A DNA stretch of 63,929 nt, counting the filler, from Craspedostauros australis (taxonomy: Eukaryota), in the NCBI GenBank assembly GCA_030167865.1. It is 21 parts of 21 records of this genome, joined end to end, with 100 filler letters (N's around TTAATTAATTAA, not from the genome) between each part and the next. Parts side by side here need not be neighbours in the genome. Positions count along the whole stretch, not along the records: positions 23,260 to 29,141 come from JALAGF010001325.1; 20 more parts are not named here. One strand, given 5' to 3'. Positions 1 to 63,929 of the stretch are shown piece by piece. The first letter of the stretch is position 1, and each line of letters begins with the position of its first letter. Under the pieces are notes generated by a model. It did not search any database and was not told where the DNA came from. It saw only the letters and a program-made list of their open reading frames with translations. Position numbers and translations under genes: made by a program.

Positions 1-2488
1 GGCACACCCATCATTCGAAGCTTGTATCTCATGCCAATCACAATCTCCATGGCGACCTTGAGTGCTGTGAATTCTGAACCGAATGTTGATGTCTCAATTC
101 CATTTTGCTTCTTGCTGTACCATAAGATGGGTGAGGAATTCAAGAAAAGTAAAACACCTGTTCGAGATCGTCGTGTGTATTGATCTCCTGCATGATCTGC
201 ATCAACAACACATGTCATCTGCATTTCTTTGCCTCTTGGTTTTGGCATATCATGTGGTATCATTTCGCGTGCGTCGGGGTAGAATGATGCCCAATCTGGT
301 GTTGGAATGGTGTTCTTCTTGACGTATGCATCGTCGAACACCAAACGTGATCGGTCATGTGAGTTGAGATAGGCAAACATATGAAAGAGTACACGCAAAT
401 GACCAGTTCTTGGTGCAGCACAGCATGATGACATCATGCTTGTTTCACAGCATATGCCGATCCGTCCCAACTCGACGATCCACCTCAGGATCCCAATCAG
501 TTGTTGATAGTAGTTCATTTCCTCTGGATAACAAAGGGCCGTGGCGTCAAGCTCTGGACGGTAACCGTTTGGTAGCACACTTTGTGCGCTGTTTCGGAAT
601 ATACCGCCACGGGCCTCAAGCCATTTCTTCGCCATCTTCGTGACCTCTCGGACGTACTGTTGAGATCCCATGCTCCACTTTGGTCGTTCCGGTTCTGCTG
701 TCAAATGGAACGGAGCGATAGTAGAGCCTGGGTATGTTGTTGGTGGACCGATCGAGGCGGGTTTGAGAAAGAAGTAAGAACCAATGTGTGAGAGTATCGC
801 GCTGGGATCTTTGGAGATCGCCAGAATATCGTCAGTGTACACGAGGATGTACTCGTTATATTCAGACCCATCGCTCGTTACTGCTGGCTTCATCCATACA
901 TCGCTATCAGCGCGACACGAGGTGAATCCGAGCGAGTTCTGCAGTGTTTCTGCGAGATGCGCTCTCCAAGCAGCGCCACTAAATTTGAGTCCGTAGAGTG
1001 CGCGGCAAATGACTGCTGCCTTTCCTGCATCTGCCCCGAACTCAGGTCCACATGTTGTGTAGACACGTTCGCGACATGGCGCGTTGAGGTATGCATTCAT
1101 CACATCTGCTGCAAGTACATCCAGGTCGTTCAGCGCTGCCAAGAGGAATGCGATTCGCACGCTTTCGCGTGTCACCACACTGGCATATGTTATGCTGGAT
1201 GGTGCTTCAGTCATGTGACCGCCTGCCACAAGTCGCGCCTTTCATGTGAGGTCGACTTTGATATCGAAGATCATGTGACATGCAATGTAGGTGTATCCAA
1301 CTGGTGGCTTTGTGTCTTCTGTCTTGATGTTGAATGCTGGTCGAACGTTCTTCATCTCTTTCTCTAACGCTTTGCGCCAGAAGTCGGTTCCTGTCTCCTC
1401 GTCGATCGCAAGAGCTCGTTGGACGCTCTTTGGCAATTCGAGACCATATTTCTCGTTCCGTCGGAAGTATCGTTTGCGGTTGGCCATCAGGATGCGGTTA
1501 CGCCGCTTCATTGTGTAAGGAACCCACCATCGAAAGGCAGGCTCGTTGGTGAGCTGGTTGTTGGTTGCGTACTCGGCTGTCTTCACAGGATCAGCCTCCT
1601 TGGCATCTCGTAAATGAATCCATGATGCAGATCCGTCTTTCCATAGCACACACAGCTTCCATCCCTTGGTCGTCTTCGTGGTCGTCTTGTCATCAGCGGT
1701 TGCAGCGGTAGGAAGTCGTTTATGGTCGATGATGTCCTCCATCAAGAGTGTTGTGTATCCGTCGTCATCTGTTCGCGCGTAGAAATTTTCTGCGATCTGA
1801 TTCGCATTGAACACTTCGCTGTGTCCATCCACAAATTCAACCTCATACATGGACGTGTCAAGAAGTGGATTTGAATGTGAGTGACCAATCAGCTTCCCGC
1901 TTGCATCGCGTTTTCGGCGCTTTACTGTACCAAATTGGATGTCATCACCCACAGGTAGCTTGACTCGAGCGGACAGGTATCGATCGTATGCATCTTCATC
2001 GGCGTCAGCTGGCTCCAACAAAGGTTCCAATGATGTAGTCTGTTCCAGGAAAGCAATGTCTTCAGCTGTGTCGTCGACGTCGTCTCCGTCGTCCCCTGGC
2101 TTGATGCCTGCCATTCGATCTTTCCATTTGTTTTGTAAGTTGGACATGAAGTCGGATTGTTGTTGCTTCACTGCTTCACTGTTGAGGTCAACATCGGACA
2201 AAGGAATGACAGAGGATTTAGAAACAACAGCGCCAGAAGATGTGAGAATGTACGAGCACATCGCCTCACCCACGGCCTTTGATGGGCCGAGGTAGCGACC
2301 AAGATGTTTTGTGTTCATATTTGCTCCTTGGAGATTCATATACCAAACGAAGTCGAACCACCTGAATTCCGAAATGTGAGAGATATCAGTCGTATCGCCA
2401 GTCAATATTGTAGTTGGTGTTTGGCCATGTAGATAGTTGGAATTCGGCCACGTTTGTAGACGAACCGGAGTAGGCCTTGTGGACTGCC
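1..2488 (-). mobile_element. Ty1/copia (CoDi-like) LTR retrotransposon pol fragment: integrase C-terminus, chromo-like module, RT, RNase H, with one in-frame stop
   Basis: ORF 2405-1242 ends CHMIFDIKVDLT*. The same frame resumes KARLVAGGHMT..YASVVTRESVRIAFL..ADVMNAYL..ALYGLK..ILVYTDDILA (YxDD at about 840-829) and then VDADHAGD..RRSRTG..WYSKKQ..ETSTFGSEFTA (RNase H), running off the window start. INT-RT-RH order is copia-type. Confidence 0.95.
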
Positions 2489-2588
2489 NNNNNNNNNNNN
2501 NNNNNNNNNNNNNNNNNNNNNNNNNNNNNNNNTTAATTAATTAANNNNNNNNNNNNNNNNNNNNNNNNNNNNNNNNNNNNNNNNNNNN
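2489..2588. other. Artificial contig-joining linker (N44-TTAATTAATTAA-N44), first of 20
   Basis: Identical 100-nt spacers start at 2489, 6542, 16146, 17546, 18943, 23160, 29142, 30262, 33880, 37045, 39166, 42475, 43750, 45109, 46574, 51826, 54026, 59212, 60494 and 61748. The 12-mer puts a stop codon in all six frames and explains the ORFs ending in X..LIN. Confidence 0.98.
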
Positions 2589-3195
2589 GCACGTCAGTGC
2601 ATGAACGCAACAGCACATTCGCACGTCCTCGTTCTCCCACATCAACCAACCAGCCCATTCAGCCATCGGCACATCAGTGCATGAACGCAACAGCACATTT
2701 GCGCATTGTCGTTCTCCCACATCAACCAACCAGCCCATTCAGCCATTTGCACGTCAGTGCATGAACGCAACGGCACATTCGCGTGTTGTTGTTCTCCCAC
2801 ATCAACCAACCAGCCCATTCAGCCATCGGCACGTCAGTGCATGAACGCAACAGCACATTCGCACGTCCTCGTTCTCCCACATCAACCAACCAGCCCATTC
2901 AGCCATCGGCACGTCAGTGCATGAACGCAACGGCACATTCGCACGTCCTCGTTCTCCCACATCAACCAACCAGCCCATTCAGCCATTTGCACATCAGTGC
3001 ATGAACGCAACAGCACATTCGCACGTCCTCGTTCTCCCACATCAACCAACCAGCCCATTCAGCCATCGGCACGTCAGTGCATGAACGCAACAGCACATTC
3101 GCACGTCCTCGTTCTCCCACATCAACCAACCAGCCCATTCAGCCATNNNNNNNTCAGTGCATGAACGCAACGGCACACTTGCATACTCCCACATC
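2589..3195 (+). repeat. 80-bp tandem array, about 7.5 copies, truncated at the contig start
   Basis: Unit GCACGTCAGTGCATGAACGCAACAGCACATTC...CAGCCCATTCAGCCATCG starts at 2589, 2669, 2749, 2829, 2909, 2989, 3069 and about 3149, with few substitutions. Confidence 0.95.
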
Positions 3196-3266
3196 AATGC
3201 ACCAGCACACTCTCATACTCCCACCTCGACCACCCAGCACATTCAGCCATTGACACACACCCCACA

Positions 3267-6150
3267 ATGGTTGGCTCTGAAGTCCGTTTCTACAAAAATG
3301 GCCCTGATGCTACAGCACTGATCAAGGCTTTCTTGGATGAACCAACAAAATGGCACTGGGAGGCAACACCTCTACGTCTTCAGCATTCTTTCTTGCTCAA
3401 GTACAATGCGAAGAAGTTTGTTCGGACACTCCGTGAATTCAAACGAGCAATGGTGAAGAGGGGTTTGTTTCATCGTAAGTATGACACTCCCAGCATCATT
3501 GTCAACATTCCATCCTGAGCATCTCTGTTCTCAACAAGGCTACTTCTCATCATTGCTCTTTCTCTCTGTCCTTTGGCACCAACATATGCCCTTCATTGCT
3601 TTGTCATTTCATCCAGAGGACGGCATGCCAAACAAGATTTCTGTCCAAAAGCTTGGTGCCAACCTCCGGCCTGTGGATGAACCACAGGCTAACGACTCTG
3701 TGCTGGAAGCCTCCAATCATAATTCCAACAACAACAACGGCCACAGCTGCACTGGCAGGAACAGCACCAACCAGACTGATGCCACCAACAACAACAACAG
3801 GCCAGCACCAAGCAGACGAATCACACGAAGCAGCACAAGTGATAGATCAAGCAAGGATGACAATGCTTCCTCTAATGCTCCCAACGACACAGATGGGAGC
3901 AACGACAATACATGGGCTGCATATGAGGATGCCTCAGACGATATCGAAGAGACGGATTCTGATGATGACATCGACTACCTTGGGGTGTGCAACAAAGGGG
4001 TCGAACACAGATCCCAAACCATCCCACTGGACCCCATCACTGCAAGATTTGGCCGCTTTTTTGAGCTATCAGACGCTCAAAGAGTTGCCAAGTTCCGCAA
4101 GCTGAGTCGAACCATTGAGGTCTTCCACACAACTCAAGTGTGGAAGCCTCGCGGTGAGAGATATCGTATGGTTGGGGTGGATTTCCACATGCCTGCGTGC
4201 ACCACCAGGAATGATGTGACGGTGACCATCCAAAGTCGGGAGGTGGACGGCATACCTCGGATGTTCCTGGTGTTGCTATATAAGCCACCAACAGCTTTTG
4301 GAGATGACGGCGGCATCGTCGATATACTCATTGACAAGTTGGGCCAACCATTCTCTGACGCAGGACAAAAACGGGCTGCCCATGTGCAGCAGTTTCGGAA
4401 CGAAGATTTTGCGGATGCATTTCGATCGGAAATGCTCGTACCCATGCCATTTCCAATTGATACCATCTTCTGTGACACACCATGCCGAAGATTGGGAGGA
4501 GTGGTCTGGTTACGTCATGCTTTGCGGGACAATGACGGTGTCACCCACAACATCCTCACTATAACGGTACGTTTGAAGGAAGCGACCAATGTTGGTGTGA
4601 CCCGCCACTTCTCTGTATGCCATGGTCTGGGCTTTACAGATGGTGACGGAAAGCATCAGGATGGCCATGACACAGTCACTAACACACAAAGCTTCACCAC
4701 TGACATTACCAACCAAAATGCAAACAACACTCTGGGGAGCACGATGACCAATAAGGTCAGCACTGCAGCCACAAAGGCTGGCAACAGATTCACACCACCA
4801 ACACGCCGATCCACAATCGAGTCGGGTAGTCACCACCCCAAGCCAGCAGGGGACAATCTGCACACCAAGAACAGGCAACTACCATCGGCCACACAGCCAA
4901 GGCTGCATGGCCAACAAGCCACGCCCACAGCTTCCTCAATCAGTCACCCAACAGCAACCCAGACCACCACTGAAGACTCCATGTCAATTATGACAGACAG
5001 TACCGATATAATGCGAGATCGTATCGAAATCAAGAGAGCAACGATTGAGATGATGGAGGCTCAACTGGCGCTCAAGGTGGAGGCTAAGCGTGTGAAGAAG
5101 GCACAGAATGAAGCATTGCAACAGAGACCCAGATTGTTTGGAGACGTCCATGGAGAACGACGAGCAACAAAGAAGCCTCGCCTTGCCAAAGAAGTGCCCC
5201 TGGCAGGAGGTCCTGAAGTCAGTGTGGATGTCTCCCCAAATGGCAACAGATGGTGGGAGCATGAGGAGATCTCCCTCGATGCGGCGTTGGTTGATGGTGC
5301 TGGCCAGTCGGCTAGCAGATCAGTCGGTGGAGGTCCATCAGCAACAGTTCTGGCAGGTGTGGGAGCTGGTGCAGACCAGCGCATGCACCATCGCCCAAGT
5401 CCAGATGAAAGGAGACGGAGCAGTCGCATTCTCCCATCCCCTGTACGGGCCCGACCATCCAAGGATGGCAATTCTCATCACACAACACGAACAGATGTAC
5501 AGGCAATGCCACCACCGCGATCACCAGCAACAGCATTGGTGGAAGGCCCAGACAGTGGAAGAGTAAGGGCACAGGCAGAGGGGACAGCAGCAGCAGGATC
5601 GCCTCTTCGGGTCCTACCAGCCCATGAAGGACATGACCATCACACAACACGAACAGATGTACAGGCAATGCCATCACCGCGATCACCAGCAACAGCATTG
5701 GTGGAAGGCCCAGACAGTGAAAGAGTAAGGGCACAGGCAGAGGGGACAGCAGCAGCAACATTGCCTCTTCGGGTCCTACCAGCCCAGGAAGGAGATGACC
5801 ATCACACAAGACGAACAGATATGCAGGCAATGCCATCACCAACAGCAGCAACAGTAGGAGCCGAAAGCACCAGAATCGGAATGACATCGCCAACAGCAAT
5901 GCTGGAATCCACTGCAACGGTCCCTGAAGATGATACAAGAGCAGGGGAGGCAGCGGAAGGAAGTTTTGAAGAAGCCCTGGAGGTTGAAGTAGCATCGACA
6001 ACATCAACACCATCAACAGAAGGAGGGATGGAAGAACACAACCCTCAACATGACGATGCCAATGAGGAGAATGAGCAAGGGGAGGCAACTGCTACTGGGA
6101 TGAGGACTCGAGGGAGGTCAGCACGACAGCGCCGTGGTAATGCAAGTTGA
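3267..6150 (+). CDS. Two-exon hypothetical protein (exons 3267-3474 and 3617-6150): small helical N-domain, central globular domain, long disordered C-terminus
   Basis: GTAAGT at 3475 and CAG at 3614-3616 join ORF 3267 in frame to the 889-aa ORF (..GLFH-Q-DGMP..). No family recognised. Confidence 0.7.
5476..5850 (+). repeat. 162-bp (54-aa) intragenic tandem duplication, about 2.3 copies
   Basis: HHTTRTDVQAMP...LRVLPA unit starts at about 5476, 5638 and 5800. Confidence 0.9.
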
Positions 6151-6641
6151 CTGCCTTCAGTATGGCGAACGAAAGTTGTAGATGTAGAAGAGAATGGCAT
6201 AAATAGTGGAGTCAGAATGTGCAACTTTTGCTTGTTGTAACTAGATGAATCCTGCTGGTGGAAATGCAACAAGTCAAGTGGCGATAGAGTTCGAACAACA
6301 TCCGCAACCCCCATTCGAAGAGAGGGTAACATGCTGGCTCTGTGGCTGTCGAATGTGTGGAATTTCATGGAGGGGTGGAGGATCCGCAGACCAGAATGAC
6401 AAAATCCAAAAAAAGACAAAATGCAGTACATGCACAACACAAGAATAAGCAGAAAAGCCACAAGTCCCTTTCGAAAATACGTAAGAATTTTTCACCATTT
6501 GGTTGCCCGCATCCATTTTTTTCTTTCGTTTTCCTTCGTCGNNNNNNNNNNNNNNNNNNNNNNNNNNNNNNNNNNNNNNNNNNNNTTAATTAATTAANNN
6601 NNNNNNNNNNNNNNNNNNNNNNNNNNNNNNNNNNNNNNNNN

Positions 6642-6686
<45 letters not shown>
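6642..6686 (+). repeat. (TG)n microsatellite at contig start
   Basis: Read directly from the sequence. Confidence 0.95.
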
Positions 6687-6687
<1 letters not shown>

Positions 6688-7251
6688 GGTGCTGGCATGC
6701 ACTGATTCCAATCGTGCGTCGACTTTCGGTCCAAAACAGAAACGATCGGTGTGTGATGTCTCTCCTTGCATACGCGGTCATAGGCCAGACTGTGTCGTGC
6801 TCGTTGCAGATGGCGCTGTGGGTATGTATTTAGCGTCTGTTGTGCGACCGTCCACCAAAAAGGAGGAATTTGAGGTAATGGCATATAACACACAGTTTTG
6901 CAACTTTCCATCGCATTGACCAATTAAATGTGACGAAAGTCGTGGAACAAAACAACTACATGATATTAAATATATATTACCGCACCTTTAGATGGTGGTT
7001 TTGTTTCCGACAAACCACGGAACGCATCAAACACAACGGCCGCACCAGCCACGCGCCTGCTCTGGTTTTCCTCCTTCGCCGCAGCGATGCTCGCAGTCGC
7101 ACGACAAAGATACGATACTCGGTGGGATAGTCGTACGTAAACAAATGCGCCGTGCCCAGGTCTCACCAGACGCAAGGAAGCACGCAGATTGGCACGTCCC
7201 GACCGGAACCGCCGCAGCCAACAGAAGCCACAAGTGACAGTGACCAAAACG

Positions 7252-10200
7252 ATGAAGACAACGAAGATGATGACGGTGCAGACGATTGTGGCGATGCTGT
7301 TGAGCGTTGCACCGTGCACAGCAAACCCGTTGAGCAAGCCATACATTCCCTTCCGAACCGAAGCTGCAGATGATGTGTTGGCCAAACAGCAGCTTGGTCA
7401 GCCAAGCGGAGCGATGAAGGTCAAGTCGAAGCTGCACCAGTACATGGTGGGCAAGGAAGTGGACAATCCCAGCTGTCCTCTGCAGTTCAGTTTGGGAGTC
7501 ACCGAGAAGCCGCACAGTGCCAGCCGGGCAGGATCTTTGGCCATCGTGGAACCGCCGCTCATCTATCCCGCGATCCCATCGCGTGGGCCTGGCCGCCAGG
7601 TGCTGCTGTCCACGCATTACGAGCACGTGCATCTGCTGACCGCGGCGAAGGAAGGGGCATTGGATGCGTCATCGCCATCATCATCCTCGATTTTGTCAAC
7701 AGCAAGTACGACTGCATCTGCATCTGCCACCAAGGACGCAAGCAGAGCGGCAAAGACGAAGAACAGCGTGAAGGAGACACTCATCTCGCAGGCTGATTTC
7801 CCCCTGCTCTTCGAGTCTTCAGCGTTCTTGGGTTCTCCTGTGCTAGGTGATGTCAACCAAGATGGCATTGTCGACGCCATCGTTGTCGACTACGACGGAG
7901 GTCTCATCGCGTTCGGATTGAAGTTGGACTCCAAGGGCCAACGCTACTTCCACAAGGCGCAGGTGCCTAGATTGTTGGTCCGACGACAGTGGATGGTATC
8001 AAGGCTCAACGAGACATTGCCAGAGGACCAAAAAGTTGCCGTCGATCACACTGAGCACCACAACGATCACCACGGAGAAGATGAAGAGGATCCGCAGGAC
8101 AGGCATCCATATGCTCAGGACAAGCCGGACGATCCGTACCATTCCTACTTCGAGTACAGCTACGGCCAGGGTGCTGCCAATCAAGAGTCGAAGCTGCAAG
8201 GCGTCTCCGCCGACCTTCTCGGTCAGGAGCATGAGGACGTCCAGCAGCTGGAGAAAAGACGAAAACGTCGCCACCTTGCCAACGGAGACGAGGCATCCAA
8301 ACGTGACGACGGCGAACTGTCTCGTCTTGCGCGTGACGAACAGTCCAATCGCAGGCGGCTGCAAGAAGTTGCGCAGAACGATGTGGAGTCCTTCGAGTCC
8401 TCCGTTGATAGGGAAGGAACGCAGGCCACGCCGGATGCTTCGCAGCAACAGCAGTCCGGCGAGGTGCAAAATCAACAGACAGAGCAGCAGCAGGATGAAC
8501 AAGCGCAAGCTGACGAGTCACAGAAGCAGGAACAGTTCAATCAACAGTATGCAGAGGAGCAGCAGCAGCAGCAAGATCTTCATCAGGAAGGAAATCAAGA
8601 GGATAGTCATCAGGACAATCAGCGAGGTGAGAACCAAGCCCACGAACAGGTCAACGAACAAGAGCAGCAACCGGAGCAAATTCAGCAGAACGAAGTGAAC
8701 GTGGAAAATGGAAATGCCGCGAACGAAGTCACAGGCGATGTGAGTCCTGAAGGCATCGATGGCGAGCAAAAGCAACAAGAACATCAGGATCAGCCGCAGG
8801 ATAACGACCCAAACCAACACGAACAAGATCAACAGCAGCAACAACAACAGCAAGATGCAAGCGCGACATTAGGTCACGAAGAAGAGCCTGTCGAGGATAG
8901 CGGGCCTGTGGAGGACGACTACTACAGGTTCCACGGAGATGAGGAGAAGTACGACGGTGTGGAAGAATCCTTCGACTCGGGGGACAACCCAGAGGCGGAC
9001 GAACAAGCTGTAGACGAAGACGAAGAAGATAGAGAACAAGAACAGCTCAGAGAATACAACGGCAACTTTTACGGAGATGACGGACTATCAGAGGACGTTG
9101 ACGAGGACACTCCTGCCTTCGACGAATACAAAGGATACGACGAATACAGGGGGTACGATGATTACTACGGACGATACGAAACAGACTATGATACGTACTA
9201 CAACGAGGAGCACTACGTGCGGATCCCGCCTCACGTACTGTGCGCGCCGGTGTTGGTGGAAGCGCCCAAGCTTTACGGCAAGGATGGGGAGATGGAGGAT
9301 CTTCTCTTCGTCGCCGTGTCGTACTACCTTGACGAAGACGAATACGAAGGTTTCTTCTCGTACAAACGATTCGACGGCGTCACTGACTACGGCGATGAAA
9401 CAGAGGTCCAGCGTGGGATGTACGTTTCCAATGCCATCATGGTGTACCAGTTCGGGAGTTCCCCACGATGGGGACGCCAGGAGCATCTGGACCTCAGCAC
9501 GGATCATTCGGCGCCTGTCAACACGACGCTGGTCGGGTCTTTCCCCCTCCTCGAGGACAACACCCGAAAGGGTGCTTTCGCACTGTCCACCCCAACGATC
9601 GCCGACATCGATGGCGACGACGTTCTCGACGTGATGATGGGCACGAGCATGGGATTCCTGTACATCTTCGACGCACGCCATCTGTACACGAAGGATAAGT
9701 GGCCAGTGCAGCTCCAGTATGGCATCGAGTCGAGGGTCATCGTTGAGGATGTCCGGGATGATTCCAACCTTGAGATCTTCGTGGCTGACGTTGGCGGCAA
9801 CGTGCTGTGCCTCAATCACAACGCAGAACAGGTTTGGCACCGCGACCTGGTGGACAGCGTCATTGGCAGAAAATGGAGTCACGAATTCGCCGTGAAGGCG
9901 TCGAGCTCGATGGTGCTCGGTGATGTCGACGGCGACGGCCTCCAGGACATCGTCCTGACGGTGCGCTTCCAGATTTCCGCGCAGCACGAGACTGACTACA
10001 TCTTTGCCTTGTCGGCTGTCACCGGCAGGGACGTTGAAGGTTTCCCCCTCAAGATCGTCGCAGATACTGCCAACGCGGACGATCCTGAGCTCGGAGACCA
10101 ATCCGTGCACCAGAAGCTCCCGGCTCCTTTGCTGGTCGACTTACATGGTGACCAGAGCTTTCTGTCTGAGTATGTTCAGAGAGGTGGTCATGGCGCCAAC

Positions 10201-11010
10201 GCGTGGGATGGTGGACGCGCACGGCCAAAGGACGGTGGCCAACCATCGCATGGTGGCAACGCGAATGGCCTGCACATCGTGCAACCGATCGGTTCCAACC
10301 TCATCATCGTCGAGGCAGGTTCTGGATGCACGCAAACTGTCTCCGTCGGCCAGGAGATGCTAGCCATGATCCAGGTGGATGATGTGCATGGAACCAACAG
10401 CCTTGACCTCGTCATCACCACCACATCTGGCAACGTCATCACGCTCGAGTCTCAAGCGCCGTACCACCCGCTGAACACTTGGAATCACGGTGAGATGAGG
10501 GGTCCCATGAACGCCTTTTCGCACGGGTACAGCGCTTCGCAGGGCATTTTCGTCCATGATGTCAGCCGGCAATACCGCGACATCTTCGGCGTCTACATCC
10601 CGGTGACGTTCGAAATCTTCGACAACCGTCCCGGCATCTCGCAAGAGCCTGCACGACAGACCTACCCCGTCGAGATCCGCAACGGCAAGTCCTTCTCACG
10701 CACACTGTTCCGCAAAGTGTACAAAGAGACGGGGGTGTACACGGAGCGTCTGTACATTCCGTATGGGCCAGGATTCTACGTGCTGACGGCAATGCTGAAA
10801 TCCACCCACGGGCTAGTGTACGAGGATTCGTTCCATCTTGGCTACAACGTCCATTACATGGATGGGTTCGGAATCCTCCTGTGGCTCCCTCTCGTACTCG
10901 CGTCGATCTGCATCTTCTTGTGCGGGGCGCGCAAGGTGCACTGGGAAGACGATGACTTCGATGCGGATGGAAAGGGCGGTGGCATTTTGGGTGGAACGTT
11001 GCCAGAGTAG
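7252..11010 (+). CDS. DEX1: DEX1-like (defective in exine formation 1) FG-GAP beta-propeller type I membrane protein
   Basis: Intronless ORF, first ATG at 7252. N-terminal signal peptide. Ca-binding FG-GAP motifs GDVNQDG, ADIDGDD, GDVDGDG. DEX1-typical segments HVLCAPV..VAVSYYLD, LDLSTD, SxPTIAD..GTSMG, S..PYHPLNTW. C-terminal transmembrane helix and short tail. Confidence 0.88.
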   Translation: MKTTKMMTVQTIVAMLLSVAPCTANPLSKPYIPFRTEAADDVLAKQQLGQPSGAMKVKSKLHQYMVGKEVDNPSCPLQFSLGVTEKPHSASRAGSLAIVEPPLIYPAIPSRGPGRQVLLSTHYEHVHLLTAAKEGALDASSPSSSSILSTASTTASASATKDASRAAKTKNSVKETLISQADFPLLFESSAFLGSPVLGDVNQDGIVDAIVVDYDGGLIAFGLKLDSKGQRYFHKAQVPRLLVRRQWMVSRLNETLPEDQKVAVDHTEHHNDHHGEDEEDPQDRHPYAQDKPDDPYHSYFEYSYGQGAANQESKLQGVSADLLGQEHEDVQQLEKRRKRRHLANGDEASKRDDGELSRLARDEQSNRRRLQEVAQNDVESFESSVDREGTQATPDASQQQQSGEVQNQQTEQQQDEQAQADESQKQEQFNQQYAEEQQQQQDLHQEGNQEDSHQDNQRGENQAHEQVNEQEQQPEQIQQNEVNVENGNAANEVTGDVSPEGIDGEQKQQEHQDQPQDNDPNQHEQDQQQQQQQQDASATLGHEEEPVEDSGPVEDDYYRFHGDEEKYDGVEESFDSGDNPEADEQAVDEDEEDREQEQLREYNGNFYGDDGLSEDVDEDTPAFDEYKGYDEYRGYDDYYGRYETDYDTYYNEEHYVRIPPHVLCAPVLVEAPKLYGKDGEMEDLLFVAVSYYLDEDEYEGFFSYKRFDGVTDYGDETEVQRGMYVSNAIMVYQFGSSPRWGRQEHLDLSTDHSAPVNTTLVGSFPLLEDNTRKGAFALSTPTIADIDGDDVLDVMMGTSMGFLYIFDARHLYTKDKWPVQLQYGIESRVIVEDVRDDSNLEIFVADVGGNVLCLNHNAEQVWHRDLVDSVIGRKWSHEFAVKASSSMVLGDVDGDGLQDIVLTVRFQISAQHETDYIFALSAVTGRDVEGFPLKIVADTANADDPELGDQSVHQKLPAPLLVDLHGDQSFLSEYVQRGGHGANAWDGGRARPKDGGQPSHGGNANGLHIVQPIGSNLIIVEAGSGCTQTVSVGQEMLAMIQVDDVHGTNSLDLVITTTSGNVITLESQAPYHPLNTWNHGEMRGPMNAFSHGYSASQGIFVHDVSRQYRDIFGVYIPVTFEIFDNRPGISQEPARQTYPVEIRNGKSFSRTLFRKVYKETGVYTERLYIPYGPGFYVLTAMLKSTHGLVYEDSFHLGYNVHYMDGFGILLWLPLVLASICIFLCGARKVHWEDDDFDADGKGGGILGGTLPE

Positions 11011-11377
11011 TTACGAGTTGACAGTGCATAGTACACATTACACAGTACATGGTCTACATTTCACAATTGAAGTCAATGGATATGTAGATGAAAGCATACA
11101 GAGTTGTGCAAGAGTTCTTGAACATGTCAGTGAAGTTGTTGCTGCTAAGAGTGTCTGTACTCGTACGTGTGGAGACTGCGTTTGAGATTTGCGATTTGTC
11201 GATGAGTTGATTTGCTGCTGTCGGCGAATTAGATGTACGTATTTGTTTGTACTCGGAAAGAGGAGGAGAGATCGCATCGTTCTGTATCGTACCGCGTTGT
11301 ACGAGTACATGCTTGTGTCCGTCTGTCTCTCAAATTAAAACGTTGCCAGGCCAGCCCTTTTGTCGTTCGTTCTGGTT

Positions 11378-13575
11378 CTACTGGGTGAGCATGCTGAGAT
11401 CGATGTGTTCCTGAACCCATTCGAACACACCGAGCTTCTCTGCGCCCTGCTCCAATATCAACGTTCCGGCTGCTTTCCACATGGAGCCTAATGAGAGCTT
11501 GCCGAATGGGACTGTTGTTGTCATTGTTGTGGAAATGGGCGGAGCAAGTGCCATGCCATGCAAGAGAGAAATTGATGAGGTATGGATGTGTTGTGAGCGA
11601 AAACTATCATGTGAGTACTGGCACTCGCACTCGCACAATTGCCAATCTCGGTGTCCAGCTGAGAGCTCAATTCAACTCGGCTTAACATGGTATGAAACTC
11701 ATGAATACTCTCTGAAGTCTGCGGAACAGTTCGATGGGATGCGATGCGATACACGGTAGATGCAGGAAGCACACAGCCGTTCGTCGTTGACTTACCCATC
11801 GGCTTCGTCATCAGTGGTTCTGCGTCCTCTCCGTACCGCTGTCCCCAAATCATGATGGGTGGCAGGACGAGGAACAAGGTGCTGACACCGAAGGCACCAC
11901 CGTAGTCCAAGGCGTTGTAGAAAATGTCGGGATCCATCACCGACAGCGCCAGCGGTGGCAAGAACACGAGTCCAAACAGCGGTGCCTTCCACTGCTGGAA
12001 CTGCTGTCTTGATATTTTGAAGACGTCGGTCCAGGCATCGAGCAGGCCGTACGTGAATCCGATGAGGCTCGTGAGCAAGGCGATGGAAGAGAATCCCGAG
12101 ACCAAAGCGCCGAGCACGGCACCGTCACCTTGTCCTGAGGCTTGCAGCATGGCGATGGGCGCCATGTCGGCGGTGCTGAAGTCCGTGCCTGCGATGTTGC
12201 CCAAAATGACGGCGTTCCATGCCAGGAACATGAGGGTTGGGATTGTCGTGCCCCCAATGATGGATTTCGTGATTTTGGTGCGATCTCCTTCCAGCTGCGT
12301 GACGACGGTGGGCACGACGTTCTGGAAGACGAGAGCGAGGAAGATGATGGGGAAGGCATTGGGAACCTGTTCGGGATGTTGGTTAGACAGGTCGACGAGA
12401 GCGTTGAAGTCCGCCGATTCAGCACCCAAACCAATGATGCCGGCGAAGCAGGCTGCCATGACTATGACGAGGACGTTGTTGACGCGTTCGACGATGGCGG
12501 GCGACGCTGCGAACAAACCCAGACCGCACACGCCAGCGAAAGCTGCCTGTCCCAACCCAGGCGTGGATGCCAAGGACGACAAGCCTGCCCATTGGGCAAA
12601 GTCGGCGACGTTGACACCGCCCTGCGCAATGTAGGCCACGACGACGGCGTAATGTAGGAAGAAGTAGGCCACGCTGCCGATGATCCCCCATTGCCCCAAC
12701 CGTTCCTGGTACATGTCGAGGAGACCTGACCCCAGCTTTCCCGATTGGCCGAGCTTGTTGAGAGAGAGCTCGGCGATGAGGAGACCGGACATGGTCATGT
12801 AGAACCAGGCGACGCCCATTGCTACGGTGGACGGCAGGAAGCCGACACTGGCTGTGGCTGTGGGCAGTGCGAGGATGCCAGCCCCCACCATGGTTCCAGC
12901 CACGAGGGATCCAGCACCGAAGACGCTGCCAGTGTTGTGCACAGCCTCGACGCGACCCTGCTCGTTCTTGGCATACTCCAAGGAGCTGAACATTCGTGGG
13001 ACCTCTCCAGATTCGTACTCCGGAAAGGCGATGCGATCCTCATCGACGGTTCCGATCTTTTGGATGATCCCAGCCACGAATTCGTTCTGCTCGATGCCAT
13101 TCTGCATCTGCTGTTGTTGTGTTGCTGCCTGCGCGGCTGTCCGTGCTGCTGTTTGCGTTGTCCGTGCTGTTGTTTGCGAGTCTTCATTCTCCCCGGTTGC
13201 CACATGCAGCCTTGTGGATGATCGTGTTGGCATTCTGCGCCCGTTGAGGCTGCTGCTGAGTTGAGCACGTTGCGAATGCTGGGAATGGTGAGAATGTTGA
13301 AGACTTTGAGGAAGCAAGATCGCGCCCATCGCCGATCTCTGCTGGCGTTTCTCTCGCAGAACATGATTTCCGCTTTGCGTCCGACTTGTGAAAGCAGCCA
13401 CAGTGGTTGGTGATGTCAGCAGTCCTCTTCCTCCTCCTTGCGCGACGCAGACTGCTGCCGCTGCGCAGCATGCTGATGTCATTGCACCGACAGTGCGACG
13501 TCGGCTGCCACTGCCACTGCCACTGCCACTACTGCGGTTGATGTTGCTGTTCCCGGCTCGCTTCGTCATGGTCAT
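11378..13575 (-). CDS. Aromatic amino-acid (Tyr/Trp) permease, TyrP/Mtr/TnaB (HAAAP) family, probably plastid-targeted; exons 13575-11796 and 11511-11378
   Basis: LVAGTMVGAGILALP, YFFLHYA..AYIAQGG, LVFQNVVP, SLIGF and ALDYGGAFG motifs with about 11 hydrophobic segments. GTAAG..CAG intron 11795-11512 gives TKPM-V-PFGKLSLGSMWKAAG in frame. Start codon uncertain. Confidence 0.9.
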
Positions 13576-13743
13576 CGTTGCTTTGTGTTTTGTGTTGAAT
13601 GCAATGTTGCGTGGGTTTGCGTTTGATTGTTTTTTCTGCCAATACTTCGTCGCCAGCAACTTTTTGGTCTTTGTTTTCCTCCGTTCTCGAACTTGTTGCT
13701 TTTCTTCCACTCTTTGGTGATGATTGCGTTGCGAGGTGTGGAA

Positions 13744-13745
<2 letters not shown>

Positions 13746-13794
<49 letters not shown>
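13746..13794 (+). repeat. (TTG)n microsatellite upstream of the permease
   Basis: Read directly. It accounts for the poly-N/Q/T/C/V/L spurious ORFs. Confidence 0.95.
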
Positions 13795-15072
13795 CTGTGT
13801 GAAGCAGCCTGTGATGACGAAGAGACAATGCAATCAGAGACAAGAACAGCTGGTAATCCCTCCGACGAGAGATGATGTCGACGTTTCGTCTCTCTTCTTT
13901 CTGTTGTTGCGGCCGTTGTGGCTATTGTGGCTATTGTGGTCGTTGCTGTTGCAGATGATGTTGTTGACGTCGGCACTCTGTCGTGCCGTTGCCACTTTCT
14001 GACGATCGTCGTGGTGGTGGCAACAACAACAACACACAAAACAACGCAACCGACGCCAAGGATCGCACAATCACACACACACATCAACAGATTCACCAAA
14101 CATTCACGCACGCTGACTCAGTCGTTTCATCCAAGCTTGCTGATTGGTCAGATCATGTCAGATTCAACTATCGCTCGTGAATAAGACTCCAACAAATGGA
14201 AATTACAATATTCATATTTTGCACGAGCTCCATATTCCTGTCTGGTCAGTCCCATGTCCAGTACGCAGCATGAAGCTAGATTACGGCTTGAGGAGAGGAG
14301 AAGGGATAGAGAGCACCATGATTCATACGCATCCATGAGTGATGCTGTAGTTCATACAAGCACAAGTATCATGACAATGGAATCAATGCTCTACATGCAG
14401 TGTAGAGCGTTTCATTGTTAATCATCTCTACCGCTACCTGTTGCAACTTCTCATAGCATGAGAGAGAGTGTGTTCTCTGATCACCATATTCTCCTGGACA
14501 CAGCGTAGCAAAGTGATTGGGTTCAGTGTACTGAGATGGCATATTGTGTCTTGGGAAAGTGTGTCATACGTTTCAGTGTTCCTAGTCTATTGGGAGGTGT
14601 GATCATCTGCTGTAGACGGCTCACTGGACAAACTATTAGTGAGAAGAAACTAATCCAGTCTTGTGCACAATAAATATTAGTCACGAATATAGTCACGAAA
14701 CCAATCATGTTGGCAGTCTCGCCTACGAGTCGTGTTAACGATCCATCCAGGCGAATCAATCAATACTCGAATTGGAGGGAAGATTTGCAAATGAGAAGAC
14801 ACGTCGTCACCAAAACACTTACCTCCATCCAGAAAGAGAACACTAGCAGAGAGTGCGCAGGTTTGGAAAAAATGTAGGTGGGGATCTCAAAATGTAGGCA
14901 TGGAAACAATCAAGGAAGAGGTTCAGAATGCAGAAGAGAGAGAGAGAGGTAGCTCAAGCAATCAAAATCTACTGTTCATCAACATCAACAACAACAATCG
15001 TCCGCTGGCATAAGGCACAGTGATATCACTCCTTGCAATTGATTATGGTACAGTACCACCAGACAACCAAGC

Positions 15073-15865
15073 ATGAGCAATGTCAAACTAGGGCAGGAGC
15101 CCGTCCTCTACTGGGGGCATCCAGAACCAAAGAAGTATCCTCGCAATATGTACATGAAGATGGACGTCTACGAAGACCCCTCAGACACTGGTAATATAGA
15201 GACAGTGGAGACCTTGGTCCTCAAGTCCGATGATGGGAGAACAGAAGAGTGGCTGAAGTTTTGCTGCAAATTCGACCCCCTCATGGAAGCGAAGCACATG
15301 ACAACTGCAGTGCAGAAGATGGTGCATCTCAACAACTGGTCAATGGGGGATGCACAGAACCGCTTCACAACAGCAGTGCAAGTAGTCAGTGGCAATACTG
15401 CCTCATCAGCCAGCAGAAAGCTCCAAGAAGGACTTGATGCTGTGGGTGCTCCATTCTTTGGACACTCAACAAGCGCTTGGCGACGCCAGTGCAACTACAT
15501 GCACCAGCATGCCTCATTTAAGCATGGCAACCTGGCAAGCTTCCGTGCCTGGCTGTTGGAACTAACTAGTTCCTTCCATTCATGCCAAAGCCCGGACCTA
15601 GCATTACACCAACATCATTCCCAGACTTTGAGCTGGTTGAGATTTTGGACCGAGCAAGTCCAGAGGAATACAGCTGTGCCCTGCTCCAAAGCGGGTACCA
15701 GGTGTATGAGCGCTCTTTTGAGGAGCTTTACGGCTGCCTCCTCAATGTGGAAAAGAGCTATCGCCCTCCAAAGTAGGGCAATGGCGCCCAGAAAGGCAGG
15801 CGTAACGCAAGTGACGAAAGCGACCGTGAAAGCCGCGGTAAAAGCCAAAATACTAGCAATAAATG
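15073..15865 (+). pseudogene. Degenerate retrotransposon gag-like ORF
   Basis: G.TEEWLKF..AWRRQCNYM followed, after a frameshift near 15570, by FP-type segment PKPGP..DFELVEILDRASPEEY..YERSFEELYGCL, an in-frame stop at 15774-15776 and a basic linker ending in NKC. Resembles diatom LTR-element Gag from recall only. Confidence 0.55.
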
Positions 15866-16145
15866 TGTTGGAAATCCGGGGTTAGTGTTAGTAAGAACTA
15901 ATTGGTTGTTAGATCGTACTATTCAGAACTGTGAGCTCATTCTCTTCAGCTCCTTTGCCTTTCGTTTCTCATGTAGCATCTCCTGCAGCAGCATCGTGTT
16001 AGACTGTTGTATTCATGCATCTCATCATCATAAATCAACGCTTGCATGCATGAGATCTCACCCGCAGGCATCCTTGTCATGCATATCGTCGTGCATATCC
16101 GTAGGCATTCTTGCCATGCACCTCGTCGTGCATATCCTTATTCTA
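15866..16145 (+). mobile_element. Probable LTR 5' end inserted into the gag remnant
   Basis: Abrupt switch to non-coding sequence starting TGTTGGAAATCCGGG; contig breaks inside it. Confidence 0.45.
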
Positions 16146-16245
16146 NNNNNNNNNNNNNNNNNNNNNNNNNNNNNNNNNNNNNNNNNNNNTTAATTAATTA
16201 ANNNNNNNNNNNNNNNNNNNNNNNNNNNNNNNNNNNNNNNNNNNN

Positions 16246-17545
16246 TCAGACCGGACAGAAACGGTCTCCACATTTCGTTTTCGTAGCTCTTGTCGTGCGC
16301 TGATGCCTCCCAGTACTTCTTGATGAAGGTTTCTGCCAGCTCGTACTGGAAGAACATGAGCGCCATCTGCGTCTTGGCCCAGAACCGGAACGTGGCGCGT
16401 GTCTTGAGGTCAGATTCAGACATCTCGATGTCCGTTTCATCTGTTGACGTCTCCTCAAGGCTGTCTTGGTCAGTCGTTGACTTGATGGTGTCGTCATTGT
16501 TGCTGCCCTTGTTACTTCCTTCGCCCGCCGTGTCCTCGTTCTTGAAGCTCTCCCAATCCATCTCCTTGTACGAACTTGCGAGAAACCGGATCAGCCGGAT
16601 GATCTCGGAACCCATACCAATCACACCTTCCACACGGTACACAGCAGCTTGGTTGAGCATGGACTCGCCGTTGGTCAGGATCTGACCCAGGTTGCAACTT
16701 GTGGTGTAGGCATGCATCACGCCAAGTTGCCAATTCAGAAAGCCAGTCTCGAAATCACCATCCCCCATCGAAACTCGATATCCTTGCTGGTATGATGCGA
16801 TGATGTCGACAGGATCCTTGTAGATTGAGTATACGTACAGGTTGTTTGTGAGGTAAACCCAACCAGCGCGTACGTTGTTGCCAGGGATCTCATCCAGAAT
16901 GCGGTGGGCCAGATTCGCGAATCGAACACCGCCTTCGTGATCCCCGGCTGCGGAAGTGATGAGCGCGTACACAGCCAAGGTGCATCCACAATCTTCGTTG
17001 ATCCCATTCTTCATGATCCACCGCATGAGCTTCCCAACGGCAGCCAGAAACTGCACCATCTCGCCTATCAAGATTGAACGGACAGCGATCTCTTGCAGCA
17101 ACCGGAATGAATACACGGTCTCCGTGTCAGTCACACGCGGCAAGCCCAAGATCTCATCGTCTGTCACATTGCGGAAGAATGACTTGATCTTCCCCATGTC
17201 TCGCAAGAAGTGGACCATGTAGAAACGGGCAGGGAACATACCCGCCTTCACCAATGGGGATCTCGCGGACTCGAACGCGTCCACCAGCAGGTTCTCGCGT
17301 CCCAGCGACGCGGACAGAGCCAGGTACGTCGGCAGCTTATCCGACAGACATCTCGCGTTCGACAAGATGAGCTGGGCCATCTCACGTCCCAAAGACAGAT
17401 TGCCCAGGCCCAGCTCCACCTTCGATCGCGTCTCGAATAGACGCAAGGTCAGATCGTAGTGATCCACCCACTGGCTTGCACGATCCAATGCCTGATTGGA
17501 TTGGCCATCGAAGTGGGTCAGCTTGCACCAGGCGCGATGTGCATT
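16246..17545 (-). CDS. STAND-type ATPase family paralog 1, helical-repeat (TPR-like) region, partial
   Basis: W..HYDLTLRLF..RSKVEL.LGN..DKLPTYLA..SLGREN and SMGDGDFETG align with ORF 25110-29123. Confidence 0.85.
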
Positions 17546-17645
17546 NNNNNNNNNNNNNNNNNNNNNNNNNNNNNNNNNNNNNNNNNNNNTTAATTAATTA
17601 ANNNNNNNNNNNNNNNNNNNNNNNNNNNNNNNNNNNNNNNNNNNN

Positions 17646-18942
17646 CTCATGCTCGTTCCTGCCAAGTGCGGTTTGGGCCGCGGGTGTGTCGGCTCCGCCG
17701 CATTCCATCATGCCTGTCGCCGCGAGCACTTTTTGAATGAGCCCTGGCTGCCGCAAGTGGATGTAGTCGGCTTGTGGGTCACGGTTGACTTCGATACCGA
17801 GGAACTCGTTGAAGCTTCCTTCTTGGGTGAGTTCGAATCCTCGGTTTCGCATTGAGCGGATGAAGTCGTCTGCGAATTTCTTGGTCTTGGATGCGATGNN
17901 NNNNNNNNNNNNNNNNNNNNNNNNNNNNNNNNNNNNNNNNNNNNNNNNNNNNNNNNNNNNNNNNNNNNNNNNNNNNNNNNNNNNNNNNNNNNNNNNNNNN
18001 NNNNNNNNNNNNNNNNNNNNNNNNNNNNNNNNNNNNNNNNNNNNNNNNNNNNTGAGGACAAGGCAGGTGTTCGACCCCTTGCTTGACTTGAATCCTCGTG
18101 GTAGATGGAGGAACACCGGCTTGTGAATTTCGGCTTGGACGAAGGCGTTGGTAAAGTCGATTGATGTTGTGACCCATCCCAGGACGATGGATGTGATTAG
18201 GAAGATGCGGACGGAGGACCATGCCACGACTGGCGCATAAGTCGAAGCATCTTCGAGGATGAGATCGCCGCGGCAGCACCATCGACCCTTGTACTTCTTG
18301 ATTGTACCGTCGGGGAGGCGTTTGCGGCGGAAGACCCACGTACCTGGGTAGATTCTTTCTCCATAGGGCACGGTGTTCTTGTCGACTTCCTCCCATGTAN
18401 CCTTTTCGGTGAGATCTTGGATTTCCTTGTTCGCTGCTTGCATCCATGCGTCTCTATTATTATCACGGATGGCCTCGTCGAAGGAGAGTGTGTCTGGGTC
18501 GGAGGTGGAAGCCTTGTACACTGCCGTTCGCTCAGAGATGTCGAGGTCGGCGCCTGTGGCGAAGTAGCTCATGAGTTGCCAGTCAACATAAGCTGGAAAG
18601 TTGGTGGCATCTGGTTGTGGCTCGATGATGTTTACGGAGTATGCATGTTGCTCGATGTTGGCCCAATCCTTCTGTGGGATGCAGTTGTTGGTGTCAAGGA
18701 TGTAGCTCGGATCAACTGTCAGGGTGCTTTGGAGGATGGCTTGAAAGTCAGTCTCGCGCGTGTTGGGTACGTGATGGATCGGCTCTGTGCCTCCTTCTTG
18801 CACTCCAAGGTTGAATTGCTGAACTTCAAACTTGCTTGGTTGCTGCCATGGTCCTGGACGAATGGTGCTTGTGTGCTGTCGCAAGGATTCGAATGCCAGC
18901 CTGTAGTTGTGGCTCTGTCCGATCGCATTCCAGATGGAGAGG
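17646..18942 (-). mobile_element. Ty1/copia reverse transcriptase fragment (second lineage)
   Basis: DPDTLSFDEA..TWVFRRKRLPDGTIKKYKGRWCCRGD..YAPVVAWSSVR..IDFTNAFVQA..FLGIEV are RVT_2 motifs. The YxDD region falls in an N gap. Confidence 0.93.
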
Positions 18943-19042
18943 NNNNNNNNNNNNNNNNNNNNNNNNNNNNNNNNNNNNNNNNNNNNTTAATTAATTAANN
19001 NNNNNNNNNNNNNNNNNNNNNNNNNNNNNNNNNNNNNNNNNN

Positions 19043-19766
19043 ATCGAAAACGTGAGCGCATTTGCGTTCACCGCCATTTGCTGACACGTGTATTCCAATC
19101 CTCCGCTCTGCTCATCTCTATGCTCTACAAACGCCACTGCGCGACCTCCCTCCCGTTCCTGCTGCAACAGGCATCAACGGTCCTCACCCAGAGCTCTCCA
19201 GCGGATCCAGACGCCTCGAAATTCAAGAAGAAGGTGGATTCGTCTCCCTCGGCGGCGCGCAGAAGGTGGGAATGAAGGACCCGTGCTGGGAGATGGTCTG
19301 GAGAGATGGCGCACCAGCAGGCTCGCTGGTGTGCGGATTCGATATCTCCGATGACTACCACCGCAACGACGCCACGCTCCCCAAGGGCAAGACGTACATC
19401 AGCTTTCCGGTCTGGACGACGGAAGGCCTGGCCAATGCACGAGAGCAGAAGGCCAAGTCCGTGGGATACGACCAAGCCAAGCGAGACGCCTTGGATGAGT
19501 TCCAGCAGGAACCCAATCCCCTCCTCAAGGCATTGAAGTACAGAGAAGCATGCGTCGCGGCCGAGAAGTGCTCGCTGTATCCCATGCGAAACTTTGCCGT
19601 CGTGCCGGACGCTGAGGAGATCGTCCCATTCCGTAAGCACCAGGAATCCGCCGACGACATCTGGCTGACCACACGTGGCATCGTCTGGTCCACCGAGCTG
19701 CCGCGTGGGCAGAAGGTGGTGTTGGGGAGTGCCAACATCATCCAATCCACATTTTCAGAAGAATAG
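19043..19766 (+). CDS. Hypothetical protein, 5'-partial
   Basis: Coding-like GC-rich ORF (GPHPELSSG..CWEMVWRDGAPAGSLVCGFD..) with stop at 19764-19766. Possible intron 19052-19170. Confidence 0.7.
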
Positions 19767-19956
19767 GCGCGCGCCAGTTTTGAATGGCCGAGTCGCTCCA
19801 ATGATCTGCGACAGAATCACACCAGAACCAATTTGCACACACCCACACAATCCAATGAACATAATAGAGGTACTAGAGCTAAACTAGCAGTTAGGCTAAG
19901 GAGAATTTCCCAACACGCATGAACCATTTTCCCACGAATTGGCTTGAACCACTTGT

Positions 19957-19999
19957 GGACATAACCATGTTTCGGACATAACCATGTTTCGGACATAAC
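19957..19999 (+). repeat. 17-bp tandem repeat GGACATAACCATGTTTC x2.5
   Basis: Read directly. Confidence 0.85.
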
Positions 20000-21099
20000 A
20001 GTTGAGATTCAATAAGGGACAGACTATTACCGAACACGGTATCAACCCCGATGGGAGAAATTCTTGTTTTGGCGCGAAATCTTCCGACTTGATTGACCAC
20101 CAAATCTTTTCTCCTCCTTTCTCTCCTCCATTCACAAATCCATCATGACTCAAACCTGACCGACCTGACTCACAACCCACCTTGGGAACTATATGCTCCT
20201 CAGATCCTCTTTACTACAACATACCTCGATTCCCTCCATGCTGATGACTACTGCACCACTACCGTAGTCCTCACGCGTGTATCCAACCTGCTTCAACGCA
20301 AGCAATGGAATCCAAGGGTCAGCTCCAGCCACAGCCACTGCTTCATGACCTTCACTGTCAAGTGTCATGACCTACACTGCAGTGTATCTACATGTATGAA
20401 GAGCAAGGCACTGAATTGATCGTCTATCCTGAAGCACTGAACCAAGTACATCAGTGCAGGGCCTCGCCAAGTTGTGTGGCATCGTTTCTTCACCCTTCCA
20501 ACAATATAAGCTAACACATAATAAACAGACAAGGATTAGCTACAAAGCACTCTACTACTCATCGTTACAGTAATAACTATTCAAACAGTACACCTCTCTT
20601 GAACTGCAACACATGGTTATCCCGAAGCCGGCAGATCCAAGAGGCATCCTCCACCAATTTGCGCCGTCTACGCCCGAATCCTAACTTGTTGTCAGGATGG
20701 CGGTGGATGACAGAAATAAAAAGTAAAACCTCATTACCTCAGATCCCATGACGTCAGAAAAACAAGTCAGGCGCACGGAAACGAACCCCTGAGACATGAC
20801 CAATGACGCCACACTACGTCATGTTATTTTTTCTTCGGAAATCGCCAATAAATGCGTTGCTCGAAGGAGTCGAGCACACAAACAAACTCATTTTCGGGTT
20901 TCGGAGAGGAATCACATTTTTTGGAACACAGGACATCGTGGAGGAACATGGGACTTGAGTAGTACAAGTGGCATTTTTGGCGACCCTCCATTTGCGTCCG
21001 GACGCAAGCTACGTAGAGTTTGCGTCCGGACGCAAGCAAAACGTATTAGGGATATTTGTATTTGAGTGATTGTTTTGTGCCTTTCGGGGACACGCTCCC

Positions 21100-21470
21100 T
21101 GAGATGGCCTGTTCTCAACCGGTTTGAAAACCGCTTGTTGTTGAGAGCCAGGCAGGGAAAAGTGAATTTGATAGATGTGAACTGTAGGGCAATTGCAATA
21201 GGTTGTGAACTACAATCGATGTGTTTTATGATGAAAGGTTGTCCAACTTGAGGAGTCATAGAAAAGTCAAGCATGCAGAGCCATGGGATAAGCCGTCCTT
21301 TGGTAGAACCAAACAGGACACCACCTACTCCTGTGGAGCAGTTGATGCATATCCTTTCTTTGGAGATCTGACCCGAATCTTCCAATCCAGAGCAAGGAAG
21401 AGCCAATTTGGTCTTGTTGAGAGCTACAATCTGATTGGTTGCAGCAACTTATGACAGAAGGAAGCAATGC
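21100..21470 (-). pseudogene. Possible decayed 3' end of a LINE ORF
   Basis: Minus frame reads QQDQIGSSLLWIGRFG..*LFYDS..W, resembling the Q..IGW..GR motif at the end of diatom LINE ORFs. Contains stops. Confidence 0.3.
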
Positions 21471-22410
21471 ACTTGCAGGTGGAGTGTTGCTTGCGTCAGA
21501 GCAGATGGTGAGAAGCGGAATGCAAGATCAGATTGTCATGATAGCATGGTGAGTGTCTGATTTTGCGCCCCGTCTTGCTTGGTTATCCACTGTGTCCTTG
21601 TTGCACATTTTGTGCATGTTAGTGGGTCCTGGTGTCGAATGAGCGAATTAATTTCGCTCACACAAGGACTTACTTGCTTGGATTCGCAGCTCTAACACGG
21701 TTGTGGGGCTAGTGTGTCCCAACTAGTTGTTTGTTTCACTACCGTGGGAGGAGTGTTTTCGCGACGGTTGGCGCTTTCTTCTTTGTTCGTGCTTGTTCGT
21801 CTTGTTGTGAAGGCACAAAAAGCACAAAAAGCTATTTGCTCGGATGTGTTTTGAGATGCAGAAGCGATTTGAGTGAGCGTGCACGCTTGCCGGGCCCGCC
21901 ATCAGTCAGAGCCGCTTAAGTGAGAGGAGCGGCATGTGCGATTGCCCTAAATAAAGAAAACGTGTGCATGCAGACGGACTCGCACTAAACCGGTTTCTGG
22001 ATACGTTGGGCCGGACTCTCGATGCGCGTTTGGAACAAGTTACGACACACGTGAACCCCAATTAGGATGAAAAAGAGTAAAGATGCAGATTATGAGTCTT
22101 ATCGATGTCGTATGTGTCAGTGTAGTTGCTGCATTACTGTGTCGTCCATGAATGGTAGTGGCGTCTATCGTGTAACGCCGTTTCAACGGTTTCGTACATA
22201 TCCCGGTTTGGGAAAATCCTCCTCCTCAGAACAGGGGACGTGATGATCGAGCAGATGGAGGCCGCAGCAACACCATCCAAACGGTTTGCCACAAACAGGA
22301 CAACGGCAAAGAAAGGATGCAAGGGCGGATCTCCCGACAACACTGAAACGGGAAGACTGCAAACGAATTGAGATCAGCTGGATTTGTCACGCACGGCCAT
22401 TGCCGTCAGG

Positions 22411-23159
22411 ATGAAAGAGGTCAGGAAACAGTCAAAGAAGCGGCGGCCGACGTCCCGCGAAAGTGGTCGTCCGACTGCTCAGGTCGCAGCAAGAACGAAG
22501 CAGAACGCTACGTTGCTGCATATTTTCATGGCCATCTCATTCTTCGCCAACATGCTCCTTCTCAGGTCAACCAACAGACAGCTGGCGGTTCCATTCATCG
22601 AAGTCCAGGATATGCCTTCCTTCAGCAAGGTTGTGACTGCTGAGCAGCCAGAAACATCTGCCGCGCTCAATGGGACTGAAACAAACATCACTAACAGCAT
22701 CAACTACACCAGAGCCAATGGCTCTCATCACATCGACTCCAACAAACGACGTCCACGAATCGCATTGCTGTCTTCCTTCGTGCCGTCCCTCGGAGCAGAT
22801 ACAAGGCTCAAGGAATTGAAGCACATGGTCAACAAGGCATGCTACGCCTATCTGTGGGATTATGACTTGATCGTTAACCAAACCGAATCATTCACGCAGC
22901 AACAGAAAGATGCATCGCCATGGCTGAATTTCGGGCATTGGAACCGCGTGCCCCACCTGCAGGCGATCATCGACGACTACGACTGGGTCATGTACGCTGA
23001 CGCCGATCATTACTTCCGCGACTTATCGTTCCCACTGGAGTCCTTCCTCCGAGAATTCAAGGTTTACAACCAAACGCCCAGCGTGTTCGTTCCGACAGAC
23101 GATATCAATACATTCCACTTCTCCAGTTTTGCGGTTCTCGTGAAGAATTCACCCTTCGG
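22411..23159 (+). CDS. Glycosyltransferase family 34-like (GMA12/MNN10) type II membrane protein, 3'-partial
   Basis: N-terminal TM helix, stem, NKACYA..YDL, W.RVPHL and YDWVMYADAD (DxD). Confidence 0.8.
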
Positions 23160-23259
23160 NNNNNNNNNNNNNNNNNNNNNNNNNNNNNNNNNNNNNNNNN
23201 NNNTTAATTAATTAANNNNNNNNNNNNNNNNNNNNNNNNNNNNNNNNNNNNNNNNNNNN

Positions 23260-23881
23260 TATGGGATATGTTGATAGTATGCAATATGGAATCATCTATG
23301 GTGCTGGATCAAAATGATTGCAGCAATGAAAGCTGACATGATTAGTTGGCCAAGCTCATTGAATGATCCAGAGGGAACAGCTTTCATTGCCACAGTTGAT
23401 AGCACAGATTTTCATGCATGGGAGCAGAAACACTCAANNNNNNNNNNNNNNNNNNNNNNNNNNNNNNNNNNNNNNNNNNNNNNNNNNNNNNNNNNNNNNN
23501 NNNNAATCACTGTGTACCACTTAAAGTGTGTTTGGATCCACGGGCTCCACCAAGGAGGTAAACATGACTTGACTATTTGTTGTGAAGGATTGTTGCATCA
23601 GATCACAGGCGGAAAAGTCATCATTGCTGATTGTGGGCACAGGACGAGTTGTATGAAAAAGAATATGATGTGAACACCAAATGAGGTCGATGGGCCAGAA
23701 CTTGAAAACTTCAAGAGCAGAGCATGGTTGCATCATGAGACCTTCAATGAGAGACTGGAGTTCTTCAGCATGCTGGAGATCACTTTTGCATGGCACAGAA
23801 AAGCAGAAGCATGTGTTTGAAGCCATTTGTGTCATCGTGCAATACCATCAGGATGATGGAGCAGAACTCTTCGAGATTTGA
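23260..23881 (+). pseudogene. Degenerate PIF/Harbinger (DDE_Tnp_4) transposase
   Basis: IATVDSTD..VWIHG..GGKHD..IIADCGH..FKSRA..HETFNERL..H..VFEAICVIVQY with a stop and frameshifts. Confidence 0.8.
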
Positions 23882-24124
23882 TGTCATACCACAAAACATT
23901 AATAAGAACAACACACATATTGCAATAGAACCGGGCATTTGCATTGGCATGATGCCATACTTCAGTGCGAAGCTGACTTGTTGTCTTGTTTCGCTGATCT
24001 GTTCTTGTGGTTTGGGTTGGCTTGCGTCGCTCCGTGCGAAGTAGTTTTGTCTGTTTCTTCACGATCCAAATGTCCGTTATATTCGACCAAACGTCCGTTA
24101 AATAGTTCGATAAATTCTTGAGTT

Positions 24125-24328
24125 TTGTCCGGTCTGTCCGGTTGATNNNNNNNNNNNNNNNNNNNNNNNNNNNNNNNNNNNNNNNNNNNNNNNNNNNNNN
24201 NNNNNNTTTTGTCCGGTTTGTCCGGTCTGTCCGGTCGTTTTGTCCGGTCTGTCCGGTTTGTCCGGTCATTTTGTCCGGTCTGTCCGGTCTGTCCGGTCTG
24301 TCTGAGTTTCTCCGCTTTTGTCCGGTCT
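24125..24328 (+). repeat. Array of 9-bp TGTCCGGTY motifs, probable DNA-transposon subterminal repeats
   Basis: More than ten TGTCCGG copies, with an internal N gap. Confidence 0.8.
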
Positions 24329-25109
24329 CTCTCGTGCCTGGACCAACGACAATTGAAGAGCAATAGCGTAACCCTATCTACTATTTTCAGGATTTCAGGC
24401 GATTCATTTTTCTGTCTCAACGCAGTGTATTAAGTCCCGGTAAATTAGGTCACGATCTAGAAAAGTGAAAATCGGACAAAATATTGGGTGTTCCTGAGGT
24501 TACAGGAGGAGCGACTCACGAAGCTGTTAGAGAAAGGAGTTTGTGGTCTGTCCGTTTCGCTTCTCGTCGCCTTTCTTCCATCTTCGATGTTGTCTGGCAC
24601 GTTCCTAAAGCGCCGTAACATAAGTAGTCGTGTCACATGAGACGAACATGGACAGTGATACGGACACAAACTAATCCTGAAAAGACTCACAAATAGCCTC
24701 TTTAGACAGAAATCTACTCTACCAAAATCACCCCGTGAGTGACCCGCCGCCGACAATGACCAAAAGATACCTTTCTTGGTGGCTCCTTGTTGGCGATCTC
24801 TGCGTCCTTCACTTTCCTCCACCCGTTCGCTCTTGGTGCAACATGGTGGCGGAACCTCGTCGTATCTGTATCTCGTATTTCAGGAGCCCAAGCGGAGGCG
24901 GTGGGCTTCAGGTGAAGGAAACGGATCGGCGTGCGACAACGAGTTGACCCATCGTGAACTCACCGATTGAAGTGATTGGGAGTCTCACAGCATGTTGCTC
25001 GTCTCGCGTATGTACCAGAGCGCGCACTTGGATTCTACTCCTGTACGGCTGCTGCGCTTCTTGGAAGTTGCGCATCTATGAATATTGTTACGGCTTCGGT
25101 GCTGTCGGA

Positions 25110-28100
25110 TCAAGCAGAAGCATCCGTCAACACGGACATGTCGTCATCGCTATTCACGCCATCAGCGTCGTTGCCATCCTGATTTGCGGGGTGCCCTGGC
25201 TCGCCGGACACGTGCGACACTCCACTCTCTTTCTCGGCGGTGCCCCCATACACGGATTCCTGTGCTAGCGTGGAGACATGATTGCCAACGCTGGAACTGT
25301 TTTGCCATCTGGGCGCTGACCCGTCCAACAGCAGAGTAACAGCTGCATACCCAGCGTTGTTGTTGCTGTTGCTGTTGCTGCTGTTGGGCATGTCGATATC
25401 CACGATCCTCCTGCCGTCCTTCGCGTTCTTCGATTGGATAGTTGCTGCATTCCTGTTTACCAGATACTGCAACCGCCGTTCTTGGATGTCTTCAGCCTTG
25501 ATCGTGCAGCCCCATTCCGTGTAAAATTCCACGGCACGTGTCATGAACTTGCAAATCGATTCGTGAAGTGCGGCCTTCAAAGTCTGAGTGCCAGTGTTGG
25601 ACGTGTGGCGCGAAAGGCCATCGGCCGCTCGGATCAGGTACTCGGCCGCATTCTCGCAACCGATGGCGCAATAGTGGGTCAAGGAGGCCCGCTCGGCCAC
25701 GACGATGGCCACACCGTAGGCCTCTTCCGTGCGACGGATTATGTCGCGATTCGACTTGATATCCTTCAAAGACAGCCGCTCGGCCTTGAGCAACTGGAAG
25801 AGGCTTGTCGCGTTGCATCCCTTGGTGGCCACCAGGTTTCTGGCCGCTGCGACTTGCTTCTTCAGCTCTCTCTTGTACTTGGCCTTGCCCGTGATGCGGC
25901 ACAAGGCGGACGATGCAAGGCCTCGTCCAAGGATGACCGTGGTCTCAAAATAGTAGCTCTTGCTGTGGCCCGACAATCCGCCGTACAGCTTCGTCATTCG
26001 CTGTGCAAGTTCGTATCGTCGGAACAGAACTGCTAGCAGTGGAAGGCCGGAGTAGGTGACCACGAGGCGGTGGACTTCCTTTGGGTCTGCCGCGCTTTCT
26101 TCCATGTCGCGCTGCAGGTTGCCGTCGATATCTTCCCACTCAATCGATTCAGCTCCAGTCAATAGCTTGGAGACCGTCAACAGTGCGATGAACATGTCAT
26201 TGTTGAAAGTCACGTTGTACACTTTCGACTGTTCGATCGCGTTTTCGAGCGCCTTCACCAACGGCCCGAGCTTGTATCCGAAGTAGAACGCCTCGGCGTT
26301 GCGGATTTGCAGATTCAGCAACCCTATCTCAAAATCGCCAACCTCCATGGCAAGCGCGTGCCCTCTTTCCAACAGCTTGATGCATGTATCAAATGGTTCA
26401 GTGTAAGGATAAATCACGCCTCCTGTGATGGCACAAACGCCGCTGATTTGTTCCTGCCCACCGGCCCGAGACAACAGCCGGTGGCCGAGATTCGCACACC
26501 TCAGCACCAACGTGCGTTCTGCGTTGGTAAAGTCAAAGATGATGCCAAGCGTGGCAAAGGACGCGGCTGATTCTTCGCCGATGCCATGATTCATGGTCAT
26601 GCGGACCTGCCGCAACATATAAACGAGCCATTGCAACAAATCGCCCGTGAAGTATGACCGGACACCGATCTCCGCCACGAACTTCATCGCCATCGTTCTC
26701 TGATGACTCTGTTGCACTGGTAGATTTAGGATGTCCTCGTTGGTGTTGTTCTTCATGAATGATTTGATTTGGAAGAGGTCATTCGCAATACGAAGAAGAT
26801 AGAATCTCTTTGGACGTTCACCCAGTTTGCTTGCAATGGACAGGCTCAGCTTCAATGATTCCGTGGTTTTGTTTTCTCTTCCCAATGCCTTGGCCATGGC
26901 GAGGTTCGTTGGCAGCTTATCATCCAGCGTCCGAGCTCTGCTGATGAGCTCCTTCGCTACCTTGTATCCAAGCTCGGAGTTCCCCAGCGACAGCTCGACC
27001 TCGGATCGGCATCGGAAGAGCTCCAGACAAAGCTTGTAGTGCTCCTCCCAAGGATTGCGGACGCGCTGCAGTTCGCTGGTCGCTTTTTGCAGATATGTCG
27101 CAGCCGATGCCAATGCGCCCATCTGAAGCGCCTTCTTTCCAACCTCGATGTTGAAGGTAACCAGGAAGAGATGATCCTTGCTCTGTGTGCTGTTGAGGTG
27201 GTCGGCAGCAATGAAGAGCAAGCCATCGACGTCCCTGATCATATGGCCCGGATGACGGCTGAGGTCAATCTCAATGTCAACGTCAATGGCGATGGCAAGG
27301 TCAGCGCCCTGATGCTCGTCGTGAGTAGAATCGTTGGCGACCATTGTCGGAGCTCCTTGGGGCGCATCTTGGTGCTCAATCGGTGTCAAGAGTGAGTTTG
27401 ACTTCTGGTAGATGAGCAGAAGGCAGTGGCCTATTTGCGATCGGAGCTTGTCCCGCATCTCACCGAAAGGGATCAATCCATGAGCCGCTTGTTGGACGCG
27501 ATCATGAGCAAAATGATAGCGATCCTCGCCGATAGAGTTGGTCACAAGGCCTTCTAGGAGAGCTCTCTCGAGGACCAAGCGCAGTCGATTGCCGGTCCAC
27601 GGTGTTGGCTCTGTGGAGAGGTCTACCTCCGAAGTCTTCGTGGCTGTGCTATTATTGCTGTCGCCAAACGGCACGTCCAACCCACCATGATCGTCAAGAT
27701 ACCGAAGCACGGCTTGAAGCACGTTCAAATCAAATGTTGATCGGATGTATGCCGCAACCGACAGAGCATGCTGTAGATCACGCGGCAGATGCTTCAGTTG
27801 CAGCTCGATGATGGCGACGATGTTGTCGCCGATTGGAAGCTCGCCGTTGCCATCATGGAGAGATTCGCTTAGATCCCACTCCCATCGCTGCGAGATGCGA
27901 TTGTGGATGATGATGCCCCTCCTCTTGAGTTCCTCGATGGCCTGGAGCGTGAAGTACACGTTGCCGTGTGTTTTGTTGTGGATCTTGGATGCCAGCTGCT
28001 TGAGGCCATCATCATCGCGGGATCGACGAAGAAGATGGGACAACCAGTGGATGCAGTCCAGTAAAGACAGATCGACAATGGTGATCTGCTCAAGGTTTTT

Positions 28101-29141
28101 ACTGCTTCCATTGCTGCGAATTGCTGTGTTTGTGTGAAGCAACCGATCCAGGAATGATCTCTGCAAGGGTGCGTCCGGTGACATTTCCACTGCTTGGTGG
28201 TTATGAGGGTCGGTCTCCTGGCGGACGGCGCCCAGCAACATGAAATTGCGGAGATCGCTGTCCATGAGCAGTGATGCCAGAAGCTCCAAGCCAGCGGCAG
28301 ACGACCACTGCAAATCGTCAAGGAAGAGGTAGGCTGGCCGTTGCGGAGTGGAGATGGCCTTCACGAACTGGATGAAGATGTAACAGAGCCGGTTCCATGC
28401 GCCCTGCGAGTTGCCGCCTGTGGATGCGGTGTTGTTCGGGCTGGTGTTGGTGCCCAACGCATCGGACGTGAAAAGGGCGTCGGCACTGTCGCTAGCCGTT
28501 GATCCATTCTCCGTGATGGCACCAACCGCGGTGCGAGCATCGCGATTGCTGGCTGCAGTACGTTGCACGATTGCTGCGGGTGCAGAGGAAGAGCCTGTTG
28601 CGACACTTGCTGATGATCTGATAGCGTTGGGGAGGAGGATGGATAGTGAAGGCACAACGGCAACCAAAGTACGCAAGGCGGAATGACTATACTTTGCCAT
28701 ACCGTGATGCGCCTGGCCGATCGAGCAGTCATCAGTGAGGTCATTGTCGTTGGAGCCTGCGACGCCGTCGTCGGAACAGAACGTAGCTTGCACAGACTGT
28801 TGAATCCGTCGCAGCTCTTCGAAAGGTCCATTTCGGAGTTGCGTTGCGAACTCATCCAATGCTTGGATGATAGCGGAGAAGGGATCCTTGCCAGCTGCGT
28901 ATTCGTCGTATTTCCCGCGCAGCACATAGCAGCATGAGCATCGTTGAATCGCACGTTGTGATAGTTGTTGCTGGTGATGATCCTCTGGTCTTGACGTCGA
29001 TGCGAGTGCTGCTGTAGGCATCGACTGTTTGGATTGATGCCTGCCTCCGCAGAAGCAGCAGCAATGATCCAGAAAATGGCTGATCAGCTGTGACTTGCCG
29101 GTCCCGCTTGTTCCCCAAACCAACGCGGCTGGGAAGGTGGG
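25110..29141 (-). CDS. STAND-type P-loop ATPase with helical-repeat C-terminus (AAA_16/COG3899-like), paralog 2, 5'-partial
   Basis: 1337-aa open frame: Walker A GTSGTGKS, GKYD..PFSAI, Walker B YLFLDDLQW, KTHGNVYF, FAHDRVQQAA, long helical region, FY.EWG near the C-terminus. Confidence 0.92.
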   Translation of the reverse strand, partial: PTFPAALVWGTSGTGKSQLISHFLDHCCCFCGGRHQSKQSMPTAALASTSRPEDHHQQQLSQRAIQRCSCCYVLRGKYDEYAAGKDPFSAIIQALDEFATQLRNGPFEELRRIQQSVQATFCSDDGVAGSNDNDLTDDCSIGQAHHGMAKYSHSALRTLVAVVPSLSILLPNAIRSSASVATGSSSAPAAIVQRTAASNRDARTAVGAITENGSTASDSADALFTSDALGTNTSPNNTASTGGNSQGAWNRLCYIFIQFVKAISTPQRPAYLFLDDLQWSSAAGLELLASLLMDSDLRNFMLLGAVRQETDPHNHQAVEMSPDAPLQRSFLDRLLHTNTAIRSNGSSKNLEQITIVDLSLLDCIHWLSHLLRRSRDDDGLKQLASKIHNKTHGNVYFTLQAIEELKRRGIIIHNRISQRWEWDLSESLHDGNGELPIGDNIVAIIELQLKHLPRDLQHALSVAAYIRSTFDLNVLQAVLRYLDDHGGLDVPFGDSNNSTATKTSEVDLSTEPTPWTGNRLRLVLERALLEGLVTNSIGEDRYHFAHDRVQQAAHGLIPFGEMRDKLRSQIGHCLLLIYQKSNSLLTPIEHQDAPQGAPTMVANDSTHDEHQGADLAIAIDVDIEIDLSRHPGHMIRDVDGLLFIAADHLNSTQSKDHLFLVTFNIEVGKKALQMGALASAATYLQKATSELQRVRNPWEEHYKLCLELFRCRSEVELSLGNSELGYKVAKELISRARTLDDKLPTNLAMAKALGRENKTTESLKLSLSIASKLGERPKRFYLLRIANDLFQIKSFMKNNTNEDILNLPVQQSHQRTMAMKFVAEIGVRSYFTGDLLQWLVYMLRQVRMTMNHGIGEESAASFATLGIIFDFTNAERTLVLRCANLGHRLLSRAGGQEQISGVCAITGGVIYPYTEPFDTCIKLLERGHALAMEVGDFEIGLLNLQIRNAEAFYFGYKLGPLVKALENAIEQSKVYNVTFNNDMFIALLTVSKLLTGAESIEWEDIDGNLQRDMEESAADPKEVHRLVVTYSGLPLLAVLFRRYELAQRMTKLYGGLSGHSKSYYFETTVILGRGLASSALCRITGKAKYKRELKKQVAAARNLVATKGCNATSLFQLLKAERLSLKDIKSNRDIIRRTEEAYGVAIVVAERASLTHYCAIGCENAAEYLIRAADGLSRHTSNTGTQTLKAALHESICKFMTRAVEFYTEWGCTIKAEDIQERRLQYLVNRNAATIQSKNAKDGRRIVDIDMPNSSNSNSNNNAGYAAVTLLLDGSAPRWQNSSSVGNHVSTLAQESVYGGTAEKESGVSHVSGEPGHPANQDGNDADGVNSDDDMSVLTDASA

Positions 29142-29241
29142 NNNNNNNNNNNNNNNNNNNNNNNNNNNNNNNNNNNNNNNNNNNNTTAATTAATTAANNN
29201 NNNNNNNNNNNNNNNNNNNNNNNNNNNNNNNNNNNNNNNNN

Positions 29242-30261
29242 AGCTCACGAGCTCACCCAAGCCGCGCACATCACGATTTGCGACAGGCACCGACGCCTCA
29301 GGCGATCCCACACACATGTCGACTTTGACAAAGTATTCCAACATCTCCCACCACAAGTGGTGGCGAAGACCAAGGAAGCATCCACCCAGCTGGCCGACAC
29401 ACCCATCGAGGCCGAGTCAAGACTCATCCCAAGGCAGTATCGAGCACAGCAAGTAGATGCGTTGCAACCATACCGAATCAAGGGAAGGGTGGACACAGAT
29501 CCATTTTTCTCCACGGTCCCATCCATCCGACAATACCGATGCATCCAACTCTTCACACACAGCGAATCCAAGTTCATCTGGGCCAAGCCGCTCCGAAGGG
29601 AGGCGATGGCGCCAGGGGCGCTGACGGATTTCATTGTGCAGGTCGGGGCACCGGATCTACTCATCTCGGACAACTCACAGGTTCAGGCAGGGAAGGCATG
29701 GAAGGCTGTAACCACAAGGTACATGATCAAGCACTCCTTCACTGCTCCAATGAACCAGAACCAGAACCGCGCAGAGCGAGCCATCGGGAGCATCAAGGGA
29801 CACGCATACCAGATGCTCTGGGCCGCAACTGCACCGCTCACATTTTGGTGTCACGCAGTGCAGCACGCTATCGACGTATGGAACTACACGGCCAAAGAAA
29901 GCATTCAGTGGCGCACCCCAATCGAGATGTTGCGAGGCAACACACCGGACATCTCCATGTTCCGATTCACGTTCTTTCAGCCAATCTGGTATTTTGAGCC
30001 GATGACGAAGTTCCCACACCATCCATTCAAGCCTGGGCATTTCTTGGGGATTGCATGGGACCATGGGGACCCTTTCACCTATCACATTTGGTCGCCAAAA
30101 GGCAAAGACGTAACCAAGGGCACGGCCCTGGTGCGCAACATCGTAAAACCACGAATCGCGGACGACGCAAGTGCACCGCGCATTACCGACGAGGAAGTGC
30201 AACGAATCGCACGCCTCGATCTGATACACTATCAAACCAATGGCGAATCGGGACAGCGGGC
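29242..30261 (+). mobile_element. Ty1/copia (CoDi-like) integrase core fragment
   Basis: VDTDPFFS..GAPDLLISDN..P.NQNQNRAERAIG (D,D,E triad), then RTPIE..G.TPDISMFRFTFFQPIWY. Frame is open. Confidence 0.92.
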
Positions 30262-30361
30262 NNNNNNNNNNNNNNNNNNNNNNNNNNNNNNNNNNNNNNN
30301 NNNNNTTAATTAATTAANNNNNNNNNNNNNNNNNNNNNNNNNNNNNNNNNNNNNNNNNNNN

Positions 30362-30710
30362 GTCAGTGACTGGGTGGATCGGGATCTTATTCTTATCGAG
30401 GACGTCGCATCCGATCTCAACGCAGCGGATGCATGCACCAAACAGACGCCGTCGGTTCTCTTTTTCCGCCATACTGACTTGATAATGGGTCGCTTCCGCC
30501 CGTCTTTCGCTCAAGACCATGATGGGCGTCGCTCGGTCAGAGCAATTTTTCCCGCTGGAAATCTTCCAGCGTGGGGGGGTGTTGGCATACGTACGCAGGA
30601 CAGACGTCCGCAGCCTCCGCCTCTGAAGAGTGACAACGGAGACAGTCTCCTCCCATAAATCCATCATTAGCACACACACACACACACATCCTCCCGTACA
30701 GATACTGACA
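30362..30710. mobile_element. LTR family A, copy 1 (about 350 bp)
   Basis: Termini (T)GTCAGT...ACTGACA (TG..CA, short inverted ends). Appears identical to 33980-34328 with a different flank. Confidence 0.88.
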
Positions 30711-30893
30711 GATGTGACTTACTAGCGCCACACAGACGGCTGCGTGCACCTAATACTCCACGATTAGCCGTAACAGTACCAGATTGTGCGAGTACGAGTA
30801 TGACCAAGTTCGCGTCTCCAAACATCTCCCGCACACCATACACATGTGCACATAGTACTCTACTATCGTATTGTTAACATTCCAAAATCACAT

Positions 30894-33707
30894 CTATACC
30901 ACACCACGCATCAACACCTGCTTCATACCGTTGGGGAACATGATGACCTTGTCTCCATTCGGCAGATGTCGTTCCGTTTGCTGGTTGGAATACTCGTACA
31001 GGACAGATTGATCTGGCAATGTGATTTGCAGGACTTGATCGCCGGCGTGGAAGTAGGCGACGCTGCCGGAATGGGGAAGCTTGGTCTCGACGTCGCCATT
31101 CACAAACCGAGTCACTGTGGTGCCATCGTGATGGACTTCCTTCTGGACTCCATTGCTGTACCGGATCATGTACCCACGATCGCTTACCTCTTTGGTTCGT
31201 CGGCTCCTGCGTTCTGTTGTTTGCTCTGGGCCATTGGTGGCGGTTTGCTGATGTGTCAGTTGGGGCCCATCAGCAGCAACTGCACCTGTGGCCTGGAACA
31301 GCCTGCCTCCTTGCGATTGGTGCGGAGAGTCGATGAAATGGTTGGCTGCGCGCTTGTGCGCCATGACAGTGGTCGTTGGATCGTCAGCATGTCGGATGGG
31401 CTGATTCGCGGGAGTTTGAGCAACGTGACGCGGGATTTCATCGGAGGCCACGTTCCCGTAGCCCTGACTTGAGAAGCGATCTTGCGGGCTCTCAGATTTG
31501 AGTGACGATCCCAAAGTCCCGCCGCTGGTGCTGGTTGCGCTGACAACTAGCTGCTCCACCGAGCTCAGTTGATTACCGAGCTGCTGCATCTTGGATTGCT
31601 GATTAACAAGCAAGTCTTGGAGGGATGCTTCAGTGCTCTGGCGTTTCTGATGTTCATGCGTGACTTGCTTCTGAAGCTCAAGCACCGCTCCCTCCAGTGA
31701 CTGGATGAGATGGGTCTGCTGCTGCAAGTGCTGTTGCGAGAGAGCCTCCCTATCCAGCTGATCCTTTCGATGAAGTTCACTATCCTCCTGCTGCTTCTTT
31801 TGCTCCTGCTGCTGTTGCTGTTGATGCTTTTCGAAGTCAAGTAGATTGCGCTGTTCAGTTGCCCATTGGCCGACAGAAGTTTTCACAGATTCGGCCCATT
31901 CCCTGGCAGAGTCCCGTTCTCTCTGAGCATCATTCAAGGTTGCGACGGCCTTTTCCAACAGTTGCTTCACAATTCTCGAGTCTTTTCTATGTGCTGGCGT
32001 GCCGTTTGGTGCAGGTGTGCCTTGTGATTGTTCGATTTGGGCTGCCAAAGATGCAGCCGCCGGTGTGGATGTTGGTGGGAGCAGTTGGGCTGGTGAAGGA
32101 CTAGCCGCAAAGGACGTGGACTTTTGGGTCTTCTGAGACCTGTTCGTCCTGTTCGTGTTCGGCGGTGCCATTGGCTCGTATCTGTCTCGCGACATGTCAG
32201 CAAAGTGTTGCGGGCTCTCCCACGTTGGATAGTTGGCTTGCAATGCAGCTTCGTGCGAGCGTAGATCCTTCTGTTGGTGTTGCTGCTGTGGTTTTGGAAC
32301 TGGTGGCTGTGATGGCATGGTTCTGGACGCCATCGAGATGTACGAAGTGCCCAGCAGCGAGGAACTGCGGTCGGCGACGTTTCCACCACTCCCATCTGCA
32401 ACTGCGGTGTGATTGCTCCGAGAACCATCCACAGATCCTTGATACTCGGTCGACATATCAACAATCGGAGGATCAGGGCGATGAGCCGTGCTGGATTCAA
32501 AGGCAGCTGGATTGTCTTGTCCAATAACTGTGGAGTACTGCGCTCCCATCTTGACAGCTTGTGGATACGCCTGCTCCTGGGAAGAAGCTTGTTTGTAGGG
32601 CTGCTTATGATGCATTCCTTGCGACTGATTCAGTGATGACGCTCCCGCAACGTTGGAGATGGCATTCGTTCTATCCGACAACGCTGATCTCGATGGTGAT
32701 TGATGGAGCTCACGCGGAAACTTAACAGATGTCATGGGAGGCACGCGGTTCTTCGAGCTGATGTGACGACGGCCCCTGGAGGGCGTCATGAGTGCGTTTC
32801 GGTTGGACAATTGCGATGCATCCACAGTCATAGACCCAGCGCCAATGCCAACGCCATTTGTAACCTCGTCGTCTTCGTTCGCATCGGTTGATGCAAGCCG
32901 GCGAAGCTCCTGATGCAATCGTGGTGATGCGAAACCAAGGCCATCTATGTAGGACAGCAATTCGTGCACGTCCTGTGACTCCAGAACTGGCTTGTTTTGT
33001 TGCAATGCTGTGCCTGCTGTACCTTGTGTAGCTGTCGAAGTTCGCCGTGCTGACACAGATGCAGCTGGTTGCTTTTCCGCAACTTGTGGCGTCTTGAGAA
33101 CCGGCTTGCCGTCTGGGGAGAGCATGATCAATCGCTTCCAATCCGCCGACCAGGCAGATCCCCGCGAGTTGGCATCTGCTGGTGTGGGAGCGTCATCGAC
33201 TTGCGGTTGCGATTGCGGTTGCTTGGTCTTGCGATGAGTGACTGGCTGCGTATGTGGTTGCGGATGATGGTGATCGAACACGGGAGATAGATTTTCTGCC
33301 ATGCTTTTGCTAGTACTCGTATGTGGTGCTGTGTGATGGTTCAGAGGTCGCTGCACGTTTGGTTCCTCATGAAGCTGCTGGGTCGGAGGTGGTGGCCTTC
33401 GCACGCTCGTAGGCTCGATGATATGCTTCGATGAATCGACAGAGAGGGAGTAACTGAGCGGCGAGAAGAACTCGTTGGGGATGACGTTGGTTGCCGTCGC
33501 CGGCGGCGTTCTCCTTGGTGCGGGTGCGTATCGGTCATCATCTCTGCGACGAACTTCATTCATCATCATTTGCGTGCCTACATCTGCACCTGCGCTCGTA
33601 TTCGGATTCATGTTCGTGTTCATGTTCATGGTTGGAGTCATGGCCTGATGTCCCGAAACAGCAGCTTGATACTGCACCTGCTGCGGAGGTCCTCTGCTGA
33701 GAATCAT
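30894..33707 (-). CDS. TCP10/CENP-J (SAS-4/CPAP)-like protein: disordered N-terminus, coiled coil, Tcp10_C domain
   Basis: C-terminal beta-hairpin repeats YSNGVQKEV..FVNGDVET..YFHA..YEYSNQQTERHLPNGDKVIMFPNG after a Q/E-rich coiled coil. ATG at 33707 chosen; start uncertain. Confidence 0.82.
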   Translation of the reverse strand: MILSRGPPQQVQYQAAVSGHQAMTPTMNMNTNMNPNTSAGADVGTQMMMNEVRRRDDDRYAPAPRRTPPATATNVIPNEFFSPLSYSLSVDSSKHIIEPTSVRRPPPPTQQLHEEPNVQRPLNHHTAPHTSTSKSMAENLSPVFDHHHPQPHTQPVTHRKTKQPQSQPQVDDAPTPADANSRGSAWSADWKRLIMLSPDGKPVLKTPQVAEKQPAASVSARRTSTATQGTAGTALQQNKPVLESQDVHELLSYIDGLGFASPRLHQELRRLASTDANEDDEVTNGVGIGAGSMTVDASQLSNRNALMTPSRGRRHISSKNRVPPMTSVKFPRELHQSPSRSALSDRTNAISNVAGASSLNQSQGMHHKQPYKQASSQEQAYPQAVKMGAQYSTVIGQDNPAAFESSTAHRPDPPIVDMSTEYQGSVDGSRSNHTAVADGSGGNVADRSSSLLGTSYISMASRTMPSQPPVPKPQQQHQQKDLRSHEAALQANYPTWESPQHFADMSRDRYEPMAPPNTNRTNRSQKTQKSTSFAASPSPAQLLPPTSTPAAASLAAQIEQSQGTPAPNGTPAHRKDSRIVKQLLEKAVATLNDAQRERDSAREWAESVKTSVGQWATEQRNLLDFEKHQQQQQQEQKKQQEDSELHRKDQLDREALSQQHLQQQTHLIQSLEGAVLELQKQVTHEHQKRQSTEASLQDLLVNQQSKMQQLGNQLSSVEQLVVSATSTSGGTLGSSLKSESPQDRFSSQGYGNVASDEIPRHVAQTPANQPIRHADDPTTTVMAHKRAANHFIDSPHQSQGGRLFQATGAVAADGPQLTHQQTATNGPEQTTERRSRRTKEVSDRGYMIRYSNGVQKEVHHDGTTVTRFVNGDVETKLPHSGSVAYFHAGDQVLQITLPDQSVLYEYSNQQTERHLPNGDKVIMFPNGMKQVLMRGVV

Positions 33708-33979
33708 GGTCACTTTGATGCTCAGTTCAAATCTGTGAGCCTTGTGTGGGATAAAGATGATGAAGGTGAATGGCAGAGGTGCAGCAGGCACCAAAGACGA
33801 ACGATCCCTCCTCAATGTGTTGCGATCTCGCCAACGCGATGCAACCACGAACAGAGAGATGTGAAAGCGCCAGAGAGAGNNNNNNNNNNNNNNNNNNNNN
33901 NNNNNNNNNNNNNNNNNNNNNNNTTAATTAATTAANNNNNNNNNNNNNNNNNNNNNNNNNNNNNNNNNNNNNNNNNNNN

Positions 33980-34328
33980 GTCAGTGACTGGGTGGATCGG
34001 GATCTTATTCTTATCGAGGACGTCGCATCCGATCTCAACGCAGCGGATGCATGCACCAAACAGACGCCGTCGGTTCTCTTTTTCCGCCATACTGACTTGA
34101 TAATGGGTCGCTTCCGCCCGTCTTTCGCTCAAGACCATGATGGGCGTCGCTCGGTCAGAGCAATTTTTCCCGCTGGAAATCTTCCAGCGTGGGGGGGTGT
34201 TGGCATACGTACGCAGGACAGACGTCCGCAGCCTCCGCCTCTGAAGAGTGACAACGGAGACAGTCTCCTCCCATAAATCCATCATTAGCACACACACACA
34301 CACACATCCTCCCGTACAGATACTGACA
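33980..34328. mobile_element. LTR family A, copy 2
   Basis: Matches 30362-30710 and diverges immediately after ACTGACA. Confidence 0.88.
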
Positions 34329-35321
34329 AGGAGGACATCTCAAAGGGATGGAATGACGATGGCCAACGTGGAGAGAAATCCGACACATACGACTAAATCG
34401 ATGATTTCAATCGTGAACGTGATTGCGTGGCTCCAACAAGAAAGATGTGGAATCACCAAGATCATGTTCTCCCGATCCATCGAAATCGCGAGCGCCTCGG
34501 AGGAACGAAAGCCATGGTTGACGACCGCGATGATGGCCATACTGGTGATAATGATGATGGTGATGGCTGTGATGGGAATATCTGCCGCTGCGAGAATCGA
34601 AGACAGAACATCAAATGTGCAAAGAGATAGGAGGTGGAGGCATCGGCGCAGCGAAGCCCACGCACCATCGTGGAACATGGAGTCTGCGTGAAAAACCATG
34701 CTGACGAGTATCCGGTTGCGGCAAATCACGAAGCATGAGCATCAAGATCATCATCGGCGAGCACAGCGATGCACTTCACGATGAACGAATCCTCGTTCTG
34801 CGACGGAACCCATGCCTAATCGCAGTGCAGCGCATCAAGCGTGGTTGGCATCACGGCGCCGGACCACCATCGAGGCGAATGGTACCAATACCCATTGAGC
34901 GCGTCCATTCTGCAACCGCTGCAGTAGCGCTTCAATGTCACGCATTGGTCAAGAGCGCGCATGGTCCGGATACGTACGACCATGGCCCGCTGCATCGACG
35001 CTACACCATTCGAACGGATTGGAAAGTCATGATGTGGGGCACGCGACCAACAACTGCGATGCGAGACAGGGCGGGACTTGGCGACACGTGCGCAAGAATG
35101 ACTTGGTCACCGTCGCGGCATTGGAATGTGGGCAAGAGCACTCCGCGCCGCACTGGCTTGGTCGACTGCGGGATGCAGAGTTGCTACGACAGAGAGGTTC
35201 CTGGGGTTATTCCATCCCATCAAAGCGATCAGCAGGGTGGTGATACACAGAAGGGCATACCAACTTTCGCAGTTGCCGGGTCGCTTTCCATTCAACATGT
35301 ACAACTGGTCTACAACATAAC

Positions 35322-37044
35322 TTAGTGGTCCGCATCTGTCAACAATGAACAATTGTCGTCCATGGCACTTGCCATGTTGCCTCTGCTGCCCATCGCACCA
35401 TCCTTCGAAGTGTTTTCTGCTTGAGAGTCGCGTGCCTTCCTTGCCGCAACCAAGTCTGCAACAGAATCAACGGTCACATGACTTGGCGTTCGCTCCGATG
35501 TCATATCTTGGTTGATGCTCGATTGGTCATGATCTTGTGGCAAAGCAAAGGAGTTGACTTGACCTGTGAGACTGCTTTCCATCTTGATCTCATGCACGCG
35601 ATCTTCGTCAATGTAGTCGCCGTAGGCTTCACGGAAGATCCTGCATTTGGGAAGAGCGCCCCATTTCTCATAGAATCCCAACGCCTGGGTAAAATAGCTA
35701 CGGATGCGAGGGTCTTCTGGGTTACTGCTCTTCAACATGTACTTGCCTGCCAACTCGCATACAAGGCCTGCTTCGTGAAGGTGCTCTCCTTTCCGGGCTT
35801 GCTTGATGGCATCATTGTAGCAGGACTCCACTAGAGCAGGCTTGGTGCCTCCGACCTTGATTGCTTTCCATTCGGCACGAAGAATCAAGTACCGATGGAA
35901 CGCGCACATTCCTTTGGCTTCGCAGGTTTCCTTCAGCCGCCGCTTTTGCTGTCGCAACATCTTGAGATATTTTCGCTTCTTCGTTTGGTGATATCGGTGA
36001 GAGGCCATGACGCCACTGAGGATGGCGGAAGATGTGAAACGGTCAAAAGTAGGATCCGAAGTGGTGCTTGTCCTGAGCAGATGATTGACTTTCTCCGCGT
36101 GTCCAAACTTCCCGAAGTACACTGCGATGTGGAGTCTGCACCAATAGGCCAGAAATAGGTTGGATGTATCAGTCTGCTCATACTTGTCAGCGTCCATGAG
36201 TGCCTCCCAGTCCAACTTGAGAGTGCCGCGCATGTAGTGGGAGGTATTTGATAGTTCAGTGACCACCCCAATGCGCCCTTCATTTTTGTATATCTTCATG
36301 TGTTCGATGAGAGAGCTTGCGGCTGCTATCACCTCTGTGAGAGGCCGCCCGTCAAAGAATGAGGAGTATAGACTGCCCTCCTGCGCTAACTCACTGAGCT
36401 CAACGTCACCAACTGCCATGGCCGAGTCATAAGCATGTTGGAAGTCTTGCCTCAGTTGGTAGAAGGGTTTAGAGTATGGATCGATGAAAACAGCAGCGGC
36501 ATAGTAAATCCATCCTTCTGTCTTCGTGCCACGGTGTATCCGGCGTATAGTCTCTTTTGCAATCTTGGCGCATTTGTGAGCGTTCGCAAATTCACCCATC
36601 TTCATCTGGAGGATGGCAAAGCCATTCAAAGCACCAGCAGAATACTCACAGATACCATCCCTTTTAGTCATCTGTATCAGCAACAAGGTCGCCAACATCC
36701 ATGCCACCATCTCTTGACTCGAGTATGCTCGGATAGCAACCTCGTGCAATAGATTCATGGAGTGTATTGTGTGTGGATTGATTGTGATGGGATTTTGCTC
36801 GAAAAACTGCTCCATACTTGTCTTCTCCAAGTACGCTTTCACAGAAAAAAGCTGCGAAAAAGCGCGCAACACCAACCATCGCTTCGGATACTCCCCACAC
36901 AATTGAACACCCTGTTGGGCCAACTGCAAGCCTTTCATGTGCTCATTTTGCTTCCCCAATGCATTGGCCATCGCGATGTACGTAGGCAGCTTGTCATGGA
37001 TGGATTGGCCATGATCAAGCACCTCGTATCCCAACGAATACCCC
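35322..37044 (-). CDS. STAND-type ATPase family paralog 3, C-terminal helical-repeat half, 5'-partial
   Basis: DKLPTYIAMANALG, AMAVGDVE, HEAGLVCELAG and FYEKWGA align with paralog 2. Confidence 0.88.
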
Positions 37045-37144
37045 NNNNNNNNNNNNNNNNNNNNNNNNNNNNNNNNNNNNNNNNNNNNTTAATTAATTAA
37101 NNNNNNNNNNNNNNNNNNNNNNNNNNNNNNNNNNNNNNNNNNNN

Positions 37145-37813
37145 CTCCATGTACATCTCATCTTGCAGTATTGGTTCATCTCATCATGCATCTCATCATG
37201 CATCTCAGATATTCCATCTCCTGCCTTCTACCAATAGTTTCGTTAGCATAGACATTGCCAAGTCGTAGGCATCACACAGCTCGGTCCATTCGATCGGATC
37301 AGGGTCTCCGATTCGTCACGGGAGCACCCTGGATGGGAGTTCATTCAGATCCTCATCGTCACACATCTCCAATCATCTCCGATGCTTCTCCTGTCGTTTC
37401 TGCTGGTTTCTTCGCCGATCACTTCACCGGCTTCCTGGATGTTCCTCATCTCAGGTTCGTTCACAGGCCATCTTACACTTTGTGACATTGGCCTTCCTCC
37501 AGTACTCTTTTCTTATTGGTTGCGACATGGGGGCCGTAGTTGCTTGTATTGTGATGGTGGTCATGATTCCAACATCCCCGCCCCCTGCGACATACACGTG
37601 TGATTCGCATTCCTGCATTGAGGTCACGGACACCAACATCCGGTTCGCATTCGGCACGTGGCGTTCTCCACCGCAAGACACGTGCAGCTCACATTTTTCT
37701 GTGTCACAATGATCAAAGGTGGGAGTTGCGACAATGTAGCATATCATAACATTCGACTCCTTACTCTTGGGAGGTGCGGCAATTCAGTGTTTCACAACAC
37801 CCGATTCCTGACA
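37145..37813. mobile_element. LTR-like repeat family B, copy 1 (one end)
   Basis: Near-identical to 39266-39983. Shared sequence ends at CCCGATTCCTGACA. Confidence 0.8.
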
Positions 37814-38244
37814 GATGTCATAGCCTGCTTGGTTGGTGATTAGTGATGGCCTCCTCATATGTGCCCCACAGTTCTCGACGAGACGCCCGAAGATGGGAAC
37901 TTTTTGGCACAGAACCTTCCTTGTCATTCTTCGTGACTGTACCCGTAGCTCGTACCTACTGAGAGCACAATCACACTTCGCACGAGACCGCGAAGTGTCG
38001 ATCTTTATACGTACATACTCTTGGAGTAGCCAGAGTGAAGCGATCTGACACCATCTACGGTTTTAGTTTCCGCGACCGGTATCTCCCGTGACTGGTTTCC
38101 CGCTGTACTATATTTTGGCCCGGACGCGATTTCGAACCCGAAGCTGGTCTCCGTGCCGATCTCATAAAATCGGGAGCTCCGGCCTCAATCACAGCAACAC
38201 ATACATCGAGATAAACACACAACAAGCAAGCAAACCACAAAAAC

Positions 38245-39165
38245 ATGCGCAAGGTACTGATTGGCAACCGTGCCGCCTGCGCGGTTGCTCTGGCTCTGAC
38301 CATGAATCTTCTTACCATCATTCGGTCGCCAGTCCGATGTGTGAACTTGATGACTGGCACCAGCATCGAAGCACAGTTGGACAAACTCATGGCCAACGGC
38401 ATCGCGTTCGATAACATTGTTGCCAATCGCGACAGCACCACTGGAAGTGCCATCAATCACACCATCACAAGTGGACCACGCACTGCTTTGGAAGATGCAG
38501 TGCCTCCGTCAGCAACACCAGTGGCAGCAACTGCATCAGCTGTGCCCACTCCAGCAGAGCCAACAACGACCGCAACGAAAGCAATAGAGACAGCATCCGC
38601 CACCACCACAAGTGCGAACAAGATCCAACCGCCACCTTCACTTGATCTCCCAGTAAGCAAGACATCCTCTGCTTGCCTCATGTGGATGGACGACTCACAA
38701 CGACTTGTCGAATGGATTGCATACCACTACTTCACATTCTCTTTGCGCACTCTCGTCATCCTTCGTGATCCTAAAAGTACACAAGACCTTCAACCGCTGA
38801 TTGCACGATGGGAGGGCCTGATGAATATTACGGTGTGGCACCATATTGATGATTTTGGCAGAGACGCGAAAAACAAAGCAGCTATATTGAGGTGGAAGGA
38901 CAAGTTGCCTGGGATTGCTAAGCCAGAAGAAGCAGCCAACATGGCATACAAGATACACAAGGCGAATCAAAGAGAGTTCTACCGTGGGTGCTCCATGCAT
39001 CTCCAGGAACGCAACCGCACATGGTCATTCTTCATTGACACAGACGAGATCATCGTCTTGAACAGCAACACAGTTCCCAATGCATCCGAAAGGATGGCTG
39101 AGCCAGGGAGCCTCTTCAACGCTCTCCAACAGGTCCAGCATCACAACATCACGAATGGAGCAAGC
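38245..39165 (+). CDS. Glycosyltransferase-like protein (GT92/GT2_4-like), type II membrane, 3'-partial
   Basis: TM anchor, T/A/P-rich stem, SACL..DD..RLVEWIAYHY, Q..FY..C and W..FIDTDE (DxD). Confidence 0.75.
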
Positions 39166-39265
39166 NNNNNNNNNNNNNNNNNNNNNNNNNNNNNNNNNNN
39201 NNNNNNNNNTTAATTAATTAANNNNNNNNNNNNNNNNNNNNNNNNNNNNNNNNNNNNNNNNNNNN

Positions 39266-39983
39266 CTCCATGTACATCTCATCTTGCAGTATTGGTTCAT
39301 CTCATCATGCATCTCATCATGCATCTCAGATATTCCATCTCCTGCCTTCTACCAATAGTTTCGTTAGCATAGACATTGCCAAGTCGTAGGCATCACACAG
39401 CTCGGTCCATTCGATCGGATCAGGGTCTCCGATTCGTCACGGGAGCACCCTGGATGGGAGTTCATTCAGATCCTCATCGTCACACATCTCCAATCATCTC
39501 CGATGCTTCTCCTGTCGTTTCTGCTGGTTTCTTCGCCGATCACTTCACCGGCTTCCTGGATGTTCCTCATCTCAGGTTCGTTCACAGGCCATCTTACACT
39601 TTGTGACATTGGCCTTCCTCCAGTACTCTTTTCTTATTGGTTGCGACATGGGGGCCGTAGTTGCTTGTATTGTGATGGTGGTCATGATTCCAACATCCCC
39701 GCCCCCTGCGACATACACGTGTGATTGGCATTCCTGCATTGAGGTCACGGACACCAACATCCGGTTCGCATTCGGCACGTGGCGTTCTCCACCACAAGAC
39801 ACGTGTAGCTCACATTTTTCTGTGTCACAAAGATCCACAGGTGGGAGTTGCAGTAATATACAATTTCACAACGCTCAACTCCACACTCTTGGGAGGTGCG
39901 GTAATATATAAATTCACCATGCTCAACTCCACACTCTTGGGAGGTGCGGCAATTCGGTGTTTCACAACACCCGATTCCTGACA
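39266..39983. mobile_element. LTR-like repeat family B, copy 2
   Basis: As copy 1, plus a 49-bp internal duplication at about 39852-39949. Confidence 0.8.
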
Positions 39984-40448
39984 GCTATTGTCGTTGTCTG
40001 TGGAGGTGTTTTTGTTGGTGTGTTCAATTCTGCACACATTGTCGTGACACGATGCTTTGGCAAAATCAAGCAACACACCAAGACGAAAAGCTGTTGACGG
40101 ATCTTCGCGAAAGCGTCCCCCCTGTGTACCCCTTGTGTACCTCTGTGTCCCCCCTGTGTACCCCTCCTGTCTTCCTTGCATAAACCCGAACATGGTAAGA
40201 CTTGGTACTCAAATCGTGTAGATTTCTACACACAATCATACGTCAGTGGACAAGACGGAATTGACATAATCGAAACGTGTTACACAAGACATACATAGGA
40301 CGCAACATCATGACGCACCCATACGCGAACGATACATCTGTTTGGATCGGTACTATAAATGAGAATTTGTCGCAGTATCTAAATACTACTATACTATGTT
40401 GTATGGCATTATATATATTTTCTTGTACGACAAAGAAACGTATAATAC

Positions 40449-40603
40449 TATATCCGTAAAGAATTTTTTGTGTGGGCGTTTTCGTAAGTGGACTGGTGAG
40501 TCCACTTACGACTCCTGTGCACGAAATAGAAAAATAAGTGGACTCATGAGTCCACTTACGGCTAAGTGGATTCACCAGTCCCGAAAAATTCCTTACGGAT
40601 ATA
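40449..40603. mobile_element. About 155-bp MITE-like element with 20-bp terminal inverted repeats and internal palindromes
   Basis: TATATCCGTAAAGAATTTTT (40449) and AAAAATTCCTTACGGATATA (40584-40603) differ by 1 mismatch as inverted repeats, with TA at both outer ends. Confidence 0.75.
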
Positions 40604-41196
40604 TTTGTACGAACAAACCTCCCACGAACCAGCGACCATGCAAAGTCGCAAATTTCCGCAGCCAAAGTCGAAGGGCGGTAACCAGGCGCGTCCGGCGCGC
40701 AATCTCAACGAAAAGCGGGAACTACGAAAACAAAACACGACTCGGTGAATCTCAATCACGAGTAATATGAGTCGTGTGTAGACAAATTACCTTGTTCCCC
40801 AGAGGGCCGATCTTGCTTTGAAGGAAGGTGCGCTAAGAACACCGTGAAACAAAACTCACCATGGTTATCAACGGTCGCAAAGGCGAACGCAAAACTAGGA
40901 AACGCAACAGACAGAGCAGGCAATCCGAACGGCGTCTGCCACATCTCATATTCGCACCCCGCTGCACCCTCCCATTCTTGAACATTGCAGACAGAGGAAC
41001 AACTCCTTCATCACACTCTACCATACCAGACGACCCTCCTCAACAGACACAAGAGAGCCACTCGGGCACTCAAGCAATCATCGAAGTAGTCATTGGACAA
41101 GTCATCGAAATATTCATTGAAGTGGCCATCGAAGCAACCGATCGAGCGTTCACCCCAGTTAACCAACGACCGAAGCAACCGTTGAATCAAGCAATC

Positions 41197-42474
41197 ATGG
41201 CGCCAGCATCAAAAGTAGCAGCCCTGCAGAGATCCGGCCGCTTTTGGTTCTTTGTGGCCGTGATGGGAGGCTTCCTCCTCTCATCGCACTCGCAACAGAA
41301 CATGCTCAATGTCACATTACAAACAGCAATGGAGACATACTCGTCCTGTGGCTTTCAGTCCATCGCGGCAGAAGCAAAGGAACAAGTCGACGAGATCGTG
41401 CAAGTGCAAGTGGAAGAGGCCAACGTGGAAGAAGCCAACGTGGAGGAAGAATCCAACGTGGAGGAACAAGCCAACGTGGAAGAAGTCGAGGAGGAACAAG
41501 CCACCACGGAAGAAGCCACCACGGAAGAAAGCGAGAATCCAATCGACACCACCCTCATCATCATCACCTCGCTGATTCCCACGCATCCATCGTTGCGCAT
41601 CATCAACCAAACCATCGCGTCGCTTCAGCTCTTGCAAGGCCTGCCCAGAAACTCGCCATTGTTCATTGCCATTGACAAACCGTCCAAGGAAAAGCAGCCG
41701 GGAGACCTCGATCGGTTGCGACAGTACATCGACAACCTTAATCGGACGTACGGCATTCTCGATCACGTCACGCTCATCGAGGCGACGGAACACGTCGGCA
41801 TCTCGGGCAACATCAAGCAGGCGCTCGATCGGGTACAGACCAAGTACCTCTACGTGATTCAGCATGATTTTGCGTTCGCCCGACCTATCAACCACACAGG
41901 GACGATTCAGGCCATGGAGCAGTATCCCAAAGACATGCGCATCGTGCGTTTCAACAAACGTTCCAACTTCCCGGCCGGAGTGGACAAGGGAGATTGCTTC
42001 GCGATGGAGACGCCTGTGGACAACGCCAACGGATTGCATTTCACCAAAACGCAGGGGTGGTCGGATAAGTGAGTCATGTCGTATGAATCTGCATTTTTAT
42101 GCATGTGCACGGTGGATGTGGACGTGAATAACTGGATGCACCGTGGATGCAACTCAGTTGCCAAGGTGGGACTACAATGGTTGCGACTTTCAATGGGCGG
42201 ATTTTCTTCATTGCATCTCACAACAATCCTTTCCTCATGTCTCGCTATTCGCATCAATGTCGCTATTCGAACCTGCAGCAATCATCTCACCACGAAAGAA
42301 TACTACGGGGACGCATTCGGTTTCTTCTACAAATTCTTCTCTGATAAGGGCAAAAAGATCAACTATGGAAGACCGATGGAGTGGGTGATGATGCCAGTGG
42401 CGGCAGACAATTGCACCGTGTGGGGACCGCATCTGTATGGTGCGAAGGGAGAACCACCGACTCTCCTGCATCTC
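41197..42474 (+). CDS. Glycosyltransferase-like (GT-A/GT2-like) type II membrane protein; exons 41197-42068 and 42279-42474, 3'-partial
   Basis: TM helix, acidic EEANV-repeat stem, TLIIITSLIPTHPS, V.TKYLYVIQHD. GTGAG..CTGCAG intron restores WSD-N-NHL in frame. Confidence 0.75.
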
Positions 42475-42574
42475 NNNNNNNNNNNNNNNNNNNNNNNNNN
42501 NNNNNNNNNNNNNNNNNNTTAATTAATTAANNNNNNNNNNNNNNNNNNNNNNNNNNNNNNNNNNNNNNNNNNNN

Positions 42575-43749
42575 TATGCAGCGACGGCCAAGACGACGCA
42601 CCCACGGGCATGGGAGAACAAGACCAACAAACCGACGCGACCCACCGGGATCCCCAATGCAGGGGAGGCAAAGAACACAGGGCCCATCACCCGATCCCAG
42701 ACGCTGACCAAACGGACAGCGCAGGCACCCACGACGGGTGACACCAAGAAGGACAAACCGCAAACGAACCGCGATACGCCAGACAGGGGAGATCCTGACC
42801 CAGGGTCTTCGTACCTTCCGTGTTCGTCGGGACCACCATCATACCAACGCATGGATGACGGCCCCGAAGAAAGGGGAGGGAATAAGAGGACCAAGCAAAA
42901 CAAACGATCTGTTTTGTCAACAGGTACCAAGAAAGGCATCCCATGGAAGAACATCGTCCATGGAACGATCAGATCCATAATCCAGACCATCGCAGCGGAT
43001 CCAGTCACGACAGGCGTGAACACCGTGCCACCGCAAAGGGTACCCACCCTAACAAACCATCCAGGGAACCCGAGGCAGAACCCACCAGGGTGCAACACGA
43101 ATCTCCCATGGGACACGACATCCATCTCCTTCGCCTGCAACCTGACGGCAACAGAAGTCAACCAACTCGCATACCTGGCCCAATGTGACCAGTACACCGA
43201 AAGAGACAACTTCATCCTCGATGGAAGGAACCTCAACTGGAAGGCAAAGAGAATCACTCGCCACCACCACGAGACACGAGAGGACGGAACTACCGAAGCA
43301 ATCCTAGAGATCCTATGGATGAATGGAATGCGATCATGGTGCAGGATGGGAGACCTAAGGGCCCAACAGCCGGACATCATCATCGAATACACCGAGCAGA
43401 ACCGCCTACAGGACCAGAAAGGNNNNNNNNNNNNNNNNNNNNNNNNNNNNNNNNNNNNNNNNNNNNNNNNNNNNNNNNNNNNNNNNNNNNNNNNNNNNNN
43501 NNNNNNNNNNNNNNNNNNNNNNNNNNNNNNNNNNNNNNNNNNNNNNNNNNNNNNNNNNNNNNNNGACAGGCTCAACGGAAACGGACTCTGGAGCGAAGCT
43601 ATCAACAAGGAACTGGACCAGATCAAACGGTTGGGGACCTTCAGACAACCAAGACCGAATGAAGTACTCGATGGGTACACCAAGATCCCATACCACATCG
43701 TCTACGACGTGAAGTTCGACCTACGTCGAAAGGCAAGATTGGTGGCAAA
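42575..43749 (+). mobile_element. Ty1/copia (CoDi-like) pol fragment: chromo-like module and RT N-terminus
   Basis: KRITRHH..LEILWMNGMRSW..DLRAQQPDIIIEY..NGNGLWSEAINKEL..IPYHIVYDVKFDLRRKARLVA. Confidence 0.9.
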
Positions 43750-43849
43750 NNNNNNNNNNNNNNNNNNNNNNNNNNNNNNNNNNNNNNNNNNNNTTAATTA
43801 ATTAANNNNNNNNNNNNNNNNNNNNNNNNNNNNNNNNNNNNNNNNNNNN

Positions 43850-44225
43850 CTCGTCCATGCACTCACTCAGCATCACATCCTCATCAACTCGAGCAGCCAT
43901 CCACACCAACTGAAGCAGCCGCCCTCGTCCGAGTATGCACACAGAACGCCATCCTCAGCAACTGGAGCAACCATCCACACCAACTGNNNNNNNNNNNNNN
44001 NNNNNNNNNNNNNNNNNNNNNNNNNNNNNNNNNNNNNNNNNNNNCCATCCACACCAACTGAAGCAGTCGCCCTCGTCCATGCACTCACTCAGCATCACAT
44101 CCTCATCAACTGGAGCAGCCATCCACACCAACTGGAGCAGTCGCCCTCGTCCGAGCATGCACACAGAATGCCATCCTCAGCAACTGGAGCAGCCATCCAC
44201 ACCAACTGGAGCAGTCACACTCGCT
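43850..44225 (+). repeat. 74-bp tandem array with two unit variants
   Basis: Units start CTCGTCC at 43850 (A), 43924 (B), 44072 (A) and 44146 (B). One unit lies in the N gap. Confidence 0.85.
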
Positions 44226-44633
44226 CCTGCACCCACACAGCATCACATCCACATATAAAGGTGGCCATTCACTGAAATAGTACATCTATTCGTTACAACG
44301 TAATATCATCTTCTTGTCATGTTTTTCATCATGTCTTGTGATACCATTGTTTGTTTTTTGGTTTGGTGTGGCAAGTGTTTCATTTTTTGCTTTCCGTGAG
44401 GAGTAGAGAGTTGTGTTGTGTTGGATCCCCTTCGGGGCGATCCCATTTTTTTCATTGAGATGTTGCGATGGATTGTTTCCAATTTGCTCAAATTGTTTTC
44501 CTGATCATGAGATGCTCTATAGTAACCTTGCGATTTTTTTCGCTACTTTGCGTTTACAAATTGTATTTGTTGTTTTCTTTGTTTTCTCGAGTTTATAATT
44601 CTTACGATCTCAGTCGAGAGCATTTGGTTCATC

Positions 44634-44778
44634 TGCCTTTCACGTGTATTCACGTGTTAATTTTTATTTTTGTGTTATGCTTTCGCGTGTATCCACGTGT
44701 TAGTTTTGATTTTTGTGGTATGCCTTTCGCGTGTATTCACGTGTTAATTTCATTTCCGTAGTTTGCCTTTCGCGTTCA
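44634..44778 (+). repeat. About 43-bp degenerate repeat TGCCTTTCGCGTGTATTCACGTGTTAATTT x3-4
   Basis: Copies near 44634, 44678, 44721 and 44764. Confidence 0.75.
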
Positions 44779-45208
44779 TAATCCGTTTGATTTTCGTGTC
44801 ATTGTCTNNCTTCTGGCACAGATCTGTTGCATCTGCGTAGGTGAGCTGATATGCTATTGATGCTGCTTTTCCCTACTGCTGGCTTTGATCTCTCTAGAGT
44901 GCTCTCAGGTTGTGCGGTGTCGTTTCTTGCTGCGAGCCTTCTCTTCAGCAGCAAATCGAGCTGCTGCTCGTTTCTTCATCTCTGCTGCTGTCTTCCTTTC
45001 GTCTGCCTCTTGCCTTGCTTGGGATTCTTCTTCGCCCTGTTCGTCTTCTCCACCCTCTTGAGTTACTTGTGCTACTGCTGCGACTGCTGCTGCTGCTGCT
45101 GCTGCTGCNNNNNNNNNNNNNNNNNNNNNNNNNNNNNNNNNNNNNNNNNNNNTTAATTAATTAANNNNNNNNNNNNNNNNNNNNNNNNNNNNNNNNNNNN
45201 NNNNNNNN

Positions 45209-46573
45209 GAGTTCGACCAGGTGGTTTTGCCTGGCCTGCTTGTGCTCCTTCTTCAGCCGGTAGTAGGCTTTATAGGCCTCCGCTTGGGCTTGCAAGGCCG
45301 CTTCCAGGGACTCAGCCCCCTCGCTACCGGCCTGCAGCCGAAGGCGAGCTCTGAGAGACGAGCTTGTCTTCACCCCTCGCCAGTGTTTCACCTCAATGGA
45401 CCAGTGCCGCACCTGGTGTCGGGCGGTCTGCATCTCGGGTGACCAGGCAACTTCTCCCATGGTCAACTTCCGACTACGCTTTTCAGCATATCGTCTGATT
45501 TGGTAGATCTGGGTCATCAGTCCATTGAAGGCCCGTCGTTGGGCGGGGGTTATTTGCCATCCCTGTGCCTTGGCTTTGGTGAACAGATGCATGGCCTGCT
45601 GGTGCACGTTGTGTTTCCCGTACTCTTGAAGGACCATCTCGTTGTACCTGCGTACCACATTGGGGTTGCTAAGCACCAGCCGTCTTGGCGAAGTGGACTT
45701 CACTCGTTGGACCCCAATCCCCAGTAACTGGCGAAAGCTGAGGTCCACCCAGATCGCCCTGTGGTCTGAAGGAATGGCCTCACCGAACCCTGAGTAGCCT
45801 GCGCGCACGATCTCGACACCTTCCGACACGTAAATCGCGTCGATGGGCGTGTTGGTTTGGTTCCGCTGTTGTGTGGCCCTTCTGGCGCCGTCACCGATGC
45901 GTTCCAAGACTGCGTTCTTCAATCCGACGGTCATGAGGGCCTGAGCTGTGCTCCCTTCGTCCGTGTCTTCATTTAGATCGACTCCAAGAACTATCGAGTC
46001 ACCTGCCACCGTCCATTCTCTCACTTGGCCTTGGAGATCCTTTATCCACGCTTCATGTGGGTCCTCGGTTCTGCCTTGAGCTTGTAGTGCGCGTGCTTGT
46101 TGGTTCCACACTGTGGTGTCCCCTGAGGTGGACTTGCAGGGCCTGTAGGCCGCAATTACTCTCACCGTCTTGCCCCGCTTGCCTTCCACTTTGGACCATG
46201 ACCATCTCCCCAACCCCGTGGTGTCCACGCCGAAGTTGAATGTTCTTGCAGACAACTGTTCGGTCAGAACAACGCCCGTTCCTCCGTAGAGACATGGCTC
46301 TCGGCCTGACTCATGTAGGTTGTACGAGAATACGTGTTTAGATCGCTTGATCTTCCCACGAACCCTTTCCTCCCATTGGTCGGCGGGCTGAACGTGGTTC
46401 CATCGCAGGTTGGTCTCCGCCATTGTCAGAACATCCAACTGGGACCGCCGTATGAATTCGATGATCTCCTCGTTCTTCTGTTGGTATGTGTGTTGAGGGA
46501 TTTGAGACGCATTCTGGAAGACCACTCTGATTTCGTTGTCGGTCTTCGTGTTCATCACATCTCCGCAAGCATC
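45209..46573 (-). mobile_element. Non-LTR retrotransposon (LINE, Ambal-like) APE endonuclease domain, partial
   Basis: RVVFQN..DVLTMAETN..GGTG..LGRWSW..IAAYRPC..LGVDLNE..PIDAIY..SDHR are the EEP catalytic motifs. Frame is open. Confidence 0.9.
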
Positions 46574-46673
46574 NNNNNNNNNNNNNNNNNNNNNNNNNNN
46601 NNNNNNNNNNNNNNNNNTTAATTAATTAANNNNNNNNNNNNNNNNNNNNNNNNNNNNNNNNNNNNNNNNNNNN

Positions 46674-49600
46674 TCCGGATCGCTTGCCAGTCAAGCCTCT
46701 GCCTACAGCTAAAGAACAGCCAACAAGACAACAGCCATTACGTTTGGGCTCTATTAGGCTGTTGGGGGCGATTCGCTGAGCCAACCTCGACATGGTGAGT
46801 CCGGAATGAAATGCCTTGAGAGATAGGACCATCATTGAATGTTCTGCCTTGCAAAGATGCTCAAGTGGGCCGATGCACTTCTTTGCCACCTGTAGTTCGC
46901 CAAAGTATGCTGCCAGCTGCATGCAACCCCAAAACTTGTACATCCACTTGATCCATTCTGAAGGATTAGTATCTTTCACCGATATCGAGTCAACCAGACT
47001 CTTCCAGTTTTCTTGCGTCAATGATACTGTGAGATCGCTCTTGCCGCACAAGATCATCGACATATCGTAAGCAGGCTCGCAGATGTCTTCTAAGATCTTG
47101 AGGCCGTAGTGTTGTGCTTGCCCAAGCAATGATTTCATCACTCGACACAGTGGGATGAGAGGTAAACCAGCCGCAGATGCGAGGATCAAACTAATTGCCC
47201 AGCATCGGTATGCTGACTCCGGGTCGCCTGTTTCCATTGCATCTTGCTGGCCTCGACGTAGATCGGCCAAGCACACGTGAACAGGCTGGGACCACGAGTC
47301 AACGAAGGTTTCCATCGCCAAAATGTAACGACCAAAGAGGTATTTGGACTCAGTTACATCGATAATACGCCTCGACAAGGCAGCCAGCCGTTTGCCCAGA
47401 CGTATCTTCTTGAAGACATTCATGAAGATGATTCCAGCACAACAGAAGGCGTAGGCACCTTCTGCGCATAGACCATGTTTCAGTGTGAGCCGAACTTGTC
47501 GGAACAGAATGAAAATCAATGTCCCAATCTGGTTCGAGCAGTGAGCAGAGAAACCAGCATGCTCCAATATCTCCATTGTCAGCTTCATCTTGGGGTTCAT
47601 CGTGACGGAGAGGTTCATGACCTCGTCGTCGGTGTGCTTGGAGAAGTAGGCGTTGATCTTCTGAAAATCCCTGAGAGCGAGGAATAAGTGATTCCTCACA
47701 GGGACCGTCTCCAGCAACTTGAGTGATTGGAGCTGGAGATCCAACGACTATTTGAATCGTTCCAAGCGATTCAATGCCTTGGCTAATGACAAGTTCATCA
47801 AGATCTTGTCCTCCATGGCCTGATCCGATCTCGTCACGATGGTCTGACACAGCATCAGTCCCTTATCGTAGTTGCCGAGGGTCAGCTCGGTCTCAGATAG
47901 GCTATGATACACATCCCTGCATAGATTGTGCTGCGTCTTCCATGGATCAGCAATCTTGATTTCAAGATTCGTCAAGGCTCGGTTCAGATACTTCACTGCT
48001 GGAACGAGTGCAGTGACACTAATCGCGAGCTGTCCTGCCTTGAGGTTGAGATGGACGAGATCGATGGCTGGGATGATATGATCAGAGACCGTGAGCGACG
48101 ACACGTTCTCGAGGTGGTCCGCAGCCATGAACCACATCCAGTCTTCACCCAGCATGGGATCAGATGCGATCTCCATGAGATGCTTGCCAATCCGATACTT
48201 CATTCGGTCCAGCTCGTCGCCTGGAGGGGTCAACGAGAAGGCTGCCTGTTGAATTCGGTCGTGGGCGAAGCGGAATGTCGCGCCCGAGTCGACAAGGCGC
48301 TGTGTCCGATCTGTGTCCGCCTCGATTCTCTCTAGCAGCTCCTCTTTCACTGCCATGCTCAATGCTTCACCGACACTCATCTCCGCCACTGCCAGGGTAT
48401 TCCTTGTGCCAGCATCAGCTGCTTGATGTACCTGACGCCCCTCCATTTCCCAATCCACCAGCGTCTCCAATAGAGACTGACGGAACGTCGATCGTAGAAA
48501 CGACGCCATCTGCAAACACTTTTGCATATCCTCTGGCAGTGAATACAGCTTCGATATGATCAGGTCAACCACATTCGCCGATAGGTCCATTTCGTCAGCT
48601 GCCCGCTTTTCATCCCATTCCCACTGCATCGTATGGATGCTGCAAGTGAGAACCTTGCGACGGCGCAATCTCTCCAACGCTTGAATGGTGTAGAGCACGT
48701 TGCCTTGCGTTTTGTCATGAAGCAGCTTCGCTAGAGGTGCGGTTGTGATGGTATCCAACCGAAGTGACGATGCAAGAAGCTCCGCAGTTTGAGTGACAGT
48801 GAGATCGTTGAGAGGGATGTCATGGACGGTCTTTCCATTGGTTTGCCATTGCGAGACGGCGGTGGTGAGGTGATGTTGAGGGTCGTTGTGCACCTCGTTG
48901 GATCGATATGATCCAATCATGAGAAGGTTGCGGATGGATGGATCGAGGAGAATCTCTGTGATGAGCTTGAGCGATTGCCCATCGACCCATTGGAGATCTG
49001 TCCATGTGCATACAGTTGTGTGAATGTGAAAAATCAAAGATTGGGGGCGTGGTACAAGGGTGGTTCAGTGAAATGGTTCAGTGAAATGATAGTGTGCAGT
49101 GTGGTATGGCGTGGTAGTGCACGCATGCAACGAAAGGTATGGGCGGTGGAAGCAAGTATCCGAGTCTGCAACACTATGCGCTGCCGTTGGTTTCACTCAC
49201 CGTCCAGATAGAGCACGAGCGGGCGATCATTCGTACAGATGGCTTTGAGGATCACCTTGAAACCATGTACGAGTTGAGGCCATTCCTTTTCTCTCGATCT
49301 CACACCTACGCGTTGGTCCGCATCGAGGAGCGATACTGTCGTCATCGATTTTGCGCCAACTGACTGCTCTTCGATTGACGATGTGGTGTGACCAATTGGT
49401 TTCGTGGTGGCGTTGTGGTTGTTGCGGTTCATCATCCGGAATGGCTTGGAATGCGGCTGTGCCCATTCTTGTTCTTCGCTCGCACCGTTTCCGCTTGCAG
49501 CGATCTGGAGGTTGCTCTGGTAGTTGCTGCCGAACATATTGGAGAGGCCAGGAATGAGTTTGCACATGCGGTCACACTGGGTATCGTCCATCTTGTTTCG

Positions 49601-50428
49601 AATGGTATCCCGAATGCGGTTGCTCTCCGCAACATCATCGTCCTCGCCAGTCTCCCCGAGATGCTCGAAGAAACTAGACAGAGCATCGACGATGGCCGAC
49701 AGGTTGCCCGCATTGTTGAACTGGTCGTACTTTCCCTTGCCAACGTGGCATGGGTGCATATCCGATTGTCGTTTCTTTTTGTCGACTTTCATTTGTGCAA
49801 CGGTATCGCTTCCATCTGACGCTGGTGGCACAGTGCCCAAAGGAGATGTTTCGACACCCAAGCCCCCCAGGAAGCGATTCACCAACGCTGACTTCCCTGT
49901 CCCGGAGTATCCATGGATGAGCACAACCTGCGCCTCCGTGTTGCCCTTTTTCGCGCCGCTTGTGATGTCGTCACTGCTGCCGGCTGATGTCTTGGATGAT
50001 TTGCGGCATATGCATGCATAGATCGAGTTCAGCCGTTCCAGCTCGTCTTCGCGTCCAACAAAGCGATCGAACCGTAGCCGATCCCACCGTCCGCTGCTTG
50101 TGCTGTGACCATGGTTATCGTCGGTGTCATCGGGCTTATCGTCGTGATCCACGTCGTTGTGTTCATCATCCGGATCTGAGTGGCTGTGCGTATCATGGTC
50201 ACCATCATCATGGTCATCATCATCATCATCATCAATACTGTAGATGTTGTAGACATTCGATCCACGCGTTGAGCTGGCTGTTTCCTCCACCGTGTTGGTG
50301 GCAGCATCTGAAGCGGCGGCAGCATTTGTGTTCGTCTCACTCCCACTATGTCCTTGCGACAGCGAAACATGATGGCCACGGTTGACTGGTGGGATACGGA
50401 GGTCCTTTGAGGAGCGGCGAGTCGACAT
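46674..50428 (-). pseudogene. STAND-type ATPase family paralog 4 with intact 5' end; exon 1 50428-49201, exon 2 from 48997; in-frame TAG at 47750-47748
   Basis: FVGREDEL, Walker A GYSGTGKS. GTGAG..CAG intron 49200-48998 restores Walker B LYLD-D-LQW. KTQGNVLY, FAHDRIQQAA. The same frame continues after the TAG (ORF 47744). Confidence 0.85.
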
Positions 50429-51925
50429 GATGCCTTGGTGCTTTCCAGTTGTGATCAGGTCGCAGCGACGATCGTGGCTTCAGCAACCAGCAGAGTAGTC
50501 GTACGGATTGCGCTGGATTGTCATGTGGCAGGCATGTGATGGACAGTCATCGACGAAGTCTGTCACAAGTCTGGACTGCATCACTTTTGTTGGAAGACCT
50601 TCGCGGATTCTGTCCCAATGATGACCAACGACACTCGTCAAAAAGACGCATTGGTCATCTTGAGGTCTTTCGAATGGACTGGTTAAATGCAACTATGGCA
50701 TTTGATAAAATTGTGGCGAAGGCATCCCACTGATCCAAGTTGAAGAATGTCTCTCATTTCTCAGCGTTTTCGCAACACTGTTGTAATACACAAGTTATAC
50801 CTATTCTGCCGCAGATTTTGAATACGGACATGTCGAAGGACAAACTACACGACGGTCATCCAGAATTAGACTACTCTACTGAAGACAGTAGAACAGGAAG
50901 ATCATGTATTCGCACATAACACATGAGCAGTAGTCCAGTAACCGCGCATGGAACTCTACCACAGAAGGCTCTGAGAAGTAGCAACAGAGGCACACAGAGA
51001 AGAATACAGCGAATGTCCGTACGAGTGAGGCTACGATTGGTGCAGCTGTTGGGCTGAGGGGCCTTGTCCAGTCAAGAATTCTGGCACCAACCTTCTCTCC
51101 ATTCGACCCAGCGCCTGAAACCCAGCATCGCGTCCAGTTCAGGCTTTGGAGCAGACGTTTCGTTTTGTAAATGATGATGCCACTCCGATCTGCACACAGC
51201 TGTCTCGCTAGCCGGCATGAGTGGTACCTGTACTACCTTCTGCAGTCTGCATTTTACTTCGTCTACAGCCTAAGGCACGATTTTGCCCACCTTCTTCCTT
51301 CAGTTCTCGACGGGGTGTGTCATGGAACTAAACGCTTCAGTTCTCAGAAGTCGTGGTTCCAGCATATTGGCTCTCTGCAATCGGAAGGTTCGAGACATCA
51401 AGGTGCCCTGCCATCGATGCGCTGATGGATCACATGGTAAGAAAGTGGACCTCCTACTGCGCCACACATCAGAACAGAGTGCCTTGTCGGATGGTATGCC
51501 AATCCATCACCAGAGGCCATGGATCAAGAGCACACCTGTTGGAGGACTGAGAACTGACGCGGTTCAGATTCATCTGTACTATACATCCCAAGGTTCCTCT
51601 GCCGGAGTCTCAACGCGGAACATGTAATAGACGATATCTTCACGAATGGTACCAAACGCATGTCCTTGCATGAAGCAAACCGAGAAGGGTGCAGATGTCT
51701 GCCCCTTGCATTCGTACTGTTTCTCATCATGTATTTGGCTGAAGTTGCTGGTTTCGTGTTCCTCTCGTCTTTGTTGGCGCCAGTAAAAAGTGAGTTGTCT
51801 GTGCTGGTGCGCGTAGCGAAGAAATNNNNNNNNNNNNNNNNNNNNNNNNNNNNNNNNNNNNNNNNNNNNTTAATTAATTAANNNNNNNNNNNNNNNNNNN
51901 NNNNNNNNNNNNNNNNNNNNNNNNN

Positions 51926-52381
51926 CCTACTGACGTCGACAGGATGTCATCGTGTCACCACGTCAACATCTGTCTCCAAGTCAGAGCAGGAGGCGAAGAT
52001 CCGATGACCCATGAAGATCATGGATACAGAAGGTGAACTTCAAATGGTAAGTACTCATGGAGTAGGAACCAGTACTGAACGAACGGAGTGTCGAATGCGG
52101 AGTACGCATCGAACACGGAGTATCGTGTGGCACGAGCACACGATGTTGAGAGAGAGAGAGAAAGAGAGAGAATACAGAGAGGAGCGAGAGAGCATCTCGC
52201 ATACCGACTCATAGTCGGAGACTGAATCTACGAAACAGATTGAAGCACCGAGAGCATCGGGCAAGAGAACGGCGTACACCGAGAGCATCGGAGTAGCCAA
52301 GTAATGAAATAGCAAACGAACAACTATCAACCAACACCATCTTCCACGATCGTAGGTTACCGTGAGCGGAACTTGCCAACA
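51926..52381. mobile_element. LTR family C, copy 1 (one end)
   Basis: Ends GGAACTTGCCAACA. The last 83 bp match 60594-60676 with 2 mismatches. Confidence 0.78.
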
Positions 52382-53550
52382 CAGGTTGAGGTTGGAGACA
52401 GAGCGGTGGAAGACAAGTCCCTTAATGTGTGGGAAGCCAAGCAGCTTCATAGCAAAACTCAACAGAGCCTTCAAAGGCCAGCTGAGAGTTCACATGCTGC
52501 TGCGCAGTGTCGAAAGCATTGGTGAGCACTTTGTGGAGGAGCATGTATGCAGAGAGCTGGTGTTGTAGGACATCAAAAACTGCTAGCATACTTGAGCCGG
52601 ATAGTGGGATGGTCAGGATTGATGATTCCCTTGCCCTGGAGCTTGTCTAACAGCTTGCAGCTNNTGGAGAAGACACAAGAGCCATGGACGTTCCTGGGAA
52701 TCACTGCTGTGCTGGGGTACAACAAATCCAATGAGCAAAAGTGGACATCCACCAATGCCACAGCAGCATGGAGCTGCACATACCACAAGAAGACTTGGTC
52801 AAGTGTATCATCCGCAAGCTTGATCTGCTGTCAATCCCGCGCCTGCAATGCACTGAAACAGAGCAAATCGAGGGCATCACCAAATGGTGTAGCAATTGTG
52901 CCAACAGAGGGCAGGGGTGGAGTTTGTCACTGTGTAGGAAACACCAGACCCAGCAATGTAGCTGAACTCAAATGGATCTTGGGAAGGAATGGTGTCCTCA
53001 CCAGGGACAGAAAATACTGTTTTCATGGAGAAAGCGCAGGGGGCATGGCATCAGCATGTTTGGCACAGCCACTGTTGGCAGCCTCATCAACAGGGGCGTC
53101 ATCATTGGCAGGAGCCTTGGAAACCTGGCGTCACTGTCAGTGGTGGCATCAACCACATCAAACATGGGAACTGATGATGGTGCAGTGTGCATTGGTGGAG
53201 TGATGTCGTAGACATGTGGAACAGTGATGGAGTGGCACAAAAAATCGTGGAACTTGCAGGCCTGGAAGTTGGTGACCAAATCGTCATTGTTGCTGTTGTC
53301 TCCACAAGTGTGAAACCACAATCAAACTTCCCACATGCCATGGCTGTGGACAAGACTGCCACCCCAATGCACCAATTGGGCATGGAAAAAGGCATCATCA
53401 CCATTGAGCAAATTGTAGAATTCATGGTTGGTGGTGGTCTTGTTATCGTCCCACATGAGAGGAAACCACGTCCAACTGAGCTGCTCAGAGATGAGGCAGG
53501 CATCAACAAGAGCATGGCACTCCATGTTATCATTGTTGGAAGCCATGATG
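52382..53550 (-). pseudogene. Heavily decayed, CpG-depleted ORF remnant, possibly retroelement gag
   Basis: Broken minus-strand frames starting MASNNDN, strong TG/CA excess, interrupted by LTR C. Identity is a guess. Confidence 0.3.
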
Positions 53551-54629
53551 AATAGAAGAAGGAAGCAAGAACAGAGAGTATGGGGCAAAGAGGTTGAGGG
53601 AAGATATTGTGAATGCAACAGAATGTGATGTCCCAGAGCACTTAGGAAGAGAGGAAGTAATGAAAGACTTGTGTGACACGTGAAAAGGCCATAACCTTTC
53701 AATATTGTGTGAGTGTGGTGTGTTTGAGATGGTACTAATGGTGGATTTAGAGTATCGGAGATGTGATGATTTCTGTGGCAGCCAGTGTGCCTCCATCGCC
53801 TGTCATCATACGGAAGTACGCATGCCAACAAGCGAGTTTGCAAAAGCTGAACACAACAAAGCCAACTAAAAATACGCAAAAATACGCTAACTTCGACCAA
53901 TTCGTGCTATCAGAATCTGCATTTTGGCGCACTTTTGCAGGCTGCATCATCCAAAACAAGAAAAATATATGAATATGATCGCTTTCGAACGCCTGATGTG
54001 ACGTCACGATACAGAATTGCGGGAANNNNNNNNNNNNNNNNNNNNNNNNNNNNNNNNNNNNNNNNNNNNTTAATTAATTAANNNNNNNNNNNNNNNNNNN
54101 NNNNNNNNNNNNNNNNNNNNNNNNNTTTCCAACAACTGTCAAGTAGGTAACCCATTGGTCGTACCAAGCTCACACACTACTCACACATGACTCACACATG
54201 ACTCACACACTGCTCACACACTGCTCACATACGGCTCACACATAATGGTTCATGCTGTGGACAACCCAAAATGCAAGGCACAGCCATTTCCATCACCCAC
54301 CACATAATTCACACTGAACCGTGTGCAGTCACAGCCCATGCACACACTCCAGCCACCTTGCACACTGACGACATGGTTGACAATGGTTGACACACAGTTC
54401 TGCAAGCCATATACGACTCACTCTACCAAAATGCATTGTACAGGAATGGCCATCACTCAACCCACAACAACAACTGGCCAATCTCGACCCCCAGCACCTG
54501 CACACACTCCAAACACCGCACACACTGTCCACATGGTTGACACATGGTTGGAACATAGCTCACTCATGATGTTGCAAGCCAAACACAACTCATACACCAA
54601 AAATGCAATAAACATCAATTGCCATCACT

Positions 54630-55650
54630 AACGGCACAACACACATTGGCCAATATCTATTCCTATACCCCACCCCCAACCACGCACACCCTAGCTAACT
54701 GCTGCAAGTATTGCCCAAACTAACCCTTGATACATATTCATCACCCATTAACCCTTGATACAAATTCAGAACACCCTGACCCTTACCATCACTCACAGCA
54801 CAACGAAAATTAGCAGATATCTATTCCTATACCCCACCCCCAACCACGCAACTAACTGCTGCAAGTATTGCCCCAACTAACCCTTGATACCAATTCATCA
54901 CCCATTAACCCTTGATACAAAATTCATCAGCCATTCACCCTTGCCACAAGTTCATAAAGCCCTGACCCTTGCCATCACTCACCATACAACACACATTGGC
55001 TGATATCTATTCCTATACCCCACCCCCAACCACGCAACTAACTGCTGCAAGTATTGCCCAACCTAACCCTTGATACCAATTCATTGCACATTAACACCCT
55101 AGCCCTTGATACAAATTCATCAGCCATTCACCCTTGCCACAAGTTCATAACACCCTGACCCTTGCCGTCACTCACAGCACAACACATATAGGCCAATATC
55201 TATTCCTATACCCCACCCCCGACCGTGCAATTAACTCCTAAAAGTATTGCCCCAACTAACCCTTGATACAAATTCATCGCACAGTAACACCCTAACAAAT
55301 TCATCAGCCATTCACCCTTGCCACAAATTCAGAACACCCTGACCCTTTTCATCACTCACGGCACAACACACATTGGCCGATATCTATTCCTAAACCCCAT
55401 ACCCCACCCCCAACCACGCAACTAACTGCTGCAAGTATTGCCCAACCTAACCCTTGATACCAATACATCGCACATTAACACTCTAACAAATTCATCAGCC
55501 ATTCACCCTTGCCACAAGTTCAAAATGCTGAAACCCTTTTTATCACTCACAGCACAATGAAAATTAGCAGATATCTATTCCTAAACCCCACCCCCAACCG
55601 TGCAACTAACTCCTAAAAGTATCACCCAACCTAACCCTTGATACAAATTC
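54630..55650 (+). repeat. About 165-195-bp satellite, 6 units, rich in AACCCT
   Basis: Anchor ATATCTATTCCTA recurs near 54653, 54818, 55003, 55196, 55380 and 55571. Confidence 0.88.
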
Positions 55651-55869
55651 ATCACACACACACTCACACACACTCACACACACTCACACTCACTCACACT
55701 CACTCACACTCACACACATTCGAAGCACCTATCACACTCTCCACACACAGTTGGAACACACTGTAGAGCAGCTGACACACTATCAATACAATTCCATTAG
55801 CCATACACAACTCATACGCTCAAATGGAATGCACAGCAACTGCCATCACTCTCCACACAGCACCCACTT

Positions 55870-58760
55870 GCAGTCACTTCCGGCTTCTCTCTTAACACCT
55901 CTGATTGCAGTAGTCACACATCCAACAACACATCCAACAACACATCCAACAACGCCAGGAGGCGTCCCACACCACGAATGACCGGATGCAAGCATGGAAC
56001 ATGTGGCCAGCCACTTGATGATGCTCGTTGTTACCATCACACTCAAAGATGGGCCATGGTGGATGGTGGATGGTGGATGGTGGATGGTGGATGGTGGATG
56101 GTGGATGGTGGATGGTGGATCACATTATCTCACACTTGCAGTTGATTCCGGCTTCTCTCTTCAAATCTCTGATTGTGGTAGTCACACATCCAACAATGCC
56201 AGGAGGCGTCCCACACCACACATGACACGATACAAGCGTGGCACATGTGACCAGCAACTCCATGATGCTCATTGTTACCATCACACTCAAAGATGGATCA
56301 TGATGGACCATGATGGATCACAATATCTCACACATGCAGACACTTCCGGCTTACCCTAACTCTCACAAGACGATCAACTACAATATATCACATATCCAAC
56401 ATCGCATACACACGCCCCATGGCACGCACAATACACCACATCTGTATCACATCTGGCCAGCAACGACATGATGCTCATTGTCACTCTCAAAGATGGACCA
56501 TGGTGGATGATGGATCACAAAATCACATACTTGCAGATACTTCCGGCCACTCTCACAGCACGTGCAACTTTGATAATCGCACATACAACATTGCTCGCTC
56601 ATGTTCAGTGGCACGCACAATGCACTACATCCATATCACATGCGCTTGGCAACTCCATGATACTCGTTGTCACAATCAAAGATGAATCATGATGGATGAT
56701 GGATGATGGATGATGGATGATGGATGATGGATCACACTATCTCACAAAAGCAGACACTAACCCTAACGGCTAACTCTAACTCTCACAACACCTCCAACCT
56801 TGATACTCGCGCATCTCACAATGCCCACACACGCCCTGTGGCATGCACAATACACAATACACCACATCCATATCACATGTGGCTGGCAACTCCATGATGC
56901 TCGTTGTTACCTTCACACTCAAAGATGAACCAAAGATGGATCACAAAATCACATGCTTGCAGACACAATACTAACCCTAACCCTAACGGCTAACCCTAAC
57001 TCTCACTACACGATCAACTGCACTAATCGCACATCCAACATCGCTCACACATGTTCAGTGGCACGCACAGTACACTACATCCGTATCACATGCAGTTGGC
57101 AGCTCCATGATCCTTGTTGTTACCTTCACACTCAAAAGGTGGATCATGGTGGAGCACAATTTCTCACACATGCTGTCATTTCTGGTCCCTCTGCAAACAC
57201 CATCTAATGCAATGTATCACACATCCAACATTGTATGCGCACGCTCCATAGCTATAGCACGTACAGCGTACAGCGTACTATACACCATGTCCGTATCACA
57301 TGTGGCTGGCAACTCAAAGATGCTCGTTGATACCTTCACACTCAAAAGATGGACCATGATGGATCACACAATCTCAAATTATGCAGATGCTTCCGGCTTA
57401 CCCTAACTCTCACAACACCATCAACTGCAATCCTTGCACATCCATTGTCGCGTACACACGCCCCATGGCACGTACAATACACCATACACAATACATCACA
57501 TCTGTATCACGTGTGGCTGGCAACTCCAGGATCTTCAGTTTTGCACACAAACCTGGACCAATATGGATCAAAATGTATATCTCACACTTGCACACATTTC
57601 TGGCTAACCCTAACTCTCACCATCACCACCAATTGCGGTAATGGCACAACCATCAACGTTTGCACACGCCCCATAACACTCGAGACACGATACAAGTGTG
57701 GCACATGCAGCTGGCTACTCCATGATGCTTGTTGTCACTGTCACAATCAAAGATGGACCATGGTGGATCACAATAATATCTCCACAATTGCAGTAACTTC
57801 CAGCCCATATCTCAACACCACCAACCACAATATTTCACACATCTCACCACGCTCACACATGCCCCATATCACACATGACATGATACAAGCGTGGCACATG
57901 CGGCCAATCACTCCATCACCATCATTGTCTCACTCGAAGGTGGATCATGTTGGATCAAAGTAATATCTCACACTTGCACACATTTTTGGATCCTCTCTCA
58001 CCACTACCAATTGCAGTAACGACACAACCATCAACGCTCACACATGCTCCATAACACTATTGGCACGATACAAGCGCGGCACATGCGGCCAGCAACTCCA
58101 AGATGCTCGTTATTGTTGTCACACTTAAAGATGGACCATGGTGGATGATGGATCACAATAATATCTCACAATTGCAGTAACTTCCAGCCCATATCTCAAC
58201 ACCATCAAAAGCAATATTTCACACATCCAACAATGGCCACACTTGTCCATACCACGCATGACATAGCCCAAGTGTATCACATGTGGCCAGCAACTCCAAG
58301 ATGCTTGTTATTATTGTCACACTCAAAGATGGATCATGATGGACCATGATGGATCAAAAAATCACATACTTGCACTCATTTCCGGCCCATATCTCAACAC
58401 CTCCAACTGCAGTAATCACACATCCAACAACGCTCATACACACTTCAAAGCTACCTTGACGTGGCACCAAGCGTGGCACATACAGCTGGCCACTCAATCA
58501 TATTCATTGTCATGCTCAAGGATGGACCATAATGCATGTTGGATCAAAATAATGTCTCACACTTGCACACATTTACGGATACTCTCTCACCACTGCCAAT
58601 TGCGGTAATCACACATCTCACAACGCATACACACACTTTGGACCTACCTTGACATGATTCGACTGTGGCACATGCAGCTGGCAACTTCATGATGTTCATT
58701 ATCACACTCAAAGATGGATAATGTTGGATCACACTTGCAGTCACTTCCAGCCCCTCACTC
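55870..58760 (+). repeat. About 190-bp degenerate satellite, about 15 units, with embedded CCCTAA runs and GGATGGT/GGATGAT expansions
   Basis: Recurring core CACATGTGGCCAGCAACTCCATGATGCTC..CACACTCAAAGATGGA..GGATCACA. Confidence 0.85.
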
Positions 58761-60593
58761 ACTGGCCAACACGCACACACAGACGGCGCACACAGTGCAC
58801 ACACACTGATCACATGGTTACCTACAAGCTTGAATGGCCAAATCACAACACACTGCCCTACAGTGCCCATACACTGCTCACACACTGCCCATACACTGCT
58901 CACACACTGCTCACACACTGCTCACAACGAGGAAATGCACGAAAACCCAAGATACAGCATCACTCATAACCCCTAACCCTCAATATACAAGTAGCAAAGG
59001 CACACAAGGCACACAAGGCACGCAAGGCATGCACAGAGACAAGGCCATGACACAACATGACACCAACTGCTCACTAAATGCAAATGCATGATAACCAACC
59101 ACACAAAAGAACAGGGCAATTTCCAGGACCCATCATACACTAAGACACTGCTCACTACAGGCCAAAGCACGACAATCTAGGACACAAAAGCATCACCCTA
59201 ACAATTGACAGNNNNNNNNNNNNNNNNNNNNNNNNNNNNNNNNNNNNNNNNNNNNTTAATTAATTAANNNNNNNNNNNNNNNNNNNNNNNNNNNNNNNNN
59301 NNNNNNNNNNNTGTTCATCTCCTTCCATTGGTGGAATTCGAAAAGGCCAACACCACACGGATCCGCGAGTAATTGAAAGTCAACACACAGTCTGCAGGAG
59401 CCCGGAGCCCTCGCAAGAGGATTGCGAGCAACATCAATTCGGAGCGTGTAGATCGCTCAGGCACAACCTCCCCTTTCCCATCAGCCGGACACCATACAGT
59501 ATTGAGGAATATGAATGGTTGATGCAACTGGAATGGCATAGACTCATCTCAATCGCGGCAATCGTGCATGACACTGACGATGCCCTCCAGAAGGTGCATG
59601 TCGACGGAGCGGAATTTGCATGGGTATGGATTTNNNNNNNNNNNNNNNNNNNNNNNNNNNNNNNNNNNNNNNNNNNNNNNNNNNNNNNNNNNNNNNNNNN
59701 NNNNNNNNNNNNNNNNNNNNNTTCGTCCCTCCAGACGTCGAAACTGATAGAATGCGTGATGGAAACGTTCAGGTGAGGGTGCAAAAATGTTAGTGCGAAG
59801 AATAACACTGGGTCCCTACATAGGTATGCTTTTGTTGGCATAGAAATAGCACCAGGCGGAATTGCGAAATGAAATTGGACGACTACAAAGTAGACGGCAA
59901 GGCGAAGAAGACGATGGCAGTCCGGGCATGTGGCTGTCGAAACCGATGGAGTCCGTGAACGCAGCGGAAAGGGGAAGATATTGCAACTTTATCGTGAGAA
60001 ATAACACGAGAGAAAACGAGAATCCGGCAACACAACGCGCCGAACTAAAAATAGCACAGGGTGAATCGCATGCATCGTATTGGTGGGTGGCTATGTCCGC
60101 AGCGTTGAAATCAAGGTATGGAGTTCATCCAATGGAGAGGATCGTGCAAAGGATGAATGCAGTAATGTTTGCAAATGTGCTACGCACACAACAACATCGT
60201 ATACCACTATTGAAAAATTCAGTAGATTGATTTGGGAGAAAATCGGGGAACCAGAAATTGGATACGGAGGACCCAAGGCAAACAAGGAGTTGGCACGGCA
60301 CAACTCCAGGTTGTGGCTCTCACACTCCTGTTCAAGCCAGAGTGGTATGATGCTGCTGTCGTACACTGTCTAGTGTATGACCATACCTATCTTTCAATGA
60401 TAAGAATCCAATCAGTGAATTGCTAGAGTAGGCACAAGGTGGGCACCTGCAGCATTGCCACAGAATGCTACGTGGACACCATCGCTGCTGACANNNNNNN
60501 NNNNNNNNNNNNNNNNNNNNNNNNNNNNNNNNNNNNNTTAATTAATTAANNNNNNNNNNNNNNNNNNNNNNNNNNNNNNNNNNNNNNNNNNNN

Positions 60594-60676
60594 AAGTAAT
60601 GAAATAGCAAACGAACGACTATCAACCAACACCATCTTCCACGATCGTAGGTTACCGTGCGCGGAACTTGCCAACA
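60594..60676. mobile_element. LTR family C, copy 2 (terminus)
   Basis: Matches 52299-52381 with a different flank. Confidence 0.78.
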
Positions 60677-61246
60677 GGGTTCTTCACCCACAACACACCA
60701 TTGCCCACAATTGGTTAAGTGAATGAAGAGCCCCTTCTCAGTCAAGTGGACAACATCATCCAAGCATTGGAACAACCCATCATCAGCAATGTGATTGATA
60801 CAGAAGCAAAGATGATCGGCCTTGTCCTTCTCTGAGTCCGAATATGTTTTGAGACGGCGCTTTGTTTCGATTCGCATATGGTGTAGCGTGGTTGGTGGCA
60901 TATTAAGGGCAGCAGCAGCTGTGTAAGCGATTGCCGCATCGTTGATGTGAAGGTGTTGTAGGTGTTCTGACAGGTCCTCTTGATCCCATTTGAGCACACC
61001 CTGACATGCATGATACTGCGGCAGCAAGCTCCAAAATGATTGGAAGTTGCTGGCCATAGTCTTTCTCGCATTGATCATCATTTTCTGGACCGTGGTGGGA
61101 TGCACGTCGTAGCGCGCTGCCAGATGATCAAGCACCCCATCCTTGCAACAGCCATCGGCTTGCGACAGCAAGAGCGTCACCAAGATCCGAATCCGTCCGT
61201 CTGTAGATATGCGTTTCCTCTTCTTGCGTTCCATTGATTCCATCAT
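60677..61246 (-). pseudogene. Tc1/mariner-superfamily (plant/oomycete mariner-like) transposase remnant interrupted by an LTR
   Basis: HTH segment LAARYDVHPTTV, AAALNMPPTTLH, FC..FQCLDDVVHLTEKGLF (degenerate VHIDEKWF) and GEEP, then LTR C. Confidence 0.72.
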
Positions 61247-62359
61247 CTAGATGACACTTGTGACAACAAGTACATGAAGGGCTCTTGTCCGAAGCTACAT
61301 ACTGAGGAATTGGCAAGGTACATCATGGAGTCCGTCGATGACAACAAGTCGGAAAGAAACGAGCAAGTTCCAGCATGCAACGCACAACATTCACTAATTG
61401 GATGCATACAAGAGCATTGAATGAACGCAACTACAATGTGGCAAGCCCTGTAAGATTGGGCACCTTGATAGTGGTGGCAGCTATATTCGTCATGTAATAG
61501 CCTAATTCAGTATGGATTGCGATGCTGTAATTGCGATGAAGATGTGCAGCAGGGCACTCCCAAAAATGATGACTCGCAGGCCGCGACGAGCTGGGCCGTT
61601 GTCTGCTCACGAAGCTTGCATCAACCCATATGATCACCACGAACAGAAAGGAGACAAATTGAACAAAGGTCTGATACGAAGATGGAGGTATGTCATTGAG
61701 CAACGAGGAGAAACGAAGTCATATGATGACGTCGTATTGCGACACCGNNNNNNNNNNNNNNNNNNNNNNNNNNNNNNNNNNNNNNNNNNNNTTAATTAAT
61801 TAANNNNNNNNNNNNNNNNNNNNNNNNNNNNNNNNNNNNNNNNNNNNTACATGGTGTTATGTTGTGTAGCATTCGCAAGTGTCGCTGTTGCAGCCGACGC
61901 GCAGGGATGCCACCACCAACGCTGTGCTGCTTGACACAACACGCACAAGCGAGGAACATCAAACCGAGCCAAATCACCAACAACGCGAGGAATCAACATG
62001 GAACCGGACCCGTCACAACTTCACCACCAATACAGTTGGATACCATCGCAGTCTGACATCGACCGTCAATGACGTCATCATTTTCGTCCACGGTGAAGAC
62101 AAGTCGGCCAGGTACTTGTGTCGTAGAAGCTAGCTAGATTTATCTAACCCTAATGGACAACACGAAAAATCATGTTCTAAAAATATCACGTTTCAGTATC
62201 TCAAATCCGCAGGATACTACACGACTTCGCTGAATGGGGTCATATGGTGACGAAGGCATGCACGTATGGATGTATGTATGTAGGTACTAGTATGTATGTG
62301 TATATGGTCGGTCATCACGCCTTCACACATTCCCATTCGGTTCTGCATCATGCTTCTCC

Positions 62360-63929
62360 TCAGCTTTTGTCTGTCTTGCTTCTCTTGCGGCCTCGAGTTG
62401 ATCCATCTCCTGCCGATTTTCTTTTTTGGTCCAGCTCCCCGCCCCTTCCCCGGAATGCCTCGAGGCCGTCCAGATAATCCCGCAACCAAGGACACTTGCT
62501 CTTTATCCAAGCGGCTATATCCTCCGCATCCTCCAAAGACTGAGGGTTGGTGATACGGTTCGCTTTCTCGTTGGTCTTCCGACTTCGCCGGCGACAATCA
62601 TCGAGCTTGTTCATCGATTCACCCAGCAGTGGACTCTTATCGGTGGGAAAGCCTACGTAGAAAGATGTTCCGTCGGCCGCCTCTCCGGAGTACTTTTTCT
62701 TCAGATAGAGTTTGTCTTCCCTGCTTGCAACGCAGTACAGTCGATTCGAGCCAAATGTGATGCTAAGGAGGCTGTCGTAGACCCTGTCTCTGTTCTTGCG
62801 GATGTTCTCGTATTTGATTGTGCTGGAATCAAAATAATCTTTGGCTTGGATGCAGACCGTGAAGAATCCCACTTCCCATCTCGAGGAATTACTTGCGCTG
62901 TTTGTGGTCTTCTTCACGCCAGCAGTGGAAACGTATCCATCCGCGAGGTTGCTCGATCCCTCCGCCACAGTTGTGAGTGATGGACAGAAATTCTGTTTGG
63001 TTGGATTGAATTGGGGCGCTTCTGTCTTTCTGATCGTTTTCTCAAGATGACCGCATGCCTCCCTCATCTTGAAAAGCCCATCTGTTAGGACAATGTCCAT
63101 GTCGAACGATGGAACCAAGGTCTCAAACTTGGAAGCATCGAAACCCTTGGCTTTCTCCCATTTCGAGATCAGTTTACGACGCCTGCTGCCAAAGTCTGGA
63201 TCGACTTGCTTTGTTTTCAACTTGTCCCAACGGTTCTTCCGCATGCGAGTCTTCTGGGCTTCGAGTCGTTTGTTTACTTCCTTGTTCATCCACTTGTTGA
63301 CCTGAGCTTCGGTCATGGATTCAAAGTTTTTGGGCTTTGTTGGTATGGTCGGTTCGTTGACGTTCATTTCAGACTGCTGATAGTACATTCCATCCATCGC
63401 GAGCTCAGACTCATCAGAAACAGGAATCACACTTTTCAGCGCGTCCCATGCCATTGTCACGTGGTCTATCTTGTCACCAAGGACTCCGTCGGACAACTTG
63501 AGCTTCAATCCGAGGGTATCCTTGAAGATGGATTGGATGCATTTCCTGTGCTTGAATGAGACGGTCTTGGCTGCAGTGATGGCAGCACCAATGATCTGCG
63601 TTGACAACGCCTCGTAGGCAAACGGCGTTGTTCCAAGAAAGCCAACACCACCTTTCAGCCTGATTCCGCCCTCCAAAAGCCACACACAGAACAGTTGAAT
63701 TGCCTCATCCACTATGTATGGCTTCTCCAGTTCCTCTTGATCCTTGAACTCTGGATCGACTTTGTTCTTGCCGTCGTCACCCACAATAATGTTGTCGAAG
63801 ATCTTGAAAGGCACGGGTGTCACCAGTCCGTACTCCGTGACGAGATCTTGCATGATGTTGATGTCGTTGTCTCCGAACTTCTCGAAGTTGATTCCATAGT
63901 CGAGTGCCATCGCGTGTTTCCTTGCTAGG
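62360..63929 (-). CDS. Hypothetical protein, at least 516 aa, probably 5'-partial, with basic NLS-like C-terminus
   Basis: Long open frame with coding-like composition, open to the window edge. No family recognised. Confidence 0.7.
   Translation of the reverse strand, partial: LARKHAMALDYGINFEKFGDNDINIMQDLVTEYGLVTPVPFKIFDNIIVGDDGKNKVDPEFKDQEELEKPYIVDEAIQLFCVWLLEGGIRLKGGVGFLGTTPFAYEALSTQIIGAAITAAKTVSFKHRKCIQSIFKDTLGLKLKLSDGVLGDKIDHVTMAWDALKSVIPVSDESELAMDGMYYQQSEMNVNEPTIPTKPKNFESMTEAQVNKWMNKEVNKRLEAQKTRMRKNRWDKLKTKQVDPDFGSRRRKLISKWEKAKGFDASKFETLVPSFDMDIVLTDGLFKMREACGHLEKTIRKTEAPQFNPTKQNFCPSLTTVAEGSSNLADGYVSTAGVKKTTNSASNSSRWEVGFFTVCIQAKDYFDSSTIKYENIRKNRDRVYDSLLSITFGSNRLYCVASREDKLYLKKKYSGEAADGTSFYVGFPTDKSPLLGESMNKLDDCRRRSRKTNEKANRITNPQSLEDAEDIAAWIKSKCPWLRDYLDGLEAFRGRGGELDQKRKSAGDGSTRGRKRSKTDKS

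Follow-up and report, generated by a model that had tools for sequence, protein, structure and literature searches.

Four family members in the window

The stretch of DNA analysed here (the window, 63,929 nucleotides from Craspedostauros australis) consists of 21 contigs joined by artificial spacers (N44 + TTAATTAATTAA + N44), and the four loci of interest are thus unlinked (Table 1). The initial annotation had proposed that four unlinked contigs encode homologous proteins, and BLASTP together with a family HMM bore this out, showing them to be 23-31% identical fragments of one family. P0001, the product of the main gene, could be aligned by BLASTP with paralog 1 (31% identity, 398 columns, E 1e-54), paralog 3 (24%, 624 columns, E 7e-44) and two pieces of paralog 4 (47751-49064: 27%, 500 columns, E 7e-50; 46674-47747: 23%, 295 columns, E 2e-21). 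When run on the complete set of 893 six-frame ORFs from the window, the family HMM matched only the six ORF pieces that make up the four loci, and a fifth copy was not found. As given, all copies lie on the minus strand, which is uninformative because contig orientation is arbitrary.

Table 1. Positions of family members and associated features in the window.
Feature	Position	Strand	Description
Paralog 1	16246..17545	-	solenoid fragment, 433 codons; occupies the entire contig, both ends open
P0001, main gene	25110..29141	-	1343 codons + TGA stop; single exon
Low-complexity C-terminal tail	25113..25505	-	P0001 aa 1213-1343; S/A/N/D/G-rich
Acidic motif DDMSVLT	25125-25145	-	end of the P0001 C-terminal tail
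Alpha-solenoid region, putative sensor	25506..27236	-	aa 636-1212; TPR/SUPR-like, ~560 residues
'Arm' helix and linker	27237..27473	-	long helix aa 561-583; low-confidence linker aa 587-620
FAHDR motif (FAHDRVQQAA)	27483-27512	-	aa 544-553; on second winged-helix hairpin
Helical domain and two winged-helix units	27474..28067	-	aa 359-407, then aa 408-556
GNVYF motif	27951-27965	-	aa 393-397, in helical domain; G393-N394 near-invariant
P-loop nucleotide-binding domain	28068..29141	-	aa 1-358; five parallel strands (AF2 models)
Walker B, LFLDDLQW	28305-28328	-	aa 272-279; DD acidic pair
Walker A, GTSGTGKS	29091-29114	-	aa 10-17
Dispersed repeat	33980..34328	.	end of paralog 3's contig; 100% identical to 30362-30710
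Paralog 3	35322..37044	-	C-terminal 573 codons + stop: solenoid, tail ending in DNCSLLT; open at 5' contig end
Paralog 4	46674..50428	-	ATG at 50428; exon 1 to 49201, exon 2 from 48997 to contig end 46674

The 5' end of P0001 is open because its contig ends at 29141. The frame leaves the contig eight codons ahead of Walker A and the N-terminus is therefore unseen rather than absent; because it lies outside the window, a kinase exon is possible in the case of P0001. All anchor motifs previously listed as shared were found in P0001, including, in addition to those in Table 1, WEEHY (aa 698-702), AMEVGDFE (931-938) and FYTEWG (1206-1211), and they are conserved across an alignment of 55 sequences (1485 pairs, alignment A1). 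The expected Pfam match to AAA_16 was obtained for P0001 at E 3e-14, with no other Pfam domain in the protein as far as the contig extends. GAF, histidine-kinase or cyclase output domains were not found in the complete C-termini of P0001 and paralog 3, nor was a GerE/LuxR match in P0001, whose frame ends in the low-complexity tail and the stop codon.

In paralog 4, an intron of 203 nt (49200-48998, canonical GT..AG, phase 1) falls within Walker B, and an in-frame TAG is located at 47750-47748. Its N-terminus consists of about 130 low-complexity residues, and a kinase domain is absent from both the gene and the 1.3 kb upstream of it. Exon 1 slightly misses the Pfam cut-off for AAA_16 (E 2.7e-7, 31.7 bits; cut-off 32.6 bits) and no other Pfam domain was detected in paralog 4.

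The description of these genes as TE-neighbouring could not be upheld. A dispersed repeat is present only on the contig of paralog 3, with its second copy (30362-30710) at the start of the contig neighbouring that one in the window, and because the contigs are unlinked such a neighbourhood cannot be read from adjacency. No Pfam family was found for the ORF of the repeat at 33980..34328.

Predicted fold of P0001

Two AF2 models of P0001 reached pLDDT values of 79.8 (pTM 0.78) and 78.6. The model ends at aa 1200, leaving aa 1201-1343 outside, and pLDDT falls under 50 at aa 1176-1185. Three low-confidence inserts interrupt the P-loop domain (aa 33-67, 124-139 and 173-242). Judged from its sequence, P0001 is a P-loop NTPase with a Walker A and a Walker B motif carrying two acidic residues. 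As modeled, the nucleotide-binding domain (NBD) is followed by a helical domain (HD) and winged-helix domains (WHD) with a conserved His as putative MHD-like latch, and then by a C-terminal repeat superstructure, the presumptive sensor. The latter is predicted to be a TPR-like solenoid with 27 helices within aa 636-1200, in line with the helical-repeat region proposed initially. The combination of an NTPase and a repeat superstructure was thus recovered as a STAND fold predicted with high confidence, its nearest matches being MalT, PH0952 and Avs3. A fused effector domain, the remaining STAND feature, appears from sequence to be missing in P0001 as seen, in the relative P0004 and in paralog 4.

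No sequence-level match of P0001 to any PDB chain was found. In structure searches, the solved fold nearest to the NOD was MalT of Escherichia coli (8bob; Z 12.3, rmsd 4.6, 314 residues aligned), with a margin over ORC/Cdc6 of less than 2 Z units while the ORC matches had rmsd values of about 13. The archaeal STAND PH0952, which has a TPR sensor (6mfv), came second (Z 11.4, rmsd 4.9). For the solenoid, the nearest fold was MalT domain III, onto which P0001 residues 811-1177 could be superposed (1hz4; Z 19.8, rmsd 5.3, 335 of 366 residues aligned), and further fold matches were Rap/NprR, APC3 and LGN. A Foldseek search with the entire model returned 6mfv first (E 1e-6) and Avs3 second. MalT is therefore the best structural match of both halves and shares the domain order NBD-HD-WHD-arm-solenoid, but sequence identity is only 11-14%, its LuxR/GerE DNA-binding C-terminus is absent from P0001, and P0001 differs by its pair of winged-helix units and by long disordered stretches, present both as inserts and as tails. 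PH0952 is about 10-12% identical, far shorter and different in its N-terminal region. Strictly speaking, these proteins are no NLRs: neither NACHT nor NB-ARC matched P0001 at E<=0.1 (Pfam), NACHT overlaps on the P-loop of relatives were all sub-threshold, and P0001 showed no LRR match, its C-terminal region being all-helical in the model.

Conservation and variability

Invariant or near-invariant columns in A1 are G10, G13, G15, K16, D275, D276, Q278, W279 and R307, the last being the sensor-1 residue of P0001. Among them, G13, G15 and K16 are invariant, and at least 90% of rows share G10, D275 and D276. F544 and H546 of the FAHDR motif are likewise invariant or near-invariant, with His546 in at least 90% of rows. 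In the solenoid, W698, Y702, G720, G853, R881, G935 and G955 are common to the family, and the solenoid aligns with the corresponding region of three bacterial relatives. The most variable folded part is the C-terminal half of the solenoid, where P0001 and P0004 are 29% identical compared with 51-56% in other domains. Mean pairwise identity in A1 is 0.24 for this half-solenoid and 0.32 for the NBD. The helical regions, initially called very divergent, exceed the NTPase in variability only to a moderate degree, and near-identical shuffled repeats were not found.

Family size, relatives and origin

The family is as large as had been supposed. Using phmmer, 9989 relatives were obtained at E<=1e-3, 6294 at E<=1e-10 and 482 clusters at E<=1e-30, the labelled ones being diatoms. 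Many Atlas clusters of at least 50 members carry the label Bacillariophyta, with labels covering a minority of cluster members. The source organism is a raphid pennate diatom, and the named relatives of a control gene (Cylindrotheca, Nitzschia, Bacillariaceae, Seminavis) agree with this. These proteins are already present in public databases with automatically assigned names, for example 'Orc1-like AAA ATPase domain-containing protein', and our literature search found no published description of such a family in diatoms.

Of the best 150 relatives, 109 are 900-1500 aa long, and Walker A lies within 250 residues of the start in 104 of the 115 in which it is recognisable. P0004, the nearest full-length relative at 40-45% identity, is disordered at its N-terminus, lacks a kinase and shows no Pfam domain beyond AAA_16. 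The absence of a catalytic effector proved to be a family-wide trait: a Pfam scan of 73 relatives detected a kinase in five and, in two, GAF together with an output domain, while 68 had nothing beyond AAA_16 except for sub-threshold TPR-type matches in two of these, the only other non-P-loop matches seen. Weak matches to TPR_CHK1 were seen in two relatives, P0010 and P0174. Long Pfam-silent N-termini, found in P0141 (655 aa), P0320 (ca. 1090 aa) and P0005 (ca. 420 aa), could conceal degenerate or unknown domains.

The initial annotation had linked the family to bacterial kinase-AAA_16-GAF-histidine kinase/cyclase proteins, and this link is real, with a family profile match of E ~1e-200. Bacterial proteins of the type kinase-AAA_16-(TPR_CHK1)-GAF-(PAS)-histidine kinase/cyclase (for example from Sorangium and Bradyrhizobium), the STAND clade of which goes by the name SWACOS (Leipe et al. 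2004), are true homologs over the AAA_16 module as well as the helical region, single-sequence coverage reaching 78% at 22% identity, but the diatom proteins lack the kinase at the N-terminus and the GAF, histidine-kinase or cyclase domains at the C-terminus. In the phylogenetic tree, all four window copies fall into a kinase-less clade of 86 rows (SH-aLRT 97), outside of which, at the base, lie kinase-bearing forms and the bacterial kinase-STAND-GAF-histidine-kinase proteins. The family probably originated from such bacterial-type Ser/Thr-kinase - STAND - GAF - histidine-kinase/cyclase proteins and lost the kinase and the output module. The closest proteins to each window copy come from elsewhere and not from the window itself; the copies are old paralogs without a local burst. 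Fast turnover, as suggested earlier, would rest on one nonsense codon and finds no support in this tree.

Proposed mechanism and alternatives

We favor, with a probability of roughly 0.6, the reading that these proteins belong to a large family of STAND ATPases of the MalT/SWACOS type in diatoms, which lost kinase and output module and act as partner-recruiting switches. AAA_16 P-loop, helical and winged-helix domains precede the TPR-like solenoid of about 560 residues, flanked by low-complexity tails at both ends. If MalT and other STANDs are taken as a guide, the resting state would be a closed, ADP-bound monomer latched via the His conserved in the FAHDR motif. Binding of a ligand or partner by the solenoid would open the protein, after which ATP may replace ADP and an oligomer may form. 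Since there is no enzymatic effector, the oligomer would have to recruit partners that supply the output, and candidate recruitment sites are the disordered termini with, among them, the conserved acidic motif at the C-terminus.

The initial annotation had put forward an innate-immunity or non-self recognition system. On such a reading, molecules of pathogens or viruses would be recognised by the solenoid, and an oligomer would trigger defence or cell death via a partner. The combination of a NOD and a TPR-like sensor is indeed the layout of Avs proteins, and like the Avs/AVAST STANDs and the Ectocarpus NB-ARC-TPR candidates, both large and divergent families, the present one is very large and strongly diverged. 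According to PMC3341825, these Ectocarpus candidate receptors have the same NOD and TPR layout together with exon-shuffled near-identical repeats, the latter in contrast to P0001. Also compatible with immunity are the nonsense codon in one window copy, the dispersed repeat adjoining paralog 3 and the concentration of variability in the C-terminal half-solenoid. Nothing specific to immunity was seen, however. P0001 is not an NB-ARC protein and, as far as its contig extends, has no effector domain; P0001, P0004 and P0041 matched no PADLOC family at E<=0.01 in a library that covers prokaryotic systems only, and bacterial relatives match PADLOC solely via their kinase domain. Death, TIR, nuclease, protease or pore domains were present in 0 of 73 relatives, and because defence-family matches and death domains are lacking this reading stays speculative. 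Further, the variability gradient is modest and shuffled repeats are absent, the solenoid residues conserved family-wide suit diverse targets less well than they suit one ligand or partner common to all, and the window paralogs are old rather than products of recent bursts. The characterised relatives known to us so far are signal transducers. Among them, fungal group X hybrid histidine kinases of the Candida albicans Chk1 type function in oxidative-stress sensing and morphogenesis (PMC4965123). These place a kinase-related domain ahead of the ATPase, a TPR region (Pfam TPR_CHK1) and GAF; P0001, in contrast, shows no TPR_CHK1 match at E<=0.1 (Pfam) and no histidine-kinase or receiver output. 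Overall, we regard an immune receptor family as unlikely.

A more specific version, in which the family is the functional counterpart of NLRs in diatoms, the variable half-solenoid reading diverse biotic cues and a conserved acidic [V/I]-S-[V/I]-L-[T/S] tail motif recruiting a common executor, is quite improbable. If true, display of a tail motif by an oligomer would be a STAND output mode so far undescribed.

Pairs of sensor and helper STANDs set a precedent for co-oligomerising partners, and the kinase-less proteins might, with a slim chance, be regulatory partners of kinase-bearing paralogs that co-oligomerise via the NOD and tune a kinase or histidine-kinase pathway. Consistent with this, P0104, P0160 and P0174 bear a kinase without GAF or histidine kinase, the Pfam-silent N-terminus of P0005 is kinase-like, all four are placed basally to the kinase-less clade in the tree, and NBD and HD/WHD residues are conserved in kinase-bearing and kinase-less groups alike.

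That the copies are decaying or non-functional remnants, left in small contigs owing to repeat-rich DNA, is very improbable: the contigs of all four copies are short, contig ends truncate three of the copies and paralog 4 has its in-frame TAG, but P0001 is an uninterrupted frame of 1343 codons with all catalytic and latch residues intact, paralogs 1 and 3 are open across 433 and 573 codons, and full-length relatives number in the hundreds.

Diatoms account for a large share of ocean primary production and, to our knowledge, almost nothing is known about the intracellular sensing of viruses, bacteria, grazers or mates in these organisms. The very large, uncharacterised diatom STAND family defined here by fold and phylogeny raises the question of how a STAND without an effector domain signals. 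Experimental handles are Walker A and B, the FAHDR latch, the variable C-terminal half-solenoid and the conserved C-terminal motif. The last of these is a new lead: the acidic motif was found in 15 of 76 tails, while 500 shuffles gave a mean of 2.1 and a maximum of 7.

Four homologous loci in the window

The main open reading frame, P0001 (25110-29141, minus strand), lies on a contig spanning 23260-29141 and stays open for 1343 codons up to a TGA stop. It leaves the contig 8 codons ahead of the Walker A motif, so its N-terminus falls beyond the contig edge. The initial annotation had proposed that four divergent homologs are present, which was borne out by BLAST-level identities of 23-31% to P0001: paralog 1 (16247-17545) showed 31% identity (E 1e-54), paralog 3 (35322-37043) 24% (E 7e-44) and the two ORFs of paralog 4 showed 27% (E 7e-50) and 23% (E 2e-21). 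A hidden Markov model built from A1, our 55-sequence family alignment, matched at these four loci only when run over 893 six-frame window ORFs. No DNA-level similarity was found among the four loci. All of them overlap at the equivalent of P0001 residues 725-1048 and therefore represent four genes, not parts of one.

Paralog 4 carries a canonical GT..AG intron of 203 nt (48998-49200, phase 1) which splits the Walker B motif (LYLD|DLQW). Further, an in-frame TAG (47748-47750) interrupts its solenoid, the helical sensor region, at a site colinear with the nearest relative P0065; this TAG stems from a nonsense mutation or else from an error in the assembly. The N-terminus of paralog 4 (ATG at 50428) had been described as merely disordered, and indeed consists of ca. 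130 low-complexity residues, with no frame recognisable by Pfam in the 1.3 kb upstream. For paralogs 1, 3 and 4, nearest relative means nearest among the proteins retrieved with P0001, and closer ones may exist. Within P0001, no near-identical internal repeats or signs of exon shuffling were found, only short low-complexity arrays. A tandem array with a TGTCCGG-type unit and periods of 9, 22 and 31 is located at 24207-24328, adjoining an N run ca. 800 bp 3' of the P0001 stop codon.

Predicted fold

AlphaFold2 modeling of P0001 residues 1-1200 with 55 aligned sequences yielded a mean pLDDT of 79.8 and a pTM of 0.78, while the NOD (NBD, HD and winged-helix part) modeled alone (residues 1-590) reached a pLDDT of 78.6. 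Domain boundaries are listed in the table. Conserved columns of A1 comprise G10, G13, G15 and K16 in Walker A, D275, D276, Q278 and W279 in the Walker B region, and further R307, G393-N394, and F544 and H546 of FAHDR. We take R307 as sensor 1, G393-N394 as the helical domain's GxP-type motif and FAHDR as an MHD-like histidine latch, Walker A being the P-loop and Walker B the double-acidic type.

Using the NOD model, an unbiased search of 48,161 PDB representatives put MalT at the top (8bob_D, Z 12.3, rmsd 4.6 over 314 aligned residues), with PH0952, a STAND-TPR protein from an archaeon, in second place (6mfv_A, Z 11.4, rmsd 4.9). ORC/Cdc6 proteins scored Z ca. 10 but with an rmsd of ca. 13, and NRC1, Apaf-1, NLRP3 and Avs3 followed at Z 8.3-9.5. 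Foldseek with the whole model returned 6mfv (E 1e-6) and Avs3 (2e-5) as best matches. For residues 811-1177 of the solenoid, a second aligner placed MalT domain III on top (1hz4, Z 19.8, rmsd 5.3, 335/366 residues aligned), with Rap/NprR and APC3-type TPR proteins next. A PDB sequence search gave no meaningful match to any solved chain (best E 0.78). The STAND fold suggested from sequence was thus recovered on prediction, with MalT and PH0952 as the nearest folds of the NOD model.

Family content and origin

A phmmer search with residues 250-1235 against 1.84 billion representatives retrieved 9989 proteins at E<=1e-3, 6294 at E<=1e-10 and 482 at E<=1e-30. The best 149 relatives together with P0004 had a median length of 1094 aa; 109 were 900-1500 aa long, 36 were shorter fragments and 4 measured at least 1600 aa. 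Within this set, 115 proteins had a recognisable Walker A, which lay at most 250 residues from the start in 104, leaving no room for a kinase domain, and at residue 280 or later in 10. P0004, which is the nearest relative (40-45% identity) and complete in length, begins with ca. 180 disordered residues followed by Walker A, and both it and P0005 matched AAA_16 alone in Pfam. In a set of 36 relatives in which long N-termini were over-represented, all carried AAA_16, five a kinase and two GAF plus a cyclase or histidine kinase. AAA_16 was also found in 34 of a further 35 relatives, with no non-P-loop domain at E<=1e-5 in that set. N-terminal extensions of 420-1090 residues in P0141, P0320 and P0005 had no Pfam match; by eye, P0005 contains a kinase-subdomain-like stretch. 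These Pfam-silent N-termini may represent kinases that have degenerated, or else unknown domains.

In the ESM Atlas, P0001 and its solenoid adjoin clusters with 60-122 members each whose labels are mostly Eukaryota, Bacillariophyta being the commonest; when the solenoid was taken by itself, 28 of its 30 best clusters were without a Pfam family. The centric diatom Skeletonema dohrnii is the labelled source of one relative. A metagenome scan with the family profile gave 80 loci, chiefly from soil-type metagenome records and bacterial in look. Single-sequence and profile searches matched bacterial Pkinase-AAA_16-(TPR_CHK1)-GAF-(PAS)-histidine kinase or cyclase proteins with E values down to ca. 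1e-200, including Sorangium and Bradyrhizobium proteins, and this homology spans the ATPase and the helical region. Group X histidine kinases of fungi are described in PMC4965123.

From 102 rows covering the solenoid segment we built a quick maximum-likelihood tree (LG+G4) and placed its root on three bacterial rows; the rows bear no taxon labels, so that orthology cannot be read from it. The kinase-bearing forms (P0161, P0174, and P0104 paired with P0160) sit at the base, and a kinase-less clade of 86 rows (SH-aLRT 97) contains all four window copies. P0001 groups with P0004 and P0040 (SH-aLRT 98) and paralog 4 with P0065 (SH-aLRT 99), while paralogs 1 and 3 are unresolved inside an 11-row clade. 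Based on these positions the window copies are old paralogs and not a recent local burst, which lends no support to the fast turnover initially proposed. Taken together, it is well supported that the family is a MalT/SWACOS-type STAND group with a TPR-like sensor, and that it represents a diatom expansion which has lost the kinase and output domains. SWACOS appears as a named STAND clade in PMC13581612, PMC7159879 and PMC13236601. By analogy, the proteins would operate through a switch-and-scaffold mechanism.

Solenoid variability and C-terminal tail

Mean pairwise identity in A1 fell from 0.32 in the NBD and 0.31 in HD/WH to 0.28 in the N-terminal and 0.24 in the C-terminal half of the solenoid. 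Between P0001 and P0004, the corresponding values were 0.56, 0.53, 0.51 and 0.29. The 48 closest pairs gave 0.50, 0.43, 0.38 and 0.34, the first value being inflated because pairs were picked on NBD identity. Of all folded parts, the C-terminal half-solenoid varies most, with a marked drop between P0001 and P0004. The gradient across domains is modest overall, and the solenoid retains many conserved positions.

In many members the C-terminus is a low-complexity tail bearing an acidic motif, such as DDMSVLT in P0001 (25125-25145), DNCSLLT in paralog 3, and, among relatives, DEVSILT, DDISVLS or DEVSVLT. The pattern [DE]-x(0-2)-S-[VLIC]-[LIV]-[TS] occurred in 15 of 76 tails of at least 40 aa, compared with a mean of 2.1 and a maximum of 7 in 500 shuffles, and motif density per 1000 residues was 1.9 in tails versus 0.21 in protein bodies. 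Motif-bearing relatives include P0032, P0033, P0035, P0045, P0058, P0069, P0095 and P0100. By consensus the motif resembles a SUMO-interaction-type or peptide-docking motif, and it may serve as a peptide of either kind. Predicted docking between the tail (residues 1296-1343) and the solenoid (residues 636-1215) returned no answer (score 0.00), an outcome that is neutral with respect to binding.

Bearing on immunity and genomic context

PADLOC profiles gave no match for P0001, P0004 or P0041, and bacterial relatives were matched through their kinase domain only. A look-up of sequencing runs for 25110-29141 listed none, of RNA or DNA. An immune interpretation is possible, without specific support. 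Our literature search found no paper on AAA_16 or STAND expansion in diatoms. For Thalassiosira pseudonana, a single NB-ARC-TPR protein and a single NACHT protein are given (PMC5599023). ROCO receptors are described for Ectocarpus (PMC3341825), which is also reported to have an NB-ARC-TPR family.

The window consists of 21 contigs (63,929 bases) joined by artificial spacers (N44 + TTAATTAATTAA + N44), and adjacency is therefore no linkage. The DEX1-like, permease and Tcp10_C genes are on contigs unlinked to P0001. The permease, used as control gene, had a best relative at 72% identity; among its named relatives, Cylindrotheca fusiformis and a Bacillariaceae MAG stood at 63% each, Nitzschia inconspicua at 58% and Seminavis robusta at 53%. 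Taken with the copia-type reverse transcriptase and the short GT-AG intron, these identities point to a raphid pennate diatom, with proteins of its own absent from the collections that were searched. The four Pfam-silent long frames encode 411-897 aa. The Pfam survey of window ORFs left aside 17646-18941, 42575-43420 and 45209-46573 (all minus).

Features of the window (nucleotide positions) and of the P0001 model (aa)
Feature	Position	Strand	Evidence
Copia-type retroelement piece (reverse transcriptase)	3-1241	minus	RVT_2, E 3e-14
Long open frame	1245-2486	minus	Pfam: no family at E<=1e-3
Long open frame	3457-6147	plus	Pfam: no family at E<=1e-3
DEX1-like protein, beta-sandwich and FG-GAP-like repeats	7141-11007	plus	window Pfam survey
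Trp/Tyr permease, ca. 300-residue N-terminal extension	11524-13833	minus	window Pfam survey
Copia-type retroelement piece	29243-30259	plus	weak integrase-core match, rve E 0.04
Protein with Tcp10_C (CENPJ-like) C-terminus	30897-33878	minus	window Pfam survey
Long open frame	40837-42069	plus	Pfam: no family at E<=1e-3
Long open frame	62363-63928	minus	Pfam: no family at E<=1e-3
P-loop domain, five-stranded, three low-confidence inserts	aa 1-358		AlphaFold2 model
Helical domain	aa 359-407		AlphaFold2 model
Winged-helix units, two	aa 408-556		AlphaFold2 model
Long helix, then disordered linker	between winged-helix units and solenoid		AlphaFold2 model
Solenoid, 27 helices	aa 636-1200 of model		AlphaFold2 model

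In the sequence flanking P0001 and paralog 3, Pfam detected no transposable element domains at E<=1; by eye, a copia-like polyprotein end (33980-34276) and a transposase-like ORF (23278-23673) can be made out. The proposed proximity to transposable elements stands for the contig of paralog 3 only, through a 349-bp common repeat, whereas the integrase-like ORF beside P0001 in the window sits on another contig. This repeat forms identical ends of contigs 9 and 10 (30362-30710 = 33980-34328, 100%). Contigs 11 and 12 have a 640-bp end in common (37145-37783 and 39266-39905, 97% identity), as do contigs 17 and 20 a stretch of 83 bp (52299-52381 and 60594-60676, 98% identity). Since neighbouring contigs have common terminal repeats, contigs break at dispersed repeats. 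Given these shared ends, contig order is not fully random, and file order may track the assembly graph.
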